Positions 1 to 64,000 of a stretch of DNA of 64,000 nt are shown here, in pieces. Under the pieces are notes generated by a model. That model saw nothing but the letters and a program-made list of their open reading frames with translations, was not told where the DNA came from and did not search any database. Location of the stretch: positions 1,803 to 65,802 of the forward strand of contig JAYOBT010000004.1 of NCBI GenBank assembly GCA_038105035.1. Direction: 5' to 3'. Within the stretch, counting starts at the first letter, position 1. Every line of letters starts with the position of its first letter. Source of the DNA: Candidatus Poseidoniales archaeon (GTDB taxonomy: Archaea; Thermoplasmatota; Poseidoniia; Poseidoniales; Poseidoniaceae). The translations under genes were made by a program, and so were the position numbers.

Positions 1-2013
1 ATGGACAAATCGAATGGGATTCTCTACATCGCTGATGCTGGCGCAAACCGTGTCCTGTGGGTCAATACGGACGATTCAACCACCACAACAACGGACATCA
101 TGGGCGATGCATCTCGGCTTGAGCCACTTGCAGAATACTCCGAAATTACAGACGTTGAGTGGGGTGTGCTGGCAACTGGGCTCAACCTACCTTCTGGTAT
201 CGCTCTTGCTGATGGTCAACTCTTTGTCTCTGAAAATGGCAATGGAAAGATTGTCGCCTACGAGCTTGCTTCTGATGGAAAGAGTGCAGTTGAACTTGAC
301 GACATTCAAACTTCTGCTACCTCAATCATGGGATTAGAGGTTGGACCAAACGGACATCTGTACTACGTCGACAACGGTCAAGATGAGGTCGTTCGAATCG
401 ATCCATATACCGATGAAGACGGTGATGGTGTTGGCGATGGAGTCGACAATTGCCCCAACATCGCAAATCCATTGCAAGCCGACTTTGACAACGATTCAAT
501 CGGAGATGTTTGCGATGAAGACGATGATAACGATTCGATTTTGGATATTGATGATCAATGTATACGCGGCCAACTCGATTGGACGTCAACGATGCTGAAC
601 GATCATGATGGAGATGGCTGTCGAGATGCGACGGAAGACACGGATGACGACAACGATGGTGTCGTTGATGCCTCCGATCTTTGTTCTGCAGGAGATTTGG
701 GCTGGACGTCATCAGCTTCAACCGATTACGATGCGGATGGATGCCAAGATGCATTCGAAGACATTGATGATGACAACGACAGAGTCTGCGATGCTAGCGA
801 TTTGAGCAGTTCATGGGCTTGTACACCATCGACCGCGAGCGTTGATCTCTGTCCAGAAAGTTCTCTCGGGTTCTTCTCGAACAATCAGAACGATGTAGAC
901 GGTGATGGTTGTGAAGATGCTACCGAAGATTCCGATGATGACAACGATGGATTTGTTGACGACGTTGATGCCTGTCCTTTGGATGCAGGAACAAGTTCGC
1001 TCGGTTCAGAACTCGGTTGCAGCGACTACGATTCAGATGGGTACAGCGACTCCATTGATGTGTTCCCAACAGATTCGACACAGTGGTTGGATGCAGATGG
1101 CGATGGATATGGCGACAACCCAGATGGTTTCGAAGCAGATGGATGCGTCAATCAAGCAGGGCAGTCAACGATGGAGACCTTCGGATGTCCGGATGCGGAT
1201 GGAGATGGTTGGTCAGATTTGAACGATGCTTTCCCGAACGAGGCATCGCAACATGCAGATGCCGATAGCGATGGCTTTGGAGATGCTATTGATGGGTTTC
1301 AAGCGGACGAATGTCCAATGATTGCTGGAACATCAACCGAGGACTTTTTCGGATGCTTGGATTCAGATGCTGATGGATGGTCAGATTTGAACGATGCTTT
1401 CCCTCAAGAACCAACACAACATAGCGATGCTGATGGTGATGGCTATGGTGATAATGCAGAAGGAGACCTCCCAGATAGCTGTCCAGAACTGTACGGTCTT
1501 TCCTCCATCGATCGGTATGGATGTCCTGATACGGATGGAGACGGTTGGGAAGATCGTTCTGATGCATACGTAAGCGATGCTCGCTTATGGTCTGATACGG
1601 ACGATGACGGTTATGCCGACCAACAGGGAACAAACCTATCGGATGATTGCCCTGAAACGTTCGGCACATCGATTCTCGATTTCGTAGGATGTTTGGATTC
1701 TGATGGGGATGGCTGGTCCGATCAAACCGATGCATATCCAAACGATGCATCGAAGTATCTCGCTGCAGAAGAAAAACTGGATGACAGTAACTTCACGCTC
1801 ATTGGTCTTGGAATTGGAATACTTGTTTTGGTGTTCCTCATGCTCTTCATCATGCGAAAGAAGACAACAGTAGAGCATGAGTTCGGTTTCGTTGCTCCGC
1901 CAATTCCAGAACCACTTCCGAGTGCACCCCCGCTTCCTCCTGAAGGATTGCCAGCAGGTTGGACGATGGAACAATGGATGTATTACGGGGAAGATTACCT
2001 CAAGCGCCAATAG
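1..2013 (+). CDS. Surface protein with NHL-like propeller blades, thrombospondin type-3 (TSP3) Ca-binding repeats, a C-terminal TM anchor and a Pro-rich tail; possibly 5'-truncated at the window edge
   Basis: The ORF is open from nt 1, so the ATG at 1 may be internal. Blade-like motifs GILYIADAGANRV, GQLFVSENGNGKI and GHLYYVDNGQDEV. Canonical TSP3 DEDGDGVGDGVDNCPNIANPLQADFDNDSIGDVCD. Five GC-x-D-x-DGDGWSD...AFP-x-E-x2-QH-x-D-x-D-x-DG-x-GD modules. Hydrophobic FTLIGLGIGILVLVFLMLFIM is followed by RKK. Confidence 0.8.
   Translation: MDKSNGILYIADAGANRVLWVNTDDSTTTTTDIMGDASRLEPLAEYSEITDVEWGVLATGLNLPSGIALADGQLFVSENGNGKIVAYELASDGKSAVELDDIQTSATSIMGLEVGPNGHLYYVDNGQDEVVRIDPYTDEDGDGVGDGVDNCPNIANPLQADFDNDSIGDVCDEDDDNDSILDIDDQCIRGQLDWTSTMLNDHDGDGCRDATEDTDDDNDGVVDASDLCSAGDLGWTSSASTDYDADGCQDAFEDIDDDNDRVCDASDLSSSWACTPSTASVDLCPESSLGFFSNNQNDVDGDGCEDATEDSDDDNDGFVDDVDACPLDAGTSSLGSELGCSDYDSDGYSDSIDVFPTDSTQWLDADGDGYGDNPDGFEADGCVNQAGQSTMETFGCPDADGDGWSDLNDAFPNEASQHADADSDGFGDAIDGFQADECPMIAGTSTEDFFGCLDSDADGWSDLNDAFPQEPTQHSDADGDGYGDNAEGDLPDSCPELYGLSSIDRYGCPDTDGDGWEDRSDAYVSDARLWSDTDDDGYADQQGTNLSDDCPETFGTSILDFVGCLDSDGDGWSDQTDAYPNDASKYLAAEEKLDDSNFTLIGLGIGILVLVFLMLFIMRKKTTVEHEFGFVAPPIPEPLPSAPPLPPEGLPAGWTMEQWMYYGEDYLKRQ
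413..1757 (+). repeat. TSP3-type acidic Ca-binding repeat array inside CDS 1..2013
   Basis: Reiterated DxDxDGxxDxxD loops flanked by Cys. Boundaries are approximate. Confidence 0.7.
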
Positions 2014-2071
2014 CCTTGACGTTACAATTCAGAGACCAAAAGGTATCAAGCCGACATGGTTAGCATTGTCT

Positions 2072-2983
2072 GTGGATAACGTCAATATTCAAGCCTTCTT
2101 CCTTGGAGTAATATTCCTCACAGCAGGGGGCTATCTTGCTTTTGATATGCAAGACAACATCACATGGATGACGTATTCCTCCGATGATAAGGAAGAATAT
2201 TTTGATGGTGATTTTTGGTGGACAATGGATGTTACCACCGAGAACGATTATGGTTTACAGGAGTCAATAATTTCAGCAAATGGGCAAATGTGCGATGAAC
2301 GTGACTGTTATCCAATTGAAATGAGTTCAGAATTTGAGATATTGGATCACCCCGTTCTGTTGGAAGAGCGAGGTGAACCTGTCGACTGCGATACTACAAA
2401 AGAAGACTCTGACATTTCAATTTGTGAAATAGCCTCAGCGGGTTCAACTGCAGAAACGATTATCTCCACAGGGCTTGGAATTCTCGCTTTCACAATTCTT
2501 CTCTCTCTTGTAGGCGTTTTCGGCTACATTCCTGGGCGTGTACTCAAACTACTCAGTTCGGTTTCATCCTTGATTCTCTTTACTGGGCCAATTGTTTGGT
2601 ATGTATTGATGCCTGACTTGAACGCAGACATAAGCGCGACCGAGGAAAAGTACAAACTATCAACAGGTTTCTATTTGACACTACTCAGTTCTCCTCTCGT
2701 CTTTGTTGCGGGTGGATTTTGTGGAAGTATGGAGGCCTTCGCTTACGAAGAAGAGGAGGATTGGGATCAAGAAGATGATGACTTCATGAGCGATGATGAG
2801 TACGAATCCTACTCAGATGCATACGATCGACCGACGAAGGTTGATGCAGTCAGCGAAGGTTCAATCGATGTCAATTTACAAGGCGTCCTCGACGAAGAAG
2901 GTTACGAATGGCTTGAACATCCTGAAGGTAGTGATGAATGGTACTGGCGTGATCAAGATACTGGAACTTGGGTTCGTTACTGA
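2072..2983 (+). CDS. Hypothetical polytopic membrane protein with an acidic tail ending in a Trp-rich WW-like module
   Basis: ORF 1877..2983 overlaps the upstream gene until 2013. The first in-frame starts after that are TTG 2066 and GTG 2072. The first ATG (2147) would delete the first hydrophobic helix IQAFFLGVIFLTAGGYLAF. Three more hydrophobic helices follow. The tail is EGYEWLEHPEGSDEWYWRDQDTGTWVRY. The start is uncertain. Confidence 0.55.
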   Translation: MDNVNIQAFFLGVIFLTAGGYLAFDMQDNITWMTYSSDDKEEYFDGDFWWTMDVTTENDYGLQESIISANGQMCDERDCYPIEMSSEFEILDHPVLLEERGEPVDCDTTKEDSDISICEIASAGSTAETIISTGLGILAFTILLSLVGVFGYIPGRVLKLLSSVSSLILFTGPIVWYVLMPDLNADISATEEKYKLSTGFYLTLLSSPLVFVAGGFCGSMEAFAYEEEEDWDQEDDDFMSDDEYESYSDAYDRPTKVDAVSEGSIDVNLQGVLDEEGYEWLEHPEGSDEWYWRDQDTGTWVRY

Positions 2984-3026
2984 GGAATTTACAATTGCTC
3001 AAGTACTTCCATCAATAGGTTGAGGC

Positions 3027-3425
3027 ATGAGCAAGAAATTCTTCATCAAAATTGTAACAGACCCAGACGTCGATCTTCGCAAGTGTGTTGTCGGTGTTGC
3101 CTGCGCAGCACAAGCCATCAAGGATGGCTATGATGTCGACATCTTCCTCGCAGCAGACGGAGTCAAGATGATTCACGCTGATTACATCAAGGGAATCAAT
3201 GAACAAGGAAACTTTCCTGACGGAATGATCTTCAATATGCTGAACGTCATCACAGAAGGAGCATCCAATGTTTACTGTTCAACGGGTTCTCAAGCAGCCA
3301 ATGGTGTCACCAAAGAGAACGCAGATGAAATCCTACTCGAAGGCTACTCGGACTGGATGACATGGAGCGGACCTCCAGGCGTGATTGAACTCAGTGCTGC
3401 ATCCGATGTCCAACTCGTCTACTAG
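3027..3425 (+). CDS. DsrE/DsrF-like sulfur-relay family protein
   Basis: 132 aa. Layout typical of the DsrE fold: KIVTDPDVD...CVVGVACAAQAIKDGYDVDIFLAADGV. A GGTTGAGG Shine-Dalgarno-like motif lies just upstream of the ATG. Confidence 0.55.
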   Translation: MSKKFFIKIVTDPDVDLRKCVVGVACAAQAIKDGYDVDIFLAADGVKMIHADYIKGINEQGNFPDGMIFNMLNVITEGASNVYCSTGSQAANGVTKENADEILLEGYSDWMTWSGPPGVIELSAASDVQLVY

Positions 3426-3733
3426 TTTGAATTCGATTTGGTCGAGAGAATCTCCTTGGGAATTCTGTAGGTGTAATGAAAACCATCTCCAATGAGCGTC
3501 AGCGATTCGAGTGAATCATCGAATGCAACGTGGTGAAACGTCGAGTCGAGATTGTGTAGTGGCATGTTTGCTGCCATTTTGCCTTGCCTTGACAGCGAGA
3601 TTCCTGTAGCAACATAGGGTTCGATAGAAGTGAATTGTAGGATACCTTCAGAAGTTTCGACGCTTCCTAAACCTTGGAACATCTTGACAAAATACTCGCT
3701 GATTCTGTCCCATTCTTCGATTGAGAAGTTCAT
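3422..3733 (-). CDS. Hypothetical protein (104 aa)
   Basis: The long ORF 3422..4003 runs antisense into gpmA. The internal ATG at 3733 (MNFSIEEWDR...) leaves a clean divergent spacer. A GTATAGA TATA-like box sits about 26 nt upstream. No family recognised. Confidence 0.4.
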   Translation of the reverse strand: MNFSIEEWDRISEYFVKMFQGLGSVETSEGILQFTSIEPYVATGISLSRQGKMAANMPLHNLDSTFHHVAFDDSLESLTLIGDGFHYTYRIPKEILSTKSNSN

Positions 3734-3812
3734 GATTGCACCACCATCCATCGACGTATAGATGTTCTCTCTTCGTCGTAGCCTTGATGCACCACCGACC
3801 AGTGGGTTGTTC

Positions 3813-4517
3813 ATGGCCTCCCTCATCTTGATGCGACACGGCCAGTCGATGTGGAATGCTGCGAACTTGTTTACAGGATGGGTCGACGTTCCATTGACCC
3901 AAGTTGGTATCGATGAAGCTTTGGCTGGTGGACAGAAGCTAGCTGATGTGCCAATCGATGAAGTGCATACGTCGACCTTGATCCGGGCGCAAATGACAGC
4001 CATGATTGCATTGAGTCAACACAACAGTGTCAAGACACCAGTTCTACAATACGCTGATTCTGGCGAACATATGAGTGGAAATGAGCAGAAAATGGTTGAG
4101 TGGTCACAAATGCATGAAGATGCGGATGCTTCCAACATTTTGCCAGTCTATGTTTCATGGCAATTGAATGAACGCATGTATGGTGATCTTCAAGGTATGA
4201 ACAAACAAGCGACTCGAGACAAGTTCGGAGATGAACAAGTCAAGATTTGGCGCCGTTCCTACGATATTCCTCCTCCAAATGGAGAGAGTCTTGAATTAAC
4301 AGCTGCACGAACGATTCCATATCTTGAATCCGTTCTCCTCCCTGCTTACGAGCAAGGCAAGCACCTCTTTGTTGCAGCTCATGGAAATTCTCTGCGAAGC
4401 ATCATTATGCATCTCGAGGGACTGAGCAAGGAAGAGGTCCTCGGATTGGAAGTGCCGACGGGCGTTCCGATGATGTATGAATTACAGAATGGTGTTTGGA
4501 AGCGAACAATGGGGTGA
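3813..4517 (+). CDS. gpmA: 2,3-bisphosphoglycerate-dependent phosphoglycerate mutase
   Basis: LILMRHGQSMWNAANLFTGWVD contains the catalytic RHG-x-S-x-WN motif. AAHGNSLR provides the second His motif. The start is placed at the ATG that immediately precedes the conserved N-terminus. Confidence 0.9.
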   Translation: MASLILMRHGQSMWNAANLFTGWVDVPLTQVGIDEALAGGQKLADVPIDEVHTSTLIRAQMTAMIALSQHNSVKTPVLQYADSGEHMSGNEQKMVEWSQMHEDADASNILPVYVSWQLNERMYGDLQGMNKQATRDKFGDEQVKIWRRSYDIPPPNGESLELTAARTIPYLESVLLPAYEQGKHLFVAAHGNSLRSIIMHLEGLSKEEVLGLEVPTGVPMMYELQNGVWKRTMG

Positions 4518-4521
4518 TGTT

Positions 4522-6558
4522 ATGCTGCTCGATTGGCGCTTCGATGGTTTCCCTGGACGCGTGCTTTGGGTAGATCTCACCAAAGGAACATCTGAAACCA
4601 AAGAGATTCCACACGATTGGTTGATTGAATCGATGGGTGGGAAAGGGCTTGCAACTCGCTTGCTCGTTGAATGGGATACCACCGATTATGAGGCCGCCAT
4701 GCAGCTCCAACATCCTGTATTGGATCGGGTTGATGTGGCTCGGCATGCAACAAATCCACTCCTGTTTATGACTGGCCCATATCAAGCAAGTACGGTTGGG
4801 TCCTCTGGTCGAGCCGTTGTTGTTACACGTTCTCCATTGACCGATTTGTACATTGATACCTACATTGGTGGGAACATTGGCCACGTCCTCCGTCAAGCAG
4901 GATGGGATGGGTTGTTCATTACAGGCGCATCCGAACATCTCTGTCGACTTGAGATTGTGGACGGTCATGCAGAATTACACGAAGCAACGGAATTGCGAGG
5001 TATGACAACGTGGCAAGTTGAACAAGCACTTGATGGAAAAGGCGAGTGCCTTTCCATCGGACCTGCGGGCGAACATGGCGTTCGCATTGCAAGCCCTCTC
5101 ACGGCTGGCCGAAGGGCTGCAGGTCGAGGTGGAACCGGTGCAGCGTTTGGATTCAAGAATCTCAAGGCGGTAACCGTCACATCCACGACGAAAGAAAACG
5201 TTCGTTTTGCAAGTGAAGCGAGTCTCAAATCTGCAGTGAAGATTCAGCGGCAAGAAATGGGATTAAGACGCCGTTCAGGAGATCCATTCTATGCTTTCGG
5301 AACGAGTCGAGGGCCGCTCTATGCATCAGCAAATGGCCGTATGCCGACAGCCAATTACAGTTCGACAAATGCCATGATTCCTGCCTTTTCTGAATTGAAA
5401 GTTAGTGGCGGTCAAGGAGGAGTTGTTCCTTCAACCGGAACTGCAGTGACCATCACCACCAAACTCGATGCGCATGAATTGTCCGGTGAACACTGGCACG
5501 ACTCTTTGCCTGATGCAAAACAATCTGCTTGCTGTGCACCATGTCCAATCGCTTGTGAAGCAGCTGATAGGCCAACTGTTGATGGAGAAAAAATCCGCAA
5601 GCGCCCCGTGCATCTGAATCGTGTCGATCGTCCAGAATACGAGACTCTGGCGATGCTGGGTGCGAATTTGGGACTGACCAGTTCTCTCGACGTTATGGAT
5701 GGAAACGACGCCTGCAATCGACTCGGAATTGATACCATCTCTGGCGGAGCTGCTCTCTCCATTGTCTGTGAATTGGTCGAGCATGGTTGGCTTCCAGAAA
5801 ATTGGTCGGACCATTTCCATGCACCGTTTGACTTTGGTCGATACAAGCAAGGTGATGTTGTTCCTTGGCAATTTGGAATTCCTGAATTGCCACCCCTTGC
5901 TCTTGCCATGCTTGCGGATGCTCAACCCGGATTCGATGAATTGTTTTCCGTTCTCGGTTCTGGAGCAGTAGCCTTTTCCGAATACGTTGAGCGAGTTACG
6001 GGCCATCCTGCAACCAAATTGACAGCGCACTGCAAAGGTCTCGATTTACCTGCATGGGACCCGCGTGGAAAGCGAGGAAACGCCATGGCCTACATGACTG
6101 CGAATGTAGGTGCCTCGCACATGCGTGCTGGCTACAAGGAACCGACGGGTTTACCCAATGCTTCTGCTGTTGACTTGATGGAAGAATTGATTGAAAGTCA
6201 AAACAGCATTGTTATTCGAGATTCGATGATTCTCTGTGCATTCGCAAAAGGTGCAACACCGGATGAAGTCATGCTGGACGCATGGAATGCGATAACGGGG
6301 GATGACGCTTCCTGGGACGACTTGATGCAGAGGGCAAGTCGTCAATGGGATTTGGCACGAACATGGAATGTCGAACATTGGCACCGAATTGGTATTGAGC
6401 CAATGGAAGCAGATCTCCTCTCATGGCGCTTACGCAAGGAACCCATCCCTGCCGGAGTTGCAGCAGGCATGGTCTCGTTTGTAGATGATGATGATGAAAA
6501 CGCCTGCATGGAGAAATACTACGCATTAAGAGGATGGAAGCAAGATGGAACTCCATAA
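4522..6558 (+). CDS. aor: Aldehyde:ferredoxin oxidoreductase family (tungstopterin / 4Fe-4S enzyme)
   Basis: N-terminus GRVLWVDLTKGTSETKEIPHDWLIESMGGKGLATRLL is typical of AOR. C-x2-C-x3-C cluster motif CAPCPIAC. Length about 680 aa. GGTGAT SD-like motif at 4513..4518. Confidence 0.88.
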   Translation: MLLDWRFDGFPGRVLWVDLTKGTSETKEIPHDWLIESMGGKGLATRLLVEWDTTDYEAAMQLQHPVLDRVDVARHATNPLLFMTGPYQASTVGSSGRAVVVTRSPLTDLYIDTYIGGNIGHVLRQAGWDGLFITGASEHLCRLEIVDGHAELHEATELRGMTTWQVEQALDGKGECLSIGPAGEHGVRIASPLTAGRRAAGRGGTGAAFGFKNLKAVTVTSTTKENVRFASEASLKSAVKIQRQEMGLRRRSGDPFYAFGTSRGPLYASANGRMPTANYSSTNAMIPAFSELKVSGGQGGVVPSTGTAVTITTKLDAHELSGEHWHDSLPDAKQSACCAPCPIACEAADRPTVDGEKIRKRPVHLNRVDRPEYETLAMLGANLGLTSSLDVMDGNDACNRLGIDTISGGAALSIVCELVEHGWLPENWSDHFHAPFDFGRYKQGDVVPWQFGIPELPPLALAMLADAQPGFDELFSVLGSGAVAFSEYVERVTGHPATKLTAHCKGLDLPAWDPRGKRGNAMAYMTANVGASHMRAGYKEPTGLPNASAVDLMEELIESQNSIVIRDSMILCAFAKGATPDEVMLDAWNAITGDDASWDDLMQRASRQWDLARTWNVEHWHRIGIEPMEADLLSWRLRKEPIPAGVAAGMVSFVDDDDENACMEKYYALRGWKQDGTP

Positions 6559-6570
6559 ACGGGGGATTCC

Positions 6571-7047
6571 ATGCATCCTACAGTAAGCAAGGCACTGCTC
6601 TTGGTCCTATTGATTGCATCACCATGGATTCTCGTACAAGGCTGGATTCTAGTCGGTGCACAGGACGAATCCATCTCATCCATGGAAGCCTGTCCGGACA
6701 GTAGTGCGAATTGCGCTCATCTTGGTGGGAATGCGGACTATCGTATGGATGCAAGATCAACGATTATCGATCGTTCGATGGAAGACATTCGTTCAGAATT
6801 GAACGATTACATCACGGAGTATGATTGTAAAATTCTCGTTGAGGATGCATCGGAATCGATGTACTATGTCCACTTTGTTGAACATACACCGTTTTGGTTG
6901 TTCCCAGATGATGTCTTGATTTCCATTGAGCAAATCGATGAAGATACGGTGGAAATTGAACTGCATTCTCAGTCCCGCCTCGGCCTTGGTGATATGGGCG
7001 TGAATCCAGAACGGTTGGAGCGTATATACGATTACATAGCAGGCTGA
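6571..7047 (+). CDS. Secreted DUF1499-like protein
   Basis: N-terminal signal-like ALLLVLLIASPWILV. C-terminal SRLGLGDMGVNPERLERI resembles the DUF1499 signature (S-R-x-G-x-x-D-x-G-V-N). Confidence 0.55.
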   Translation: MHPTVSKALLLVLLIASPWILVQGWILVGAQDESISSMEACPDSSANCAHLGGNADYRMDARSTIIDRSMEDIRSELNDYITEYDCKILVEDASESMYYVHFVEHTPFWLFPDDVLISIEQIDEDTVEIELHSQSRLGLGDMGVNPERLERIYDYIAG

Positions 7048-7772
7048 ATCAAGTCGTCCCAGCCGTACGGATAACCGCTCTCATCGATGAGCAGCACATT
7101 GACACCCAATCCCGTTTTGTGGAAAGCAATCAACTGGATGTCATGGATGGAATGTCCGGTTGGAGCTATACCTAGAATTGGCAATTCTTTTCTTGAAAAC
7201 CACGATCGTTTTGTTTTGGGGGCGTGTTCTGTCCCGAGGCTACGACGCATACCGTCAACATCATCAAACCATGGCAGTGGCCCTTCAGGAGAAAATCGTA
7301 GACCCAGAATCATGTCAACACCGGTTGTTTCTTGCGCCGCATCTGTGTCGGCTCCACTCGGAATAGCGGGTGCATTTGGGTGCGTATGCAACCAGTGTGT
7401 GAATCGTCCCGCTCTAGAACCACGTTGTCCTGAGAAGAGATCATCTGTCCATTCTTCTGGAAGATGATGAACAGAGTAAGAATCACCACGGTTGACGATA
7501 TGAGCTTCTTTGATGACGTGTCCTTGGCCTCCAAAGAGATTGGAAACATGCTCCTGTCCTTCAAAGGCGGATTCGACTTCATCGATGTGTTTTCTGTTTG
7601 GGTCAACATCAAGGCCGACTAGAATTTCGTCTGGAAGCGATTGCAGAGCCCAAACCACGAGTTCACGAAAGACAGGTCCTGGAAGGTGCAATTGTGCTGC
7701 GTAGGCATGCCTCATCGAGTACGATTCAGCGTTGTAGGAACGCATCGCATCAACCAACCACGCTTCGACCAC
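7032..7772 (-). CDS. JAMM/MPN+ family metalloprotease
   Basis: Exact H-x-H-x7-S-x2-D motif HTHPNAPAIPSGAD at nt 7347..7388, with an upstream Glu (KEAHIV). The start is GTG 7772 or ATG 7745. Confidence 0.7.
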   Translation of the reverse strand: MVEAWLVDAMRSYNAESYSMRHAYAAQLHLPGPVFRELVVWALQSLPDEILVGLDVDPNRKHIDEVESAFEGQEHVSNLFGGQGHVIKEAHIVNRGDSYSVHHLPEEWTDDLFSGQRGSRAGRFTHWLHTHPNAPAIPSGADTDAAQETTGVDMILGLRFSPEGPLPWFDDVDGMRRSLGTEHAPKTKRSWFSRKELPILGIAPTGHSIHDIQLIAFHKTGLGVNVLLIDESGYPYGWDDLIQPAM

Positions 7773-7836
7773 GTGCCTGCCACAGCATCATCCTTCATCA
7801 AGGGGCGCTTGTAGGAGAATCTTTGAAAACACTGGG

Positions 7837-8577
7837 ATGTATGACCTCCTCATGGCGAAGAAGAGAGGAGGGTTTGGCCGTTTCCTCGGGGCACTTACTG
7901 GTACGCCATACGAACGTCTACTCAAACAGGTTGAGAAACTCGCAAATGAGCACGCTGATGACGAGCGAAAACTCGGAAAAGCCCTCAAAAAACTCGTTGA
8001 TGTCGTCGGGACGGCGTACGAGGAAGAAGAAATTGACGAAGACGAGCATGACCTTGTCATCGAAGCCATTGAAGAGGCAGACCCAAAGGGACGTTCCTTC
8101 CCGAAATTCGCTGAAGAAGATGCATTTTATGCCAACGATGCGCCAGATGCCCCAGAATTGGATCTTGGCAAGCGTAAGAACTTGGATGAATTGATGACAG
8201 CATCAGGAAAAGAATTCACTGGAAGTTTTGGTCGTGACGAATTTGAAGAATTCAAGGCACGTATGACGGATGACTTCTATGCCGATTCGGATGAAGCCAT
8301 CCAAGCTGGCGATCATCATGCTACAATTCGAACAGAGAATCGAGTGTTTGCCGATGAAGAGGATGAACTTCAGAATGTTAAAGCAATGATCTCACAAGAA
8401 TCAGGCCTTGCTGACCCGACCGCCGTCGAAGAAGAGGAAGAAGAATCCTTTGAAGGCGACGAGAATTATTCCATCGATGAGGATGGAACAGAATGGTTCC
8501 AAGACGATGATGGTTACTGGTGGTATCGTCCTGAAGGAGAGCCTGAATGGCTGCCTTGGGAAGAAGACGAGGATTGA
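7837..8577 (+). CDS. Soluble, highly acidic hypothetical protein ending in a WW-like Trp-rich module
   Basis: No hydrophobic helix. D/E-rich. C-terminus DGTEWFQDDDGYWWYRPEGEPEWLPWEEDED. Confidence 0.6.
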   Translation: MYDLLMAKKRGGFGRFLGALTGTPYERLLKQVEKLANEHADDERKLGKALKKLVDVVGTAYEEEEIDEDEHDLVIEAIEEADPKGRSFPKFAEEDAFYANDAPDAPELDLGKRKNLDELMTASGKEFTGSFGRDEFEEFKARMTDDFYADSDEAIQAGDHHATIRTENRVFADEEDELQNVKAMISQESGLADPTAVEEEEEESFEGDENYSIDEDGTEWFQDDDGYWWYRPEGEPEWLPWEEDED

Positions 8578-10449
8578 TCACGACGGAATCGGTTGTTGAT
8601 CCCACCACGGTGGAGCAAGGAACCATGCATCATGATTTGCAGGACGGTCGATGAGTGGTAGTCCAATGGTGCCACCATCAATGGACAGCCCACCCAATGG
8701 ATTGGTTGCGCAAGGACCAGGCAAGTAATCCTCGCCAGCCTCAGTCAATTCGATGCGTAGTGTGTGGCCAGCAGGAACAATAACGTCCAGAGGATTGAAT
8801 TCCATTAGCATCGTATAGGAAGAGAGAGGAGCAACTGGATTTGCATCGTAACCCCCGTCTCGGTAACGTAGGTCCATGGTCGCGTGACCAAGCCGAAGGT
8901 CGAGCGTATCATCGTACAACGTTGCAAAGATTTGTCCTCCATTGCATGCCTGTGTAGATACATCTAGATGCAATGTTGGTAGCCCCGAGATATGCAGACC
9001 ATCCACATAGACTTGGCTCGTTAGTGTCACAGAGCCTCCCGAACCAGTAACGATTCCATCGCCGCTCCATTCGGCTCCAATGGATCCCATCTGCCATGTC
9101 ATGTCTTCCGGAGGCCAAGTCTCTTCAACGTGCCACTGGCCATCATGCGTTTGAATCTGGACCATGGGTTCGGGTTCTTCTCCGATATCCTTGAGATAAT
9201 ATTGGAACCAACCATAGAGTTCAACTGCCCAATCCATTCGACTCATGTTCGGATAAGCTTCACCTCCATAGCCGCTTCCAAGTTCACTGTGACGGTCGGG
9301 TTGATCGGGATAGTTGTGGGCCCATTGCCCAGCAATCGCTCGAGCATTGATGCCCGCATCTCGCATCAACTGATAGGTTGGGAAAGCGTGGTACGGATCA
9401 ACGTTCCAGTCCTGTAGCCCCCAGACGAGATAGACGCTTCCACGATAGTTTTCGAGAACATCTGGAAGATGTCGGCGCTCGTCCCAATAATCGTTCCACT
9501 CTGCTCCACCAAACTCAGCAAAAGCATAGGTCGACCACGGGTTGAGTGGGCCAATAAGGTCATCCGAACAAACCCGCATATCATCGGTCGTCAAGTCTGC
9601 CGTTGCAGCCTGATATGCTGCATCGTAACCCATTGCACGTGCTTCAGATGATCCGTTTCGATAGAACATTTCTTGGACACCAATGGACCCTGAAATTGGT
9701 ACGATGGTCTTCAGATACTCGCTTGGTTGTTGCGCAGCCTCCCAGTTGGTCGTTCCAGCATAGGATTTGCCCATCAGTCCAACGTTTCCGTTCGACCAAT
9801 TTTGTTGCCCAAGCCAATCGACAACGGCTTGAATTCCAACCTGTTCTCCAAGGCCTTTGACGTCTTGACAATGGGTTGATTTTCCTGTTCCGAAGGTACT
9901 TGCTTGAGCAAGTGCATAACCGTGTGGAACAAAGGTATCGTAGACCCATTGCCCAACACCACCGTCTGGGATGGTGTTTGGATTCGAGTCTGCACCAACA
10001 CCAGGCATACCTTCACCGCCAAAGTCATAGTATGGATGAATGGTCATGATCACAGGGACTTTGACACCCTCTTCAACATCAGGTAGCCACAAAGCGACGT
10101 GCATTTTTGCATCATCAGGATATCCAGCGTCTTGTTCTGATGCAGGTAGATCGACCGTAATGAAATGTTCCGTTAACGGCAGAACGTCGTAGGTCCCATT
10201 CTCTGGAAGTTGTGCTCTCATCGTATCCATTGGTAGATCCATTTCGTGTCGTTCATGCAGTGGAACATCCCACCAATCGTAGGTACTTTCCACTTCACTC
10301 TCGTCGGTGAGTGCTTCGCCAAACGACATGGAAAGAAACAGGAAGATGACACAAAACGCAATGGTCGCTGATAGTGAGATGTTCAGTTGTGTTTTACTAC
10401 GGTCTGTTGAGGAATCGAAGATCTCCGCTTCGTGGATGTCCTCAGCCAT
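8578..10449 (-). CDS. X-Pro dipeptidyl-peptidase / CocE-NonD family serine hydrolase (S15), N-terminally membrane anchored
   Basis: G-x-S-Y-x-G nucleophile elbow (GKSYAGTT). About 620 aa. N-terminal hydrophobic helix ATIAFCVIFLFLSMSF. Confidence 0.72.
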   Translation of the reverse strand: MAEDIHEAEIFDSSTDRSKTQLNISLSATIAFCVIFLFLSMSFGEALTDESEVESTYDWWDVPLHERHEMDLPMDTMRAQLPENGTYDVLPLTEHFITVDLPASEQDAGYPDDAKMHVALWLPDVEEGVKVPVIMTIHPYYDFGGEGMPGVGADSNPNTIPDGGVGQWVYDTFVPHGYALAQASTFGTGKSTHCQDVKGLGEQVGIQAVVDWLGQQNWSNGNVGLMGKSYAGTTNWEAAQQPSEYLKTIVPISGSIGVQEMFYRNGSSEARAMGYDAAYQAATADLTTDDMRVCSDDLIGPLNPWSTYAFAEFGGAEWNDYWDERRHLPDVLENYRGSVYLVWGLQDWNVDPYHAFPTYQLMRDAGINARAIAGQWAHNYPDQPDRHSELGSGYGGEAYPNMSRMDWAVELYGWFQYYLKDIGEEPEPMVQIQTHDGQWHVEETWPPEDMTWQMGSIGAEWSGDGIVTGSGGSVTLTSQVYVDGLHISGLPTLHLDVSTQACNGGQIFATLYDDTLDLRLGHATMDLRYRDGGYDANPVAPLSSYTMLMEFNPLDVIVPAGHTLRIELTEAGEDYLPGPCATNPLGGLSIDGGTIGLPLIDRPANHDAWFLAPPWWDQQPIPS

Positions 10450-10488
10450 GTTACGCCCAAACGTTGGACATAGAAGAGGATGGCGATT

Positions 10489-11376
10489 CTAAGGTAACCT
10501 GAAGGAAGTTGGAACCGGCTGATTCCATTCGTAATCTGCTTGAGCGTTGAGTCCCAATTTTTCGAAGACCTTGGCAGTACTATGCACGCCATCGACACCT
10601 TTCATGACGGCTCTGGGAGCTAGTGTTGCTAGTCGAATGAAGCCTTTGTCCCAGAGGGCAAGGGCTGTTATGGCATCTTGCCCGGTAGGCACGTTCCGCT
10701 TCAATCGCGGTCCAAATGGAGGTGGGTGAGGGAATCCCGGTTTCAGAAGTGCTGTTCCCTGACGCAGCCTCCGAGTCTTTGTGTATCGAGGTTTCATGAA
10801 ACGCTTCCGAATGCCTCTCCAATCCTTTTTTGTGTAGTCTACGCCCTCAAGATAGAGCCGTTCATACTCATAGAGAGTATGTTTGATTTCTTCCCAGACT
10901 TCAACATCCAGACAGTAGGTGTAGAAGTGCTCATGCGTAGGTACGACGACATCAAGGTCGTCCTCAGAAACGGCTTGTTGTGGCAAATTCCAAACCTGAA
11001 CCATACCGATGTCTACGTAATCTCGTGCCCAATCGGCAAGAGAAAGCGTTGTTTTGATAAAATTCGGCCCAGGGATCAAATCATCTTCAATGAGAATCAC
11101 TCGCTCATATCCATGAACATCGAACAGGTCTCTTCGTGCACCGATCAGATTTCGGCCAACACCATAGTTTTCTTCTCGGAGTACGATTGAAGTGTACGGA
11201 ACGCCTGATTTCTTGATGACGTCTTCGATTTCACTCTGCTTTGCTTTTGGTCCACCGTCAATGTAATGGTAAACATCGATTCCTTCCAAATCGTCGATGT
11301 TGTTTGTCAGTCCACCGAGCAATTCTTCCATCAGATCGGGTCGATTGAAACTTGCAGTAAAGATGGCCGTTTTCAT
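10489..11376 (-). CDS. GT-A fold glycosyltransferase (family 2-like)
   Basis: Starts directly with beta1 (KTAIFTASFNRPD). ENYGVGRN and an acidic ILIEDDL motif are present. Confidence 0.55.
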   Translation of the reverse strand: MKTAIFTASFNRPDLMEELLGGLTNNIDDLEGIDVYHYIDGGPKAKQSEIEDVIKKSGVPYTSIVLREENYGVGRNLIGARRDLFDVHGYERVILIEDDLIPGPNFIKTTLSLADWARDYVDIGMVQVWNLPQQAVSEDDLDVVVPTHEHFYTYCLDVEVWEEIKHTLYEYERLYLEGVDYTKKDWRGIRKRFMKPRYTKTRRLRQGTALLKPGFPHPPPFGPRLKRNVPTGQDAITALALWDKGFIRLATLAPRAVMKGVDGVHSTAKVFEKLGLNAQADYEWNQPVPTSFRLP

Positions 11377-11377
11377 G

Positions 11378-12130
11378 TCAAGCCCTCCTCAGGAACCGCT
11401 GTTTTGCGTAATACAGCCGTTCTTTGAACGTGCTTGGAGGGTGGCGGATGTTGATCGGGAGCATGACGATGTTCTCGTACCCCATGCTTCGAAACACTTC
11501 GCAGATGACGGTTGTGTCGCAATCGATTTCATTGGTTCGGGGGTTGATACCAGCAAAACGAGCCCCTTTTTGAAACGGCTGAGCTTCATAGGTGCAAATG
11601 CCGTTGAAGGTTGACCAAACTTCAATTTTTTCTGATGGAATCCCATGATTCCACCATGTCTCATCCGAGGTCTTTCTCGTTGCCCAAGCGTCGTAAAATT
11701 GTCCCATGGCATTGGTTGTGTATCCTGAAACAATGTCCCCCTCATGGTTGATGATGGTTGCAGCATCCTCAGGCTTGTACAGAACGTCGGTTTCAATGAA
11801 CACGATTCGGTCGAACTGTTCGATGGATGAGGCTTGCTCAATGCAAGCATTGCGTGCATTTGCGATGTTTTTGACCCGCGCGCCTTCCTTGCCAACCAGG
11901 TGTTCCGTGCCGAGGTCGGTCGATGTGAACGTTGTCTTGCAGCGTTTTGAAAGAAGATCACTGTAGTGTTTGAGCAACTTCTTGGTACCGTCCGTTGAAT
12001 CGTTTTCGTAAATCGAAACCTCAACCTCATTGTTCAGCATCAATCCATCGAGCAATCCGTTCAGTTGGTTGTACCACGACTTCAATCGTTTTGCATTGTT
12101 TCGGGAAATGGTGCAGAGAAGGAGTTTCAA
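11378..12130 (-). CDS. Nucleotide-diphospho-sugar transferase-like protein (putative glycosyltransferase)
   Basis: LLLCTISRNNA...YENDSTDGTKKLL resembles the GT-A N-terminus. TTG start. 1-nt gap to the downstream glycosyltransferase. Confidence 0.45.
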   Translation of the reverse strand: MKLLLCTISRNNAKRLKSWYNQLNGLLDGLMLNNEVEVSIYENDSTDGTKKLLKHYSDLLSKRCKTTFTSTDLGTEHLVGKEGARVKNIANARNACIEQASSIEQFDRIVFIETDVLYKPEDAATIINHEGDIVSGYTTNAMGQFYDAWATRKTSDETWWNHGIPSEKIEVWSTFNGICTYEAQPFQKGARFAGINPRTNEIDCDTTVICEVFRSMGYENIVMLPINIRHPPSTFKERLYYAKQRFLRRA

Positions 12131-12189
12131 TGCGCTTCACCGACCATAAGAAATCCAACAAAGTGGATGAATTTCCCTATGGACATTCC

Positions 12190-12197
12190 TATTTAAG
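12190..12197 (+). promoter_or_regulatory. TATA-like box (TATTTAAG) about 26 nt upstream of the fcl-like ATG; implies a leaderless mRNA
   Basis: Its position relative to ATG 12219 matches the archaeal TATA-to-TSS distance. Confidence 0.35.
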
Positions 12198-12218
12198 CCC
12201 GAGGTTGTGGCGTGACAC

Positions 12219-13139
12219 ATGGCCACTGTTCTCGTCACTGGGGCTTCTGGGATGTTGGGTCAACACCTTGTTCCTATGCTTGAGAACGAAGGCTATCACG
12301 TCCTTGCTCCATCTCGCAGCGACGTCGATTTGACCGATGCAGCAGCAACCTCTGCGTATATTGAATCCAACGCGATCGATGCCGTTGTTCATTGTGCTGC
12401 CTACGTTGCTGGTATTGCTTCAAGCAAAGCATCGAAACATCACTCGTTCGACGCCAACGTTTCCATGGGCATGAATCTCATCCGTTCCTGTTTGGATCAT
12501 GGAATCTCAACACTGCTTAACGTTGGAAGTGCAACGATTTACCCGAGTGACGCACCTCAACCGCTCTCTGAGGGTTCTTTGGGACAAGGAGCATTCGAAG
12601 GACCAATCGAAGGCTATGCGCTCTCCAAATACGTTGTGTACCGCGCTTGTGCGATGGCCAACGAGCAACACGATGTTTCGTTCAAGACGATTCTCCCTTG
12701 TAATTTGTTTGGGCCCTTTGACAACTTCTCCCTCGAAACTGGGCATATGCTACCGGCAATTCTCCATCGCATGCATCAGGCGAAGGAACACAACAATGCC
12801 CCTATCGTGATTTGGGGTGACGGTTCTGCGAAACGAGAATTCCTCTTTGCACCAGACTTGGCGGATTTCATTTGTTTCTCACTTGAGAATTTCGAAACGT
12901 TACCAGAAGTCATGAACGTTGGCTCAGGTATCGAAATCAGTGTGAACGAAATGCATCAACACATGGCCAAAATCATAGGTTATTCTGGTGAGTTGAAACA
13001 TGACATGGACAAGCCCGTTGGCCGATTGCGACGCTATTTGGATTTGCATTACCAGCAACGAATGGGGTGGTCACCAAAAACGCCATTTGAAGAAGCATTA
13101 GCAATCACGTACAATTATCTGAGGGAGACATTGGAATGA
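12219..13139 (+). CDS. fcl: GDP-L-fucose synthase family epimerase/reductase (Fcl / GDP-L-colitose synthase ColC-like)
   Basis: TGASGMLG Rossmann motif and YALSK catalytic Y-x3-K. GHMLPAILHRMHQAKEHNNAPIVIWGDGSAKREFLFAPDLADF is collinear with E. coli Fcl. Confidence 0.8.
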   Translation: MATVLVTGASGMLGQHLVPMLENEGYHVLAPSRSDVDLTDAAATSAYIESNAIDAVVHCAAYVAGIASSKASKHHSFDANVSMGMNLIRSCLDHGISTLLNVGSATIYPSDAPQPLSEGSLGQGAFEGPIEGYALSKYVVYRACAMANEQHDVSFKTILPCNLFGPFDNFSLETGHMLPAILHRMHQAKEHNNAPIVIWGDGSAKREFLFAPDLADFICFSLENFETLPEVMNVGSGIEISVNEMHQHMAKIIGYSGELKHDMDKPVGRLRRYLDLHYQQRMGWSPKTPFEEALAITYNYLRETLE

Positions 13140-14323
13140 CACTACCACTTGCAACGAGTACCTGGGACGATGAAGAATACGCCGCCATTCAACGAGTGAT
13201 CGACAGCGACAGATTCAGTATGGGTCCCGAGGTTGAGGCGTTTGAGAAGCAATTCGCTGAATTCTTTGGTGCAAAATATGCAATTATGTCGAATTCAGGC
13301 TCATCTGCAAATCTGCTAACTGTTGCCGGAATGATTTATGCGAAAGGTATCGACTTGCATCCAGGTGATGAGGTCCTCGTTCCCGCAGTTTCATGGTCGA
13401 CCACATACTTCCCAGTTTCACAATACGGACTATCGATGCGGTTCGTTGACATCGATGAGGAGACCCTCAACATCGATATCAATGCCATTGAAGACGCCAT
13501 CACAGAGAAAACGAAGATGATTTTCTGTGTCAACCTTCTCGGAAATTCCGTCGACTACCCCCGTTTGCTCGCTCTTGCCGAAAAGCACAATCTCTACGTC
13601 ATTGAGGACAATTGTGAATCACTTGGATCAACCATTGATGGGAAACAAGCAGGAACGTTTGGCCTCGCAGGAACATTCAGCTCCTTCTTCAGTCACCACA
13701 TCTCAACCATGGAAGGCGGTGTCACCGTTACCGATGATGAGGAACTGTATCACGTCATGCTGTCGCTACGAGCACACGGATGGACACGAAATTTGCCGAA
13801 AGAAAATCGCGTTATTGAAAAGTCGGATGACCCGTTTATGGAATCGTTCCGCTTTGTTCTACCTGGTTACAATCTACGACCCTTGGAAATGTCTGGTGCG
13901 ATTGGACAAGCTCAACTTCGCAAGGTCAACGGTATCATCGAGGGGCGTCGCGCCAACGCAGAGATCTTCCAACAGGTGATGGCTGAACTTCCTGAAATCT
14001 TGATTCAGAAGGAAGTTGGAGACTCCTCGTGGTTTGGTTTTTCCATTGTCCTTCCTGATTGGTGCGAACGTGGTCCAGTACTCGATGCTTTGCGCGATGC
14101 CGGTGTTGAAACACGACCGATTGTCGCTGGGAATTTCACATTAAATCCGGTCATTGAGCATCTTGATCATTCCATTCATGGAGACCTACCAGCAGCCAAC
14201 AGAATTCACAACCAAGGATTCTTTGTTGGTAACCATCATTACGATATCAGCGAGCAATTGAATCAATTCAAGTCGATCCTTGAGAACTGTCTCAATGAGC
14301 AACGCCCTTCGTCAAATGATTGA
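13136..14323 (+). CDS. DegT/DnrJ/EryC1 family PLP/PMP enzyme of the sugar 3-dehydratase type (ColD / E1-like)
   Basis: ATGA overlap with fcl. Family layout throughout. The Schiff-base Lys position is occupied by His-His (FSSFFSHHISTMEGG, nt 13694..13699). LRAHGWTRNLP follows. Confidence 0.75.
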   Translation: MTLPLATSTWDDEEYAAIQRVIDSDRFSMGPEVEAFEKQFAEFFGAKYAIMSNSGSSANLLTVAGMIYAKGIDLHPGDEVLVPAVSWSTTYFPVSQYGLSMRFVDIDEETLNIDINAIEDAITEKTKMIFCVNLLGNSVDYPRLLALAEKHNLYVIEDNCESLGSTIDGKQAGTFGLAGTFSSFFSHHISTMEGGVTVTDDEELYHVMLSLRAHGWTRNLPKENRVIEKSDDPFMESFRFVLPGYNLRPLEMSGAIGQAQLRKVNGIIEGRRANAEIFQQVMAELPEILIQKEVGDSSWFGFSIVLPDWCERGPVLDALRDAGVETRPIVAGNFTLNPVIEHLDHSIHGDLPAANRIHNQGFFVGNHHYDISEQLNQFKSILENCLNEQRPSSND

Positions 14324-14348
14324 TGAATGGGCAGGCTATCGTTCCATC

Positions 14349-15317
14349 ATGGGCAAGGTATCCACACATAGGGTTCTCTTGACCTACTTCTTGGTGTTCT
14401 TACTCCTTCCGATGACGGTGACCGGTGAGGAAGAACCTGCGTGGAAGAGCAATGGGATTGACCCAACAACGTGGACAGACGGTCCTGATGTGGAAGACAC
14501 ACCTATGCAATATTCGTATTTTGGTGACCCAGTTTTTGCGATTGATGTGACATATACGCCCGGGCATTTCGAAAGCGAAGTGTCAGGCACAATCGTCATC
14601 GAATTGTTTCCCCAATGGGCTCCAATAACCGTTGAAAACATGATTGAGCACATCGAAGCCGGACTTTATGATGGCATCTTCTTCCATCGTGTCATCAATG
14701 ATTTTGTTACGCAATCGGGCGACCCAGAATGCAAAAGCAATGGCGTTTACGTTCCAGGTCTACCTGCACAGTGTGGGAGTGGGGGTACAGGCGAAACCAT
14801 CCCACTCGAACACAATGAGAATCTCAGCCATGTCGATGGGGCGATCGGAATGGCTCGAGGAACCGAAGAGGATTCAGCCGATTCACAATGGTACATTGCA
14901 GAGACTGAAGCGCATGGTCTTGACCCAGAAAACCGAGATGATGGAGGATATGCAACCTTCGGAATTGTTCGAGATGGCATGAGTCACGTACGTGCGATAG
15001 CCGAAGTTCCAACGTCGGATGATCCTACGGGGACCAATCTTGACAACCCCTTCTCCACGGCGGGACGTCCTGTTTACGAAACCAAAATCAACAGCATTTC
15101 GATGATTGGCGTTGCCGATCCTGACGGGGAACTTTCAATGCAAACATCTTCCCAAGAAACCGAATCCAGTACTGGAACAACCGTTGTGTTTGCTGGCCTG
15201 TTTGTCGTTGTTGCTCTTGGTATCGGTTACGTGGTGGTCAAGAACAACACAAAAGAGGAGGCTCCTATTTACGAAGCCGAATTGCTCGAGGAAAATGACA
15301 CATCCAAGACGACATGA
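14349..15317 (+). CDS. Exported cyclophilin-type peptidyl-prolyl isomerase with a C-terminal TM anchor
   Basis: Signal-like VLLTYFLVFLLLPMTVTG. Cyclophilin core FHRVINDFVTQSGDP...GAIGMARG. S/T-rich linker followed by VVFAGLFVVVALGIGYVVV. Confidence 0.85.
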   Translation: MGKVSTHRVLLTYFLVFLLLPMTVTGEEEPAWKSNGIDPTTWTDGPDVEDTPMQYSYFGDPVFAIDVTYTPGHFESEVSGTIVIELFPQWAPITVENMIEHIEAGLYDGIFFHRVINDFVTQSGDPECKSNGVYVPGLPAQCGSGGTGETIPLEHNENLSHVDGAIGMARGTEEDSADSQWYIAETEAHGLDPENRDDGGYATFGIVRDGMSHVRAIAEVPTSDDPTGTNLDNPFSTAGRPVYETKINSISMIGVADPDGELSMQTSSQETESSTGTTVVFAGLFVVVALGIGYVVVKNNTKEEAPIYEAELLEENDTSKTT

Positions 15318-16375
15318 CGGATTCGAGGAGCGTACCACTTCACCTTCTCGAGGTGATGGGACACGACTTCCCAATGTCGATCTGCCTTGTGGGCGAATTG
15401 GAGGCACTTCTGGATGGTTTCTTCACACCATGCATCGATTCGTTCCTCCTCAACATTCATGTGAATGTGAAGTGTTCCTCCGGTCTCTTTTAACGATTGA
15501 ATCGCAGGTTCCCATGTCGGTTCAGAACTCGGTAAATAGCCGAGAAGAACACGATCTGCGGCTCCTTTGAGTTCTCTCAACGTGACCTGATTATCACCTA
15601 GATGAACCGTCAATCTGGAATGAACATCGTTCTTCCTTGCCGACCATTCAAGTGCATGGATGCTGTTCGGATTGATTTCACAAGCGTGTACATGGCCAAC
15701 ATTGGCATGAACAAGAAGTTGCATTGTGTAGTAGCCAATGCCTGCATATGCATCGATGACAATGTCTCCTTCTGCCTGCAATGTAGCCATTCGATGACGC
15801 TCTGTGACATTTCCAGACGAATACATGACCTTCGTCGCATCAAATCCGTAGACAAGTCCGTTGTCTTTCACTTCCACCCACCCATTCTCCCCATAGAGCA
15901 ACTCGACCTGAGCAGAACGCATTTGATCGTTCGCAATGGGCTGTTGCCGACCGATACGCGCAGCGTTGAGAGCTTGCGCAACAACGGAATAGAAATCTGG
16001 ATGTTGTCCAATAATGGATCTCCAACCCTGTTCTTGAAACGCATCCTTCGGGAAGAGGATGAGGTCATCAAGACGTTCCCATTTTTTGGGAATGGATTGC
16101 AACAGATCATCGCTTAGACCTGACAACGATGCAATGGCGTTGTACAGTCGGCTGTGCGGGTCAATCGCAGGTGGTGCTGGCTCAACGTCTACCTGTTCGA
16201 GTCGATGTTCGAAATCAATCGCATCGGAAAGAAACCCTTCGTGAACAGGTAGCGCGAGTTCATCTCCGATACGTCTTGGTGTGAACGCTCGGTCGAGACA
16301 ATCTTGTTCGACGAGAACCTGTCGAACCTCTTCTCCCGATGCGAGCGGAACAAGAAGACAGAGTTTCGTAAGCAT
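15269..16375 (-). CDS. tRNA methyltransferase of the Trm5 / Taw2 (Met-10+) family
   Basis: SAM motif VIDAYAGIGYYTMQL. ACEINP and a C-terminal VKWYAPRIRHVVLDV are typical of the family. Confidence 0.78.
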   Translation of the reverse strand: MLTKLCLLVPLASGEEVRQVLVEQDCLDRAFTPRRIGDELALPVHEGFLSDAIDFEHRLEQVDVEPAPPAIDPHSRLYNAIASLSGLSDDLLQSIPKKWERLDDLILFPKDAFQEQGWRSIIGQHPDFYSVVAQALNAARIGRQQPIANDQMRSAQVELLYGENGWVEVKDNGLVYGFDATKVMYSSGNVTERHRMATLQAEGDIVIDAYAGIGYYTMQLLVHANVGHVHACEINPNSIHALEWSARKNDVHSRLTVHLGDNQVTLRELKGAADRVLLGYLPSSEPTWEPAIQSLKETGGTLHIHMNVEEERIDAWCEETIQKCLQFAHKADRHWEVVSHHLEKVKWYAPRIRHVVLDVSFSSSNSAS

Positions 16376-16437
16376 AAGGACGCCTTCAGTCTTGCTAGGG
16401 GGAAGTCCTTTGAAGGTCTTCGGTCTGTTGGAACTTC

Positions 16438-19400
16438 ATGGAAGAACGCGCAGTATGGGGAAATCGGTTTCTGACACTGTGTTTGACGTTGCTTTTCGCA
16501 ATGCCACTCCTTGCACCACTTGCATCCGCTGACGGCATGACGACCTGCGATAGCGTCCCAGGGTTCAGCGATTGCGACGACTATGATTCAAGCGATGATG
16601 GAACACCGTTCCAACAAGATTGGATTCGTGGAACCTACGATTTTGATTTACAAGATACATCAACCATCCACATGACCTTGAGTTGGGCAGTTCGTGAATT
16701 CGATCGCAGTAAGGTTGGCCTCGATGATTCGACCACACAAGCTGCACTCGCAGCAGATGGTCTCGATGATGACGATGGAATTCCTGCAGACATGATTCGA
16801 ACCTACTTTGCTTACGATGACGGTACTGGAACAGTTGGTGACAAGATGCTGGTCGAGGTTGAAGACACCATCCATGACCTCCTTTCCAATGGTTTTGGTA
16901 CGGTCACAGCCATCAACACGCAGTACGATGGGATCTATACAGAAGCAGGTTCTTCCGAGGTATGCACAACCGATGCAACACAAGATTCAGTGTATGATTC
17001 TGGTTCAGGCGTTACGGAAAACAACGCCTTCGACCCACCAATTTGCTTCTCAACCATCGCAGAGATTGAGTTGTCAACGAGCACCTTCAACCTCCTTGAA
17101 AATTCAGACCTCGATCTTGAGCGAGCCTACCAAGGCCTCTTGATTATGGGTTCTGAACTGACGACACAATTCAGCGTGTTTGCTGAACCAGGTCATGCTT
17201 CTACTTTCTCCATCAGTCCTCCAGATTATGCAGCCATTGTTGGTGTTGACAGCAATGGCTCGATTCAACCATCAGCATGTCTACCAGCAGCTTGCGTTGG
17301 CCAGTGGACGGTCGACAACCTCAACGCTGGTGTAGGCGCCTCTCGCGTCGACCAGACCGTGAGTCTGACGATGGGCTACCGCAACACATCAACGACATCC
17401 ATTGTTGAACTCGATCCGAACGAAGAGGCGGTAACCCTCCATCTCAAGGTGGATTTGTTTGACGAACAAGCGGTTCAAATCGACTTTGTTGCGGGTATTA
17501 ACTATCTTGATACAACTACGATGGATAATTGGGGCATTTCGCTTGTTGAATTATCCAATCTTGCTACAATTCCTCAGATTACTTCCGATGGTATCCGTTT
17601 GGCGTATGAGAACGGCATTGCTCCACTCGACGACTTTACCGATCAATTCCCGGTCGCTTCGGTTGGGGATGCGTTTTCGGATTCCATACCGGGTGCACCT
17701 GATATTCAGATGGGCGACCTGACCTGGGTAAGCGATTCTGTTGCGGATGGTATCGAAGGGCCTGCTGGCGGTTTGAATTACAGCCACTCTGTTGGTTGTT
17801 CCGAAACAGTGACACCACCAGATACGATTTCGTATTGCATTCTGGGGTCGAGTGCGATGGGTTATGATCATCCAATTTACCTACGTTCAACGAGCAATAC
17901 CTTCGAACTTGGACTGCTTGATCTCATTCAGGAAAATCTTCCAGATTCGGAATTTGATTTGGATGGCGAGACGTACTCCGTAAGTGATTACTTCGACGTG
18001 ATTACCAATGAAGACCTTCGACGACTAATGGATGCCGGACTTTCGCTCGAAACGGTCCTTGATACAGGCTTCCTTGAAAGCATGATTCCGTCTGATCTTC
18101 CACCATCAAAGATCACACTTGAACTCATTTTACCGAGTTGGATTGAGACCATAGGCGGTGATGACCGTATCATCTTGGAACACTCCGAATCTGGTGAGAA
18201 CAGGAATGAGATTTCCATTGCAGGACCATCTCCTTACGCCTACAATCACCCAATCCTCAATGAAGACGGCCAAACCATTTGTTTGCAGACGCAGAAGACG
18301 TGTGTTTCCACATCGCTATCCATCGATTTTGATACGTTCGACATCAATGAGTGGACTAAATCGGTTTCCGTTGAATTTGGGCTTGAAGCGAATGCTGTTG
18401 TTCACCGAGTTGCTGTTCCTCAGGGATATTACGATGTCAATGATGACACAACAGTCCGAATGGAAGTGATTCCGAGTGACTTGATTCGACTTTTCGGGGA
18501 CATCATGAGTCGTACTGATAAACCAATCAAGATTGAACGATGTCTCGAACCAAGTACTGCTTTCAGTGATTGTCCTACCTCGCGCCAACTTGTTTTCGAA
18601 CTTACTTCAGACGGATTGATGCAATTTGGTACCGATGTTGGTGAACTTCTTACCAACGAAATACATCTTGCTGCGGAAGGACTTGAGGACATTGAAGAAG
18701 GGCCAGAATTTTCAGCTGTTGATATCGGGGATTTTTCTATCGAAACAAGTCTTGCAGGTCTTGGAACACCTGGTCCAATCGTATCGGATGAAGTTGGCCT
18801 GAGTGTGAGTCTCAAAATTCCAAAAGTTCGATTCACGTTGGCTGTATCGAGCCCGTGGGGAGATTTGTTGAGTGGTAATCCAGACTTGATTACGCTTTCA
18901 CTATTGACCGAGAACATCAATGGCGCCTTCCGTTCACCTCTCCTTCAACCGATGGTCATGATGGTCGATGAAATGTCGTCAATGATGGTAGCGAGCGTTG
19001 TCTCATCAGAAGGTGTAACCTTCCCTCCACTCGAACAAGAAGCCCTCACAGTTGAGACAGGATCTTGGGATACCACCATCCATGAAGAGACGGAATTTGA
19101 CCTCACTGGACCTGTTAGTTTCACCTTGCCAAAGGGCATCATTGCCAAGGAAGCCACATCTGCCCAAGGGAACATGATTGTGACAGAAGATGCGGAAGGT
19201 CGTCAAGTCATCACGTACACGATTCCACCCGATGGTCTTGATGATGAGGTGACACTTCGCTTGCAAGTCACGTGGTTGTATCTTCTTGGTCAGTTCTGGG
19301 CCTATCCGGCTGTTGTCGTCATCTTGTTGATTCTCTTGATACGGCGACGTCGAAAGAAGAAGAAGAAAAAGCGAGCTGCAAGAGAATCGAAGAATTCTCT

Positions 19401-19536
19401 GTACAAGGCTCAGAAGATGGGATTGTCCGAATCGGACTTCGCTCAAATGGCTGGATTGGTTGACCGTCAAGTCGGAGGATATGAGGAAGGCATCGACCCG
19501 TTTGAGGCGATGCAATATCCGCCTGAACAGCCTTAG
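16438..19536 (+). CDS. Large (1032 aa) secreted acidic protein with a C-terminal TM anchor; no recognisable domain
   Basis: Signal peptide FLTLCLTLLFAMPLLAPLASA. TM helix AYPAVVVILLILLI followed by RRRRKKKKKKR. Confidence 0.7.
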   Translation: MEERAVWGNRFLTLCLTLLFAMPLLAPLASADGMTTCDSVPGFSDCDDYDSSDDGTPFQQDWIRGTYDFDLQDTSTIHMTLSWAVREFDRSKVGLDDSTTQAALAADGLDDDDGIPADMIRTYFAYDDGTGTVGDKMLVEVEDTIHDLLSNGFGTVTAINTQYDGIYTEAGSSEVCTTDATQDSVYDSGSGVTENNAFDPPICFSTIAEIELSTSTFNLLENSDLDLERAYQGLLIMGSELTTQFSVFAEPGHASTFSISPPDYAAIVGVDSNGSIQPSACLPAACVGQWTVDNLNAGVGASRVDQTVSLTMGYRNTSTTSIVELDPNEEAVTLHLKVDLFDEQAVQIDFVAGINYLDTTTMDNWGISLVELSNLATIPQITSDGIRLAYENGIAPLDDFTDQFPVASVGDAFSDSIPGAPDIQMGDLTWVSDSVADGIEGPAGGLNYSHSVGCSETVTPPDTISYCILGSSAMGYDHPIYLRSTSNTFELGLLDLIQENLPDSEFDLDGETYSVSDYFDVITNEDLRRLMDAGLSLETVLDTGFLESMIPSDLPPSKITLELILPSWIETIGGDDRIILEHSESGENRNEISIAGPSPYAYNHPILNEDGQTICLQTQKTCVSTSLSIDFDTFDINEWTKSVSVEFGLEANAVVHRVAVPQGYYDVNDDTTVRMEVIPSDLIRLFGDIMSRTDKPIKIERCLEPSTAFSDCPTSRQLVFELTSDGLMQFGTDVGELLTNEIHLAAEGLEDIEEGPEFSAVDIGDFSIETSLAGLGTPGPIVSDEVGLSVSLKIPKVRFTLAVSSPWGDLLSGNPDLITLSLLTENINGAFRSPLLQPMVMMVDEMSSMMVASVVSSEGVTFPPLEQEALTVETGSWDTTIHEETEFDLTGPVSFTLPKGIIAKEATSAQGNMIVTEDAEGRQVITYTIPPDGLDDEVTLRLQVTWLYLLGQFWAYPAVVVILLILLIRRRRKKKKKKRAARESKNSLYKAQKMGLSESDFAQMAGLVDRQVGGYEEGIDPFEAMQYPPEQP

Positions 19537-21260
19537 CGATGTAGGCTTTCATGAATGCGCTCTGCAAGAGAGGGCCCAATACCTGGTACGGTTTTCAGAT
19601 CCTCGATGCTCGCATTGTTGATGCCCTGGCGACCGCCAAAATGGCGCAGGAGAGACTGTAATTTTTTAGCACCTAAGCCGAGAACGTTCTCAAGAGGATC
19701 GCCCAATCGACTCTTCTTCCTGCGCTTCCTATGGAATGTGTTGACAAACCGATGTGCCTCATCACGTGCATGAACAAAGACACGTCCTCGGCGGTCGAGA
19801 ACAATTGGGTCGTAGCCTTCTCGATGAAGTGTCTCTTCTCGTTTTGCTAATGCAGCGAGGATGAATCTGTCTTGAACGCCGTGCTCGTCAAGCATCGAAC
19901 GTATTGTTGTCAGATGGGTTTCTCCACCATCGAGAAGGAGTACATCTGGCCATTCTTCTTGTCGCTTCAACCATCGCTCGACAACTTCCCGCATCATGCG
20001 TAAATCATCCATGGCATCACCTTTGACAATGTATGTCCTGTACTCCTTCTTGGCTGGACGTCCATTTCGAAGAACAACACTTGCTCCTACGCGCTCATCG
20101 CCTTGCAATTGGGCCATATCGAAACAAACGACGTGATTCATCTGTTCCACATCGAGCAATCCTGCTGCTTCGTCAGCTGCTCGTTGTTCAAGCGAACCGC
20201 TCGATTTGTTTGCAAGTCTCGAGACTTGAATCTCTGCATTTTGATCAGCAAGCGTTCGCAGCGTAACCATGTCGCCACGCATCGGCGTTCGAACCTCGAC
20301 TGAAGCCCCTCGTCGTTCATCCAACCATTGTTGCAACCCATCGAGCAATGGTGTTGGGGTGAGGAGCAGGCGTGGAGGTCTACGGTGAACGTAATGCTCA
20401 CTGACGAAACGGCTTACCGTTTCACCGATGTCGCCTCGATGAACAAATGGCCAGACTTCCTGTCCCTTGACGACGCCATCATCGGCATGAAGAACGACAA
20501 GTGCGGCAAGATCGCCTTGTTCGGCAAATCCAATGGCATCACAATCACGATACAACTTGCTTGAAACAACATGCTGTCCGATGGTGGTACGAATTGAGCG
20601 AATAAGATCACGGTAATACCCTGCGCGCTCAAACTGCATATTGCTTGAACAAACATCCATCTTTTCCCCGAGTTCCTCCAAGAGTTCTGTCGCTTCACCA
20701 TCGAGAATTTTCTTCACAGCTCGAACTTGCTCAGCATAACCTTCGCCATTGATGCATGGCCCAGTGCAAAGGCCAATATGCATAGCAAGACATCCTTGTG
20801 GAAGCAGTTCTTTGCAGTCTCGAATTCCAAAATGCCTTCTCAAAAGTTGCATCACTTGCTTAGCAGCTCCCGCATTTGGAAACGGACCCCATCGATGGGC
20901 TTTCTTTGGTGGATGACGCGTGTACATGATGCGAGGGTATTCTTCGTTTGTCAACACCAAATACGGATACGATTTGTCATCCTTGAGCATGGAATTGAAT
21001 CGTGGTTTGTGTTCACGGATAAGTTGACGCTCGAGAATCAATGCTTCTTGAGGTGTGGTCGTAACAATACATTCCACATCATCTGCTCGAGCGACCAATT
21101 CGGGGATCATCTGTCGATCGGGATTTGTAGCAAAATACGAGCGAATACGTTCGTTCAATCGTGTCGCTTTGCCGACATACAACACTCTTCCTTCAGCGGT
21201 TTTGAACAGATAGACGCCGGGAGAGGCAGGCAAATCGATGGATGCTGCATCAACCGCCAT
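19533..21260 (-). CDS. uvrC: Excinuclease ABC subunit C
   Basis: GIY-YIG N-terminus (PGVYLFKTAEGRVLYVGKATRLNERIRSYF). UvrBC-binding and endonuclease V regions. C-terminal HhH (VPGIGPSLAERI). Confidence 0.95.
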   Translation of the reverse strand: MAVDAASIDLPASPGVYLFKTAEGRVLYVGKATRLNERIRSYFATNPDRQMIPELVARADDVECIVTTTPQEALILERQLIREHKPRFNSMLKDDKSYPYLVLTNEEYPRIMYTRHPPKKAHRWGPFPNAGAAKQVMQLLRRHFGIRDCKELLPQGCLAMHIGLCTGPCINGEGYAEQVRAVKKILDGEATELLEELGEKMDVCSSNMQFERAGYYRDLIRSIRTTIGQHVVSSKLYRDCDAIGFAEQGDLAALVVLHADDGVVKGQEVWPFVHRGDIGETVSRFVSEHYVHRRPPRLLLTPTPLLDGLQQWLDERRGASVEVRTPMRGDMVTLRTLADQNAEIQVSRLANKSSGSLEQRAADEAAGLLDVEQMNHVVCFDMAQLQGDERVGASVVLRNGRPAKKEYRTYIVKGDAMDDLRMMREVVERWLKRQEEWPDVLLLDGGETHLTTIRSMLDEHGVQDRFILAALAKREETLHREGYDPIVLDRRGRVFVHARDEAHRFVNTFHRKRRKKSRLGDPLENVLGLGAKKLQSLLRHFGGRQGINNASIEDLKTVPGIGPSLAERIHESLHR

Positions 21261-21363
21261 ATCGAATCCTTGCGTTCATAGGTCAAAAAAACCTGCATCG
21301 TCTCCGTTAACCAACAAGAGGACAACATCAAATGCAAGGCTGTCTAGTCAGGAATGAGTTCAG

Positions 21364-23547
21364 ATGCTGTCACCTGCCATGCTGCGTATTTTGCGTTGGT
21401 TGGATGAGCATCCAACGACGCTTGAAGGGGCATGGGATGTACCACGCAGCCTTTCGCTTGAAGGAATCGCAGACGGAATTGGCGTAGTACGCTCAGCATT
21501 GTTCCAGCCAATGACTGTGCTAGAACAAGAGGGATTCCTCCTGACTCGACAGGCTCACGTCATCGGTGGAGGGCGAAGAAAACGCAAAGTTGTCCACATC
21601 ACAGAATCAGGTCGAAATCAACTTCATTCACACACAGAAGACATTCCTGAACGTCGTGCACGCTCCTCCTCAAAACTGAAGGGACAACTTCCAGAATTCA
21701 CACATGTTCAAGGACGCCAATCCGAGATTGAGTTGATCTGCGATGCTCTCCAGAACAAGGTGCCCGTACACCTACGAGGAATGCCCGGTATTGGGAAATC
21801 AACGCTTGCTCGAAGGATTGCTGAAGATTTGATCGAGAAAGATCTGAATGTTCACTGGGTTCAACTCGATGCGTATTGTGATGTTCACGAAGCCATGCAA
21901 CGGATGGAAGTTGATGCCCCTCAGATTTTGGATGTTGAAGGATATGCATCCCTTCTTCAAGACGAGAAGGTAGTCGTGGTGTTTGACGATGTCCATAGCA
22001 TTTCATCGAGACACCAAGAATCATTTTCAAATCTTTTTCAGGCTTTGGAAAACAATTCGATATCCTTCATGTTGTTGGGACGGGATCGTGATAAATTTAC
22101 CATTGAAGGAACTTATGTCGAGTTGGGTCCACTTGAGCAGACCGATGCCATTGAATTACTCAATCCAGAACTTGGTGATGAGCGTGAGACGATTGTTGAA
22201 GCATTAGGAGGTCACCCTCTTGCCATTCTTCTCTACGACGCATCGACACCACTTCCTGAGACAAATCTTGACGTACGCGCATACGTCGAGCAAGTGGTCC
22301 TCGGTGAGGCCTCTTCAGAGGTTCATGATGCTATGTCGCCGTTCTTGGTCTTACCATTCCCAGTGCCTGCTGAACGAATGCCAGAACCGGACGATGTTTC
22401 CTTGCTCGATGAACACACCCTGCTTCGATGGGGCAACAAGGATATGGCGATGGAGATGCAGCATTTGATTCGTAACGTATGCAAGTCTTCTCTCGAAAAA
22501 TCGGAACTCGATGTTCTCCATCGTTCGGCCATCGCACATTGGGAAATACAGGAAGACGCTCTGGCATCGATTCTTGAATTGCATCACCGTATCCAGTGTG
22601 GTGAAACAGAAATATCGAGCCATCTTTCTTCTCGAGCAAACGAACTCATGCAATCCTATTCGGGTGCATTTGCGACGCTTCTCGATGAAGCACTGGTCCG
22701 TGATTCGAAAGACATCGAATTGATCGAACTCGCGTCACAACATGCTCTCAATCGCGCAGAGATTGATGTTGCAAAGGATTACATTCAGGGTCATGATTCT
22801 CCCAAACTCGTCAACATACGCATGCAGATTGCGCAGTTTGAGGGAAAGAAAGACCCCCTTCAAGATCTTGAAGCCATTCTTGATGAAATCCATAATGCAC
22901 AACAGAAGTTGCGCATTCAACTCTCTGTTCTTTCTCGTTGCATCGATGATCTTACACCTTCTTCCAGTGTTGATGATTATGAACGAATTGAACGGTTACT
23001 CAATCAAGTTGAACTCCCGGATGCTGAGAACGAGCGTCAGATGGTGTTGACGACTCTCGTCGTCATGCAGCACTCACTTGCGCTTGAACGAAAGGATTTC
23101 CAGGGTGCGGAATTCTTGCTCGAACAACTTCGAGGAATTGGGTCGACGGCCGACCCCCTTTTGCAGTACTTGGATATGAAGACGCAATTGAAATCGATTG
23201 CTGACAAACCGATGAAGGCTGCCCTCACGTTGAGAAACGCAGAGCTCACAGCAACACAATTGCAGCAGCCTTTGTACAAAACCTCGCTCTTGCTTCTTAT
23301 TTGTGAGCAGCTGGTGGATTCACAACTTCCGAGAGCGAAGACCCTCCATGCTCAAATCGACATCCATTCAATTGAAACGATTGAGCGCCCGTCAGCAAAA
23401 CGAGTTGTTGCAAAATGGTGGGAAGTGAAGTCGATGTTCGACGACCGCGAACGTGTAATGTCATTGCGTGAAGCCATTTTGCGCTATCGCTCGGTAGGTT
23501 GTCCAAACCGAGCACGTATGCTCTCAAGGCGTTTGCATTCGGTCTAA
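21364..23547 (+). CDS. Winged-helix + P-loop (STAND / archaeal-ATPase type) + helical-repeat putative regulator
   Basis: N-terminal wHTH-like segment (GIADGIGVVRSALFQPMTVLEQEGFL). Walker A GMPGIGKST and Walker B VVVFDDVH. About 400 aa helical C-terminus. Confidence 0.65.
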   Translation: MLSPAMLRILRWLDEHPTTLEGAWDVPRSLSLEGIADGIGVVRSALFQPMTVLEQEGFLLTRQAHVIGGGRRKRKVVHITESGRNQLHSHTEDIPERRARSSSKLKGQLPEFTHVQGRQSEIELICDALQNKVPVHLRGMPGIGKSTLARRIAEDLIEKDLNVHWVQLDAYCDVHEAMQRMEVDAPQILDVEGYASLLQDEKVVVVFDDVHSISSRHQESFSNLFQALENNSISFMLLGRDRDKFTIEGTYVELGPLEQTDAIELLNPELGDERETIVEALGGHPLAILLYDASTPLPETNLDVRAYVEQVVLGEASSEVHDAMSPFLVLPFPVPAERMPEPDDVSLLDEHTLLRWGNKDMAMEMQHLIRNVCKSSLEKSELDVLHRSAIAHWEIQEDALASILELHHRIQCGETEISSHLSSRANELMQSYSGAFATLLDEALVRDSKDIELIELASQHALNRAEIDVAKDYIQGHDSPKLVNIRMQIAQFEGKKDPLQDLEAILDEIHNAQQKLRIQLSVLSRCIDDLTPSSSVDDYERIERLLNQVELPDAENERQMVLTTLVVMQHSLALERKDFQGAEFLLEQLRGIGSTADPLLQYLDMKTQLKSIADKPMKAALTLRNAELTATQLQQPLYKTSLLLLICEQLVDSQLPRAKTLHAQIDIHSIETIERPSAKRVVAKWWEVKSMFDDRERVMSLREAILRYRSVGCPNRARMLSRRLHSV

Positions 23548-23548
23548 T

Positions 23549-23782
23549 CTACAACTCAGCACCAATCATGGTCTTCGTATCCTGAATGCCATCAAGGGGT
23601 CGTATTTCTTCGACAATGCATCGAGTAAGTGTAAATTCGTCATCTGCTTGAACGCGTGCCAGTAGATCAAATTCTCCAAACAGCATCCAACGGTCTGTAA
23701 CATGCTCGATACCATCGAGTGCGGTCCGAACGCGTTCTTCTTCGCCGGGCATGGTCGTGATCAAAACAAATCCTATCGCCAT
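23549..23782 (-). CDS. Stand-alone RAM (Lrp/AsnC ligand-binding) domain protein
   Basis: 77 aa. FVLITTMPG...FGEFDLLARV...IRPLDGIQDTKTMI matches the RAM beta-alpha-beta-beta-alpha-beta layout. Confidence 0.7.
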   Translation of the reverse strand: MAIGFVLITTMPGEEERVRTALDGIEHVTDRWMLFGEFDLLARVQADDEFTLTRCIVEEIRPLDGIQDTKTMIGAEL

Positions 23783-23791
23783 TCGTTCACC

Positions 23792-24025
23792 TCAATATTC
23801 GACTGCGATCAGCGTCTGTGTGTCTCGAATTCCCTCGATTGTTCTGAATTCTTTCATCAACAATGCAGTAAGTGTTTTTGCGGATTCGCTGCTGACGTGC
23901 GCTAGAAGATCAAATTCGCCATAGAGAGCGTGGACTTCCTTGACTGCAGTATGGGATGTCAATGCAAGGTAGACATCACGTTCATGCGACGGTTCGGTCT
24001 TTACAAGGACGAATGCTTCTGGCAC
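23792..24025 (-). CDS. Stand-alone RAM (Lrp/AsnC ligand-binding) domain protein, tandem paralogue
   Basis: 77 aa. FVLVKTEPS...YGEFDLLAHV...FRTIEGIRDTQTLI. GTG start. Confidence 0.68.
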   Translation of the reverse strand: MPEAFVLVKTEPSHERDVYLALTSHTAVKEVHALYGEFDLLAHVSSESAKTLTALLMKEFRTIEGIRDTQTLIAVEY

Positions 24026-24125
24026 GGAATATGCTTGAGCAGACGGGTTTTATCGCTTCGGGTCCTGATTGTTGCTTGCACAGGCGACGGGTGGCTTCAA
24101 ATGCTATCGCTTGGGAAGAGGAATC

Positions 24126-27100
24126 ATGGAGAAGAAGCAAACATTCCTTGCTTTGAGTTTGCTCTTGCTTCTCTTGTTCATGTCCATTTCTCCTGTGGTC
24201 CAACCCTTTGAGGTTGAGGGCGATGTTTCAGAAACTTCTGGAAGAGCGACCACAACGTGGTCTGGAACGGTGACATTGACCAGTGATTATTTTGTCAACG
24301 TACAGGATGAATTGCTCATTACTTCATGCACGAGTGTTGTCTTGTCTCCCGGAATCCGAATTTACGTTGATGGTCGATTGACAATTCAAGGGACATCGAC
24401 ATGCCCTGTTGTTCTCTCAAGTTCTTCCACGACCGGCGATCATGAAGGTATTCAGTTCAACAGTTCCTCCAATGGGCGTGGAAGTACTGTAAACCATCTT
24501 CATATCGAAGATGCCATTTATGGAATGACATTGTATGGTTCCAATCCTATTCTCAACAATGTGACGATTTTCAATCCAGATCGAGTCGGAATCGATATGT
24601 TTGGCAACTCTGCTCCAGTGATTCGGGATTTGCATGTTGAACAAGCAGGTCGAAATCTCCCATTCCAAAACGACTGGCGTTACGGCATTGGTTTGTCTGT
24701 TGGTGATGGTTCAACACCGATTGTCCAAGGTGCGTATTTCACGGACCATCTACTGCGCGGATTGAATCTCTGGGGTGCATCTGGTGGATTGTATCGAGAC
24801 ATCGTTATGGACAACATTTCAGGTTCCATTCTTAGTGAAGCAGCCGGCGTTTGGGTTGAGGACAGTGTTCCATTGTTCGAAGATTTGAGCATCGACAAGA
24901 GCGACACTGGAATCATTGTTCGCCACATTGATGATTCGGGTTACACCCGTGCAGTGTTTCGAGATGTTGAGATCAGTAACAGTATGTATCGTGGCGTATA
25001 TTTGGACAAGAACAATCATACCAATTACACAAATTATGAAACGGCTGATTTCACCAATCTAACCGTTCGCGGAACAGGATCCTCCGGAGCAACATCACCC
25101 GGCATTGCCTTTGCAGCGATTGAAATCAATGCCACTGGTGCTTGGATGGAAAACGTCCTTGTCGACGATGCCTCTTCTGTTGGTGTTCGCTTGTTCTTTG
25201 TCGATTCAACAACAACATTGCGAAACATGACGATTCGAGATGCAGGAGAGGCAGGTCAAGGTGCGCATTCTGCTGGATTGAGCATTCAAACGTCCTATTT
25301 TGCTGCTCATCTGGAAGAGATAGAAATCAGCGGATCACCTGGTCCAGGAATTCATTCATCGAGCGGAGGCTCCTTGCAAGGGCACGATTGGCACCTCCAC
25401 AACAACTCAGAACAAGGTCTGTACATCGATTCAGCTACCGTCGTCGTTGATGGATTATCCTCGTCGGACAATGGATTCTCCGCTGCCCATGTCTTCGATG
25501 CACGTTATGTCACATTCTCCAATGTGACATCAACGAACGATGGTTCTCTGGGTTCAAATGCCATGGAGCAAGCAGGTTTATCCTACCAGAAATCGAACGA
25601 TTTGGAAACAACATCAGGTGATGTGACCTGTATGAATTGTCACGTCGAAGCATCACAGGGCCATGGCGTCTACGTCATTGATTCCGTCGACCTCTGGCTT
25701 GATAATCTCTCAATTACAGACATCGATACAACTCTTCCTGCCATGTACGTCGACAACGGTGGCTTGACCTTGGGAACGCAAGGCGGGCGGTTCAATGTCA
25801 TAAACGCCAACATCGACCATGAATCACTGACACAACCGGCCTTGTACATCGAACAAGCAGCTGGAAATATCGACGGACTGACCCTCCAAGGCAATCACAA
25901 TGGAATCTACTGGGATGCAGATCACAACGGAAATTTTCCTTCGACATTGAGCAACACGGAATTTGTTGGTACAGACTGTCTCAAACTCGTCAACCATCCT
26001 GATCTTGGTGGTTATGGAAACACGATTGGAACGGATTGTACTGGACGGGTATGGATTGAAAATTCAGATGTCAATTTCTCGAATTTAGCTGATGCAAGTG
26101 GTGCTCACGTACTCGATTTGGACGCTTCATCTGTCTTGCATTTGCATCAACCAAACAATGTGGACTTGACAATGGCGAACATCCCATCAGGTGCCGTTAT
26201 AGACGTCGCTTGGGATGTCACTGTATGGGTTGTCAATAACCGTTCCAATGGTATTCCGAATGCCTATGCCAATGTGAGTTTCACGCAGTTTGAACCATCT
26301 GTTTCTGAGTTTACGAACGACCTTGGCGTTGTCGAGTTAACCGATTTCATCGGTCAACGATGGACCAATTCAGGGGCTTCAGCGATCAACGATGTCACCG
26401 TTGAATGCGGATACGACAGCGAAAGCAACACGACAACGGTAAGTTTCGATGGAGACAAAGTGATGTATTGTGTGCTCGAATTGGACAACCAACCTCCATT
26501 TTTGAATTGGACTTCACCGATGGATGGGGATGTGTTCCCCTCACAAGGACAAGTGCTGTTTGATGCTCAAGAGTCCTGGGATTTGGACGACGATCCTTTG
26601 ACGCTGACATGGACGTCTTCATTGGATGGTGTCATCTCATCGGCACAAAGCACGGCTCCATTTTCAGTGAATGATGGTGTATCTGGGATGACACTCAGCG
26701 ATGGTATTCATGACCTTACGTTGGAGGTTTGCGATGATGCTGGACATTGTGTTTCTGAGACGCGGACCATCGAATTAACCAATCTCGCACCAGAACTCAA
26801 CGTATCTTTTGTTCCAGGTTTAACACAATGGAACGAGCTCATCATGCCTCAAACGGGCACAGTTTCCATCAATACAACAGGAACCTTTGATCCAGAAGGC
26901 GATGACTTCGCTTGTCTCATCACATTTGGTGGTTACAATCGACAAGGTTCGGGATGGGGTAATCATTATGTCTGCCCAGAGTTGTTAACCTACACCTTCG
27001 ACCATTATGCGGATGACCCGCCAGCATCGTTCTTCTTGAATGTCGTTGCATTTGATGAAGTAGGAAATTCAGATACCTACACTGTTGAAGTCAAGTTGTA

Positions 27101-28832
27101 CAATGAGATGCCGACTGCTGCTTTTACGCTTGAGCGCAATGGAACGACAAGCGAGGATTTGATTTTCTTCAATGGAAGCAGTTCAGCCGACCCAGAAAAC
27201 AATCCAGTTTCGTTTGAATGGTGGTCGAATGTGGATGGGACGCTCATGGTTGGTCAAGGCATTGAGAACATCTCTTGGCATGGCCATCTGTCTCGTGGCG
27301 TTCACCAAATTGAGTTGCGTATCACCGACGATCGCATGGACCATGGGGGTCAAATGTCGGTTGTTTCTCAATTGATTACAGTCGACAATTCTGCACCGAG
27401 AGCTGTGATCGAAGAATTGACCATATTCGATGACCTTGACTCGTCCGTTCTGATACCGTTCAGTGCTAATGGGAGCGGTGATTTTGATTCAGCGTGTTTC
27501 ACATTCCCCACCGATGGAACGTGGCACTGTGCAGAAAGCGAACCTGCTGCCGGTTCCGAGTTCTTGCAAATCGATTGGTCGAGCAGCCTTGATGGACGAT
27601 TGACGCCAGAAGACGAAGATTGGCTTACGTTTGAGACTCGACTCTCTGCAGGCGTTCACGACATTACACTGACGTTAAACGATGGCATCAATCCGAATGT
27701 TACGGCAACGAGAACACTCACAGTTGCCGAATCCGCACCAATTCTCGTTCTGGATTCGCCTGTAAATGGTAGTCAATTTGCATCAAGCGACACGATCGTC
27801 ATCGATGCACGAAACAGCGTTGATTACGATGAGGATGAATTTACATTGACCTTGAGAAGTTACGATGATGCATCATCAACGTACATCCCCATCCTAGCCG
27901 GCGTTTCAACAAGCACTGTTCATGAAATTCAGTTGGACGCTGGTCTTCGTGATCTACAAATTGAGTTGGTCGATGCGACTGGAAAATCACGTGTTGAATC
28001 GTTGGAATTGCTTATCGTTCCAAGCGATCCCGAAGCAGTGATTGTTTCACCTACAAATCTCGATTCGGTTGACCCTGGTGCGACCATCGTCTTTGAAGGA
28101 GCATCTTCCGATGCAGATGATGATCTCGTAACAAGAGAATGGCGTCTTCATGTACCTGGTCTACAAACAAGTGTGTTGAGCACACAATCGACCTTCACGC
28201 AAGTCTTCGCTCCTGGTTCGCATCATGTCTCGTTGTACGTACAGGATGCTCGTGGTGCTTCTTCAGAACAACACATCAACTTCACAGTCCGCTCGAGCCT
28301 TCCTGAACTGGTTCAAACCAGTTTGGAACTGTCTCAAACCGAGTTTGTCTCAGATGAGCGAGTCACGCTTGATGTGTCTGTGCAATTGATCGATGCTGAT
28401 GGTACGACAGACGATGTTCGCGTCGACATCGTCCACAACATTCAGACATGGACGTTCAACCTCAGCGATGATGATGGGGATGGCATCTGGACAGGATCAC
28501 TTGAGTTCCAACCTTCAGGTGTAGGACAACCAAGCTTCAAGGTCATAGCGACCGATGGTGAAGGTGACTCAGCAAGCGTCGATATCCTCTATACGCCACT
28601 CAAGGTTGTTGAAGCAGATGGAGGAGGCTTCATGTCAACAGGTGTTCTTGTTGGTGCTGCTGCTCTTGCAGTCCTCGTTGCATTACTCATGACACTTCAA
28701 CGTCGCAGAGCAACTGCTGAAGAAATGAAAATCATTGATTCGTGGGGCGTCTTTGGTGATGGAGCAGTCGAAGAGGATGCATCCGATGAGGAATCCAATG
28801 AAGGCGAAATGTTGGATTGGGATGCCGTTTAG
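24126..28832 (+). CDS. Giant (about 1570 aa) surface protein with a parallel beta-helix (PbH1) region, an Ig/PKD-like domain array and a C-terminal TM anchor
   Basis: Signal FLALSLLLLLLFMSISPVV at ATG 24126. Periodic beta-helix rungs (NVTIFNPDRVGIDMFGNSAPVIRDLHV and others). About 7 Ig-like units beginning at NQPPFLNWTSP. TM helix VLVGAAALAVLVALLMTL followed by QRRR. Confidence 0.8.
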   Translation: MEKKQTFLALSLLLLLLFMSISPVVQPFEVEGDVSETSGRATTTWSGTVTLTSDYFVNVQDELLITSCTSVVLSPGIRIYVDGRLTIQGTSTCPVVLSSSSTTGDHEGIQFNSSSNGRGSTVNHLHIEDAIYGMTLYGSNPILNNVTIFNPDRVGIDMFGNSAPVIRDLHVEQAGRNLPFQNDWRYGIGLSVGDGSTPIVQGAYFTDHLLRGLNLWGASGGLYRDIVMDNISGSILSEAAGVWVEDSVPLFEDLSIDKSDTGIIVRHIDDSGYTRAVFRDVEISNSMYRGVYLDKNNHTNYTNYETADFTNLTVRGTGSSGATSPGIAFAAIEINATGAWMENVLVDDASSVGVRLFFVDSTTTLRNMTIRDAGEAGQGAHSAGLSIQTSYFAAHLEEIEISGSPGPGIHSSSGGSLQGHDWHLHNNSEQGLYIDSATVVVDGLSSSDNGFSAAHVFDARYVTFSNVTSTNDGSLGSNAMEQAGLSYQKSNDLETTSGDVTCMNCHVEASQGHGVYVIDSVDLWLDNLSITDIDTTLPAMYVDNGGLTLGTQGGRFNVINANIDHESLTQPALYIEQAAGNIDGLTLQGNHNGIYWDADHNGNFPSTLSNTEFVGTDCLKLVNHPDLGGYGNTIGTDCTGRVWIENSDVNFSNLADASGAHVLDLDASSVLHLHQPNNVDLTMANIPSGAVIDVAWDVTVWVVNNRSNGIPNAYANVSFTQFEPSVSEFTNDLGVVELTDFIGQRWTNSGASAINDVTVECGYDSESNTTTVSFDGDKVMYCVLELDNQPPFLNWTSPMDGDVFPSQGQVLFDAQESWDLDDDPLTLTWTSSLDGVISSAQSTAPFSVNDGVSGMTLSDGIHDLTLEVCDDAGHCVSETRTIELTNLAPELNVSFVPGLTQWNELIMPQTGTVSINTTGTFDPEGDDFACLITFGGYNRQGSGWGNHYVCPELLTYTFDHYADDPPASFFLNVVAFDEVGNSDTYTVEVKLYNEMPTAAFTLERNGTTSEDLIFFNGSSSADPENNPVSFEWWSNVDGTLMVGQGIENISWHGHLSRGVHQIELRITDDRMDHGGQMSVVSQLITVDNSAPRAVIEELTIFDDLDSSVLIPFSANGSGDFDSACFTFPTDGTWHCAESEPAAGSEFLQIDWSSSLDGRLTPEDEDWLTFETRLSAGVHDITLTLNDGINPNVTATRTLTVAESAPILVLDSPVNGSQFASSDTIVIDARNSVDYDEDEFTLTLRSYDDASSTYIPILAGVSTSTVHEIQLDAGLRDLQIELVDATGKSRVESLELLIVPSDPEAVIVSPTNLDSVDPGATIVFEGASSDADDDLVTREWRLHVPGLQTSVLSTQSTFTQVFAPGSHHVSLYVQDARGASSEQHINFTVRSSLPELVQTSLELSQTEFVSDERVTLDVSVQLIDADGTTDDVRVDIVHNIQTWTFNLSDDDGDGIWTGSLEFQPSGVGQPSFKVIATDGEGDSASVDILYTPLKVVEADGGGFMSTGVLVGAAALAVLVALLMTLQRRRATAEEMKIIDSWGVFGDGAVEEDASDEESNEGEMLDWDAV

Positions 28833-28838
28833 TCTCCA

Positions 28839-28844
28839 TTTTTT
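28839..28844 (+). terminator. Oligo-T tract (T6) directly after the stop of the beta-helix gene; archaeal-type terminator candidate
   Basis: TAG at 28830..28832, then ccaTTTTTTg. Confidence 0.3.
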
Positions 28845-28857
28845 GTCGGCCATACAG

Positions 28858-28864
28858 TAAAATA
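28858..28864 (+). promoter_or_regulatory. TATA-like box (TAAAATA) about 26 nt upstream of ATG 28887
   Basis: Spacing is consistent with a leaderless transcript. Confidence 0.3.
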
Positions 28865-28886
28865 CGAATCATTCTCATGTCGGCTC

Positions 28887-31148
28887 ATGAGAAAAGCGCT
28901 CGCTCTTGTCCTCACCAGCCTTTTGATTGCAACAACCCTTCCAACAAATGTTGCTGCAGATGAACCAGAACCCATTGCCTGGGGCATTGAATACGATTAT
29001 TCGAATCTGAACACAGACATCGCATCGATGATTGGAATCGACTTGCAGGAAGTCTTCTCAGAGGTTATGGCAGCAGGAGACGATTCAGGATTGGATCTCC
29101 TCATCGGAAGCGTTACCAGTGGTTCAACCACCATCGTCTTCGAACAATACGACGGGCCATTGACCACGTTGGATGTCGACGGAACGCCAACTGATTTCTC
29201 AACCAAGATGACAGAACTTACTGTACGTCACGGTCTGTTGGACGATTTCGCTGTTCACTCCGAGTGGAGCGACTCTTACGGCGGAATCGATCTCACAATC
29301 GGTTACGATGCTGAGCAATTGTTCAATGCTGACGTCCTCTACACGGAGTATTTCGACTCCGCAATGGGTCTTCATGGAATGGACATGGAAATGGATGTTG
29401 AAGCCATGATTGAGTACAACGTGGGCGTCACAGGAGAGATTTCTGGTGATGGAGAAACACTGCCATTCGACATTGATTTCACCATTGGTACTTCATTTGA
29501 TATCAACAACGGATTGCTTGAAGTGCGCATGGCTGACTCTTCCCCACTCTTCACTGAGATGGAAGGTTTGCAACCAGGGCAAGAACTGACATGGGAATGT
29601 GGTTCAGAGGATAGCTATGTTGATTCGTCATTGGATGGAGTCCACATTACAGATGTCTGCTCGGAACACAACATCCATTACGAAACCGAGACATCGGTAC
29701 TGTTCGAACTCACCGGAATCCCGACCGAAGAGCTCGGTCTTCCTGCAGGCGATTTCGACTTCACGATTTCTGATACTGTCACCGACATGTACGATGGTGA
29801 AGTTGACCTCTTCTTCATGGGGGGGGCAATGGAACTACTTGATGAGCCAACACAAATGATCACCATCGATGATGGAAGCACCATCGAAGTTCACCAAGCG
29901 TATGCGTCCCCGACTCCACTTGCCTTCCCAGCAATGTGGGCTATGATGTGGGCCAACTCCGTTGTTGGTAGTGGAGATTACCCAGGAATTGTCGATGCTC
30001 TTCTCAGCGACGAAAACTTCGAAGAAATTTTCGGCGATTGGGCTGATGAGTTATCAGAAGATGATGACGAGGACTACTTCGTTTGTGCCAACCTCAATGA
30101 AATCCCGTACGAGTATGTTGAGGACGGTTACGATGACTGCGGCGACAACTCCGATGAAGAGTTCGTTTGCGACGATGGAGATGTCATCCCCGGAGGCTGG
30201 GTCAATGATGGATGGGAGGATTGCACAAACGGTGAAGATGAAACCAACGAGCAAGAAGAATCTGTTTATGTCTATGTTTACATGAACGGTGCAAGCGAAT
30301 CAGAAATGAACTTTGATTACGAAGTGCAGGGCATGGAATACGATGAGAATTACGAGATTTCTTGGACAGTCACCGATGATGAAGGAACCACATCCGATGC
30401 AGGTTCCACTGCCGTTACAGATGGATCCTACAGTTCGTACGACAGTGCCAACGCTGAAATTAACGGCTTTGGCGAGTATTGTGTCGACATCGAAGTCACT
30501 CGATTGAGCGATAGTGAAGTTATTGGTACCCAACAAGAATGCGACTCAGTTTCACAAGAGATGGAACCGAGTGAACGACTTGTGACCATTGTCGAAGCAC
30601 TTGCAGAATCGACACTGGACAACACCATGGAATCCTTTGGACAAAACCTCGAAAATCGTTTGTCCAACTTCGAGGATGATTATGATGTTGCATACGAAGA
30701 TGGAATGGTCTATGCATTGTACGATGATTCAACCAACCGTTTCGTTGGTTTCCAATTGGTTGCATCACCAGGTGGCACACAGTGGTACACACTCATCGGA
30801 CCAGATAGCACAGCATACGGAACTCCACAGCGAGCAGTCTCTGTCACCTACTTCACTGGAATTGAAGCGGTTGAGGAAGCTCAAGAAATTGAAGACCAAA
30901 CCGATTTGAGCGACCTCGTCGATGTTACACAACACAACACCGAAGATGTTGAAGCAGTCAACGAAGGTATTGATCCTGCTACGCTCCCTGAAGAGCCAAA
31001 CAATGAAGAAGCCGAAGAAGAGGTATCTGAAGAGACCTCAGATGAAGATCTATCCACGCTTCTTCCGTTCCTCTCACCAGTAACCACTCTGGCGATGATT
31101 GCACTTGCAGGAATGTTTGTATCAATCCGTTCGAAGGACGAAGAATGA
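28887..31148 (+). CDS. Secreted, very acidic 753-aa protein with two minimal LDL-receptor-class-A-like modules and a C-terminal TM anchor
   Basis: Signal LALVLTSLLIATTLPTNVAA. LDLa-like pair at 30078..30242. TM helix VTTLAMIALAGMFVSI followed by RSKDEE. Confidence 0.7.
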   Translation: MRKALALVLTSLLIATTLPTNVAADEPEPIAWGIEYDYSNLNTDIASMIGIDLQEVFSEVMAAGDDSGLDLLIGSVTSGSTTIVFEQYDGPLTTLDVDGTPTDFSTKMTELTVRHGLLDDFAVHSEWSDSYGGIDLTIGYDAEQLFNADVLYTEYFDSAMGLHGMDMEMDVEAMIEYNVGVTGEISGDGETLPFDIDFTIGTSFDINNGLLEVRMADSSPLFTEMEGLQPGQELTWECGSEDSYVDSSLDGVHITDVCSEHNIHYETETSVLFELTGIPTEELGLPAGDFDFTISDTVTDMYDGEVDLFFMGGAMELLDEPTQMITIDDGSTIEVHQAYASPTPLAFPAMWAMMWANSVVGSGDYPGIVDALLSDENFEEIFGDWADELSEDDDEDYFVCANLNEIPYEYVEDGYDDCGDNSDEEFVCDDGDVIPGGWVNDGWEDCTNGEDETNEQEESVYVYVYMNGASESEMNFDYEVQGMEYDENYEISWTVTDDEGTTSDAGSTAVTDGSYSSYDSANAEINGFGEYCVDIEVTRLSDSEVIGTQQECDSVSQEMEPSERLVTIVEALAESTLDNTMESFGQNLENRLSNFEDDYDVAYEDGMVYALYDDSTNRFVGFQLVASPGGTQWYTLIGPDSTAYGTPQRAVSVTYFTGIEAVEEAQEIEDQTDLSDLVDVTQHNTEDVEAVNEGIDPATLPEEPNNEEAEEEVSEETSDEDLSTLLPFLSPVTTLAMIALAGMFVSIRSKDEE
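30078..30242 (+). other. Tandem LDLa-like Ca-cage modules (F-x-C-x(5-6)-IP-x(3)-V-x-DG-x2-DC-x-[DN]-x-[SE]-DE)
   Basis: The two modules are FVCANLNEIPYEYVEDGYDDCGDNSDEE and FVCDDGDVIPGGWVNDGWEDCTNGEDE. Confidence 0.5.
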
Positions 31149-32077
31149 GCGAAGCAACGGGTGACGAACCCATTGCTCGCTGGCGAGTTATCGCTAGCCT
31201 CACGCTTATCCTTCAGATTGTGATTCTGCTCTCACTGAAATCCGCTCTTGAAGAAGATTCGTGGTTTGTCGGTACGCTTTCAACAACCGTAGAAGATGGC
31301 CCTCTTTCGCTTGAAGGTGTTTCAGTCAACGTCACCATCGACATGCAGAACGACCAAGATGACTTGAGCATCGAATTGTTCGGGCCTCTTCGAATCAGCC
31401 AGTGGCAGGATGAGCGAGATGATCGAGCTGCTTTGTCGGAGCAAGAAATCGAAGAATATGATGAAAATCTCAATGAAGCCTTTTCATCACCTTCTCCTAG
31501 TACTGTGAAATCAACAACATTCACGATGATTTACATCAGCATCGGCCTTACTGCACTTCTTTTGGTCTTGATTTGCATGGACTTAAAAAAACAAGCAAGT
31601 GAAATCAAACGAACCGTTGTTCGACGTTTTATCTCATTCGCTTCGTTCACAAGCGTCCTCAGTGTCTTGGTTCTGATTCTCTTCGTCCTCCCTGCATCAT
31701 GGTTTGCTACGGTTGCTGATGATCCTCAAAATTTCAGCGATAGTCGAGACAATGTAGCGTTTCTTGCCCATGCTGAATTTTCTTCAACATCAAACCTTGG
31801 TTTGGATGGATTTAATTTGGAATTCGAGGTCAGTGGCTACGATATAGGGATGGTCCGTCCTGCGAACCGCTCAGCCGTTGAATCCGTTCCTCCTCAGCCG
31901 ACGAGCCCTGATGCTGAATCATTCATTGCCATAAGCGGGGATCTGCGAACAGAAACGCCTCCATACGTTTCTGAGATGGTGTATTTTTGGCTCGTTTTGT
32001 GGGTACTTGTGCCTCTTGCTTTGGTGATTCAACAGCGTGTAGCAATCGATTCTCGCCTTGGAAGTTTGAAGAAATAA
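31145..32077 (+). CDS. Hypothetical polytopic membrane protein, translationally coupled (ATGA) to the upstream gene
   Basis: At least 4 hydrophobic helices. No family recognised. Confidence 0.55.
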   Translation: MSEATGDEPIARWRVIASLTLILQIVILLSLKSALEEDSWFVGTLSTTVEDGPLSLEGVSVNVTIDMQNDQDDLSIELFGPLRISQWQDERDDRAALSEQEIEEYDENLNEAFSSPSPSTVKSTTFTMIYISIGLTALLLVLICMDLKKQASEIKRTVVRRFISFASFTSVLSVLVLILFVLPASWFATVADDPQNFSDSRDNVAFLAHAEFSSTSNLGLDGFNLEFEVSGYDIGMVRPANRSAVESVPPQPTSPDAESFIAISGDLRTETPPYVSEMVYFWLVLWVLVPLALVIQQRVAIDSRLGSLKK

Positions 32078-32082
32078 GTCAA

Positions 32083-32874
32083 TCATTGCTGTTCTGGCAA
32101 TGTATCATTCAAACTGTCTGGGTTGTCCTCAAGTGGACCCCATTCCGTTCTTGTTTTGTGGAGGCCAAATCGCTTTGCATAGAGGAATCGAAGGTTTTTC
32201 CAGCCATCGCCCCACGTGTGTATCTCAGCTTCACCAACACGTTCTCGGTATGGTACGGAGATTTCGATGGCTTTCTTCCGACCAAGATGCTTGCGTGCAA
32301 GGATTTTGATTTCTTCAGATAGAGGCATTCCGTCATTGGTTGGGCGCATCTTAGGATTGTCAAAAACCGACTTACGGAACACCCACATGCCCGATTGAGA
32401 ATCTTTGATTCCATAACCGAAGAGGAGTCGAGCGTTGAAGGAGAGAACCCAGTTACCAAATCCATGGAGACCAGACATCGATCCGTCTTCTGCCATGCTG
32501 AGGCGATCGCATGTGATGAAATCGAGATCATCATCGAGGAGTCGCTTCACCAATTCAGGAATCAACTCTGCAGGATAGGTACAGTCTGCGTCCATGGTCA
32601 CAATGATGTCGTTTGAAGCGACGACGAATCCTGTTCGATAGGCTCGACCGTAGCCTTTCCGTGGTTCAAGGTGGACGCGAACGTCTTTCTCAAGAGCGAT
32701 TTCTCTGGTTCGGTCTGTTGATGAACCATCGACGATCATGATTTCAAGCGATTCACACCAATCTCGGGGAATGGCGTCAACGGTTGCACCGAGTGCTTCC
32801 TCTTCGTTCCGAGTAGGAAGAAGAACAGTGACAGAGACTGGTAAGACCTCGTCCATGATGCAACCACCTGTCAT
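32083..32874 (-). CDS. Family 2 glycosyltransferase (dolichyl-phosphate sugar synthase-like)
   Basis: VSVTVLLPTRNEEEALGATV...IMIVDGSSTDRT...TMDADCTYP contains the GT2 DxD. Alternative starts are TTG 32898 and ATG 32856. Confidence 0.78.
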   Translation of the reverse strand: MTGGCIMDEVLPVSVTVLLPTRNEEEALGATVDAIPRDWCESLEIMIVDGSSTDRTREIALEKDVRVHLEPRKGYGRAYRTGFVVASNDIIVTMDADCTYPAELIPELVKRLLDDDLDFITCDRLSMAEDGSMSGLHGFGNWVLSFNARLLFGYGIKDSQSGMWVFRKSVFDNPKMRPTNDGMPLSEEIKILARKHLGRKKAIEISVPYRERVGEAEIHTWGDGWKNLRFLYAKRFGLHKTRTEWGPLEDNPDSLNDTLPEQQ

Positions 32875-32909
32875 GAGGGTTTCAATGCATTGCCTCAACG
32901 GTCAAAGGT

Positions 32910-33902
32910 TCACGACCATCGGGCACGTAGACGGCGGAGTGAAAGTTTTGCAGCAAGACGAATCTTTCTCCACTTGGATAAGGAGGGGCGTTTGCTAAAG
33001 ACATCACCCGATCGTCGTACAATTTCATGGAAAATAGCATCGTATGCTTCGCACATCAGTTGCGGCTGCAATCGAGACTTCGAATCTAAATATTCGAACA
33101 GGTGTTGAGCAGATTCTTGATGCCTTCGAACGATTTCGATGTATTCTTGGACGAACGACTTCCAACGATGATTGGTTCCAAATTCAGTGTTACCAAGTTC
33201 AGTGATGTCGATGTTGTATTCACTCAATGCATTGATTGGAAGGTAAATTCGACCGCTTCGATAATCTTCAGAAACGTCTCGTAGGATGTTGATTAATTGC
33301 AATTGAATCCCCATGTCAATAGCGTGTATTCTCGCTCCTGCATCTTCGCAGCCATAGATTTCGATCAGTACGAGTCCAACTGCTGAGGCTACTTTGTAAC
33401 AGTATGCACGAACTTCGTCCCAGGTTTTGTGACGAACTTCAAACAAATCGTCTTCCATTCCTTCAATAATTGTTTCAAAATCTGTGAGGCGAACTGGAAA
33501 TTCCTTGAACACTTCATTGATGGCTATGAAAATCGCTTCGTCTTGGGTAGCGGATTCATCACCTGCGAACAAACGTGTTAGTCGTTCCTTTGCATCAACA
33601 AGTGCCATCAAACGGTATCTGTGTTCTTCTGGAGCGTTGTTCATGGCCGTTTGATGGATGCTCTGAAGAAGTTCATCACGCTCATCAACGAGTTTGTTGA
33701 GGGCTTCGGATTCTTGAACAAATGGCCGAGAGTCTCCATCAGCAATATCGTCAAGGTAACGACACAAGGCGTAGACTGCGTGGACAGCCCGTCGCTTTTG
33801 GAAAGGTAGCGCAGAGAAACTGGCATAGAATGTTGACGAGGCACGACGGCAGATTTCCTCACATTCGAGGAATGCGTTCTCAATCAATTCCGCTTTGTTC
33901 AT
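32910..33902 (-). CDS. crtB: Phytoene synthase
   Basis: SSTFYASFSALPFQKRRAVHAVYALCRYLDDIADG and ILRDVSEDYRSGRIYLP signatures. ATG 33902, with an upstream TTG at 33917 as an alternative. Confidence 0.9.
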   Translation of the reverse strand: MNKAELIENAFLECEEICRRASSTFYASFSALPFQKRRAVHAVYALCRYLDDIADGDSRPFVQESEALNKLVDERDELLQSIHQTAMNNAPEEHRYRLMALVDAKERLTRLFAGDESATQDEAIFIAINEVFKEFPVRLTDFETIIEGMEDDLFEVRHKTWDEVRAYCYKVASAVGLVLIEIYGCEDAGARIHAIDMGIQLQLINILRDVSEDYRSGRIYLPINALSEYNIDITELGNTEFGTNHRWKSFVQEYIEIVRRHQESAQHLFEYLDSKSRLQPQLMCEAYDAIFHEIVRRSGDVFSKRPSLSKWRKIRLAAKLSLRRLRARWS

Positions 33903-33929
33903 ATTCACAAACCCCAATTCTTCCAGTTA

Positions 33930-34382
33930 TCAATGCGTGTTGTTACGCTTGTTCGTCTGCATCGTGATGAAATGGATTGCGAGTCCAACAGGCATGAGCA
34001 TAACGCCAAACAGGATTGCGACTTGTGCAGCCGTTTTGTTGATTTCTGTCTCAACACTACGCTTCCAAATCCACCTGGTGACGATAATGTCGCCAATCAC
34101 GAAGTGCGTCCATGCGAGGACAGCGCCATCGTCTGTACCGAGGACATCAGCTAAGCCAGATACAATACCGCTCAATGAACCGTCTCCGATCATATCACTG
34201 AGAGCACCAAGATTCATTGCGAGAACGATGAGGTAAGCAATCAACGGTCCAAGGACAAACCATGGTCCATCCATCCATTTCTTGGTGCGTTCTGCATAAG
34301 GCTGGAGGAGCATAAGCATCCAGAACGGACCAACCCACATCGATGCTGAGAAAAAGGCAACAAGAAGCATCGTTTCAACCAT
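33930..34382 (-). CDS. ABA4-like / DUF4281 family membrane protein
   Basis: About 150 aa, 4 helices, with AWTHFVIGDIIVTRWIW resembling the family motif W-x-H-x4-D-L-F-x-G-R-W. TGATG overlap with the upstream gene. Confidence 0.55.
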   Translation of the reverse strand: MVETMLLVAFFSASMWVGPFWMLMLLQPYAERTKKWMDGPWFVLGPLIAYLIVLAMNLGALSDMIGDGSLSGIVSGLADVLGTDDGAVLAWTHFVIGDIIVTRWIWKRSVETEINKTAAQVAILFGVMLMPVGLAIHFITMQTNKRNNTH

Positions 34383-34945
34383 CAAATCACCTTGTCATAC
34401 GCTCGTTCAATCTCAGCAACGGAGTTTTCGTCCGGATAGTAGGTGTCGCTTTCCCATTGGATGACACCGTTCTGATCGATGAGGAACAATGCAGGGGTTC
34501 CAGGGAGACCGTAGTACTCGAAGATGGATTGACTCAAGTTGGCCTGGTCTTCGATGCGTTGAATTGAATCACCGTCGGTCGGGAGAACAATCGGCCATGG
34601 TGTGTAGTGGTTGCTGTCGGTGAAACCGAATTCTTCTGCAACATCTTCTTCGGTTTCAAAATTGAGGTATCGCTCCACAGAGACGATTTGCAGAGGTGGA
34701 TCTTGAGCCATCCAGTCGTTGTGATGCTCTCGCAAGTCGTCGGTCCAATCTTTGCAACCAATGCAACCAACGCCAATGAAAAGCACCAAAACAGGACCTT
34801 CACTGAGGTTGTCTTTCATCGAGTACATCGGCCCAGCATCTTCTGGTCGATCGAGTGTTTCAACTGTAAAAACTCGTCCGTCTTCAGTCGTAGATTCAAG
34901 ACAACCCGACAAAAGCAGAAGAAGCACAAGGGCCACGAATCGCAC
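34382..34945 (-). CDS. Thioredoxin-fold thiol:disulfide oxidoreductase (TlpA/ResA-like), putative lipoprotein
   Basis: Lipobox-like LLLSGC after a hydrophobic N-terminus. CxxC = CIGC. GTG start. Confidence 0.68.
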   Translation of the reverse strand: MRFVALVLLLLLSGCLESTTEDGRVFTVETLDRPEDAGPMYSMKDNLSEGPVLVLFIGVGCIGCKDWTDDLREHHNDWMAQDPPLQIVSVERYLNFETEEDVAEEFGFTDSNHYTPWPIVLPTDGDSIQRIEDQANLSQSIFEYYGLPGTPALFLIDQNGVIQWESDTYYPDENSVAEIERAYDKVI

Positions 34946-34954
34946 GCTTCTCCC

Positions 34955-36562
34955 TCAGGCGTTTGTTGGTGTGCCGGTCTCTTTTGTTGTTGTCACTTTC
35001 TTTAGAGCCTTCCGCCCACGAGGAGAACGTCGGATACCTTCGAACCATGTATCGACACCATTCCAATCAGGGTCAATCCCAAGGTCGTCAAGCACCAGCT
35101 TGCTACTGATTCTTGCGCTTTCAAAGATGGTTGGTAGGCCGCTGCCTGGGTGAGTTCCGCCACCAACGATGAAGAGGTTGTTTGCTTCCTCAAATCGGTT
35201 GTGAGGTCGACGCCAGAGCATTTGTTTGAGGTCGTGGGTGAGGTTGAATACTGCGCCGCGATAGATGTCGGATGCACCCCAATCATCAGGTGTGATGATG
35301 GTCTCTGAGACGATGTGATCCGCAATGTCATCGTAACCTAGTTTTGCGAGTTGCTTGACAACGGTTTCTCTGAAGTCTGCTTTGATGTCATCCCAAACGA
35401 TGCTTTCGTGTTGGTTTGGTACAGGAACAAGGACGTAGATAGTGGAGTGTCCTTCTGGAGCAAGCGAATCATCAGTGATCGAAGCGTTTTGGACATATAC
35501 GGATGGATCATCCCATGTTAGTCGATGGTTGGTAATGTCCTTCAGATTGCTTTCGTACTCCGATGATGCATAGATTTGGTGATGCGGCAAGTCGTATTGC
35601 TTGTCAACACCAAGATAGAGCATGAACGTCGAACAGGAGTATCCTTTCTTCTCCAGCTTTTTGTCGGACCATTTCTTTCGCTTTTCGTTCGGAACAAGAG
35701 TGGTCATGGCGTGAGCAAAATCTGCGTTGACGACGACGCGATCTGCCATCATCTCTCCACCATCGATTCGAACGCCTGTTACGGTTTTTCCTTCGTAAAT
35801 GAGCGACTTCACTGGAGTACTTAGGCGAATATCAACGCCCATTTCCTCAGCAATTTCTGCCATCCGGGCCGTGATGCTTCCTAGTCCACCCTTGGCATGG
35901 AAAATTCCGTGCTCATATTCGAGGAAAGCAAGGATCGTGAACAAGGATGGTGCATGGAAGGGGCTCATACCGAGATATTTGGTTTGGAAGGACATAGCAA
36001 GTCGAATTCGCTCGTCGTCAAAATGCCTGCCAAGATCGCCAGCAACACTTGCCCACGGTTTGAGGACAGAGGCTACTCGCATGGCCCGCTTGGAGAGGAT
36101 ATCCAAAGGACTTCTCCATGGAGTTTGCAAACACTTCTTCGAGAGTTCCAATTTCTTTCGGTTTTGTTTGACGTAATTCTTGAATCCATTCGCGTTCTTG
36201 TCGCCTGCAAGTTCTCGGATGCGTTCCGTCATTTCGTCGAGATTGCTTGTTGCGTCAATGTGTCCTCCGGCACCGAAGACGAGGCGATACATTGGGTCAA
36301 GTGGCATGAGTCCGAGCTCTTTGTGCGCATCACGTCCAATGGCTTGGAAAATTTCTTCGATGACTTCTGGGTAGTGGAAGAAGGTCGGTCCTCGGTCGAA
36401 TGTGTATCCGTCTTTCTTGTACAACCTGGTTCGACCGCCGACTGCATCGGCCTTTTCGAGGACAGTCACTTTCACACCTGAATGTGCGAGAAGAAGTGCG
36501 GAAGCAAGGCCACCTGGTCCGGAGCCTACGATGATAGCAGTGGGAGCATGTTGAGTAGTCAT
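34955..36562 (-). CDS. crtI: Phytoene desaturase
   Basis: FAD dinucleotide fold IIVGSGPGGLASALLLAHSGVKVTVLEKADAVGGR. CrtI C-terminal motif NLFIVGGGTHPGSGLP. Confidence 0.9.
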   Translation of the reverse strand: MTTQHAPTAIIVGSGPGGLASALLLAHSGVKVTVLEKADAVGGRTRLYKKDGYTFDRGPTFFHYPEVIEEIFQAIGRDAHKELGLMPLDPMYRLVFGAGGHIDATSNLDEMTERIRELAGDKNANGFKNYVKQNRKKLELSKKCLQTPWRSPLDILSKRAMRVASVLKPWASVAGDLGRHFDDERIRLAMSFQTKYLGMSPFHAPSLFTILAFLEYEHGIFHAKGGLGSITARMAEIAEEMGVDIRLSTPVKSLIYEGKTVTGVRIDGGEMMADRVVVNADFAHAMTTLVPNEKRKKWSDKKLEKKGYSCSTFMLYLGVDKQYDLPHHQIYASSEYESNLKDITNHRLTWDDPSVYVQNASITDDSLAPEGHSTIYVLVPVPNQHESIVWDDIKADFRETVVKQLAKLGYDDIADHIVSETIITPDDWGASDIYRGAVFNLTHDLKQMLWRRPHNRFEEANNLFIVGGGTHPGSGLPTIFESARISSKLVLDDLGIDPDWNGVDTWFEGIRRSPRGRKALKKVTTTKETGTPTNA

Positions 36563-36607
36563 GCTATTACTACCGAGATTCGGCTTATAAACCGACGTTT
36601 TGAGCCA

Positions 36608-37900
36608 CTAGTTGGTAGGTTTCAAATTCCCTTCCCAGAAAGCGGTTTTGGATGCTTGTTGGGGTGATGATTTATCGGTTTTATACGGAAGTTCAACGAT
36701 GGAAGCAAATTCATCGAGGTATGGGCCCATCGATGAGATCAAATCAACATCTGGGTGGCCTCGTAGGACCATGCCGTCCATGTACATCAGCGAGCGAATG
36801 ATTGGAAAGGCTTCCTCACCAAATCGACATCCTGCTAGAACAGCGATTCGGACTGTTTTCATCATCTGTTGAGTCAAACTGACCTCACTGACAGATTTCC
36901 CGACAAATCCAGAATAGGCTTCATGCATTTCTGCCATGTAACGGGCTTTTGCTTCACCACTTGGTGGAGTATCCGCCATGGTGAGCATTGCCTCGAATGC
37001 TTCCTCCAATTCCCCTTTAGCGAGGTAGTAGAAGAAACCGAAGAGGGCAGATCTGACGCTTTCTGGGGCGTGTGAAATAGCACCGGTATCGATGAAGGTG
37101 AACATTCCATCTTCATCGACCATCGCATTTCCTGGGTGAAGATCACCGTGGAACGTACCGATGCCAAACATGAAGGCTCCGTGGATTCTGAACAATTGTA
37201 GGAGATCATCCCAAGAGAGGTTTTGGTTCGCAAGGCGAGATTCGAGTGTTGGTGCTTTGACGTGCTCCATGACCAGAACGTGTTGGTTTGAAAGCTCCGG
37301 CCAAACCTTTGGAAACTTCAGAAGGGGCATTGGAAATAGTTCTTCAACCTCTTTGGCTCTTTCTTGAAGCAATTCTGCCCCTTGAATCTCGTTTCGCAGA
37401 TCAAGTTCGCGAAGCGTGTAATCTTCCACGTGTTGAAGAAGACCAACAGGGTTGCCGACCTTTCGCAATCGTGGATTGAGGAACAGGCCAATACGCAACC
37501 ATCGTCGCATACGGGTGACATCTTTTCGGAACGATTTCTCAAAATCCGCTTTGATGATTTTTACGACAACTTCGCTTCCATCTTTGAGGACACCCCGGTG
37601 GACTTGGCCGATACTCGCTGCTGCAAACGGTTCTTCCTCAAACGACGCAAACGCGTCGAGGAATCCAGAGGGTGCACGATTTTGGATGAGTGTCATCGAA
37701 TCTTCCTTTGGAATTGAATTCGCCCGTTGATACAATGATTGCAATTGCCTGCACTTTTCTTCTGACAACAAGTCGGGCCGTAGCGCAAAAATCTGTGTAA
37801 GTTTTACTGCAAGCAACCCCATGTTCTGTATTTTGTCAAGGTCAGCTGGGCCTTTCTTCGTAATCATGCGAATAAATCGCGCAAATGTCAGGAGGCGCAT
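36608..37900 (-). CDS. ubiB: ABC1/UbiB family atypical kinase
   Basis: AAASIGQVHRGVLKDGSEVVVKI and HGDLHPGNAMV motifs. Confidence 0.85.
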   Translation of the reverse strand: MRLLTFARFIRMITKKGPADLDKIQNMGLLAVKLTQIFALRPDLLSEEKCRQLQSLYQRANSIPKEDSMTLIQNRAPSGFLDAFASFEEEPFAAASIGQVHRGVLKDGSEVVVKIIKADFEKSFRKDVTRMRRWLRIGLFLNPRLRKVGNPVGLLQHVEDYTLRELDLRNEIQGAELLQERAKEVEELFPMPLLKFPKVWPELSNQHVLVMEHVKAPTLESRLANQNLSWDDLLQLFRIHGAFMFGIGTFHGDLHPGNAMVDEDGMFTFIDTGAISHAPESVRSALFGFFYYLAKGELEEAFEAMLTMADTPPSGEAKARYMAEMHEAYSGFVGKSVSEVSLTQQMMKTVRIAVLAGCRFGEEAFPIIRSLMYMDGMVLRGHPDVDLISSMGPYLDEFASIVELPYKTDKSSPQQASKTAFWEGNLKPTN

Positions 37901-37925
37901 AGTTAGAAAATCTCCATTTCATTTA

Positions 37926-38738
37926 TCAATCGGCGTTTTTCTTCAAGAGTGCACGAATGGGGTTAGCAAACATTGCAGGTGTCGTTGAGACCCATTCTTC
38001 GTAACCTTCTCGTTCCTGCAAATCGACTTCTGACATCTTGACACCACTCACGTAGCGTAGAAGAAGTACGAGGATGGCTGGCCCTATGAGCGCAGGTATC
38101 GCATTGCTGCCCCCAATCACAAGAGCAAATCCACCTATGGACCACCAGAGAATCGCCTCCCCGAGATGGTTCGGATGACGCGTGATCGAAAACATTCCAT
38201 CGGTCTTGAGATGCCCGGGGCCATGGCGTTCGCGATATCGTTTTAGCTCCATGTCCGCTTTGTGCTCAAGCAACAATCCTATGACGAAACAAGTCAAGCA
38301 AATCATCGATAAGATGATCTTTTCCAATGTCCACTCCACCTGTTCAGCAGGTCCTGGAATGAGATAGAAAATGGGTAAAGCAATAATGAGAAGAAGAACG
38401 CCTTGAAGGAGGAAGACTTGGAGGAAACTGATCCACCACCAATGTTGTCCGGCTGTTTCCCGCATTCGTACATATCGAGGATCTTCCCCGCGATTTTTGG
38501 TTCGTTTGTGTAGCACAAAGCCGAGTCTTAGCCCCCATAGAGTAACGCAAATGAGACATGCAATCGCAGCGATGTCGAACGGTTCGTACAACAAAAACCG
38601 AGTCCAGGCAATGAGGACAAAACCCATCCCCCAGAGAACATCCATGACGGTTACATTGCCAGATGAAACGGTTTTCAGCCATGCCAAAGTTACGTAGGCA
38701 AACACCACCAGCACAGTGATCTGATTTGGGCTCATCAT
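37926..38738 (-). CDS. DUF1295 / steroid-5-alpha-reductase-like membrane protein
   Basis: Polytopic, with a C-terminal ITRHPNHLGEAILWW signature. Confidence 0.65.
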   Translation of the reverse strand: MMSPNQITVLVVFAYVTLAWLKTVSSGNVTVMDVLWGMGFVLIAWTRFLLYEPFDIAAIACLICVTLWGLRLGFVLHKRTKNRGEDPRYVRMRETAGQHWWWISFLQVFLLQGVLLLIIALPIFYLIPGPAEQVEWTLEKIILSMICLTCFVIGLLLEHKADMELKRYRERHGPGHLKTDGMFSITRHPNHLGEAILWWSIGGFALVIGGSNAIPALIGPAILVLLLRYVSGVKMSEVDLQEREGYEEWVSTTPAMFANPIRALLKKNAD

Positions 38739-40132
38739 GACGATGGTTCTGCTGCCTGTTCTTCATTGTTCATGATGATGTGGTAGCGCCAGAGGTCATC
38801 TGGCTCACCTGTACCATCGTACCGACGAACGTTAACATTTCCATCTTTCGGGAAGCGTGTCATGAGGGCACCTTCGATGATACCGTCATCAAGTTCCCAC
38901 ATTGGGAGAACATCTGGATCTTCGCTTGGTGGATGGTCGAGTCCAACTTGAACATGGAATACCGGGTCAATACCGTATTCGAGTCGACCGAGGCCAGCGA
39001 ATTCCCACCAGTCCATCATCTCGTCAAGGAATTCAACGTGATTTTCGATGGATCGAAGAGAAAAGGCAAGTTCGTGGCCTACGCGGTTTCCGACCTGTCG
39101 GAGCATGCGTGACAGGTCGATTCCAAGGATTTTCAGATTTGAAAGGCGTCCTTTGGTCAATTCTTGTCGTGCTTGATTGACTTCCGTTCCTGCTGCAAGG
39201 AATGCGTCTGGGTCGAACGGCGTATCGTGCTCGGGCAAGTCGTCAACACCCAATGCGCCAACAAGCGAGTCAAGGAAGGAACCCTCGCCAATGGTTAACC
39301 GAAGTGGGTCATGGATTCGACCCTTCGAGAATCGAGCCTCTGCGACTTCAAACTGGACAGCGTCTTCCCAAATCGTATCGATGAGGTTTTCTTGGGCCTT
39401 TGCGAATGGTTCGCTTTCGATAACCAAAGCAGCATCTTCCTTGCCTCGTCCGACGGGGTTTTCCTCAATGTTGAGGAATTGAACAACGTGGGTACAGTCT
39501 TGCAAGAATCCTTGCGAGTCAAGATCGTCTGAGTGCTTGATTTCGATGGAATCGTGGAGTTTCTGGAAGAATCGTGTTGTTCGTCGGTCAAGTTGAGCAA
39601 TGACTTGAACAACGACTCCTTTTTCGGCAACCGAGTTGACAGTTTCGAGTGCTTCACTGCGACAAAGGTGCAAGATACCGTATCGTCCAAGCAGAAGGAC
39701 CAGACGTTCTTCAGCCTCTTCGGCCATACGCTCGAGACGTCGATAGATGTGGCTTCGTTCCTTCAATACTGCGAAACGAGGTTCGTCTCTTTGACGTCGA
39801 TTAGCCTCGTAGGAAGCGTTTGCTTCGCTGATTCCCTTGGAAAGTTCATTGAATCCTTCCTCTAAGTTGTCGAGTTGACGTCGACGCATCTCAATGATAT
39901 GCTGCAATGCCTCGTCGACCCGAAGGCTCGAGAACAGCATAGGGCGGTCAGCGGTGGCTGTAACAATGCCCATTTCTTGCAACCGAGACAGGCTGTTGTA
40001 AGCATCAAGTCGCGTGGTTTGAAGTTCTTTGGCGAGCTCACTTGCTCGCATGTTGGGGTTGTTTCCGAGAACCATGATGGAGCGAACTTCACGCTCTGTC
40101 AAGCCTGCCTCGTTTAGGAGACTATCCCACAT
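38735..40132 (-). CDS. TrmB-family transcriptional regulator with a long C-terminal sensor region
   Basis: N-terminal wHTH LTEREVRSIMVLGNNPNMRASELAKELQTTRLDAYNSLSRLQEMGIV. ATGA and TGATG overlaps with both neighbours. Confidence 0.7.
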   Translation of the reverse strand: MWDSLLNEAGLTEREVRSIMVLGNNPNMRASELAKELQTTRLDAYNSLSRLQEMGIVTATADRPMLFSSLRVDEALQHIIEMRRRQLDNLEEGFNELSKGISEANASYEANRRQRDEPRFAVLKERSHIYRRLERMAEEAEERLVLLLGRYGILHLCRSEALETVNSVAEKGVVVQVIAQLDRRTTRFFQKLHDSIEIKHSDDLDSQGFLQDCTHVVQFLNIEENPVGRGKEDAALVIESEPFAKAQENLIDTIWEDAVQFEVAEARFSKGRIHDPLRLTIGEGSFLDSLVGALGVDDLPEHDTPFDPDAFLAAGTEVNQARQELTKGRLSNLKILGIDLSRMLRQVGNRVGHELAFSLRSIENHVEFLDEMMDWWEFAGLGRLEYGIDPVFHVQVGLDHPPSEDPDVLPMWELDDGIIEGALMTRFPKDGNVNVRRYDGTGEPDDLWRYHIIMNNEEQAAEPSS

Positions 40133-40662
40133 CAGTCGGATCCTCCGGTAACGGATGAGAGGCTCTTGAGAATTCGAGCGACGTGACGACGTGGCCGGAA
40201 CAACCAGTCGTAGACATGATGAATTCGGTTGTCTGGGCCGATAAGGAAGCTGGACTTCGCAGGGAACATGCCGAGATGCACCGGTACGAGGAATTTGTCT
40301 GCTACAGCACGGTCAGAATCTGCAAGGAGCGGGAATGGTAGTCCGCCAAGTTCCTTTTTGAATTTAGCATGAGATTCACTTGTGCCCTCGCCAATTCCAA
40401 CGACGTTACAACCAGCAGAAATAAACAGGTCATGTTGTTCTTTGAAGGTCAAACATCCGCGCTTGCACGTTGGCGAACCATTTTTCGCGTAGAAGAACAA
40501 AATTCTCCATGTTCCATCGAGGCTGGAGCTTTGGAATTCGTTACCCTCATCGTCAGTGAGGGTAAATTCTGGAGCAAGTTCGCCTATCAAATCCTTACTC
40601 ACTCTCTTCGCCTCTGCTAGGGTGAGGCGGTCCGCCGTCAAAATGACTTCTCCCATGTGCAT
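40132..40662 (-). CDS. bcp: Peroxiredoxin (Bcp / AhpC-TSA family)
   Basis: APEFTLTDDEGNEF...ILFFYAKNGSPTCKRGC contains the P-x3-T-x2-C peroxidatic motif. The start is placed after the ribA stop (ATG 40662 or 40656). Confidence 0.78.
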   Translation of the reverse strand: MHMGEVILTADRLTLAEAKRVSKDLIGELAPEFTLTDDEGNEFQSSSLDGTWRILFFYAKNGSPTCKRGCLTFKEQHDLFISAGCNVVGIGEGTSESHAKFKKELGGLPFPLLADSDRAVADKFLVPVHLGMFPAKSSFLIGPDNRIHHVYDWLFRPRRHVARILKSLSSVTGGSD

Positions 40663-40667
40663 CAACC

Positions 40668-41279
40668 TCAGATAGGCAAAATGTGACGCATTCGCAACGC
40701 TTTTGTTCGCAGGTAATCTTTGTTTTCGGAGCATATGCCAGCCTTGTGTTCGACTCGATCGACAACGTTGATTCCATGACGAACGAGTTGTTCGACCTTG
40801 TCAGGGTTGTTGGTCATGAGCCTAACAGTGTCCACGCCAATATCGGTAAGCATGTGTGCTGCTATTGTGTAATCTCGACCATCGGCGGGTAAGCCCAGGG
40901 CAAGATTTGCATCGAGCGTGTCGAGCCCACGGTCTTGGAGGTTGTAGGCCTGCATTTTAGCAAACAGACCAATGCCTCGCCCCTCTTGGCGGAGGTACAG
41001 GACGATGCCCCTTCCTTCTTGCTGGATGGTCTTTAGAGCTCGCTGTAGTTGAGGGCCACAATCGCATCGAAGGCTACCCAAGGCGTCTCCAGTGAGGCAC
41101 TCAGAGTGGATTCGAACGAGCGGTGGCGCTTGGTCGTTCATGTCGCCGTAGTAAATGGCGGCGTGTTCTGCACCATCTCGGGGATCAACGTATGAGCGGA
41201 TACGGAAGTCTCCGTACTTGGTCGGCAATTTTGCATCTGCTGGGACTGCCGTAAAATTTTGAGCGGTTGAGCCTGTCAT
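40668..41279 (-). CDS. ribA: GTP cyclohydrolase II
   Basis: IHSECLTGDALGSLRCDCGPQL zinc motif and GRGIGL. Confidence 0.92.
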   Translation of the reverse strand: MTGSTAQNFTAVPADAKLPTKYGDFRIRSYVDPRDGAEHAAIYYGDMNDQAPPLVRIHSECLTGDALGSLRCDCGPQLQRALKTIQQEGRGIVLYLRQEGRGIGLFAKMQAYNLQDRGLDTLDANLALGLPADGRDYTIAAHMLTDIGVDTVRLMTNNPDKVEQLVRHGINVVDRVEHKAGICSENKDYLRTKALRMRHILPI

Positions 41280-41302
41280 AATTCATGAAAACGACGTTCT
41301 AT

Positions 41303-41310
41303 GTATAAAG
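41303..41310. promoter_or_regulatory. Single central TATA element (GTATAAAG; TTTATAC on the minus strand) shared by divergent ribA and nudix transcription units
   Basis: The centre at about 41306 lies 27 nt from ribA ATG (41279) and 27 nt from the first plus-strand start (41333). Confidence 0.4.
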
Positions 41311-41332
41311 GACTGTTTCTCAACTACGGCCA

Positions 41333-41884
41333 TTGTGCCGATTTTCTAAACGGTTCTTCAAATACTGGGCCCGCACAATTTTACCCGTGGCTGGAAACTT
41401 TGACATTGGCGTGGCTGCTGCTGTAGTCACAGATTCCAGTATTTTACTGGTCCAAGAAGCCAAAGGACCATACGCAGGTTGCTGGGGACTTCCAAAAGGA
41501 CACGTAGAACCAAGCGAATCCATCGAAAACGCAGTGCTGCGTGAACTACTGGAAGAGACAAACATCGAGGGAAACGTGTCAGGATTTATCGGTCTAAGAA
41601 CAACGCAGACACGGCATGGAGTGGGCCTCTTCCTGTGTTACAAGATCACCGCAGACAACTTCGATACCAAACCCCAAGAAGACGAAATTTCAGATATTCG
41701 ATTTTTCTCATCCGATGAATTCGATAGCATCGAATGGGTTTCTGCCGCCATGAGAGGCTTTGCCGAAGTCGCCCTCAAAGACTCATCACTCCCTCTCATC
41801 GATCTCAGTACTGAATCTGAAAGACCCTATCATTTGGTCTTCAGCGATGGTCGCATGACCCTCTCAGATGAGGTGGTTCAATGA
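41333..41884 (+). CDS. NUDIX hydrolase
   Basis: Nudix box GLPKGHVEPSESIENAVLRELLEETN. The start is uncertain (TTG 41333 or GTG 41387). Confidence 0.78.
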   Translation: MCRFSKRFFKYWARTILPVAGNFDIGVAAAVVTDSSILLVQEAKGPYAGCWGLPKGHVEPSESIENAVLRELLEETNIEGNVSGFIGLRTTQTRHGVGLFLCYKITADNFDTKPQEDEISDIRFFSSDEFDSIEWVSAAMRGFAEVALKDSSLPLIDLSTESERPYHLVFSDGRMTLSDEVVQ

Positions 41885-43371
41885 TTGACGATCGTCGAAT
41901 TAGTGCGAACGACAAACCAGTAAATCCCGACGGCACGCACATTGTCTACTGGATGACGAGTGCTCGGCGTGCACGCTGGAATTATGCTCTCGATCATGCC
42001 ATCGTTCTCGCCAATGAACACAATGTTCCGCTCATCGTCGTTGAATGTCTTGCACTCGGGCATCGCTGGGCCAACGATCGAATACACACCTTTGTTCTCC
42101 AAGGAATGATCGACAACAGAAAATTATTCGAATCCAGTTCAGTCACATACGTGCCGTATGTTGAAACCAAAAAAGCACAAGCAGGTGGTCTCTTGCAATC
42201 GTTCTCGAAAAATGCAGTTGCTGTCGTCATTGATGACTTCCCGACATACATGCCTCGAGAAGTTGCTATACGTGCCAAGGAACTTGTAAATTGCTCCGTT
42301 CAATGCGTGGACAGCAACGGAATTATTCCACTTCGAGCCCCTGAGCGTTCGTTCTCAACGGCGCACTCTTTCAGACGCTACATTCATCAAAATGTCCTCA
42401 ATTTTGTTTCTACACCACCATCCTCAAATCCTCTCAAGAACCTCTCAGATGTCGAGAACGGTGCTCACATCGTTGCCCAGTGTTTCGAGGATGCAGATGT
42501 CCCCACAACGCCACTTGAGTTCATTTGGAGAGTTTCCGAAGCCTCCCGTGAAGGCAGGGACGCTCTTGCAGTGCTCGATATCGATCATGAAGTTCCCCCA
42601 GTCGATGATCGCAGAGGAGGCTCGCTTACAGCGCGCACCGAACTCAAGAAATTCATCGAGCAACGTCTCGACACTTACCATGTCGACCGCAATCATCCGG
42701 AACGCAGTGGTGGAAGCGGATTGTCTCCATGGCTCCATTTTGGGCACATTTCGTCGTTTGAAATCGTGCATGAAGTGTTGAATTCAGAAGGCTGGAACCC
42801 AATGAAAATCACGCCTCCTCACAACGGTCGCCGCGCAGGATGGTGGGGAATGAGCGAAGGTGCTGAAGCTTTCCTCGACCAGGTGATTACTTGGCGAGAA
42901 CTCGGTTTCGTGTACTGTTTCGAGCATCCTGACCACACTTCATACGAAACACTCCCTGAATGGGCTAAAAACACGCTTCAAGAACATGCCAATGATGAGC
43001 GGCCGTTCATTTACACCTTCGAACAACTCGAACGCGGTGAAACGCACGACCCCCTTTGGAACGCAGCACAGTTGCAACTCCGCAAAGAAGGCATGATTCA
43101 CAACTACTTGCGAATGCTCTGGGGTAAGAAAGTGCTTGAATGGTGCCCCGATCCAGAAACTGCATGCAATTGGTTGATCCGATTAAACGACCGTTGGGCG
43201 CTCGACGGTCGAGACCCGAATTCATACACGGGAATCTTTTGGATCTTTGGCCGGTTCGACCGTGGTTGGTTTGAACGGGCCGTGTTTGGAAAAGTTCGCT
43301 ACATGACCTCGGCCTCAACCCAACGCAAGTTCAAAACTGAGGATTATATACGAAAATACGCAGATTCCTAA
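41881..43371 (+). CDS. phr: Class II CPD deoxyribodipyrimidine photolyase
   Basis: Collinear with archaeal class II photolyases: IVYWMTSARRARWNYAL, LSPWLHFGHISS, THDPLWNAAQLQL, HNYLRMLWGKKVLEW, DGRDPNSYTGIFW. ATGA overlap with nudix, and a GAGGTG SD. Confidence 0.92.
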   Translation: MIDDRRISANDKPVNPDGTHIVYWMTSARRARWNYALDHAIVLANEHNVPLIVVECLALGHRWANDRIHTFVLQGMIDNRKLFESSSVTYVPYVETKKAQAGGLLQSFSKNAVAVVIDDFPTYMPREVAIRAKELVNCSVQCVDSNGIIPLRAPERSFSTAHSFRRYIHQNVLNFVSTPPSSNPLKNLSDVENGAHIVAQCFEDADVPTTPLEFIWRVSEASREGRDALAVLDIDHEVPPVDDRRGGSLTARTELKKFIEQRLDTYHVDRNHPERSGGSGLSPWLHFGHISSFEIVHEVLNSEGWNPMKITPPHNGRRAGWWGMSEGAEAFLDQVITWRELGFVYCFEHPDHTSYETLPEWAKNTLQEHANDERPFIYTFEQLERGETHDPLWNAAQLQLRKEGMIHNYLRMLWGKKVLEWCPDPETACNWLIRLNDRWALDGRDPNSYTGIFWIFGRFDRGWFERAVFGKVRYMTSASTQRKFKTEDYIRKYADS

Positions 43372-43386
43372 CAATAGGTGACGCGT

Positions 43387-44778
43387 ATGCCGATTTTTGA
43401 ACACAATGCCACGTTTCCGTTTTCCCGACAGGCTGTTTGGGATTGGCACGCTCGACCAGGTGCAGTCCGACGAATTATGCCAGATTGGGAAGGCATTCGC
43501 CCCGTGCAAGTCGGTGGAATTACCGACGGTGCAATCACTGAATTTCGCATGAGCATCGGCATTGTGCCGCAGCGATGGGTTGCCAAACACCACAGCTATA
43601 TCGAAGGTGAGCAATTCTGTGACGACTCGATCAAAGGCCCTTTTGCTCGCTGGAATCACGTTCACAAGTTTGTTGATGGTGGAGAACAAGAAATGACCAT
43701 CGAAGACAGAATCGACTGGAAACTACCGTTCCATTTCTTTTCAAGAATTGGTGCCCCAATCATGGTCATGCCCAGAGTTCGGACAATGTTCAAACATCGT
43801 ACTCGTAGAATACTTGCAGACCTTAGCCGTCAACAGATGTTCAAAGATGCGCCTCGACGTCGTATCCTCATCAGTGGTTCAACCGGATTAATTGGAACAC
43901 AATTGGGCGCTTTCCTTGAAACAGACGGACATGATGTCCATCGACTTCTGCGTCCCACAACGAACCTTCACGCCGATCAAAACCCAAACAACATCGTTCG
44001 ATGGAACGACCAAACTGGAGAAATTCTTGAAGGCTCTCTGGAAGGTTTTGACGTCGTGATTCACCTCGCTGGTGCGGGAATTGGTGACAAGCGCTGGAGT
44101 AAGAAACGAAAGAATCTGATTGCAACGAGTCGTGCCATCCCTACAGAGAATCTCTCGAAGGCCCTCGCTTCACTTGAATCGCCTCCGGGCGTATTCATGT
44201 GCGCTTCTGCGGTCGGTTTTTACGACAACAGAGGCGATGAAGAATTGGATGAATCAAGCAGCATTGGCGATGGTTTCCTCGCAACATTGTGCAAGCAATG
44301 GGAAGATACCACGATTCCAGCCTCAAGTGCTGGAATTCGAACCATCATCATGCGAACAGGCATCGTTACAACGGCTGCTGGAGGTATGCTCAAGCAGATT
44401 CTTCCTATCGCAAAGATAGGGGCGCTCGGTCCAATTGGTGGAGGAAAGCAATGGCAATCTTGGATATCTCTCGACGATCAAATCTATGCGATGTACCACC
44501 TGATGAACCAAGATGATGCAAGCGGTGTTTACAATTTGACCGCTCCTCAACCCGTGACGCAGAAACAATATGCCAAGACACTAGGTAAGGTTCTCCGCCG
44601 ACCTGCATTCGCTCCCGCACCTGGTTTTGTCATGAAAATTCTGTTTGGAGAAATGGGCAAGTCACTTATTCTCGATGGGCAAAGGGTCTATCCAAAACGA
44701 TTGTTAGAATCTGGATACACATTTGAACATGAAACACTTGAACCAGCCCTCCGTGATGCGTTGGGACGGTTCAACTAA
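43387..44778 (+). CDS. SRPBCC (cyclase/dehydrase-like) domain fused to a YfcH-type (TIGR01777) SDR epimerase with a DUF1731 C-terminus
   Basis: ILISGSTGLIGTQLGAFL Rossmann motif. C-terminal RRPAFAPAPGFVMKILFGEM...GQRVYPKRLLESGYTFEH. GTG 43378 is an alternative start. Confidence 0.78.
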   Translation: MPIFEHNATFPFSRQAVWDWHARPGAVRRIMPDWEGIRPVQVGGITDGAITEFRMSIGIVPQRWVAKHHSYIEGEQFCDDSIKGPFARWNHVHKFVDGGEQEMTIEDRIDWKLPFHFFSRIGAPIMVMPRVRTMFKHRTRRILADLSRQQMFKDAPRRRILISGSTGLIGTQLGAFLETDGHDVHRLLRPTTNLHADQNPNNIVRWNDQTGEILEGSLEGFDVVIHLAGAGIGDKRWSKKRKNLIATSRAIPTENLSKALASLESPPGVFMCASAVGFYDNRGDEELDESSSIGDGFLATLCKQWEDTTIPASSAGIRTIIMRTGIVTTAAGGMLKQILPIAKIGALGPIGGGKQWQSWISLDDQIYAMYHLMNQDDASGVYNLTAPQPVTQKQYAKTLGKVLRRPAFAPAPGFVMKILFGEMGKSLILDGQRVYPKRLLESGYTFEHETLEPALRDALGRFN

Positions 44779-44818
44779 TCGTCGCTTTCTTCTTAACCGG
44801 CATGTGTCATGGACAAAC

Positions 44819-47353
44819 ATGCTCGGGCGTAGCATTGCAGTTGGCATGTTTGCCCTCATGCTGCTGGCTATGGTGCCATCTGTTCATGCCGACGATTCGC
44901 AGGCCTCCTCAAATTTGTTGACCGATGGCGTTTCGTCCAACGGTTATGTTTGTGACCCTGATGGCTGTTCACCCAACGATGGAACAGACTGGTGGCGAAT
45001 TTATGCCTACAAAGGAGACATCGTCAGTATTGCATTCTCCGGTTCGATGAGCAATGCAGCTTGGTGGTGTCCTGGTGATGGATGGGAAGGAGATTACTCG
45101 ATGCACGATGAATCGGGTTCTCAAGTTGCAACCATGGGACGAAGTGACGACAACCCATCTGGAACGTTGTCGAAGACCATGTCTCAAGCAGGATATGTTT
45201 ACGTCAAAATCAAAGGAAAAGATTCTTGGTGCAACGATGGATTTGACTACACGCTTCTTGCCTCCATCGACAAGACGGTTCGCGACACCGATGAGGACGG
45301 TTTTGTTGACTCCGATGATGATTGCGATTTGATTGTTGGAACGTCCACAAATGACCGACAGGGTTGCATCGATACGGATTCGGACGGTTGGTCCGACACC
45401 GATGCGGGATGGGATGTACAGAACGGTGCAGATGCTTTCGAAAACGATGCGACGCAGTGGCGTGATCGTGATTTCGATGGTTATGGCGATAACATTCTTG
45501 GTAACCAACCCGATCACTGTCCAGACAGCCGTGGATACTCGACTTCAGATCGATATGGCTGCATCGACTCAGATGGTGACTCCTATTCCGATGCGGACCC
45601 CGGTGGCCTCAATGGGCTCGAACCATGGTACGCTCATCCAAACGGTCTAGCGGATGCCTTCCCGCTTGAGGTTACGCAGTGGCAGGATACGGACGGTGAC
45701 GGTTATGGCGACAACTGGGATGACCCAATGTGGAATCAAACGCACTTGGAATGGGGAATCGGGCAGTGGCTTGAAACAGCATACCAACCCGATGCGTGTC
45801 CATTCATTCTGGGAATCTCATTCGCCGATCGTTACGGTTGCCCCGATGCAGACGGAGATGCTTGGTCCGATCCGGGCGAGAACTGGACGGCTGTCGATGG
45901 TGCTGATGCGTTCCCATTTGAGCCAACACAATGGCGAGACCGAGATTTTGATGGATACGGTGACAACCAATCCGAAGGTGCTCGGCTCATCGATGATTTC
46001 CCCGACAATCCGACTCAATTCCGTGATTCAGACTTTGATGGTTGGGGTGACAATCAGACCTATGGAGCCACACAAATCGATGACTTCCCAATGATTCCTA
46101 GCCAATATCGGGACAGCGATGGTGATGGATTTGGTGACAACCTCGCTGGATTTGAGGGCGATGTCTGTATGAATTCCAATGCTGAAGAAGTTGAAAGCGG
46201 TTGGATTTCGCGCTTCGATCGCCTCGGTTGTCGTGATGTCGATAAGGACGGGTATTCCGACCCAACCGATGATTGGATTTCCCATCCTCAGGGTTTTGCC
46301 GATGCCTTCCCGAACGATGCCTCTCAGTGGCATGATACCGATAACGATGGATTTGGTGACAATATGGAATATTTCGACGGTCAAGCATGGCGCCTTGCTT
46401 ATCGTGGCGATGGATGCAAAACCACCTACGGCTTGTCGACGTTTGACCGTTGGGGATGCCCAGATTTCGATGAAGACGGTTGGTCCGACCCAACACCATA
46501 CTGGCTTGCTAGTCCAGGCGGCACAGCGGATGCTTGGCCAGAGGACCCAACCCAATGGCACGACCAAGATGGTGATGGTCGAGGCGACAACCCCTCAGGA
46601 ACAACTGCTGATGTATGTCCATCGCAACCTGGAACTTCTGTTGGTCCAAGTTCCGGAGGCGACCGTTGGGGCTGTCCAGATACAGACGGTGATGGATGGT
46701 CGAATCTTGGTGATGCATTCATTCATGAGCCAACACAATGGCGTGACACGGACGGTGACGGCTATGGTGATGAAGCTGACGGAAATGAGGCGGATGCATG
46801 TCCAAACAGTCGCGGTACCTCAATTCTCGATCGATTGGGTTGCCGTGATACCGATGGTGATGGATGGTCCGATCCAACCGATGGTTGGGACGCTCATCCA
46901 TACGGTTCTGCGGACGCCTTCCCAACTGAAGCCCTGCAGTGGAAGGACAGCGACGGTGATGGATTTGGGGATGTTCCCCTCGGTGCACTCCGAGATGATT
47001 GTCCTGAAGAATCCGGAACCTCAACTCGCGATGTACAAGGTTGTGAAGACAACAACGGGGATGGTTGGTCGAACGAGTACGGAGAGTGGAATGCCGCCCT
47101 CGCAATTATGGGAGAAGACCCTGCAGCATCTTGGTTGACGTATCTCATCGTCGGTGTTTCATTCATTCTTGGTGCTTCGGCAGCGCTTGTTGTTCGTACA
47201 ATGCGTTCTGAAGACGAAAAGGCCTTGACGGAAGATTTGCTTGCAGTCAATGAAACTACTGAACCCGTCATGCCATCCAATACCGTCGAAATGGGATTGC
47301 CGGAGTTGGCGATACCACTCCCTCCACCACCTGGAGGTGAGAACGATGCGTAA
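44819..47353 (+). CDS. Surface protein with a pre-peptidase-C-terminal-like domain, about 8 double Ca-binding (TSP3-like) modules, a TM anchor and a Pro-rich tail
   Basis: Signal SIAVGMFALMLLAMVPSVHA. DGTDWWRIYAYKGDIVSIAF. Repeated GC-x-D-x-DGDGWSD...DAFP-x-[DE]-x-TQW-x-D-x-DGDGYGDN...CP-x3-GTS. TM helix LTYLIVGVSFILGASAALVV. Tail ends ...LPELAIPLPPPPGGENDA. Confidence 0.8.
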   Translation: MLGRSIAVGMFALMLLAMVPSVHADDSQASSNLLTDGVSSNGYVCDPDGCSPNDGTDWWRIYAYKGDIVSIAFSGSMSNAAWWCPGDGWEGDYSMHDESGSQVATMGRSDDNPSGTLSKTMSQAGYVYVKIKGKDSWCNDGFDYTLLASIDKTVRDTDEDGFVDSDDDCDLIVGTSTNDRQGCIDTDSDGWSDTDAGWDVQNGADAFENDATQWRDRDFDGYGDNILGNQPDHCPDSRGYSTSDRYGCIDSDGDSYSDADPGGLNGLEPWYAHPNGLADAFPLEVTQWQDTDGDGYGDNWDDPMWNQTHLEWGIGQWLETAYQPDACPFILGISFADRYGCPDADGDAWSDPGENWTAVDGADAFPFEPTQWRDRDFDGYGDNQSEGARLIDDFPDNPTQFRDSDFDGWGDNQTYGATQIDDFPMIPSQYRDSDGDGFGDNLAGFEGDVCMNSNAEEVESGWISRFDRLGCRDVDKDGYSDPTDDWISHPQGFADAFPNDASQWHDTDNDGFGDNMEYFDGQAWRLAYRGDGCKTTYGLSTFDRWGCPDFDEDGWSDPTPYWLASPGGTADAWPEDPTQWHDQDGDGRGDNPSGTTADVCPSQPGTSVGPSSGGDRWGCPDTDGDGWSNLGDAFIHEPTQWRDTDGDGYGDEADGNEADACPNSRGTSILDRLGCRDTDGDGWSDPTDGWDAHPYGSADAFPTEALQWKDSDGDGFGDVPLGALRDDCPEESGTSTRDVQGCEDNNGDGWSNEYGEWNAALAIMGEDPAASWLTYLIVGVSFILGASAALVVRTMRSEDEKALTEDLLAVNETTEPVMPSNTVEMGLPELAIPLPPPPGGENDA
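45284..47090 (+). repeat. Array of about 60-aa double Ca-loop modules (TSP3-like); the same module family occurs in CDS 1..2013 and 50225..56470
   Basis: Periodic DGDGWSD / QW-x-D-x-DGDGYGDN motifs. Boundaries are approximate. Confidence 0.7.
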
Positions 47354-48632
47354 GATGGCGACGTTCTTGATTCTGCTTTTCGTTGTACCAATGCTAAGTG
47401 CTGGGCAAGTCAGTGCAGAAGCCGATATTGGACTTGAAGAAGAGGGAATTACGATGGTTGCATTACGCAACGACACCCTCGATTTGAACCAAGATGGCGA
47501 CATTGACGCTGTACGGGTTGTTGTGATTCTCAACTCGACCATTGAATCGACCATTGTCGATGTTCGCCTCATTGCTACCCACAACGACAGAGAAGTCGTT
47601 GAGTCAACAACAATAGAAATTATTGGGCAGTCAAATGTGAGTCTAACATATGACGCCTGGTCACGTGGATCTCATGACCTCGCTCTCGGTTTCTACGACA
47701 TGAACGGGGTTGAAATATCCACCATCGCTTTGCCTAGTTACGAGATGGTTCCTGCTCTCCAAACACCAATGATTTCGCTTCAGTTCAGTGGACAGAACAA
47801 CTTGCAAACGGGTTCGAATTGTGAAATCAATCGGCTCTTTATGGATGAAACAGGCCCTCGTTACGGCGCGCTTGGGACGCTTACATTCACAGGTGCACCT
47901 TTCATTGTTCTCGACAATGCAACGAGCATCGATTGTTCCTCTTGGCCAGCAGGCCAGTATTCACTCCGCGAAACCTATCGCAATGAACTCGGTCAAACCG
48001 CTGAGGCATCGCTGAATTTGACGATTGAAAATCGTCCAGCACCAACCTTTGAACTCGTAGTCACTGGTGATGGATTGTCCACCGATCGTTCGTGCTTGAT
48101 CGCTATACAACCGACGAATTCCAATGAGGATTTTACTCCATATGCAAAGGAATGGGATGTATCAACAACATCAACCGTTACTAATGGTTCAGTGTACGAT
48201 TGTTCGGCACTCCCTGCAGGGGTTCATCTTGTTGTCCTCAAGGTTACGAATATTGAGAACATTGCAAGCACACAAGCCGTAAACATCGTTCGACTTCCGG
48301 CTGCTGAACTTACCCAAGAGGAGCAAGAAGCCCTGCCGAGCCAATCGTTTGGAAAGGAAACACCGACCGAAGAAGTTGGCTGGTATACGATTGCCGTCCT
48401 CGGTTTGATTGTTGCGATTGTCGTGTTTGTTTTGCTCGTCCGAATACGAGAAGACGATGAGTTGTTGACTTTACCCGAACTTGGCCCAGCGCCTCAAATT
48501 CTCAACGATGGTTCGCCCGATCCTCAAGGATTGCCAACCGTCCTCGATGATGAAGGTCAACTTTGGAGAAAACATCCAGACGGTTCATTGGATTGGTGGG
48601 ATTCAACCTACAACATTTGGCAACGCTGGTGA
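47346..48632 (+). CDS. Secreted Ig-like/beta-sandwich protein with a TM anchor and a WW-like Trp-rich C-terminal module
   Basis: ATG 47346 overlaps the upstream stop by 8 nt (alternative ATG 47355). Signal ATFLILLFVVPMLSAGQVSA. TM helix YTIAVLGLIVAIVVFVLLV followed by RIRED. Tail EGQLWRKHPDGSLDWWDSTYNIWQRW. Confidence 0.65.
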   Translation: MRKMATFLILLFVVPMLSAGQVSAEADIGLEEEGITMVALRNDTLDLNQDGDIDAVRVVVILNSTIESTIVDVRLIATHNDREVVESTTIEIIGQSNVSLTYDAWSRGSHDLALGFYDMNGVEISTIALPSYEMVPALQTPMISLQFSGQNNLQTGSNCEINRLFMDETGPRYGALGTLTFTGAPFIVLDNATSIDCSSWPAGQYSLRETYRNELGQTAEASLNLTIENRPAPTFELVVTGDGLSTDRSCLIAIQPTNSNEDFTPYAKEWDVSTTSTVTNGSVYDCSALPAGVHLVVLKVTNIENIASTQAVNIVRLPAAELTQEEQEALPSQSFGKETPTEEVGWYTIAVLGLIVAIVVFVLLVRIREDDELLTLPELGPAPQILNDGSPDPQGLPTVLDDEGQLWRKHPDGSLDWWDSTYNIWQRW

Positions 48633-48636
48633 AACG

Positions 48637-49512
48637 ATGGCTGACTGGATATTGTTTATCCTTCTCGGTTTGGGCGGTATTATCGGACTCCTCCTTCTCA
48701 ATGGTATTCGAATTTGGTGGACACGAGTCCGTCCTCGACAACCCAAGTTGCACGCAGACTGGGCATCAGATTGTGAATTTATCACCAGTGCTGAGTTCAA
48801 CGATTCAACGATTACATTCCGCAACGTCCGTGATTTTCATTGGCGAACGACGAGAGATCGGGATGAGAAGTGGGCTGATGAAGTAACGGTTGATTCGACA
48901 AAAGTCAAGCATATCTGGTTTGTAGTTGATCAATTCCATGCTTTTCGAGGCATGTCACACACCTACTTGACGTTCGAGTTTTTTGATGGAACGTGTCTTT
49001 CCTTTTCCTTTGAAACACGACGCCAGCGTGGTAAGAAGTATCATCCTTGGACAGGATTGTGGCGTTCGTATGAGCTCTATCTCCTCGTTGGTTTTGAGCG
49101 CGATGTGACTCAGTTACGAACGCACGGTCGAAACAACATCGTATCGATGTATCGTGTCATCACCCCTCCTGACAAAGACCGACAAATGATTGTTCAAATG
49201 GCTCACCGATTGAATCAACTGAAATCACGTCCTGAATTCTATCATACATTGTTCAAAACCTGCAACACATCGATTGTGAAAGCAGTGAACACCGTGACCC
49301 CTGGTCGTATTCCGTTTCTTTGGCGTAATTTTCTACCAGGTTATACTCCAAAGGCTGCTTTGAAATTGAATCTAATCGAAGACTGGGGTGGATTGGAGGC
49401 AACGATGGAAAAAGCACGAATCGACCAACAAGCCAAAGATTGGGATGAGAAAAGCGATTACAGCGCGTTTATCCGACGGTCGTTACCACCATCACCGTTC
49501 GATGAGCAGTAA
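48637..49512 (+). CDS. DUF4105-like (Lnb N-terminal domain family) membrane protein
   Basis: N-terminal TM helix ILFILLGLGGIIGLLLL. Recalled family features: ITFRNVRDFHW, MSHTYLTFEF, SFSFETRRQRGKKY, YELYLLVGFERD, RPEFYHTLFKTCNTSI. The family call is from memory only. Confidence 0.5.
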   Translation: MADWILFILLGLGGIIGLLLLNGIRIWWTRVRPRQPKLHADWASDCEFITSAEFNDSTITFRNVRDFHWRTTRDRDEKWADEVTVDSTKVKHIWFVVDQFHAFRGMSHTYLTFEFFDGTCLSFSFETRRQRGKKYHPWTGLWRSYELYLLVGFERDVTQLRTHGRNNIVSMYRVITPPDKDRQMIVQMAHRLNQLKSRPEFYHTLFKTCNTSIVKAVNTVTPGRIPFLWRNFLPGYTPKAALKLNLIEDWGGLEATMEKARIDQQAKDWDEKSDYSAFIRRSLPPSPFDEQ

Positions 49513-50115
49513 CAGGTCTCCTGAATCGGTTCGAACAGTAATTGACGACCCAATGATTTTGTTGGATATACCTCTTGTGCCTGTCGTCAATGTCTCGTTT
49601 TCGACCGAAAATTCACAACCTTCGATGGTCACACCAGTAACTGTTCCAAATGGTATCAAACTGATGGTTGAGTTCGGACTTGTGGTGATGGAGGTTGTTG
49701 ATCGTGGAACGCGACGAGCGTGCCAACCATCGAGAAGAATCGTCGCATCACTGCTGCACTCAAACAAGGCTGAGTAGGCCGCAAGGTGATGATCATAGCG
49801 TCCGATTTCTACGCCGACTACGTCGATTTCTGAATCTGGATATGTATTGTGAACCCACTCTAATCCTTTGGAAATATCACTCCGATGTTGGTCAGGTGCA
49901 TGAACGACGAGGACATCGGATGCTTTGCATTGTTCAAGAACGGCTTTGGAAACACTGTCAAGGTCGCCCAAAAGAGCATCAGGAATGATGTTGTTTTCGA
50001 CCAACCGATTTGCAGCACCATCGAGTGCAACAACCGCTTGGTACGCTCTACATCCATGAACAACATCGAATTGCTTAGGCCATACGCCGTTTGCAACGAT
50101 GAGCACTTTCGACAT
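49492..50115 (-). CDS. thiN: Thiamine pyrophosphokinase
   Basis: LIVANG...LLGDLDS motif and a C-terminal thiamine-binding beta domain (ISLIPFGTVTGVTIEG). Confidence 0.72.
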   Translation of the reverse strand: MSKVLIVANGVWPKQFDVVHGCRAYQAVVALDGAANRLVENNIIPDALLGDLDSVSKAVLEQCKASDVLVVHAPDQHRSDISKGLEWVHNTYPDSEIDVVGVEIGRYDHHLAAYSALFECSSDATILLDGWHARRVPRSTTSITTSPNSTISLIPFGTVTGVTIEGCEFSVENETLTTGTRGISNKIIGSSITVRTDSGDLLLLIER

Positions 50116-50196
50116 GGTGTGCCTAGTTTGTAGACATTCTTGACCTCATGGGTCGGCTTGAATGAATCAAATTTTGAGTCAAATGCAGACAATGGT

Positions 50197-50217
50197 TTAG
50201 AACGTTGAGTGTTCTAA
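50197..50217. promoter_or_regulatory. Perfect inverted repeat TTAGAAC-N7-GTTCTAA, 8 nt upstream of the giant-gene ATG
   Basis: Read directly from the sequence. The left arm overlaps a TTTAGA TATA-like element about 27 nt upstream of ATG 50225. Confidence 0.3.
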
Positions 50218-50224
50218 GAATGTT

Positions 50225-53200
50225 ATGCGCAAGGAGCGGACGCTTTGTAAATCGGTCCTTTCCTTGGGACTCGTCTTACTTCTGCTTGTCCAATTGATGG
50301 CTCCACTCGGTATCCAAACGATGACAGAAGAGCCAGTTCTTCCAGAATTCTCCCCCGTCATTTTGACACTTCCAAACAACCTTGAACACGGACACGATCT
50401 CGCAGGCCAAACCATCGATGTAGAGGGGATGACAGAATTGTTGGTTCGTTCGGATTCATCCATCGATATGTGGATGAGCGACGTTCTTGTAGCTGAGTCT
50501 GGCAACAACTTGAGCACACCCAGCGTCTACTTGGCAGAAAACGGGTCGAGTTACTCCTGCTGGATGAATGACCTTGGAGAGGTACGAATGGGTATTTACA
50601 GCGCTACGGGCGTCTTTTCGCATTCACTTATCGATACGGTTAGCACCTCGAATGGTCTCATTGGTTGCTCCGTCGTTGCAGACGAATCCTATCGCCCACT
50701 TGCTTTGTTTGGGGATGGGGCAGACCTGAAGATGGCTCGTTTGGCTTTTGAAGGTCAAGTGTACTCAGTTGATACCTGGCTCAAGCGTACCATTGTTGAG
50801 GATCTTTATCCCGAATCCATGACCCTTCGGCTCACAAACGAGGGGACTGAATTCGCAGTGGTCCGTACCTCCAATGGGGAGTTATGGCAAGTCAACAACA
50901 GTGGATTGCGTTGGTATCACAGTCTTCTTGACACTGGACCGGTTGGTGATGAAGTCGAATTGAACATGGATGAGTATGGCGTCGCCAACATCGCTTACAC
51001 TCGTTCGGGTGAAGCGGTCCGTTTGCAAGTCGATGGTCAACAGCGCACCGAACAGATTCTCGCTCGAGATACGAACCTGCATACAGCGATAGGACTCGAT
51101 CTCGATTTGAATGGGCTTGCTCAAATCGCCACAACATCGTTTGATTCGACACAGACCGAACTTTCCATCTTCAAGAGCCTTGAAGACCAATCGACTGGAC
51201 GACTCTCGAGCGAATCGATGAATGTGCATGCACTCTATCCAGATGTCGAGGAAGGTGCTGCAGATTATGGTGACTTCAACGATGACGGATTTGATGACGT
51301 TGTGTTTACACAACCGTCTGCCTCCGATAGCGGATTAAACCAGAATGGGCGCGTTGTAGTCCTCTTTGGCGGCAACGAGAGTTTCGATTCTTCAACACCG
51401 GTGGTTTTGAGTGGTACACAATCGCATGAGAGATTTGGTAGTGGAATCGCAATCGGAGAGTTCCTCGGAAATGGGATGACTCAGTTGCTTCTTTCCTCAT
51501 CAGGTTTTGACAACTCGAGTCGTGTAGCAGAAAAGAACCACGGACTTCTTTCGATGTATGAATGGAATCAAACTCAATTCGATCTCGTATGGAGTTCATC
51601 AGGAAACCACGAAGAAATGCTTGGAATGGATGTTTCACGTATCGATGACTTCAATGGTGACGGATATGACGATGTTATCGCACTGCAAGGAAATTGGAGC
51701 GATGAGACCTCAACCGGCAGATTGTCTGTCTTCGAAGGGACCTCAGATGGTCTTCAGTTGTCGCACAATATTACCGCAAACACAACTGGTCCGTTCTTTG
51801 GTCGTTCAATGTCAAGCGGAGGTGACCTCAACGGCGATGGCTACGGTGACTTTGTTGTATCGAATTCTGGAAACGAAGATTCGCCAACTGGTTATTCTGC
51901 CATCGAAGTATTCTATGGGTCATTGGATGGATTTTCAACAACCTCGGACCAAAGCATTCAGCGATTGGCTACGGGACAGTTGTTTGGAACGGTTGTCGAA
52001 ATTATAGATGACATCAACAACGATGGAATGGATGAATTGCTCGTTCAAGAATTCTCTCCATTGGGGGCTCCATTGTACAGTGGTACAGTTCACATGTTTA
52101 TGGGCAACAGTTCGGAGAATTTCTCCGAAACCCCTGATTGGACCAGTCAAGGCGAGGGCAACGAACGGTTTGGCTGGATGTTCGCTCCTGCTGGTGATGT
52201 GAACGACGATGGCTATGCCGACACGTTCATCGGTTCAGGGACAAGTTTCACCCCATCCGGTCAAATCAATTTGTATCTTGGTTCGGCAGACGGCTTCGCA
52301 ATGGCGGTTGAAACCATACGAACAGGCAGTCCCACGGACCATCTCGGCCTTGTAACGCTTGGAGGCTTTGATTCAAATGCAGATGGCGCAATTGAATTTG
52401 TTTATTCAACACGAAACGCAACCCGAGGCACAACATACGGCGTCGATATGATCACCGTGAGCAAGCAGGATTTCGATACGAGCCAATTTACGTTCCAAGG
52501 CGAGATGTCAGGACTCAAACTGACCACATCAAACCGTGGTGAGACTGCAATGATGTTCTCCTTGAATTCCTCTTCATCGCATTCTCTTGTTCATCTTGAG
52601 CATGTTGACGATGGCTCTCCAGGTGGTTCATGGGTCACTGAAATCTTGGGCACAGATTCTGCTCCATTCCAATTCCAATTCGATGTCACTGCTTCAGGGC
52701 AACCCAAACTGGTCACGCTCGAAAACATGAGCGGATATACGCATCACACGACCACGTCATGGACTTCTTTGCATCAAGAAATACGCACGTTCAATGATTT
52801 CGGAACATACCCAGCATCGGCCATTGATGCAAATGGTAACTTGCACATGGTCTATTCGCATCCAACCATCGAAAAACTGTATTACTCGCACGAGACTGAA
52901 ACGGGATGGGCATCGACTGAGATTCTCTCAAACGCCAACCTTTCTTCCTCTCCATCGTTGTGGTTTGATGGTGGAGACATGCACATCCTCTATCGTGATT
53001 CAAGCCTCGATCGACTCGAGCGAGCGACAAAGTCAGGGAGCAGCTGGTCAACCGCCACAGAGCTTGGTACTGGTGAGGCCGTCGGAATTGAGCATGTCAC
53101 GCTGAAAGTACCATCGGGTCCAACTCTGGTGGCAACAACCGTCAACAACTCGAGTGTGCATGAACTGCAAATACTCGACATTGACAACGATGTTTCGACC

Positions 53201-56200
53201 CCACTCACGAACTTCAGTGACGATGCATCGCAATTGGCTATGTGCATCGATACGGGCAATACCGCTGTGCTTGTTTCGCTCGATTCCAGTGGAGTTTTGG
53301 TCATGCATGAACGAAATGCAACGACCGGTTCTTGGTCCAACGTTTCCATGCAAGAACTTGGCGCATCAGCAGGGAATGACCTTTCTTGTACGCAACATGG
53401 TTCATCACTCATCTTTGCTGTTCAATCTGCTTCCGATGCTCTGTATGAGCGAAACAGTACAGGCCATTGGTCTTCCTTCGGCGGTCAACCGTTATCGCAT
53501 GCTGGTGGAGCATGGAACCTTGCATCAAATGGACCAGGTGTCCTCTTGATGACAACGACGCCAACAACAGACACATTGCGCATCAACACCCTTCATCTCG
53601 ACGGAAGGAGCGAGGATCGATCAATGTGGTCGTCGCATGAAATGAAGAATGTGTATACAAATGCGAACTTCTCAGCTTCAGTTGACACAAATGGCACGGT
53701 TGTCGTCGGTTACTATGATTCGCTTGATTTCGATGTTGAGATGTTGCGACTCTACACAGATTCTGACCGAGATCTTATCTTCGATCGCATCGATGCAATG
53801 CCAAACCTTGGTGAACAATGGGAAGATGCAGACATGGATGGATTCGGTGATAATCCAACAGGACCACTCTCCGACGATTGTCCTGCTTCATCTGGAATTT
53901 CATACTTCTTTGTGCAAGGCTGTGATGACTACGAACACGATGGTTTTGCAGACAGTATCGATGGGTGTGACACCAACAAAGGTCGTTCTGTGTTCGACAG
54001 ATTTGGCTGCCCAGATTACGATGAGGATGGCTGGTCGAACAACGATGGCGGTTGGGTGAACGGAGATCGTTTCCAACAAAATTGGAAGCAAGCAAAAGAC
54101 TCAGATGGAGACGGCGTAGGTGACAACTACGGTGTTGATTGCTGTGATGCTATCTTTGGCTTATCTGGTGCAGTTGAAACCAGTCCAGGTGATAAATTCC
54201 CTTACAATCCAAGGCAATACAAGGACTTCGATGGGGATGGATTTGGTGACAACGAGTCCGACACCTTAACCGGAGACTTCTGTCCATGGGACTACGGAAC
54301 CTCCTACAGAGATCGAAACGGTTGTCCCGATTCTGATGGCGATGGAGCAAGCGATGCAAACAGCATCGGCGGAATTAATTGGGGCATCGACCAAGGCGCA
54401 GACAAGTGGCCAGACGATCCAACTCAATGGGCGGATACAGATGGCGATGGTTACGGTGACAATGGAACCATTGGCGCAACTAATCCTGATTTTTTCCCGT
54501 ACAACATCGCCGCAGCTGATGATAATGACAGCGATGGATACCCCGACCGGTGGACTTCGTTGTACGATGGAACCAACGGTCAAGGATTGATTCTTGATGG
54601 CTGCCCAGGGGTGTATGGAACGTCCACCAACCCAACGCCGGGCTGTCCTGATAGTGACGACGACGGTTGGGCCAATACAGATGATGACTTCCCACTCGAT
54701 CCGACACAATTCCTCGATTTCGATGGAGATGGATTCGGTGATAATGCTTCAGGGAACAACGCCGATGAATGTCCATTCCAATTCGGTGTTGTAGATGGGA
54801 CAGATGGGGTCGGTTGTCCTTTGGTAAACACCGACGACGATGACGGCGATGGAGTATACGACGAGGTTGATTTGTGTCCAGATACACCACTGTTTGAAAT
54901 TGTGGACGCGGATGGTTGCGCTGACTCTCAACTTGATGCTGATGTTGATGGCGTCTCAAATGCCGATGATATTTGTCCAGAAACAAGCGAGGGTTCTACG
55001 GTCGACTCGGACGGTTGCAGCAATGAACAACTCGTGCAAGACAGCGATGATGATGGAGTTTACGACATCGATGACCTTTGCCCCGATTCAACCTTGGCGG
55101 TGGACGCAGATGGTTGCGATGAAAACCAGCGTGATTCGGATGGCGATGGTGTAAGCGATGGCGTTGACCTTTGTCCTGATACTGAGGCGGGCTTCCCAGT
55201 TGATTCCGACGGCTGTGTCGATGAAGATGCTCTCGATCAAGACCTCGACGGTGATGGCTATCTTGGTGACTACACCTTTGACATCGATTCCGAGACCGGA
55301 CTTCGCATCAACGAAGTTGGCGATGCATTCCCACTTGATGGGACGCAGTGGGCTGACCAAGATGGTGATGGATTTGGGGATAATCCACTTGGAAACAATG
55401 CCGATTTCTGTCCGACCGAGAATGGTACCTCCTATCTCGATACGCTTGAGATTGGTTGTGAAGACGACGGCGACGGTTGGGCCGACAACTGGGGTCGAGA
55501 CAAATTCCCCGGCGATCCAACGCAGTGGGACGATTCTGACGGGGACGGTTACGGTGACAACTGGGGCGACCCTACTTGGAACGCATCAAGAGACTCTGAA
55601 TGGCCTGGAATCTTCGTCGAGAGTGCATTATCACCCGATAAGTGTCCAGATTCCCCAACAACCAATGTCGATGATGAAGGATGCTCGAAGAGTGAGCGAG
55701 ATACAGACCAAGACGGCGTCAATGATCTTCTCGATAATTGTCCAGAGCAACCGAAAGGACCTGATGGGTACGATGACGGATGCCCACTGCCTGCTTCCGA
55801 AATTGATGACAGTGAAACGATGATTCTTGGAATGACGTTGCCAGTCTTTGGGGGCGTTCTTGCCGGAGGAATCGTTGGATTGCTCCTCCTTACCATTGTT
55901 ATTGGACGACTCCGAAACCGTGGTTATGATTTCGATGATGACGATGATGACGACGAATTCTTCGATGACGATGATGATGAGGATGACTTCTTCTCCTCGT
56001 TCCAAAGCAAACCAATGCCAAGCCGTTCAACTCCTGCGCCACGCAGTCAACCTTCCTCTGGAGGTCCTTCTGGAGGCCCTCCTCCATCGAGAGGCCCCTC
56101 CGGTCCAAAACGAGGTCCTCCTGGAGGATCACGAGCTCCTTCATCTGGTCCACCTGGCCGAGGACCACCTGGAAAGACACAACCAACACCTGCTTCCTCT

Positions 56201-56470
56201 CCTGCTCGCAAAACTCAAATTGCGAAGTCACCAGAGCCTGAACAAACTGAGGGCGCTCCACAAAAGAAGGTCCGACGTGCACGTATTGAAGTCGATATGT
56301 CCCTTTTCGAAGAATGGCAAGCTGACGATCGTGATGCGGCTGTAGAATGGGTTGTCAGTGAACTCGGCGAGGGTGAGCAAGAACGCACCCTCCTCATGCA
56401 ATTGCAAGGAACAGGCTGGTCCGCCCAACAATCCAGAGCCATTTACGATATGGCTCGAAACCAACAATAG
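50225..56470 (+). CDS. Giant (2081 aa) integrin-like surface protein with a 7x FG-GAP propeller, an Asp-box-like propeller region, TSP3 arrays, one TM helix and a 187-aa cytoplasmic tail
   Basis: Signal VLSLGLVLLLLVQLMAPLG. Seven FG-GAP-like repeats (for example FFGRSMSSGGDLNGDGYGDFVVSN). S-G-S-x-W-S-like motifs. Canonical and double-loop TSP3 repeats. TM helix VFGGVLAGGIVGLLLLTIVIG followed by RLRNRG. Confidence 0.85.
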   Translation: MRKERTLCKSVLSLGLVLLLLVQLMAPLGIQTMTEEPVLPEFSPVILTLPNNLEHGHDLAGQTIDVEGMTELLVRSDSSIDMWMSDVLVAESGNNLSTPSVYLAENGSSYSCWMNDLGEVRMGIYSATGVFSHSLIDTVSTSNGLIGCSVVADESYRPLALFGDGADLKMARLAFEGQVYSVDTWLKRTIVEDLYPESMTLRLTNEGTEFAVVRTSNGELWQVNNSGLRWYHSLLDTGPVGDEVELNMDEYGVANIAYTRSGEAVRLQVDGQQRTEQILARDTNLHTAIGLDLDLNGLAQIATTSFDSTQTELSIFKSLEDQSTGRLSSESMNVHALYPDVEEGAADYGDFNDDGFDDVVFTQPSASDSGLNQNGRVVVLFGGNESFDSSTPVVLSGTQSHERFGSGIAIGEFLGNGMTQLLLSSSGFDNSSRVAEKNHGLLSMYEWNQTQFDLVWSSSGNHEEMLGMDVSRIDDFNGDGYDDVIALQGNWSDETSTGRLSVFEGTSDGLQLSHNITANTTGPFFGRSMSSGGDLNGDGYGDFVVSNSGNEDSPTGYSAIEVFYGSLDGFSTTSDQSIQRLATGQLFGTVVEIIDDINNDGMDELLVQEFSPLGAPLYSGTVHMFMGNSSENFSETPDWTSQGEGNERFGWMFAPAGDVNDDGYADTFIGSGTSFTPSGQINLYLGSADGFAMAVETIRTGSPTDHLGLVTLGGFDSNADGAIEFVYSTRNATRGTTYGVDMITVSKQDFDTSQFTFQGEMSGLKLTTSNRGETAMMFSLNSSSSHSLVHLEHVDDGSPGGSWVTEILGTDSAPFQFQFDVTASGQPKLVTLENMSGYTHHTTTSWTSLHQEIRTFNDFGTYPASAIDANGNLHMVYSHPTIEKLYYSHETETGWASTEILSNANLSSSPSLWFDGGDMHILYRDSSLDRLERATKSGSSWSTATELGTGEAVGIEHVTLKVPSGPTLVATTVNNSSVHELQILDIDNDVSTPLTNFSDDASQLAMCIDTGNTAVLVSLDSSGVLVMHERNATTGSWSNVSMQELGASAGNDLSCTQHGSSLIFAVQSASDALYERNSTGHWSSFGGQPLSHAGGAWNLASNGPGVLLMTTTPTTDTLRINTLHLDGRSEDRSMWSSHEMKNVYTNANFSASVDTNGTVVVGYYDSLDFDVEMLRLYTDSDRDLIFDRIDAMPNLGEQWEDADMDGFGDNPTGPLSDDCPASSGISYFFVQGCDDYEHDGFADSIDGCDTNKGRSVFDRFGCPDYDEDGWSNNDGGWVNGDRFQQNWKQAKDSDGDGVGDNYGVDCCDAIFGLSGAVETSPGDKFPYNPRQYKDFDGDGFGDNESDTLTGDFCPWDYGTSYRDRNGCPDSDGDGASDANSIGGINWGIDQGADKWPDDPTQWADTDGDGYGDNGTIGATNPDFFPYNIAAADDNDSDGYPDRWTSLYDGTNGQGLILDGCPGVYGTSTNPTPGCPDSDDDGWANTDDDFPLDPTQFLDFDGDGFGDNASGNNADECPFQFGVVDGTDGVGCPLVNTDDDDGDGVYDEVDLCPDTPLFEIVDADGCADSQLDADVDGVSNADDICPETSEGSTVDSDGCSNEQLVQDSDDDGVYDIDDLCPDSTLAVDADGCDENQRDSDGDGVSDGVDLCPDTEAGFPVDSDGCVDEDALDQDLDGDGYLGDYTFDIDSETGLRINEVGDAFPLDGTQWADQDGDGFGDNPLGNNADFCPTENGTSYLDTLEIGCEDDGDGWADNWGRDKFPGDPTQWDDSDGDGYGDNWGDPTWNASRDSEWPGIFVESALSPDKCPDSPTTNVDDEGCSKSERDTDQDGVNDLLDNCPEQPKGPDGYDDGCPLPASEIDDSETMILGMTLPVFGGVLAGGIVGLLLLTIVIGRLRNRGYDFDDDDDDDEFFDDDDDEDDFFSSFQSKPMPSRSTPAPRSQPSSGGPSGGPPPSRGPSGPKRGPPGGSRAPSSGPPGRGPPGKTQPTPASSPARKTQIAKSPEPEQTEGAPQKKVRRARIEVDMSLFEEWQADDRDAAVEWVVSELGEGEQERTLLMQLQGTGWSAQQSRAIYDMARNQQ
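51255..52415 (+). repeat. Seven FG-GAP (integrin alpha beta-propeller) repeats
   Basis: The seven repeats are DFNDDGFDDVVF, ERFGSGIAIGEFLGNGMTQLLL, DDFNGDGYDDVIAL, FFGRS..DLNGDGYGDFVV, LFGTV..DDINNDGMDELLV, RFGWM..DVNDDGYADTFI and HLGLV..FDSNADGAIEFVY. Confidence 0.7.
53752..55790 (+). repeat. TSP3-type Ca-binding repeat region of the giant protein
   Basis: Contains both the double-loop module (DPTQWADTDGDGYGDN) and the canonical D-x-DGDGV-x-D-x-x-DLCPDT units. Boundaries are approximate. Confidence 0.7.
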
Positions 56471-56515
56471 AGCAGTAACAGCAACCTCAAAAACAACACG
56501 TGATTGGCGAAAATA

Positions 56516-56520
56516 GGAGG
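56516..56520 (+). promoter_or_regulatory. Shine-Dalgarno-like GGAGG, 7 nt upstream of ATG 56528
   Basis: Read directly from the sequence. Confidence 0.4.
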
Positions 56521-56527
56521 AAGTGAA

Positions 56528-58048
56528 ATGTCTGAAGGTGTACCTGAAGGAGCAACCCTCCCAGATGGTATTGAAGTCGATGATGCCGCGGCTTATTTCG
56601 GTGTTGTTGACTCATCTGACGTCCTTCAACAGATGATGGCGATGGATTCGAAACAGGCGCTCTCAAAGGCGCTTGAGCACCTAGCTGACATTATTTTGCG
56701 TCCTGGAGAATTCGATTTTGAAGCTGCAAGCGAACGCTTGCAATGCGAAGGTGGTGAGATTTACTTCTTGATTTTTGGACATCTCAACCTCATGGCCCTT
56801 CCTGATCCCTTGCTCCAATTTGCAGGCCAACCCGATTCGACAGGTTCAGCCAATTCAGCGCATCCACTCGCCACTGCAGACGTCGTCCAAGCACTCAGTC
56901 CTCTGTTCGATCCGATGCAATTCCTCAAAATTCTCGCTATTGCTCACGCAACAGGCGGAACCACAGAAGTCGAGCGTTACCTTCAGTCGATAGAAGGCGT
57001 TATGGCAGCTCCTTCTGACAATGTTGAGAAGATGCAGACGATGGCTGAAGAGCTCAAATCCTCCCTTGATGTGGCTGGACATGCTCTACCTATGCCGCTT
57101 TTCGCAAGCGATCAAGCACAACCTGCTGAAATCGAAATGGGCACAATCATCGAGCGGAGAGAACCAGAACCTGCACCGGACCCCGTTGCGTCAGCACCTG
57201 AGGTCGTTTCAGAACCAGAACCAACGCCTGAGGTCGTGACTTCTGAACTAGAACCTGAATCTGTACCTCTGCCCTCTGCCTCCGTACCTCTTCCAACTGC
57301 TGATTCTGTCCCATTACCGAGTCAGGAAGAGCCTGTTGAAGAGGAGGCTGGATTCAAGAACGAAGTCGAGGTCGACCACGCAGCACAGGACGCTTTTGCT
57401 GGTGCATTTGGATCACAACTTGTTCCAGAGCCAGAGGTCGTTCCAGAGCCCGTAGCAGAAGTCGTTCCAGAGCCAGTTGAACCCGTTGTTAGCGAGCCCG
57501 AACCCGAACCGGTTGTTGAAGAACAACCAGAGGAGGAATGGGTCAGTGATGCTGAACGATTCATCGCTGCAGATGTTGATGATTCAGGGAGTCTTTCAGT
57601 CGAAGAACTCGCCGTTGCTGCGAACGTAACCATCGAAGAAGCAGAAGAGTTGCACACTGCAGCAGATACAGATGGAGATGGTGAAGTTTCACTCTCCGAG
57701 TTTGTATCTTCTGAGGCTGCACAACAGATGTCATCACTGCCCCGTCCAGTTGCTCCAGTCCGCAAACCAATACAGTCTCAGCAACCTGCTCAACAACAGC
57801 CTCAGCAACAACAACCTGTTCGCCAGCAACCAGTATCTCCTGGTGTCGCCGCCCCTCAGATGGGTTGGCAACAACCGCTTCCGCAACAACAACCCATGCA
57901 ACAGCCGATGATGCCTCAACAACCGGTCATGAACATTCAACCGACCATTCGTTCAGGAATCCATTGCCGAGGATGTGGTATTGGCCTCGATCCAAACTGG
58001 CGGTTCTGTCCCATTTGTGGGAACATGAACATGAGTGCGCATCGCTAA
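56528..58048 (+). CDS. Cytoplasmic protein with an unknown N-domain, a PE-rich linker, a canonical EF-hand pair, a P/Q-rich low-complexity region and a C-terminal zinc ribbon
   Basis: EF loops DVDDSGSLSVEE and DTDGDGEVSLSE at 57572..57700. QQPAQQQPQQQQPVRQQP... region. CRGCGIGLDPNWRFCPICG at 57965..58018. Confidence 0.7.
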   Translation: MSEGVPEGATLPDGIEVDDAAAYFGVVDSSDVLQQMMAMDSKQALSKALEHLADIILRPGEFDFEAASERLQCEGGEIYFLIFGHLNLMALPDPLLQFAGQPDSTGSANSAHPLATADVVQALSPLFDPMQFLKILAIAHATGGTTEVERYLQSIEGVMAAPSDNVEKMQTMAEELKSSLDVAGHALPMPLFASDQAQPAEIEMGTIIERREPEPAPDPVASAPEVVSEPEPTPEVVTSELEPESVPLPSASVPLPTADSVPLPSQEEPVEEEAGFKNEVEVDHAAQDAFAGAFGSQLVPEPEVVPEPVAEVVPEPVEPVVSEPEPEPVVEEQPEEEWVSDAERFIAADVDDSGSLSVEELAVAANVTIEEAEELHTAADTDGDGEVSLSEFVSSEAAQQMSSLPRPVAPVRKPIQSQQPAQQQPQQQQPVRQQPVSPGVAAPQMGWQQPLPQQQPMQQPMMPQQPVMNIQPTIRSGIHCRGCGIGLDPNWRFCPICGNMNMSAHR

Positions 58049-59175
58049 TTTTCATTTGCCATGAATTCGCCTGCTTCGGTCAAACACGAGTCATCCAACC
58101 ACACGCTCGGCTCTGCGAGTACACCAGAAACGTGTATGCCTGCATTTGATGTTCCACCAAGGCGGGTGTTGTCTCCGATGGAAAAGTAGCAGCCGCCCAT
58201 ACGTTTCTCATCTTCGAGAACATTTCCGACAAGTCGAGCACTTGGGTTCATTCCAAATCCAAATTCGGCAACCGTCCAAACGCTTTCTCGGTCCTTTGCT
58301 TTGAGTTTCTTTGCAACTTCTCCATACGATTGACGGATGGTTGCAGCAAGACTTCCACCTTTGACATCAACAACGGTTCCATCCTCGACAATGAGCTCTA
58401 CAGGCTCGTCGATTAGGGTTGAATCCCAAGACCCATCGATAACAATGGTTCCATTCATTGATCCTTCTTTTGGTAAAATGAACACCTTACCGGCGGGAAG
58501 GTTGGTCAACATTCGTGGCCGATTGCATATACCATTGTCATCGAGTTTCCAATCCCTCCAATTGACCTCAAAGGTAACATCGGTTCCAGATTCGGATTTA
58601 ACATTGATAATTCGTCGTCGCCTCAGGAAATTTGCAATGTTGGAAATACGACGCTTGACCTCTTGAAAATCAGCCGTCATTCCACCTTCCGTGTACAATT
58701 CGAAGCTCATGCCTGGCATTGTAGCAATACGTGCGCCGTCCTTCAATGCTTGACGTGCGGCTCTTGTGTGGGTAAGCGAATATTTTGTTGCTGCAATGAC
58801 AACTTGTTGTTGTCGCATCAGTGCTGCAACAGGTGATGGGGGCTCTTCACCGTGATGTCGAGATTTTGGCATGACAATCAAGAGAACTCGATCCGACCGT
58901 TTCTGTGTTGCAATGTGCAACGACTGACCGATTTCAGCCGTCGTCGGGTCGCATACGATGAGAACGTTTTCTCCACGTCGAATGTCCATACATGTTTGAA
59001 CAACCATGTCCGAAATAGCATGCAGCCTTTCTTCATCGGTTGAAGGTTCTGGGAGACGTTCCGTAGGTTGCAAATTCTCAAATGACTCTGCATTGAGAAG
59101 AGCGTTGATGTCTTCATCTTCATCGTTCTTACTCACCTTCTCATCCTTGTCTTTTCGACGGAATGGAAGGACCAT
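58045..59175 (-). CDS. M29-family (aminopeptidase T/S-like) aminopeptidase with a charged N-terminal extension
   Basis: RRGENVLIVCD, a beta-rich middle region, and EFGFGMNPSARLVGNVLEDEKRMGGCYFSIGDN...GIHVSGVL. The long ORF to 59355 would overlap the divergent M32 gene, so ATG 59175 is chosen. Confidence 0.7.
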   Translation of the reverse strand: MVLPFRRKDKDEKVSKNDEDEDINALLNAESFENLQPTERLPEPSTDEERLHAISDMVVQTCMDIRRGENVLIVCDPTTAEIGQSLHIATQKRSDRVLLIVMPKSRHHGEEPPSPVAALMRQQQVVIAATKYSLTHTRAARQALKDGARIATMPGMSFELYTEGGMTADFQEVKRRISNIANFLRRRRIINVKSESGTDVTFEVNWRDWKLDDNGICNRPRMLTNLPAGKVFILPKEGSMNGTIVIDGSWDSTLIDEPVELIVEDGTVVDVKGGSLAATIRQSYGEVAKKLKAKDRESVWTVAEFGFGMNPSARLVGNVLEDEKRMGGCYFSIGDNTRLGGTSNAGIHVSGVLAEPSVWLDDSCLTEAGEFMANEN

Positions 59176-59271
59176 GGTATCCCATACACTCATCCATATT
59201 GAATGTGTGGCTACAAGAGAGCAAAGAGAACGATACGAGTCTTGATGAAGAACCAATGCTGACGCCAAGAC

Positions 59272-60768
59272 ATGAGCGACAAAGTATCCTTCCTGAGCCG
59301 CGTTCAAGACATTCATCGAATCGGTAGCATTCAAGGGCATCTTGGATGGGACCAAGAAACCCTTATGCCAGAGAAAGGGGCCAAATCACGTGGCGAAATC
59401 ATGGCTTGGCTTGCCGCCTTGGCCCATGAAAAAGTCACAGATTCTGAGATGGGAGCGTTGCTTGGACGACTCGAAGGGCGAGACGATCTTGATGAGAGCG
59501 AGCAAGCCAATGTTCGGGAATTCAGGAAACGCTATGACAAAGCGACCAAACTTTCTGCAGAGTTTGTCTCAACATTTGCGCAAGCTCGTAGTGAAGCTTT
59601 GGTCGCTTGGCAAAAAGCACGAAAAGATGCTGATTTTGCTGCCTTCCTGCCACATTTACAGACCCTTGTTGATTTGACTCGAAAGAAAATAGACGCTTAT
59701 GGTTACGAGAATACACCATACGATGCGCTTCTCGACGAATACGAATCAGGAATGACTGTTGAGGATTATGATCCACTGTTTGAAGGCCTACGAAACCGTC
59801 TGGTTCCATTGCTCAAGCGAATCCTTGAGGCAAAGAAGTCAGACCCAGACCCAACATTGCCAGAAGGGTTGACGTTCCCTGTGGATAAGCAAGAAGCATT
59901 CTGCACCAAGGTGAGCGAGCGAATGGGGTTCGATTTCGCTGCTGGCCGAATGGATGCTTCAACGCATCCGTTTTCTGCTGGAATCTGGCCGGGCGATACG
60001 CGCTTTACTACACGCTACGATGAATTCGATCCGTTCTCATGTCTCTACGCGGTCATGCATGAAACAGGGCATGCCCTTTACGAGCAAGGGTTGGATGAAA
60101 ACCATCGGTTCACGCCTCGAGGGGATGCTGTTTCTCTTGGCGTCCACGAATCCCAATCTCGATTGTGGGAAAACCAAATTGGTCGAACACCAGAATTTTG
60201 GAACGTAGTCATGGATGAATTCCAAGAATCGTTCCCTGAGGCTCCATCGTGGGATTCATCCACGCTCAATCGCATTGCAAATGCAGTTGAACCAGGTTTC
60301 ATCCGTGTTGAGGCAGATGAAGTGACTTACAATCTTCACGTTATGTTGCGGTATGAAATTGAAAAGAAAATCTTCAACGAGAATTATCCGCTTGAACAAC
60401 TTCCTGAGCTTTGGAATTCGATGATTTCTGATTGGTTTGGACTCACCGTTCCATCCGATGATTTGGGGTGCTTGCAGGATATTCATTGGTCGATGGCAGC
60501 ATTTGGTTACTTCCCAACCTACACACTCGGAAATTTGTATGCTGCTCAATTGTTGGATGCGATGAGCAACGATCTCGGCTCTATCCAAGATTCGATTGCT
60601 TCAGGAGATTGGTCTTCAATGCTCAAATGGTTGCGAGAGCGAGTGCACAAGCGTGGAAGTGCTCTTCTTCCTGCTGATTTGATTGAAGAGGCCACAGGGT
60701 CTCCCCCTTCAAGCGAACCATTCCTACGATACGTTGAGGAAAAGTACGGGGCGATTTATTCACTCTGA
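59272..60768 (+). CDS. Carboxypeptidase Taq family (M32) metallocarboxypeptidase
   Basis: HETGHALYEQG (HExxH), HESQSRLWEN and IRVEADEVTYNLH signatures. Confidence 0.92.
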   Translation: MSDKVSFLSRVQDIHRIGSIQGHLGWDQETLMPEKGAKSRGEIMAWLAALAHEKVTDSEMGALLGRLEGRDDLDESEQANVREFRKRYDKATKLSAEFVSTFAQARSEALVAWQKARKDADFAAFLPHLQTLVDLTRKKIDAYGYENTPYDALLDEYESGMTVEDYDPLFEGLRNRLVPLLKRILEAKKSDPDPTLPEGLTFPVDKQEAFCTKVSERMGFDFAAGRMDASTHPFSAGIWPGDTRFTTRYDEFDPFSCLYAVMHETGHALYEQGLDENHRFTPRGDAVSLGVHESQSRLWENQIGRTPEFWNVVMDEFQESFPEAPSWDSSTLNRIANAVEPGFIRVEADEVTYNLHVMLRYEIEKKIFNENYPLEQLPELWNSMISDWFGLTVPSDDLGCLQDIHWSMAAFGYFPTYTLGNLYAAQLLDAMSNDLGSIQDSIASGDWSSMLKWLRERVHKRGSALLPADLIEEATGSPPSSEPFLRYVEEKYGAIYSL

Positions 60769-61092
60769 TTCATCGGATACATCATCCGATTTCCCAGAAC
60801 CAACAAGTCTGTTGATGCGTTCGGTTAATTCCATGATAGCGTCGTTCAAGTCGTTGCTCCGATCGTCCTCATGCCCAGTTCCAAAAGTTGTCCCAAGCAA
60901 TGTAATCATAGCTCCAGACAGCATCATCACTGCCGGCCAGTAGATGTCTTCGGCGACCATGCCATCGGTCGCGACCATTCCACCCCAGATTGCACCTGAA
61001 ATGAAAATAATCAACCCAATCATCATTTGTTGGTATCCTTGTCCTAGTTGTTCTTCTACGCTACTCATGTTTCCCAGCGGGAAATTCATCAT
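60760..61092 (-). CDS. Small hypothetical membrane protein (2 helices + acidic tail)
   Basis: Helices MMIGLIIFISGAIWGGMVA and WPAVMMLSGAMITLLGTTF. 9-nt convergent overlap with the M32 gene. Confidence 0.4.
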   Translation of the reverse strand: MMNFPLGNMSSVEEQLGQGYQQMMIGLIIFISGAIWGGMVATDGMVAEDIYWPAVMMLSGAMITLLGTTFGTGHEDDRSNDLNDAIMELTERINRLVGSGKSDDVSDESE

Positions 61093-61131
61093 CGAGTATT
61101 TAATTACGGTTCCAAAATTTCCTCAATTTGA

Positions 61132-62532
61132 TTAATTCCAAGGGGTCATGAGCAGAGGCGAACCAGTTTCACCCTCTTCGACCAATATCGAACCTTTCGG
61201 GCCAGTTGCCTCGTTTCGTTCAAACACTGGAACGCCGCCAACAACAGTGAGTGTTGGCCATCCAACGAGTTTCATCCCATGGAACGGGCTCCAGCCAACG
61301 GTTGTCCAGGTATTGGCATCGTCGACCATGCGTTCTGTTGTCATATCAACAAGGGCAATGTCACCATCGTATCCTTCCTCGAGACGGCCCTTTCCAATCA
61401 TTCCATAACATTCTGCAACGTTGAACGACATCCACTTGACAACTTGCTCAATGGTACATGCACCTCTTGAGGCATGTGTTAACATGACGGGGAGTGACGT
61501 TTCAACACCAGGCATTCCACTTGGAGCAGAAGGGAATCCCTTTGCTTTGGTTTCGAGGGTATGTGGAGCGTGATCGGTAGCGATGCATGTGATGGTTCCA
61601 TCGTGCAGCCGATTCCATAAGGTCTGCTTGTCTTTCTGATAGCGGATTGGGGGATTCATCTTCAATCGTGTTCCAAGACGCTCCACATCGCGCTCATCGT
61701 AGGTCAAATGTTGCGGTAATGCTTCGGTCGTGATGTGTGCATCCTCTCCGTTTCCATACAACGATGTGATGCCATTGAGCCAGTCGGCCTCAATGCCGGA
61801 TGTTAGGTGAAGAATGTGCAAACGATGACCGGTAGCCTGTGCGTATGCTACAGCACGCTTCGTAGCAATCATCGCCGTTTCATCATCGCGCCATTCAGCA
61901 TGAGCTGCCATATCGGTTCGTCCTTCAATCATCTTTTTTCGCTCAATCATACGTGTTTCATCCTCAGCATGAACAGCAATAAGACCAGCCGTATTGGTGA
62001 AAATTTCATGCAATGCATCAGAATCGTTGACGAGTAGATCGCCAGTCGATGAGCCCATGAAAATCTTGATTCCACAAATTCCTGGAATAGCAATCGGTGA
62101 TTCAGGAGGTCCAACTGCTTTCTTCAATTCTTCAACGTTTGATTCCGTTGCCCCTATGAAGAACCCAAAGTTCGTGACACACCGTCGATTTCCTGTGGCG
62201 ATCTTCTCATGCATCGATTCAAGCGTTGTTTGACTAGGGACGTTGTTAGGCATGTCAAGGAACGAGGTGATTCCCCCACTCGCAGCAGCACAGGAACCGG
62301 TGTAGAGGTCTTCTTTCTCTGGTTGACCCGGATCTCTAAAATGGACTTGCGGGTCAATCAAACCTGGAAGAAGATGAAGTCCAGTTGCATCAATGGCTCG
62401 CACACCTTCCTCTGCGACCAAACCTCCTCCAGGTCGTATGGTCGAGATAATCCCGTCTTCGATGAGTAAATCACCAACAACAGTGGTTTCAGGCAAAAGC
62501 ATCGTAGCATTTTGAATCAGCAGGTTGGACAT
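61132..62532 (-). CDS. pyrC: Dihydroorotase (cyclic amidohydrolase superfamily)
   Basis: LPGLIDPQVHFRDPG...GGITSFLDMPN, with metal ligands H-x-H, AVHAED, HILHLTS and ATDHAPH. Start at ATG 62532 (MSNLLIQNA). Confidence 0.85.
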   Translation of the reverse strand: MSNLLIQNATMLLPETTVVGDLLIEDGIISTIRPGGGLVAEEGVRAIDATGLHLLPGLIDPQVHFRDPGQPEKEDLYTGSCAAASGGITSFLDMPNNVPSQTTLESMHEKIATGNRRCVTNFGFFIGATESNVEELKKAVGPPESPIAIPGICGIKIFMGSSTGDLLVNDSDALHEIFTNTAGLIAVHAEDETRMIERKKMIEGRTDMAAHAEWRDDETAMIATKRAVAYAQATGHRLHILHLTSGIEADWLNGITSLYGNGEDAHITTEALPQHLTYDERDVERLGTRLKMNPPIRYQKDKQTLWNRLHDGTITCIATDHAPHTLETKAKGFPSAPSGMPGVETSLPVMLTHASRGACTIEQVVKWMSFNVAECYGMIGKGRLEEGYDGDIALVDMTTERMVDDANTWTTVGWSPFHGMKLVGWPTLTVVGGVPVFERNEATGPKGSILVEEGETGSPLLMTPWN

Positions 62533-62574
62533 CTTCAATCGGTTCTTCCTTGTGAAACAAGTCAATGAATGCTC

Positions 62575-63159
62575 TCATCGGCGCTTTGCGTTTTTTGGAC
62601 GAAAAGCGTTGCATATCTCATCGTTGCAATCGATGTAGGGTCCTCCAATCAAATCCACACAATATGGAACCGCTTTCCAGATTTCATCAATGGTCTCACG
62701 AATCGATTTTGGTCGTCCTGGAAGATTGAAGATGAGACATGAACCTCGAATCCCTGCAGTTTGGCGAGATAATATGGCAGTTGGTGTGTACTGTAGCGAA
62801 ATGGCCCGCATCTGTTCTCCAAATCCGGGCATGATTCGTTCAACAACACGCTCGGTTGCTTCAGGTGTCACATCACGCTCAGCAGGCCCTGTGCCCCCAG
62901 TGGTTACAATGACATGGCACCCTACGTCGTCGGCGAGTTCAATCATGGTGGATTCGATGCGTTCCTGCGCATCAGGTATGCACCGGTAATGGACGTCCAA
63001 TGGTGATTGAATCGCCTCAGTAAGAAACTGAAGAATTGCCGGTCCTCCTTCATCTTGATATTCGTTGGAAGAAGCACGGTCAGAGGCGACGAGAATCCCG
63101 ATAACTGCTTTTTCTCCTACTGAATCTAGATGCCCGTCAATGGAGGTAAATGCGTCCAT
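62575..63159 (-). CDS. mogA: Molybdopterin adenylyltransferase MogA
   Basis: Collinear with E. coli MogA: ASDRASSNEYQDEGGPA, TTGGTGPAERDVTPEAT, MPGFGEQMR, PTAILSRQ, NLPGRPKSIRET, FRPK. Confidence 0.88.
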   Translation of the reverse strand: MDAFTSIDGHLDSVGEKAVIGILVASDRASSNEYQDEGGPAILQFLTEAIQSPLDVHYRCIPDAQERIESTMIELADDVGCHVIVTTGGTGPAERDVTPEATERVVERIMPGFGEQMRAISLQYTPTAILSRQTAGIRGSCLIFNLPGRPKSIRETIDEIWKAVPYCVDLIGGPYIDCNDEICNAFRPKNAKRR

Positions 63160-63168
63160 AACAAGACC

Positions 63169-64000
63169 TCAAGAACCGTATTTTTCTTTGATATCGTTGT
63201 GGAAGTTGTCCAAGAGCGTGTCTTCAAACAATTCCGTTTGTCGACGAATTTTCGTCGAGCGAATGTGAAGAATTGCCCCCAGAACAAAAACGATGATCAT
63301 GATAGGAATAACCGCTTCGAGCTTGTATTTGTGCATGATTTTGATGATGCCTTCAGCGGTGTAGGCCCAAGTGATTGAGGCGATGAAACCACCTATCATG
63401 GTCGCAATGAGGACACGCATGAATTTCATGCGAGACAGGAGTCCTAGCATGGCTCCGACCAAGACGCCGGAAGCCATGAACGGAATCCAAACGAAGACAA
63501 TGAGCCCCCAGAATCCCCATTTGTTGATCATTTCACGCTTCTCGTTGGCCGTGTATTCGACCGTTGAAAGGATGTCACCGAGCAATTTCGTCTGCAACAT
63601 ACGGCCGCCGAATCCATCTTGGCGAGCGACGGCAGCGATTCGCTCATCTTTGTCGCCTTTTCGTTCAACACGGCCAGCACCCGAACGATCTGCAAGGGTT
63701 GAGACCTGGTTACGTGCCTTGACAATCAACTCTTGAGAGGTGAGGATATCTTGATTTCTCTCCGAAATATATTTTCTCAATTCGTCTTCAACTTCAGAGG
63801 CTTGTCGCTTAAACCGGAAGAACGCAAGGCGAGTTGTTGGTTTGAAGATGATTGAAACAAACACAATGCGGTCATCGCTGGTTATCACTGCATTTTGCAG
63901 TTCGAGCGTTTTGTCTCGAACGAAGTAGAGATCAAGCGAATCCCGAACCTCATCTTCGATTCGTGAGAGTGAGTGAAGTTCTTCGAAAAAGGAAGTGTAA
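63169..64000 (-). CDS. Membrane protein with a C-terminal small-multidrug-export-like (COG2426) domain; 5' end probably outside the window
   Basis: WGFWGLIVFVWIPFMASGVLVGAMLGLL resembles that family. The frame stays open from GTG 63888 up to nt 64000 with no stop. Confidence 0.45.
   Translation of the reverse strand, partial: YTSFFEELHSLSRIEDEVRDSLDLYFVRDKTLELQNAVITSDDRIVFVSIIFKPTTRLAFFRFKRQASEVEDELRKYISERNQDILTSQELIVKARNQVSTLADRSGAGRVERKGDKDERIAAVARQDGFGGRMLQTKLLGDILSTVEYTANEKREMINKWGFWGLIVFVWIPFMASGVLVGAMLGLLSRMKFMRVLIATMIGGFIASITWAYTAEGIIKIMHKYKLEAVIPIMIIVFVLGAILHIRSTKIRRQTELFEDTLLDNFHNDIKEKYGS

What the first reader, a model, noticed from the sequence alone, without database searches (positions are those of the whole stretch)
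1897..2010. Poly-proline (PPLP / PPPP / PPGR) cytoplasmic tails on the Ca-binding adhesins
After their single C-terminal TM helix, three TSP3-type surface proteins carry short proline-rich tails. CDS 1..2013 has APPIPEPLPSAPPLPPEGLPAGWTMEQWMYYGEDYLKRQ, which contains PPLP. CDS 44819..47353 has GLPELAIPLPPPPGGENDA at 47294..47350. The 2081-aa giant has GGPPPSRGPSGPKRGPPGGSRAPSSGPPGRGPPG at about 56003..56212. PPLP and Pro/Arg-rich PPGR-type strings are the classic ligand classes of eukaryotic WW (groups II and III) and GYF domains. The same window also encodes a WW-like module on three other proteins (next finding). Together these suggest a module-ligand network that tethers adhesin tails below the membrane, which to my knowledge has not been described for archaea. 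The first tail also ends in LPAGW-x4-W-x-YYG, which looks like a half copy of the WW-like module.
Basis: partly seen in the sequence, partly recalled or inferred. Interest (0 to 1): 0.7.

Follow-up and report, generated by a model that had tools for sequence, protein, structure and literature searches.

The report
Conserved cytoplasmic tail tag on archaeal adhesins
The proline-rich end of the first adhesin is one copy of a roughly 29-residue, almost invariant, unannotated C-terminal module that many unrelated surface proteins of the marine archaea Poseidoniales carry on their cytoplasmic tails, which points to a shared but still unknown partner inside the cell rather than sequence drift.

Summary
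All three Ca-repeat surface proteins have one C-terminal TM helix followed by a Pro-enriched cytoplasmic tail (P = 13-19% against 4.8% in the window).

The three tails are different things.

- **Tail 1 (1924..2010)** is a conserved module, [GA]-P-P-[LIV]-P-x-x-G-L-P-x-G-W-T-M-E-Q-W-x-[WY]-Y-G-x-x-[YW]-L. A profile of it finds 636 protein clusters (50% identity level). It almost always lies at the extreme C-terminus, after a signal peptide, unrelated ectodomains, one TM helix and a variable 1-122-aa linker. Every named carrier is a Poseidoniales, Thermoplasmatota or Euryarchaeota "hypothetical protein". Pfam, NCBIfam, PDB and a literature search give nothing. PPLP is a fixed part of this module, followed by a predicted amphipathic aromatic helix.
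- **Tail 2** ends in PLPPPPG. A similar terminal PPPPG recurs in several divergent paralogue tails.
- **Tail 3** is an indel-rich P/G/S/R spacer with recurring RGPPG. It lies between an acidic block and a strongly conserved helical end domain.

The proposed WW-like/ligand network is possible topologically but is not shown. The Trp-rich modules are conserved and cytoplasmic, yet they match no WW model or WW structure. Gene adjacency holds only in close relatives.

The most likely reading is a shared docking tag for an unidentified cytoplasmic partner.

The parts
1..2013 (+). 3' part (670 codons) of a ~920-aa type I surface protein with NHL and thrombospondin-type-3-like Ca-binding repeats. The window edge cuts off its N-terminus and signal peptide.
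   Evidence: Full-length orthologues in L001 and L002 have a signal peptide.
1792..1854 (+). Single transmembrane helix, FTLIGLGIGILVLVFLMLFIM.
   Evidence: Hydropathy scan and translation. It is followed by RKK, which fits the positive-inside rule.
1855..1923 (+). Juxtamembrane basic residues plus a variable Pro-rich linker, RKKTTVEHEFGFVAPPIPEPLPS.
   Evidence: Across 140 carriers the linker is 1-122 aa long (median 32), is not alignable, and averages 13% P.
1924..2010 (+). Conserved C-terminal cytoplasmic module APPLPPEGLPAGWTMEQWMYYGEDYLKRQ. It consists of a PP[LIV]P segment, GLPxGW, and a predicted amphipathic aromatic helix.
   Evidence: invariant P, G, L, P, G, W, T, Q, W, Y, G, L; 636 clusters at E<=1e-3. 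AF2 helix at tail residues 38-51, with block-mean pLDDT 86-87 over residues 31-50; purifying selection.
2066..2983 (+). Downstream gene for a 4-TM membrane protein. The start is uncertain (ATT 2027, TTG 2066 or GTG 2072). The ATG at 1877 is unlikely, because the orthologous reading frames open only after the adhesin stop codon.
   Evidence: Orthologues lie directly downstream of the adhesin in L002-L005.
2882..2980 (+). Trp-rich 'WW-like' C-terminal module, GVLDEEGYEWLEHPEGSDEWYWRDQDTGTWVRY.
   Evidence: Nearly invariant in L002-L004, while the acidic linker before it varies. AF2 predicts 4 short strands with block-mean pLDDT 70-78. No WW match in Pfam or Foldseek.
8473..8574 (+). Trp-rich C-terminal module, IDEDGTEWFQDDDGYWWYRPEGEPEWLPWEEDED, of the soluble acidic protein encoded at 7837..8577.
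   Evidence: It is conserved in L002-L004 and in P0365-P0370.
44819..47353 (+). Adhesin 2: signal peptide, Ca-repeat ectodomain, one TM helix (47132..47194) and a 52-aa cytoplasmic tail (47195..47350).
   Evidence: No Pfam family was found.
47315..47335 (+). PLPPPPG, located 5 residues before the C-terminus of adhesin 2.
   Evidence: It is identical in orthologue P0092. Other paralogue tail families also have PPPPG or PPPPPG within about 3 residues of the C-terminus (P0042, P0044, P0096, P0102), with variants in P0079 and P0081.
47346..48632 (+). Gene directly downstream of adhesin 2, overlapping it by 8 nt. It encodes a type I membrane protein with a signal peptide, one TM helix and a 63-aa cytoplasmic tail.
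   Evidence: The same arrangement is found in L037.
48546..48629 (+). Trp-rich C-terminal module, DDEGQLWRKHPDGSLDWWDSTYNIWQRW.
   Evidence: (P0371).
50225..56470 (+). The 2081-aa giant surface protein with FG-GAP and TSP3-like repeats. It has one TM helix (55850..55906) and a 187-aa cytoplasmic tail (55907..56467).
55922..56002 (+). Juxtamembrane acidic/aromatic block of the giant's tail, GYDFDDDDDDDEFFDDDDDEDDFFSSF.
   Evidence: Conserved in 20 orthologues at 41-79% identity.
56003..56212 (+). P/G/S/R-rich low-complexity spacer of the giant's tail, with recurring RGPPG and GPSGPKRGPPG units.
   Evidence: In 20 orthologues the composition and a terminal [SN]RG-PPG are kept, but repeat number and length vary through indels.
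56267..56467 (+). Conserved helical end domain of the giant's tail, KVRRARIEVDMSLFEEWQADDRDAAVEWV...ERTLLMQLQGTGWSAQQSRAIYDMARNQQ.
   Evidence: 28 invariant columns in 6 sequences spanning 48-94% identity. The alignment of 20 orthologues is.

Best explanation
The three tails are cytoplasmic ends of type I surface proteins of a Poseidoniales (Marine Group II) archaeon, but they are three different devices.

**Tail 1.** It ends in a discrete, mobile module of about 29 residues: [GA]-P-P-[LIV]-P-x-x-G-L-P-x-G-W-T-M-E-Q-W-x-[WY]-Y-G-x-x-[YW]-L, followed by 3-6 more residues. Many unrelated Poseidoniales surface proteins carry it at their extreme C-terminus. I take it to be a shared docking tag. 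A polyproline-type segment (PP[LIV]P..GLPxGW) leads into a capped amphipathic helix. The invariant aromatic face of that helix (W, Y, [YW], with G, M and L) is either packed by the prolines or presented to a common, still unidentified cytoplasmic partner. That partner would anchor, sort or cluster these proteins under the membrane. PPLP is a structural or recognition element inside this larger unit, not a stand-alone WW ligand.

**Tail 2.** It carries a second, simpler motif: PPPPG a few residues from the free C-terminus.

**Tail 3.** Its Pro/Gly/Arg-rich stretch is mainly a flexible spacer of RGPPG-type repeats. The spacer holds a conserved helical end domain away from an acidic juxtamembrane block.

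**Shown:** existence, conservation, position, topology, distribution across carriers, and the predicted helix.
**Inferred:** that the module binds a partner, and what that binding achieves.
For: **Conservation**
- 50 of 120 homologues of the C-terminal 300 aa share the module after non-alignable linkers.
- In 272 unique sequences anchored only on W..EQW..YG, the upstream positions are P 95%, P 90%, [LIV] 100%, P 100%, G 100%, L 98%, P 100% and G 99%.
- Synonymous codon differences outnumber non-synonymous ones, 399 to 149.

**Breadth**
- The profile finds 636 representative clusters at E<=1e-3 and 442 at E<=1e-10 among 1.84e9 proteins. The match nearly always ends within about 4 residues of the C-terminus.

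**Carriers**
- Carriers have a signal peptide, an ectodomain, one TM helix, a linker and the module. The ectodomains include PKD, CARDB, cadherin-like, beta-propeller-like and TSP3 types, or have no Pfam match.
- Every named carrier is a Poseidoniales, Thermoplasmatota or Euryarchaeota hypothetical protein.

**Topology**
- Positive-inside rule: 2.84 against 0.55 K/R.

**Structure**
- AF2 with 80 sequences predicts a helix at MEQWMYYGEDYLKR. Block-mean pLDDT is 86-87 over tail residues 31-50 and 74 over residues 21-30, which include PPLPPE.
- The helix is amphipathic (muH 0.36-0.42 against 0.19+/-0.09 for shuffles) and acidic (net charge about -2). This favours protein contacts over lipid contacts.

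**Not previously described**
- No Pfam, NCBIfam, PDB or literature match.

**Tail 2**
- Orthologue P0092 has an identical PLPPPPG, and terminal PPPPG recurs in divergent paralogue tails.

**Tail 3**
- An alignment of 20 orthologues shows an indel-rich RGPPG spacer between conserved blocks.
Against: - No partner has been identified and no interaction was computed.
- The AF2 model is a 52-residue peptide with mean pLDDT 72.7. I could not inspect its coordinates, so packing of the prolines against the helix is an inference.
- Foldseek found nothing comparable.
- The extreme-C-terminal position could reflect how 3' ends of genes are exchanged rather than a need for a free terminus. A minority of carriers extend 25-80 residues past the module.
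- For tail 2 only one close orthologue was available.
- For tail 3, the conserved RGPPG units could still be ligands rather than only a spacer.
Confidence: 0.55

Rival explanations
1. The PPLP, PPPP and PPG strings are ligands of the Trp-rich WW-like C-terminal modules on neighbouring membrane and soluble proteins. Together they form a sub-membrane module-ligand network.
For: - Both kinds of element sit on cytoplasmic C-termini.
- The WW-like modules are conserved while their linkers vary.
- The W-to-W spacing of 20 residues and the central aromatic pair fit the WW pattern (sequence).
- AF2 predicts a small antiparallel sheet.
- The genes directly downstream of adhesin 1 and adhesin 2 both carry a WW-like module. 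By my estimate this has a chance probability of roughly 0.01-0.02, given 3 such genes among about 45.
- The adhesin 1 adjacency is kept in L002-L005. L002 and L005 have a further WW-like small membrane protein upstream.
- The best PDB sequence match of the tail profile is the start of the SAV1 WW domain, but it is non-significant (E=0.3).
Against: - No WW, GYF or DUF2510 match appears in Pfam, even at E<=10.
- Foldseek gives no WW domain and no hit below E=1.
- The WxxP proline is absent.
- The adjacency is absent from four more distant loci with the same tail (L001, L039-L041).
- A 4-residue ligand does not explain about 20 near-invariant positions.
- The PPLP region receives fairly high AF2 confidence, so it may be ordered and occupied in cis.
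- None of the 290 carriers has both elements in one chain.
Confidence: 0.15
2. The module is an autonomous mini-fold: a polyproline helix packed on an aromatic helix, as in pancreatic-polypeptide (PP-fold) or Trp-cage miniproteins. It would work by self-association, clustering different surface proteins through tail-tail contacts, with no separate partner.
For: - The prolines and the aromatic stripe (W5, Y8, [YW]12 of the helix) are invariant, as is a Gly inside the helix.
- AF2 confidence extends over the non-regular PPLPPEGLPAGW segment.
- The helix is amphipathic and acidic.
Against: - No coordinates were available to confirm the packing.
- There is no structural neighbour in the PDB.
- The predicted helix has only 14 residues.
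- Self-association is pure inference.
Confidence: 0.15
3. The Trp/Tyr-rich helix is an interfacial membrane anchor that lays the end of the tail back onto the inner leaflet.
For: The helix is rich in aromatic residues and amphipathic. The linker length is unconstrained.
Against: - Mean hydrophobicity is about 0 and net charge about -2.
- Q, G, T and the proline segment are strictly invariant, which lipid binding does not require.
Confidence: 0.05
4. The Pro-rich strings are low-complexity drift in disordered tails and have no sequence-specific role.
For: The linkers upstream of the tail 1 module and most of the giant's P/G/S/R region vary freely in length and sequence.
Against: - Conservation and codon analysis exclude drift for tail 1.
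- Terminal PPPPG recurs in divergent families.
- RGPPG is retained in orthologues of the giant at 41-43% identity.
Confidence: 0.03

Closest known systems
Proline-rich ligands of eukaryotic WW group II/III and GYF domains (PPLP; PPG/PPR motifs)
   Same: Tail 1 contains PPLP. PP[LIV]P is near-invariant across the family, and it is PPLP in about 75% of sequences. The giant's tail contains RGPPG and GPPGR strings. All of these are cytoplasmic.
   Different: PPLP is fixed inside a ~29-residue module with many other invariant positions. No WW or GYF domain was detectable in the window by Pfam. Binding is untested.
WW domain (Pfam PF00397), compared with the Trp-rich partner modules
   Same: The modules are about 30 residues long. 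The two Trp are 20 residues apart in the 4-TM protein. There is an aromatic pair in the middle strand, and an antiparallel sheet is predicted.
   Different: There is no Pfam match and no structural match to WW domains. No Pro follows the second Trp. AF2 adds a fourth strand. The other two modules have different spacings.
PP-fold (pancreatic polypeptide/NPY) and Trp-cage miniproteins
   Same: Both combine a polyproline segment, a turn and a short amphipathic aromatic helix within about 30 residues.
   Different: This is an analogy only. There is no sequence or Foldseek similarity. The archaeal module is tethered to membrane proteins, and its packing has not been verified.
Conserved cytoplasmic tail motifs of eukaryotic adhesins, for example the acidic Trp-containing tail of apicomplexan TRAP-family proteins that couples thrombospondin-repeat adhesins to cytoplasmic partners (PMC5015959, abstract), or integrin NPxY tails (my own knowledge)
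   Same: In both cases a type I adhesin with thrombospondin-like repeats has a short cytoplasmic tail carrying a conserved aromatic motif at its end.
   Different: The sequences are unrelated, the setting is archaeal, and the partner is unknown.
Prokaryotic C-terminal sorting signals (PGF-CTERM/archaeosortase, LPXTG/sortase; my own knowledge)
   Same: These are also conserved C-terminal tags shared by many otherwise unrelated surface proteins of one lineage.
   Different: The order is reversed. Sorting signals run motif, TM helix, basic tail, and are cleaved outside the cell. Here the order is TM helix, basic residues, linker, motif, so the motif stays in the cytoplasm.

Membership tests
WW group II ligand (PPLP) | A PPLP core is present | tested here: met
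   PPLP is at residues 643-646 of CDS1. Across 272 family members the positions are P 95%, P 90%, L 75% (I 18%, V 7%) and P 100%.
WW group II ligand (PPLP) | The motif lies in an accessible, unstructured stretch with few other constraints | tested here: inconclusive
   The motif is embedded in a ~29-residue near-invariant module. AF2 block-mean pLDDT is 74-86 over this segment.
WW group II ligand (PPLP) | The motif binds a WW domain | not testable with these tools
   No multimer prediction or binding assay was available.
WW domain (the Trp-rich modules) | The sequence matches the WW family model | tested here: not met
   No WW hit, and no related hit, for 12 module sequences at E<=10 in Pfam. 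NCBIfam also gave nothing.
WW domain (the Trp-rich modules) | Two signature Trp lie 20-22 residues apart, with a central aromatic pair | tested here: met
   This is met in EWLEHPEGSDEWYWRDQDTGTW, where the spacing is 20. The 7837..8577 and 47346..48632 modules have shorter spacings.
WW domain (the Trp-rich modules) | A three-stranded antiparallel sheet similar to solved WW structures | tested here: inconclusive
   AF2 predicts 4 short strands, with block-mean pLDDT 70-78 over the module and only 12 sequences in the alignment. Foldseek against the PDB gives no hit below E=1 and no WW domain among the top 50.
WW domain (the Trp-rich modules) | A conserved Pro lies two or three residues after the second Trp | tested here: not met
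   The proteins end in ...TWVRY* and ...IWQRW*. Only the 7837..8577 module has W-L-P-W.
GYF-domain ligand (PPG-type) | A PPG core with flanking R/K, and a GYF domain in the same system | tested here: inconclusive
   RGPPG strings are present and are retained in orthologues. Pfam found no GYF domain in the six window proteins scanned, and the genome was not surveyed.
Disordered low-complexity spacer (tail 3) | Biased composition is kept while length and repeat number change through indels | tested here: met
   Alignment of 20 orthologues.
Sortase/archaeosortase-type C-terminal sorting signal | Tripartite order: motif, then hydrophobic helix, then basic residues | tested here: not met
   The order here is TM helix, basic residues, linker, motif.
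New Poseidoniales C-terminal tail module (defined here) | The P-P-[LIV]-P-x2-G-L-P-x-G-W-[TS]-x-[ED]-Q-W-x2-Y-G-x2-[YW]-L motif lies within about 10 residues of the C-terminus, downstream of a single TM helix | tested here: met
   Window residues 642-670.

The most novel reading that the evidence does not exclude
Poseidoniales, the most abundant planktonic archaea of the surface ocean, may have a eukaryote-like system of modular cytoplasmic 'address tags' on their surface proteins. The tags seen here are the GWTMEQW module, Trp-rich beta modules, terminal PPPPG, and small helical end domains. These tags would bind each other or a cortical scaffold, coupling adhesins on the outside to an organised layer under the membrane.
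Probability: 0.15. Interest if true: 0.8.

Novelty: new variant of a known kind. Interest (0 to 1): 0.6.

Why it matters
Cytoplasmic tail motifs that link adhesins to intracellular machinery are a hallmark of eukaryotic cell biology. To my knowledge they are hardly described in archaea. Here a single ~29-residue tag, absent from Pfam and NCBIfam, marks the cytoplasmic end of many unrelated surface proteins in an uncultured but globally abundant archaeal order: 636 clusters at the 50% identity level, of which the full-length carriers examined are type I surface proteins. The tag gives a concrete handle for three things. A synthetic peptide can be used as bait to find the partner. The tag can be used to annotate a whole class of "hypothetical" surface proteins. 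It also allows a direct test of whether these cells organise their envelope from the inside.

Tried and rejected
1. **Pfam and NCBIfam.** Scans of tails and Trp-rich modules, down to E<=10, found nothing relevant.
2. **PDB sequence search with the tail profile.** The only hit is a non-significant match (E=0.3) to the LPPGW start of the SAV1 WW domain. The WW-like profile gives only chance hits.
3. **Foldseek on both AF2 models.** There were 0 hits for the tail. For the WW-like module there was no hit below E=1.
4. **Possible homology between tail end modules.** I asked whether the tail 1 module is related to two other end modules: AQGYxxExAxxYTxQYF in paralogues, and the giant's ...TGWSAQQSRAIYD domain. 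hhalign picks the register I expected (GWTMEQ/GWSAQQ/QGYxxE), but at probabilities of 0.3-1.4%. The idea is not supported.
5. **Profile searches with the search for homologous proteins on short queries.** These returned only short fragments of up to 82 aa, so they were useless for domain architecture. A first attempt failed on the 40-aa minimum query length.
6. **Gene neighbourhood as evidence for a PPLP/WW-like link.** The adjacency holds in close relatives only and fails in L001 and L039-L041.
7. **Literature.** There are no hits for the motif strings. Searches on Poseidoniales adhesins and tails, and on prokaryotic WW domains, found nothing that describes these modules.
8. **Membrane-anchor reading of the helix.** I rated it unlikely because of the helix's charge and hydrophobicity.
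Full report
**Source and genes**

Names attached to homologues show that the window comes from a Candidatus Poseidoniales (Marine Group II) archaeon.

CDS 1..2013 is the 3' two-thirds of a protein of about 920 aa. Full-length orthologues in L001 and L002 start with a signal peptide. The window's first ATG aligns to an internal Met, in ...VMDKSNGILYIADAGANRV....

Pfam sees NHL and TSP_3 repeats in CDS1. In the giant it sees FG-GAP plus a weak TSP_3 match. It sees nothing in adhesin 2, although that protein has the same kind of Asp-rich repeats.

**Check of the observation**

All three quoted strings are present, with tail 1 offset by one codon. Each follows a single hydrophobic helix and a cluster of basic residues.

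Proline makes up 19%, 15% and 13% of the three tails, against 4.8% in the window's proteins. The binomial P values are 2e-4, 3e-3 and 1e-5. Tails of three other type I proteins in the window are not enriched.

**Tail 1 is a member of a large, unannotated module family**

Among the 120 best homologues of the last 300 residues of CDS1, 50 end in nearly the same sequence: GPPLPPEGLPxGWTMEQWxWYGEDYLKNR. It is preceded by linkers that cannot be aligned.

An 80-sequence profile (A3) was searched against 1.84 billion representative proteins. It finds 636 clusters at E<=1e-3 and 442 at E<=1e-10. The match almost always ends within about 4 residues of the C-terminus.

I collected 272 unique sequences by anchoring only on W..EQW..YG. 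In these, the upstream positions, which were not part of the anchor, are P 95%, P 90%, [LIV] 100%, P 100%, G 100%, L 98%, P 100% and G 99%. PP[LIV]P is therefore a fixed part of a roughly 29-residue unit, not a free-standing motif.

Among nine loci, the 25 core codons show 399 synonymous against 149 non-synonymous codon differences over 36 pairwise comparisons. The non-synonymous differences number only 2-8 per pair. Selection therefore acts on the peptide, not on the DNA.

**Carriers and topology**

Full-length carriers all have the same layout: signal peptide, large ectodomain, one TM helix, linker, module. The linker is 1-122 aa long (median 32). The ectodomains are unrelated to each other: TSP3-like, PKD, CARDB, cadherin-like, beta-propeller-like, or with no Pfam match.

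There are on average 2.84 K/R in the 12 residues after the TM helix and 0.55 before it. The module is therefore cytoplasmic.

A minority of carriers continue for 25-80 residues past the module and end in ...LLDDLDL/F.

Every carrier that has a name is a "hypothetical protein" of Poseidoniales, Thermoplasmatota or Euryarchaeota MAGs.

Pfam, NCBIfam, PDB sequences, Foldseek and a full-text search for the motif strings return nothing.

**Likely structure of the module**

AF2 with the 80-sequence alignment predicts a helix over MEQWMYYGEDYLKR. Block-mean pLDDT is 86-87 over tail residues 31-50 and 74 over residues 21-30, which include PPLPPE and have no regular secondary structure.

On a helical wheel the invariant T, W, Y and [YW], together with G, M and L, fall on one face. 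The acidic residues fall on the other. The hydrophobic moment is 0.36-0.42, against 0.19+/-0.09 for shuffled sequences. Mean hydrophobicity is about 0 and net charge about -2.

This pattern fits a protein-contact surface better than a lipid anchor. The surface could contact the module's own proline segment, as in PP-fold or Trp-cage miniproteins, or it could contact a partner. I could not inspect the coordinates, so the packing is an inference.

**Tail 2**

The close orthologue P0092 keeps ...LPELAIPLPPPPGGENDA. Several divergent paralogue tail families also end in PPPPG or PPPPPG followed by two residues (P0042, P0044, P0096, P0102), with variants in P0079 and P0081. This suggests a second, simpler terminal motif. 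The evidence is thinner, because I had no searches left for more distant orthologues.

**Tail 3**

Twenty orthologues at 41-79% identity all share the same order of elements:
- the TM helix;
- RNRGYDFDDDD and an acidic Phe/Trp-containing block;
- a P/G/S/R-rich stretch whose length and repeat number change through indels, but which always contains RGPPG-type units;
- a basic patch, KKVRRARIEVD;
- a strongly conserved end domain of about 55 residues, ...ERTLLMQLQGTGWSAQQSRAIYDMARNQ.

The Pro-rich part behaves mainly as a spacer. Retention of RGPPG leaves a ligand role open.

**The proposed WW-like partners**

Three window proteins end in Trp-rich modules: at 2882..2980, 8473..8574 and 48546..48629.
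- The first protein has four TM helices.
- The second is soluble and acidic.
- The third is a type I membrane protein.

All three modules should be cytoplasmic. They are conserved in relatives while the linkers before them vary.

The first module has the WW-type W-x20-W spacing. AF2 predicts four short strands with block-mean pLDDT 70-78 over the module.

However, Pfam reports no WW model or related model, even at E<=10. Foldseek finds no WW domain and nothing below E=1. The Pro after the second Trp is missing. Membership in the WW family is therefore not established.

**Gene neighbourhood**

In the window, the genes immediately downstream of adhesin 1 and adhesin 2 both carry a Trp-rich module. 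The first pairing is kept in four genomes at 63-78% identity (L002-L005). The second is kept in one near-identical contig (L037).

In four more distant loci that encode TSP3-type proteins with the same tail module, no such neighbour exists (L001, L039-L041). The neighbourhood signal is therefore suggestive but shallow.

**Verdict**

That is the main result: a new, widespread, lineage-specific C-terminal cytoplasmic module.

The specific mechanism proposed, PPLP/PPPP/PPG ligands bound by WW-like modules, remains an untested minority hypothesis. I rate it at about 0.15.

The best-supported reading is a shared docking tag with an unidentified cytoplasmic partner, at about 0.55. A self-associating mini-fold is the main alternative, at about 0.15.

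Rinke et al. 2018 (PMC6461757) note thrombospondin-type genes in Poseidoniales as evidence for adhesion, but a term search of that paper found no mention of cytoplasmic tails or proline motifs.

Noticed in passing
P0165, P0171, P0175, P0181, P0196, P0290, P0330, P0333, P0352: A subset of module carriers continues past the module with a T/S/P/Q-rich stretch. These proteins end in an acidic-hydrophobic motif...LLDDLDL...DDLDF or ...LGDLDL, which looks like a second terminal short motif.
   Followed up: partly
P0307, P0340, P0291, P0221 and others; P0306, P0261, P0280, P0288, P0360: The linkers upstream of the module contain further recurrent motifs. ANSMYGG(A/T)QxLFQQP occurs in one set of carriers. 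ALEG(K/T)AGLSASGG(V/I)ESDxxWDD occurs in the beta-propeller-like family. The tails therefore look like strings of several short motifs.
   Followed up: no
P0055, P0067, P0070, P0077, P0101, P0106: Another class of TSP3-type paralogues ends in a different conserved C-terminal domain, PDPAREYYNGLxAQGYxxExAxxYTxQYFPxF. hhalign does not support a relationship to the tail 1 module (probability about 1%).
   Followed up: partly
window 56267..56467: The giant's tail ends in a strongly conserved helical domain of about 55-67 residues (...LFEEWQADDRDAAVEWV...ERTLLMQLQGTGWSAQQSRAIYDMARNQQ). It has no Pfam or NCBIfam match and is more conserved than the Pro-rich stretch that drew attention.
   Followed up: partly
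L002 1463..1858 and L005 1455..1856: A small protein of about 131 aa with two TM helices lies about 1.3 kb upstream of the adhesin 1 orthologue, just outside the window. It ends in a fourth WW-like module, GVLKEGYEWLEYPAGSETWYTRPETGGPWTKYQV.
   Followed up: no
L004 (CAXQWT010000037.1): This contig is filed under a 'Salipiger bermudensis' (alphaproteobacterial) MAG. It carries the syntenic Poseidoniales gene set at 68% identity, so the contig is probably mis-binned.
   Followed up: no
window 56504..58048: The gene after the giant encodes an acidic protein with an EF-hand-like pair (DVDDSGSLSVEEL...DTDGDGEVSLSEF), a long Q/P-rich stretch and a C-terminal zinc-ribbon (CRGCG...CPICG).
   Followed up: no
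window 16438..19536: Another large type I surface protein has an unusually basic juxtamembrane run (RRRRKKKKKKRAAR). Its tail ends in ...MQYPPEQP and belongs to none of the tail classes above.
   Followed up: no
P0368: A metagenomic fragment has PPLP and other Pro-rich strings directly upstream of a WW-like module in the same tail (MPPLPKTTSITPGIPTLPDVSSIGVWGDDGYEWLEHPVNSGEWYWR...). The proposed ligand and module can therefore occur in cis.
   Followed up: no
window 1877..2013: The longest ATG-initiated ORF for the 4-TM gene overlaps the end of the adhesin by 137 nt. Orthologous reading frames open only after the adhesin stop codon, so the true start is probably ATT 2027, TTG 2066 or GTG 2072.
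   Followed up: partly

What the first reader, a model, noticed from the sequence alone, without database searches (positions are those of the whole stretch)
2897..2980. Recurrent C-terminal Trp-rich, WW-domain-like module on three unrelated proteins
Three CDS end in the same 26-31 aa module at the extreme C-terminus. The copies are 2897..2980 EGYEWLEHPEGSDEWYWRDQDTGTWVRY, 8482..8574 DGTEWFQDDDGYWWYRPEGEPEWLPWEEDED and 48552..48629 EGQLWRKHPDGSLDWWDSTYNIWQRW. The shared pattern is [DE]G-x2-W-x3-[PD]-[DE]-G-x(1-3)-W-[WY]-x(6-9)-W-x-[RP]-[WY]. The first and last conserved Trp are 18-20 residues apart, with an aromatic pair after a Gly turn. That is the layout of the eukaryotic WW fold (W...G-x-YY...W-x-x-P), except that the terminal Pro is replaced by an aromatic residue. 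Two carriers are membrane proteins in which the module follows the last TM helix, so it is predicted to be cytoplasmic. The third carrier is a soluble acidic protein. I do not recognise this as a named prokaryotic domain. Alternative readings are a C-terminal sorting or degradation tag, or an interfacial Trp-rich membrane anchor.
Basis: partly seen in the sequence, partly recalled or inferred. Interest (0 to 1): 0.78.

Follow-up and report, generated by a model that had tools for sequence, protein, structure and literature searches.

The report
Unnamed C-terminal tail domain of marine archaea
The three Trp-rich endings are real copies of a small folded domain, absent from Pfam and NCBIfam, that sits at the cytoplasmic C-terminal tip of hundreds of different membrane and surface proteins of Marine Group II archaea (Poseidoniales); it resembles a WW domain in size and aromatic pattern, but no test here showed a relationship to WW.

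Summary
Three otherwise unrelated + strand genes end in the same roughly 30-aa Trp-rich module: A 2066..2983, B 7852..8577 and C 47355..48632. The strict pattern hits only these three places, against none in 200 shuffles.

The window comes from a Poseidoniaceae (MGIIa) archaeon. The three copies are W-enriched variants of a much larger family. A module profile found 203 protein clusters among 1.84 billion representatives. In 144 of the 147 new sequences inspected, the module lies within 0-4 residues of the C-terminus, apart from about four readthrough or frameshift artefacts.

The family consensus is D-E-x-G-Y-E-W-x4-D-G-x-N-W-Y-R-x2-G-S-x2-E-W-x-K-F; G, E, W, R and W are invariant.

Carriers include:
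- giant type-I surface proteins (TSP3, RCC1-like and FG-GAP-type ectodomains)
- TM2-domain proteins
- small membrane proteins
- one soluble acidic protein (B), whose gene sits head-to-head with a JAMM/JAB metalloprotease gene in 80 of 80 genomes

The module follows the last TM helix, a K/R stop-transfer and a linker of median 74 aa, so it is cytoplasmic. AlphaFold2 predicts a small antiparallel beta-meander (pLDDT 85 and 88).

Pfam, NCBIfam, PDB sequences, Foldseek and hhalign against WW, choline-binding repeats and DUF2510 give no significant match.

My best reading is a new cytoplasmic interaction domain family. Its function is inferred, not shown.

The parts
2066..2983 (+). Carrier A, a membrane protein with four hydrophobic segments. 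The ORF is open from 1877. The likely start is TTG 2066 or GTG 2072, after the upstream gene ends at 2013.
   Evidence: ORF list; candidate starts; hydropathy; orthologue in L011 4215..5126 at 76% identity with the same module; no Pfam family.
2861..2980 (+). Module copy A with its N-terminal extension: SIDVNLQG-VLDEEGYEWLEHPEGSDEWYWRDQDTGTWVRY. The core is 2885..2980.
   Evidence: Translation. HMM hits with E 8.9e-13 and 6.6e-13 using two seed profiles. AF2 model of 2876..2980: pLDDT 85.1, strands at residues 3-5, 11-14, 22-25 and 32-34.
7852..8577 (+). Carrier B, a soluble, very acidic protein of 241 aa. Start is ATG 7852 (MAKKR...), as in most orthologues.
   Evidence: 511 homologues, all unnamed or 'hypothetical', and all named ones from Poseidoniaceae/Poseidoniales MAGs. 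Alignment A2. No hydrophobic segment; net charge -46.
8470..8574 (+). Module copy B, SIDEDGTEWFQDDDGYWWYRPEGEPEWLPW (8470..8559), followed by the acidic tail EEDED.
   Evidence: Translation. Trp positions are invariant in 120 of 120 listed orthologues and in all 80 genome loci.
47355..48632 (+). Carrier C, a type-I single-pass membrane protein with a signal peptide, an ectodomain of about 320 aa, a TM helix at residues 346-364, and a cytoplasmic tail of about 60 aa. Start is ATG 47346 or 47355.
   Evidence: ORF list; candidate starts; hydropathy; no Pfam family.
48540..48629 (+). Module copy C: VLDDEGQLWRKHPDGSLDWWDSTYNIWQRW.
   Evidence: Translation. HMM E 1.6e-11. The relative P0001 keeps every Trp.
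7035..7772 (-). JAMM/JAB metalloprotease-like gene, transcribed divergently from carrier B. It is linked to B, not to the module in general.
   Evidence: Prok-JAB PF14464, E 5.6e-5, 23.4 bits, just under the 25-bit cut-off. Motif HTHPNAPAIPSGAD (H-x-H-x7-S-x2-D) is present in 80 of 81 orthologues. It sits head-to-head with B in 80 of 80 genome loci, even where other neighbours are rearranged.

Best explanation
The three endings are copies of an autonomous, folded mini-domain of about 33-45 residues. It is a new family, specific as far as named sources show to Marine Group II archaea (Poseidoniales).

The domain is fused by domain shuffling to the extreme C-terminus of many unrelated proteins. 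In membrane proteins it hangs in the cytoplasm at the end of a flexible, mostly acidic tether after the last TM helix. It also ends one soluble acidic protein (B), whose gene is invariably paired with a JAMM/JAB protease gene.

Shown by computation here:
- the family, its consensus and its strict C-terminal position
- the cytoplasmic topology
- the predicted four-element antiparallel beta-meander: a central hairpin (Y-E-W-x / tight D-G turn / N-W-Y-R) flanked by short N- and C-terminal strands carrying the first hydrophobic pair and the last Trp
- the occurrence of tandem copies

Inferred: the domain works as a protein-protein interaction (adaptor) module. Its aromatic face would either bind a common cytoplasmic partner or short linear motif, or pair with other copies. 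That would couple the tails of many different surface proteins, and protein B with its JAB partner, to one cytoplasmic or cortical network. This is how WW and SH3 domains, and the Trp-bearing acidic tails of TRAP-family adhesins, work in eukaryotes. It is not a demonstrable WW homologue.
For: Real and non-random:
- 3 strict matches against 0 in 200 shuffles.
- Conserved in 120 of 120 listed B orthologues, and in A and C relatives.

Large family:
- hmmsearch with a 22-sequence module profile against 1.84e9 representatives gave 203 clusters at E<=1e-3.
- 144 of the 147 new ids carry the module within 0-4 aa of the C-terminus, apart from about four readthrough or frameshift artefacts. G7, E9, W10, R22 and W30 are invariant.
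- A DNA pattern scan found 66 marine metagenome stretches. In 64 the module was confirmed, and in all but three divergent long-loop variants it lies within 0-3 aa of the stop.

Behaves as a mobile domain:
- Five unrelated carrier types occur within 1.07 Mb of Poseidoniaceae DNA.
- Carriers have TSP3, RCC1-like, Ephrin-receptor-like and TM2 domains.
- Tandem double copies occur in L144, L099 and L106.
- 5 of 85 TM2-family homologues lack the module.

Cytoplasmic:
- In 61 carriers the last TM helix is followed by a mean of 2.75 K/R within 12 aa, and by a linker of median 74 aa.
- Topology of A, B and C.

Folded:
- Two independent AF2 predictions on different subfamilies gave pLDDT 85.1 and 88.1, with the same strand order.

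Link to a cytoplasmic enzyme:
- B and a JAB gene are divergent neighbours in 80 of 80 loci, with the JAMM motif intact.
Against: - No partner, ligand or oligomer was identified. Clustering the gene neighbourhoods of 66 metagenome loci showed no recurrent partner gene.
- AF2 was run only on 35-aa fragments as monomers. Confidence for such small peptides with shallow alignments (11 and 51 rows) can be over-optimistic.
- Foldseek gave no significant match, so 'interaction module' rests on analogy (size, aromatic content, tandem copies, terminal position), not on homology.
- Taxonomy of most carriers is unknown, because they come from unnamed metagenome proteins.
Confidence: 0.55

Rival explanations
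1. It is a true, highly divergent WW domain that binds proline-rich motifs (PPxY or PPLP type) in other cytoplasmic tails.
For: - Similar size and aromatic layout: W on the first main strand, an aromatic pair on the second, W on the third, and an aromatic or Pro 2-3 residues later. B orthologues end in W-Q-P-Y.
- Tandem copies occur, as in WW proteins.
- Pro-rich cytoplasmic tails exist in the same window. ORF 1..2013 has ...APPIPEPLPSAPPLPPEGLP..., and ORF 44723..47353 has ...IPLPPPPGG....
Against: - No PF00397 hit at E<=10 for 60+ module sequences, whereas 14 of 14 WW controls hit.
- hhalign probability 2.7-2.8%.
- PDB profile searches find no WW chain.
- Foldseek top-50 lists contain no entry described as a WW domain.
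- Loop lengths are the reverse of WW, there is an extra N-terminal strand, and the invariant E and R have no WW counterpart.
Confidence: 0.1
2. It is a homotypic assembly unit. Each copy is one four-stranded blade or hairpin pair that associates with copies on other chains into an intermolecular sheet or propeller-like ring, clustering the carriers.
For: - The best, non-significant Foldseek matches of model 1 are single blades of Kelch, LGI1-EPTP and other propellers. Those of model 2 include tachylectin-2 blade fragments and the Pent designed propeller.
- The predicted four-strand meander has about the size of a short blade.
- The same module sits on many co-resident membrane proteins.
Against: - All those matches have E about 1.
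- The module, at 33-45 aa, is short for a blade.
- No oligomer prediction could be run.
- The module is strongly acidic (mean -5.1), which disfavours self-association without counter-ions.
Confidence: 0.15
3. It is a C-terminal recognition tag (degron, or a quality-control or processing signal) read by a protease or unfoldase, possibly the JAB protein encoded next to B.
For: - Strict extreme C-terminal position.
- B is paired with a JAMM/JAB metalloprotease gene in 80 of 80 genomes.
- An S15 peptidase gene lies within 10 kb of B in 67 of 80 loci.
Against: - There is no fixed C-terminal residue. Endings vary (-VRY, -QRW, -PYDED, -KFEN, -KYQN) and 0-6 extra residues follow.
- More than 30 residues with an invariant G/E/W/R/W framework and a confident fold prediction point to a domain, not a linear tag.
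- Tandem internal copies exist.
- The JAB link holds only for B.
Confidence: 0.1
4. It is an interfacial Trp-rich membrane anchor, or an aromatic-cage binder of a small cation (choline-binding-repeat-like).
For: - Aromatic richness: a mean of 3 Trp per 33 aa in the family and 4-5 in the window copies.
- Motif resemblance to choline-binding repeats (G-W-x-K-x-x-G-x-W-Y-Y), which gave the highest of the three hhalign probabilities, 14.5% over 12 columns.
Against: - Net charge averages -5.1 (range -13 to 0), after an acidic tether, and one carrier is a soluble protein with charge -46.
- No CW_binding_1 hit at E<=10, and the hhalign probability is low.
- Choline-binding repeats act extracellularly in arrays of four or more repeats, whereas this is a single or double cytoplasmic copy.
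Confidence: 0.05

Closest known systems
WW domain (Pfam PF00397)
   Same: - About 30-35 residues.
- Predicted antiparallel beta-meander with Trp on the first main strand, an aromatic pair on the second and Trp on the third.
- Modular, sometimes in tandem.
- A plausible aromatic binding face.
   Different: - No sequence or profile similarity.
- Not retrieved by Foldseek.
- Tight first turn and long second loop, the reverse of WW.
- An extra N-terminal strand.
- Invariant Glu and Arg.
- An aromatic residue instead of the terminal Pro.
- Archaeal, and always at the extreme C-terminus.
Choline-binding / cell-wall-binding repeats (CW_binding_1, PF01473)
   Same: An aromatic beta-hairpin motif, W-x4-6-G-x-W-Y-[YW]. 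One LytA repeat recalled from memory (RWRKHTDGNWYWFDNSG) looks much like window copy C (LWRKHPDGSLDWWDS).
   Different: - hhalign probability is only 14.5% over 12 columns, and there is no Pfam hit.
- Those repeats are extracellular, in long tandem arrays forming a solenoid.
- This module is a single or double cytoplasmic copy with a different third strand.
DUF2510 (PF10708), a small Trp-rich domain on actinobacterial membrane proteins
   Same: A short W/Y-rich module (GWYPDP...RYWDG..WT, recalled from memory) attached to membrane proteins, with a superficially similar W...P.G...YW...W pattern.
   Different: - hhalign probability 1.9%. Six control sequences written to the remembered consensus all hit PF10708, whereas the module never does.
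- From memory, DUF2510 is usually N-terminal and actinobacterial.
Cytoplasmic tails of apicomplexan TRAP/MIC2-family adhesins (analogy only)
   Same: Type-I adhesins with thrombospondin-type repeats outside, one TM helix, and an acidic cytoplasmic tail. That tail couples the adhesin to intracellular machinery (the link to the motor is in the abstract of PMC3406075). That a conserved Trp near the tail's C-terminus is responsible is from my own knowledge.
   Different: - No homology.
- Those tails are short and unstructured, with one key Trp.
- This is a folded domain of about 35 aa that also occurs on multi-pass and soluble proteins.
- The TSP3 repeats here are a different repeat type from the TSR of TRAP.
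Archaeal C-terminal sorting signals (PGF-CTERM and related archaeosortase signals)
   Same: Recurrent C-terminal elements on archaeal surface proteins.
   Different: By established knowledge, those signals are a motif plus a TM helix plus a basic tail, and they are removed by archaeosortase. Here the module lies 12-119 residues beyond the TM helix on the cytoplasmic side, is acidic and predicted to fold, and also occurs on a soluble protein.

Membership tests
WW domain (PF00397) | Significant match to the family profile | tested here: not met
   No PF00397 hit at E<=10 for window tails, canonical tails or 51 diverse modules. All 14 WW control sequences hit it, with E down to 4.9e-17.
WW domain (PF00397) | Profile-profile similarity to WW domains | tested here: not met
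   hhalign probability 2.8% (A5 vs A6) and 2.7% (A9 vs A6).
WW domain (PF00397) | Three-stranded twisted antiparallel sheet that superposes on solved WW structures | tested here: inconclusive
   AF2 predicts an antiparallel meander with the aromatics on successive strands. Foldseek against PDB gives no significant match and no entry described as a WW domain in either top 50.
WW domain (PF00397) | Second Trp followed by x-x-Pro; binds Pro-rich ligands | tested here: not met
   Family consensus is W-x-[KPE]-[FYHW]. Pro appears at W+2 only in the B subfamily and a few others (28 of 144 representatives), never at W+3. Ligand binding cannot be tested with these tools.
Choline-binding repeat (CW_binding_1, PF01473) | Match to the family profile; tandem arrays of 20-aa hairpin repeats; extracellular | tested here: not met
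   No Pfam hit. hhalign 14.5% over 12 columns. One or two copies only, on the cytoplasmic side.
DUF2510 (PF10708) | Match to the family profile | tested here: not met
   No Pfam hit. hhalign 1.9%, with 6 of 6 control sequences hitting PF10708.
Beta-propeller blade (Kelch, tachylectin and similar) | Four-stranded blade repeated 4-10 times in one chain, or assembled from several chains | tested here: inconclusive
   The top Foldseek matches are single blades but with E about 0.8-4. There are only 1-2 copies per chain. Oligomeric assembly could not be tested.
New family proposed here (Poseidoniales C-terminal Y-E-W/W-Y-R domain) | Consensus D-E-x-G-[YF]-E-W-x3-5-[DN]-G-x1-3-[WYF]-[YW]-R-x6-8-W-x-x-[FYWH] within about 6 residues of the C-terminus | tested here: met
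   - Copy A fits fully (HMM E 1.8e-9 against the 51-sequence profile).
- Copy B fits, with T in place of Y/F.
- Copy C is the most divergent: Q-L-W replaces Y-E-W and the Arg is missing (E 5.1e-6).
- All three are within 0-5 residues of the stop.

The most novel reading that the evidence does not exclude
The module is the common currency of an archaeal membrane-protein tail network. Copies on dozens of surface adhesins and transporter-like proteins would bind each other or one hub. The soluble module-bearing protein B would bring its invariably co-encoded JAMM/JAB isopeptidase to those tails. This would be a prokaryotic analogue of eukaryotic WW- and DUB-based control of membrane-protein fate (Nedd4/Rsp5 with AMSH/Doa4), or of adhesin-to-cortex coupling as in TRAP-family adhesins.
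Probability: 0.1. Interest if true: 0.85.

Novelty: new variant of a known kind. Interest (0 to 1): 0.58.

Why it matters
Marine Group II archaea are among the most abundant planktonic archaea and remain uncultured. Their genomes are crowded with giant surface proteins of unknown role.

A single small cytoplasmic domain shared by at least 200 clusters of these proteins, and missing from Pfam and NCBIfam, gives a handle on how they are organised from the inside:
- It defines a testable set of proteins that probably share one partner or assemble together.
- It links them to a universally conserved soluble protein and JAB-protease gene pair.
- It offers a 35-aa Trp-rich beta-domain that could be made synthetically for structure and binding studies.

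It is also a ready candidate for a new domain-family entry, which would improve annotation of thousands of 'hypothetical' marine archaeal proteins.

Tried and rejected
- **Word-indexed search with the three-copy profile (A1).** It produced only one candidate, P0001, so it was too insensitive for a 40-aa profile.
- **Chimeric D+E query.** It still served to bring E-type modules into the profile.
- **The search for related loci with the module alignment.** Replaced by a degenerate DNA pattern. The first pattern had too few plain bases. The second found 0 viral and 66 metagenome stretches.
- **Clustering of neighbour genes around 66 metagenome carriers.** No recurrent partner gene.
- **PDB sequence searches for protein B and the JAB protein.** Nothing meaningful.
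- **Cluster look-ups for taxonomy.** Almost all members are unnamed. The only names are 'hypothetical protein' and '[archaeon]'.
- **Four literature searches.** No paper describes this module.
- **Hypotheses rejected.** Membership of WW, of choline-binding repeats and of DUF2510; an archaeosortase-type sorting signal (wrong side of the membrane); a membrane-interface anchor (acidic).
- **Rfam and tRNA scans of the window.** Empty.
Full report
**1. The observation**

Each runs into a stop codon or is followed by only five acidic residues.
It hits none in 200 shuffles of the window.
- The carriers share nothing else. BLASTP of A and C against 13,446 ORFs from the window and 80 related loci finds only themselves, their orthologues, or other copies of the module.
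- Gene models were refined:
  - A most likely starts at TTG 2066 or GTG 2072, after the upstream gene ends at 2013, and has four hydrophobic segments.
  - B starts at ATG 7852 (MAKKR..., as in most orthologues). It has no hydrophobic segment and a net charge of -46.
  - C starts at ATG 47346 or 47355. It has a signal peptide and a single TM helix followed by RIRED and a tail of about 60 aa.

**2. Source organism and conservation**

- Homologues of B number 511. Every named one is from Candidatus Poseidoniaceae, Poseidonia or Poseidoniales MAGs.
- Nearly all of the 80 genome loci recovered with B carry Poseidoniales-type or generic archaeal MAG titles. One bin (L002) is titled 'uncultured Rhodobiaceae bacterium'.
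- In all 120 listed B orthologues the module reads D-E-[DN]-G-[VT]-E-W-[FW]-x-D-[DE]-[DE]-G-Y-W-W-[YF]-R-x3-5-W-x-[PA]-[YHW], and every Trp is invariant.
- The A orthologue in L011 and the C relative P0001 also keep all Trp residues.

**3. The module is the tip of a large family**

An HMM scan of 1.07 Mb of Poseidoniaceae DNA found two further unrelated carriers:
- D, a small two-TM protein (L016 974..1372, ...EGYEWLEYPAGSEAWYTRPETGGPWTKYHG).
- E, a multi-pass protein of about 500 aa with a TM2 domain (L070 8385..6856, ...DDHGFEWLQYNGENYYRQVGSNAEWTKY).

Of 85 E homologues, 80 end in the module and 5 lack it.

A 22-sequence profile (A5) was then searched with full HMMER against 1.84 billion representative proteins:
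- It gave 203 clusters at E<=1e-3.
- Of the 147 new sequences inspected, three are repeat-protein false positives (P0207, P0218, P0305).
- The other 144 carry the module within 0-4 residues of the C-terminus, apart from about four evident readthrough or frameshift artefacts.

The family consensus is x-S-T-D-E-N-G-Y-E-W-[FIYL]-x3-D-G-x-N-W-Y-R-x2-G-S-x2-E-W-x-K-[FY]-E. G7, E9, W10, R22 and W30 are invariant. A P-x-[IV]-[DE] motif about 13 residues upstream is often conserved.

The window's three copies are therefore atypical, W-enriched variants: 4-5 Trp against a family mean of 3.

A degenerate DNA pattern for G-Y-E-W-x4-D-G-x2-W-Y-R found no viral contig and 66 marine metagenome stretches. 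Analysis of those stretches showed:
- The module was confirmed in 64. In all but three divergent long-loop variants it lies within 0-3 residues of the stop.
- Carriers reach 2532 aa.
- Three proteins carry two tandem copies (L144, L099, L106). The first copy in each resembles window copy A.
- Two loci have neighbouring carrier genes (L100, L120).

**4. Carriers and topology**

- Pfam on 49 large carriers finds TSP3 repeats, RCC1-like propellers and an Ephrin-receptor-like domain, among others. Nothing covers the module.
- In 61 carriers with a detectable TM helix, the last helix is followed by a mean of 2.75 K/R within 12 residues. A linker of median 74 aa (range 12-119; about 16% D+E, 8% Pro) follows, and then the module.
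- By the positive-inside rule, the module is cytoplasmic.
- The window itself is dense in large surface proteins with TSP3/NHL, beta-helix/PKD and FG-GAP domains.

**5. Predicted fold**

AF2 was run on two different subfamily members.

| Target | Alignment | pLDDT | Strands (residues) |
|---|---|---|---|
| Tail of A | 11 rows | 85.1 | 3-5, 11-14, 22-25, 32-34 |
| Tail of E-type P0122 | 51 rows | 88.1 | 6-7, 12-17, 20-25, 33-34 |

Both models show the same arrangement:
- a central hairpin ([YF]-E-W-x-x-x / tight D-G or N-G turn / x-[WYF]-Y-R)
- a short N-terminal strand
- a C-terminal strand carrying the last Trp, reached through a 7-8-residue loop

**6. Comparison with known families**

- Pfam-A and NCBIfam give no relevant hit at E<=10 for window tails, canonical tails or 51 diverse modules.
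- PDB sequence profile searches find nothing related.
- Foldseek against PDB gives best E values of 0.76 and 0.8. The non-significant top hits are single propeller blades, an artificial mini-protein, BcsG, SH3 and Hfq. No match in either top 50 is described as a WW-domain entry.

Profile-profile comparisons used control sequence sets typed or written from memory. Two of the three sets were validated by Pfam.

| Family | Control check | hhalign probability |
|---|---|---|
| WW | 14 of 14 hit PF00397 | 2.7-2.8% |
| DUF2510 | 6 of 6 hit PF10708 | 1.9% |
| Choline-binding repeats | set not checked against Pfam | 14.5% over 12 columns |

The WW resemblance is thus one of size and aromatic pattern only. 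The loop lengths are reversed, and the invariant Glu and Arg are foreign to WW.

**7. Context of B**

- The gene upstream of B on the opposite strand (7035..7772) is a JAMM/JAB-type protein. It scores Prok-JAB 23.4 bits against a cut-off of 25 and has the motif H-T-H-P-N-A-P-A-I-P-S-G-A-D.
- The head-to-head JAB-B pair is present in 80 of 80 genome loci, including those where the other neighbours have moved.
- The metal-binding motif is intact in every complete orthologue.
- This ties the soluble carrier to a cytoplasmic isopeptidase-like enzyme. The link is specific to B.

**8. Mechanism**

Shown by computation: a conserved, predicted-folded, cytoplasmic, strictly C-terminal, shuffled and sometimes duplicated mini-domain.

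Inferred: it mediates protein-protein contacts that couple many different tails, and B with its JAB partner, to a shared partner or to each other.

Rival readings:

| Rival | Weight | Main point |
|---|---|---|
| True WW homologue binding Pro-rich tails | 0.10 | Pro-rich tails do occur in the window, but every kinship test failed |
| Homotypic blade-like assembly | 0.15 | Only weak Foldseek hints |
| C-terminal degron or processing tag | 0.10 | No fixed terminus; internal tandem copies |
| Membrane anchor or cation cage | 0.05 | Mean net charge -5.1 |

**9. Novelty and verdict**

- I found no description of this domain in Pfam-A (2025 copy), NCBIfam (2026), PDB sequences or four literature searches.
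- It is best filed as a new domain family of a familiar kind: a small beta-rich modular domain on cytoplasmic tails.
- It is of real but moderate interest, because the function is still inferential and the family seems confined to one archaeal order.
- Taxonomy beyond the named Poseidoniales and 'archaeon' sources could not be established.

Noticed in passing
window 7035..7772 (-) and 7852..8577 (+); loci L001-L080: A JAMM/JAB metalloprotease-like gene (motif HTHPNAPAIPSGAD) and carrier B form a head-to-head pair in 80 of 80 Poseidoniaceae genome loci, even where all other neighbours are rearranged. Neither protein has a named function.
   Followed up: partly
window 1..2013 (+), last ~45 aa; orthologues in L002, L007, L009, L011, L016: A second, different conserved cytoplasmic tail motif follows the TM helix of a TSP3/NHL surface protein: ...APPIPxPLPSAPPLPPEGLPAGWTMEQWxYYGEDYL(K/N)R... 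It combines a Pro-rich stretch with an 'LPxGW...YY' string. It is conserved in all five orthologues seen.
   Followed up: partly
L144 187..2535, L099 2..1099, L106 1..1182; L100 1..357 and 361..3681; L120: Some metagenome proteins carry two tandem copies of the module. The first copy is of the 'WLEWP.GS..YY.R' type, like window copy A. In two loci, adjacent genes both end in the module.
   Followed up: partly
L070 8385..6856 (-); P0122-P0204: A conserved multi-pass family of about 490 aa has an N-terminal TM2 domain (PF05154) and ends in the module. Five of 85 homologues end before it, so the module is dispensable or those sequences are truncated.
   Followed up: partly
window 8578..10449 (-): An S15-family X-Pro dipeptidyl-peptidase gene lies convergent to B. 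A homologue is within 10 kb of B in 67 of 80 loci.
   Followed up: no
window 24069..28832, 44723..47353, 50225..56470, 16438..19536 (+): The window is unusually dense in giant single-pass surface proteins (beta-helix + PKD; FG-GAP + TSP3; two with no Pfam hit). Their cytoplasmic tails lack the module. The tail of 44723..47353 ends in a Pro-rich ...LPELAIPLPPPPGGENDA.
   Followed up: no
window 56504..58048 (+), C-terminus: A Q/P-rich low-complexity stretch is followed by a zinc-ribbon-like CxxC...CxxC ending (CRGCGIGLDPNWRFCPICG).
   Followed up: no
L096 6849..7436, L124 1895..2554, L145 851..1459: A divergent subfamily of the module has a longer second loop (...DGYEWLHLQDGTTWYRVGGGFPDPNKWQLYQ...) and 8-19 extra C-terminal residues, on small membrane proteins of about 200 aa.
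   Followed up: no
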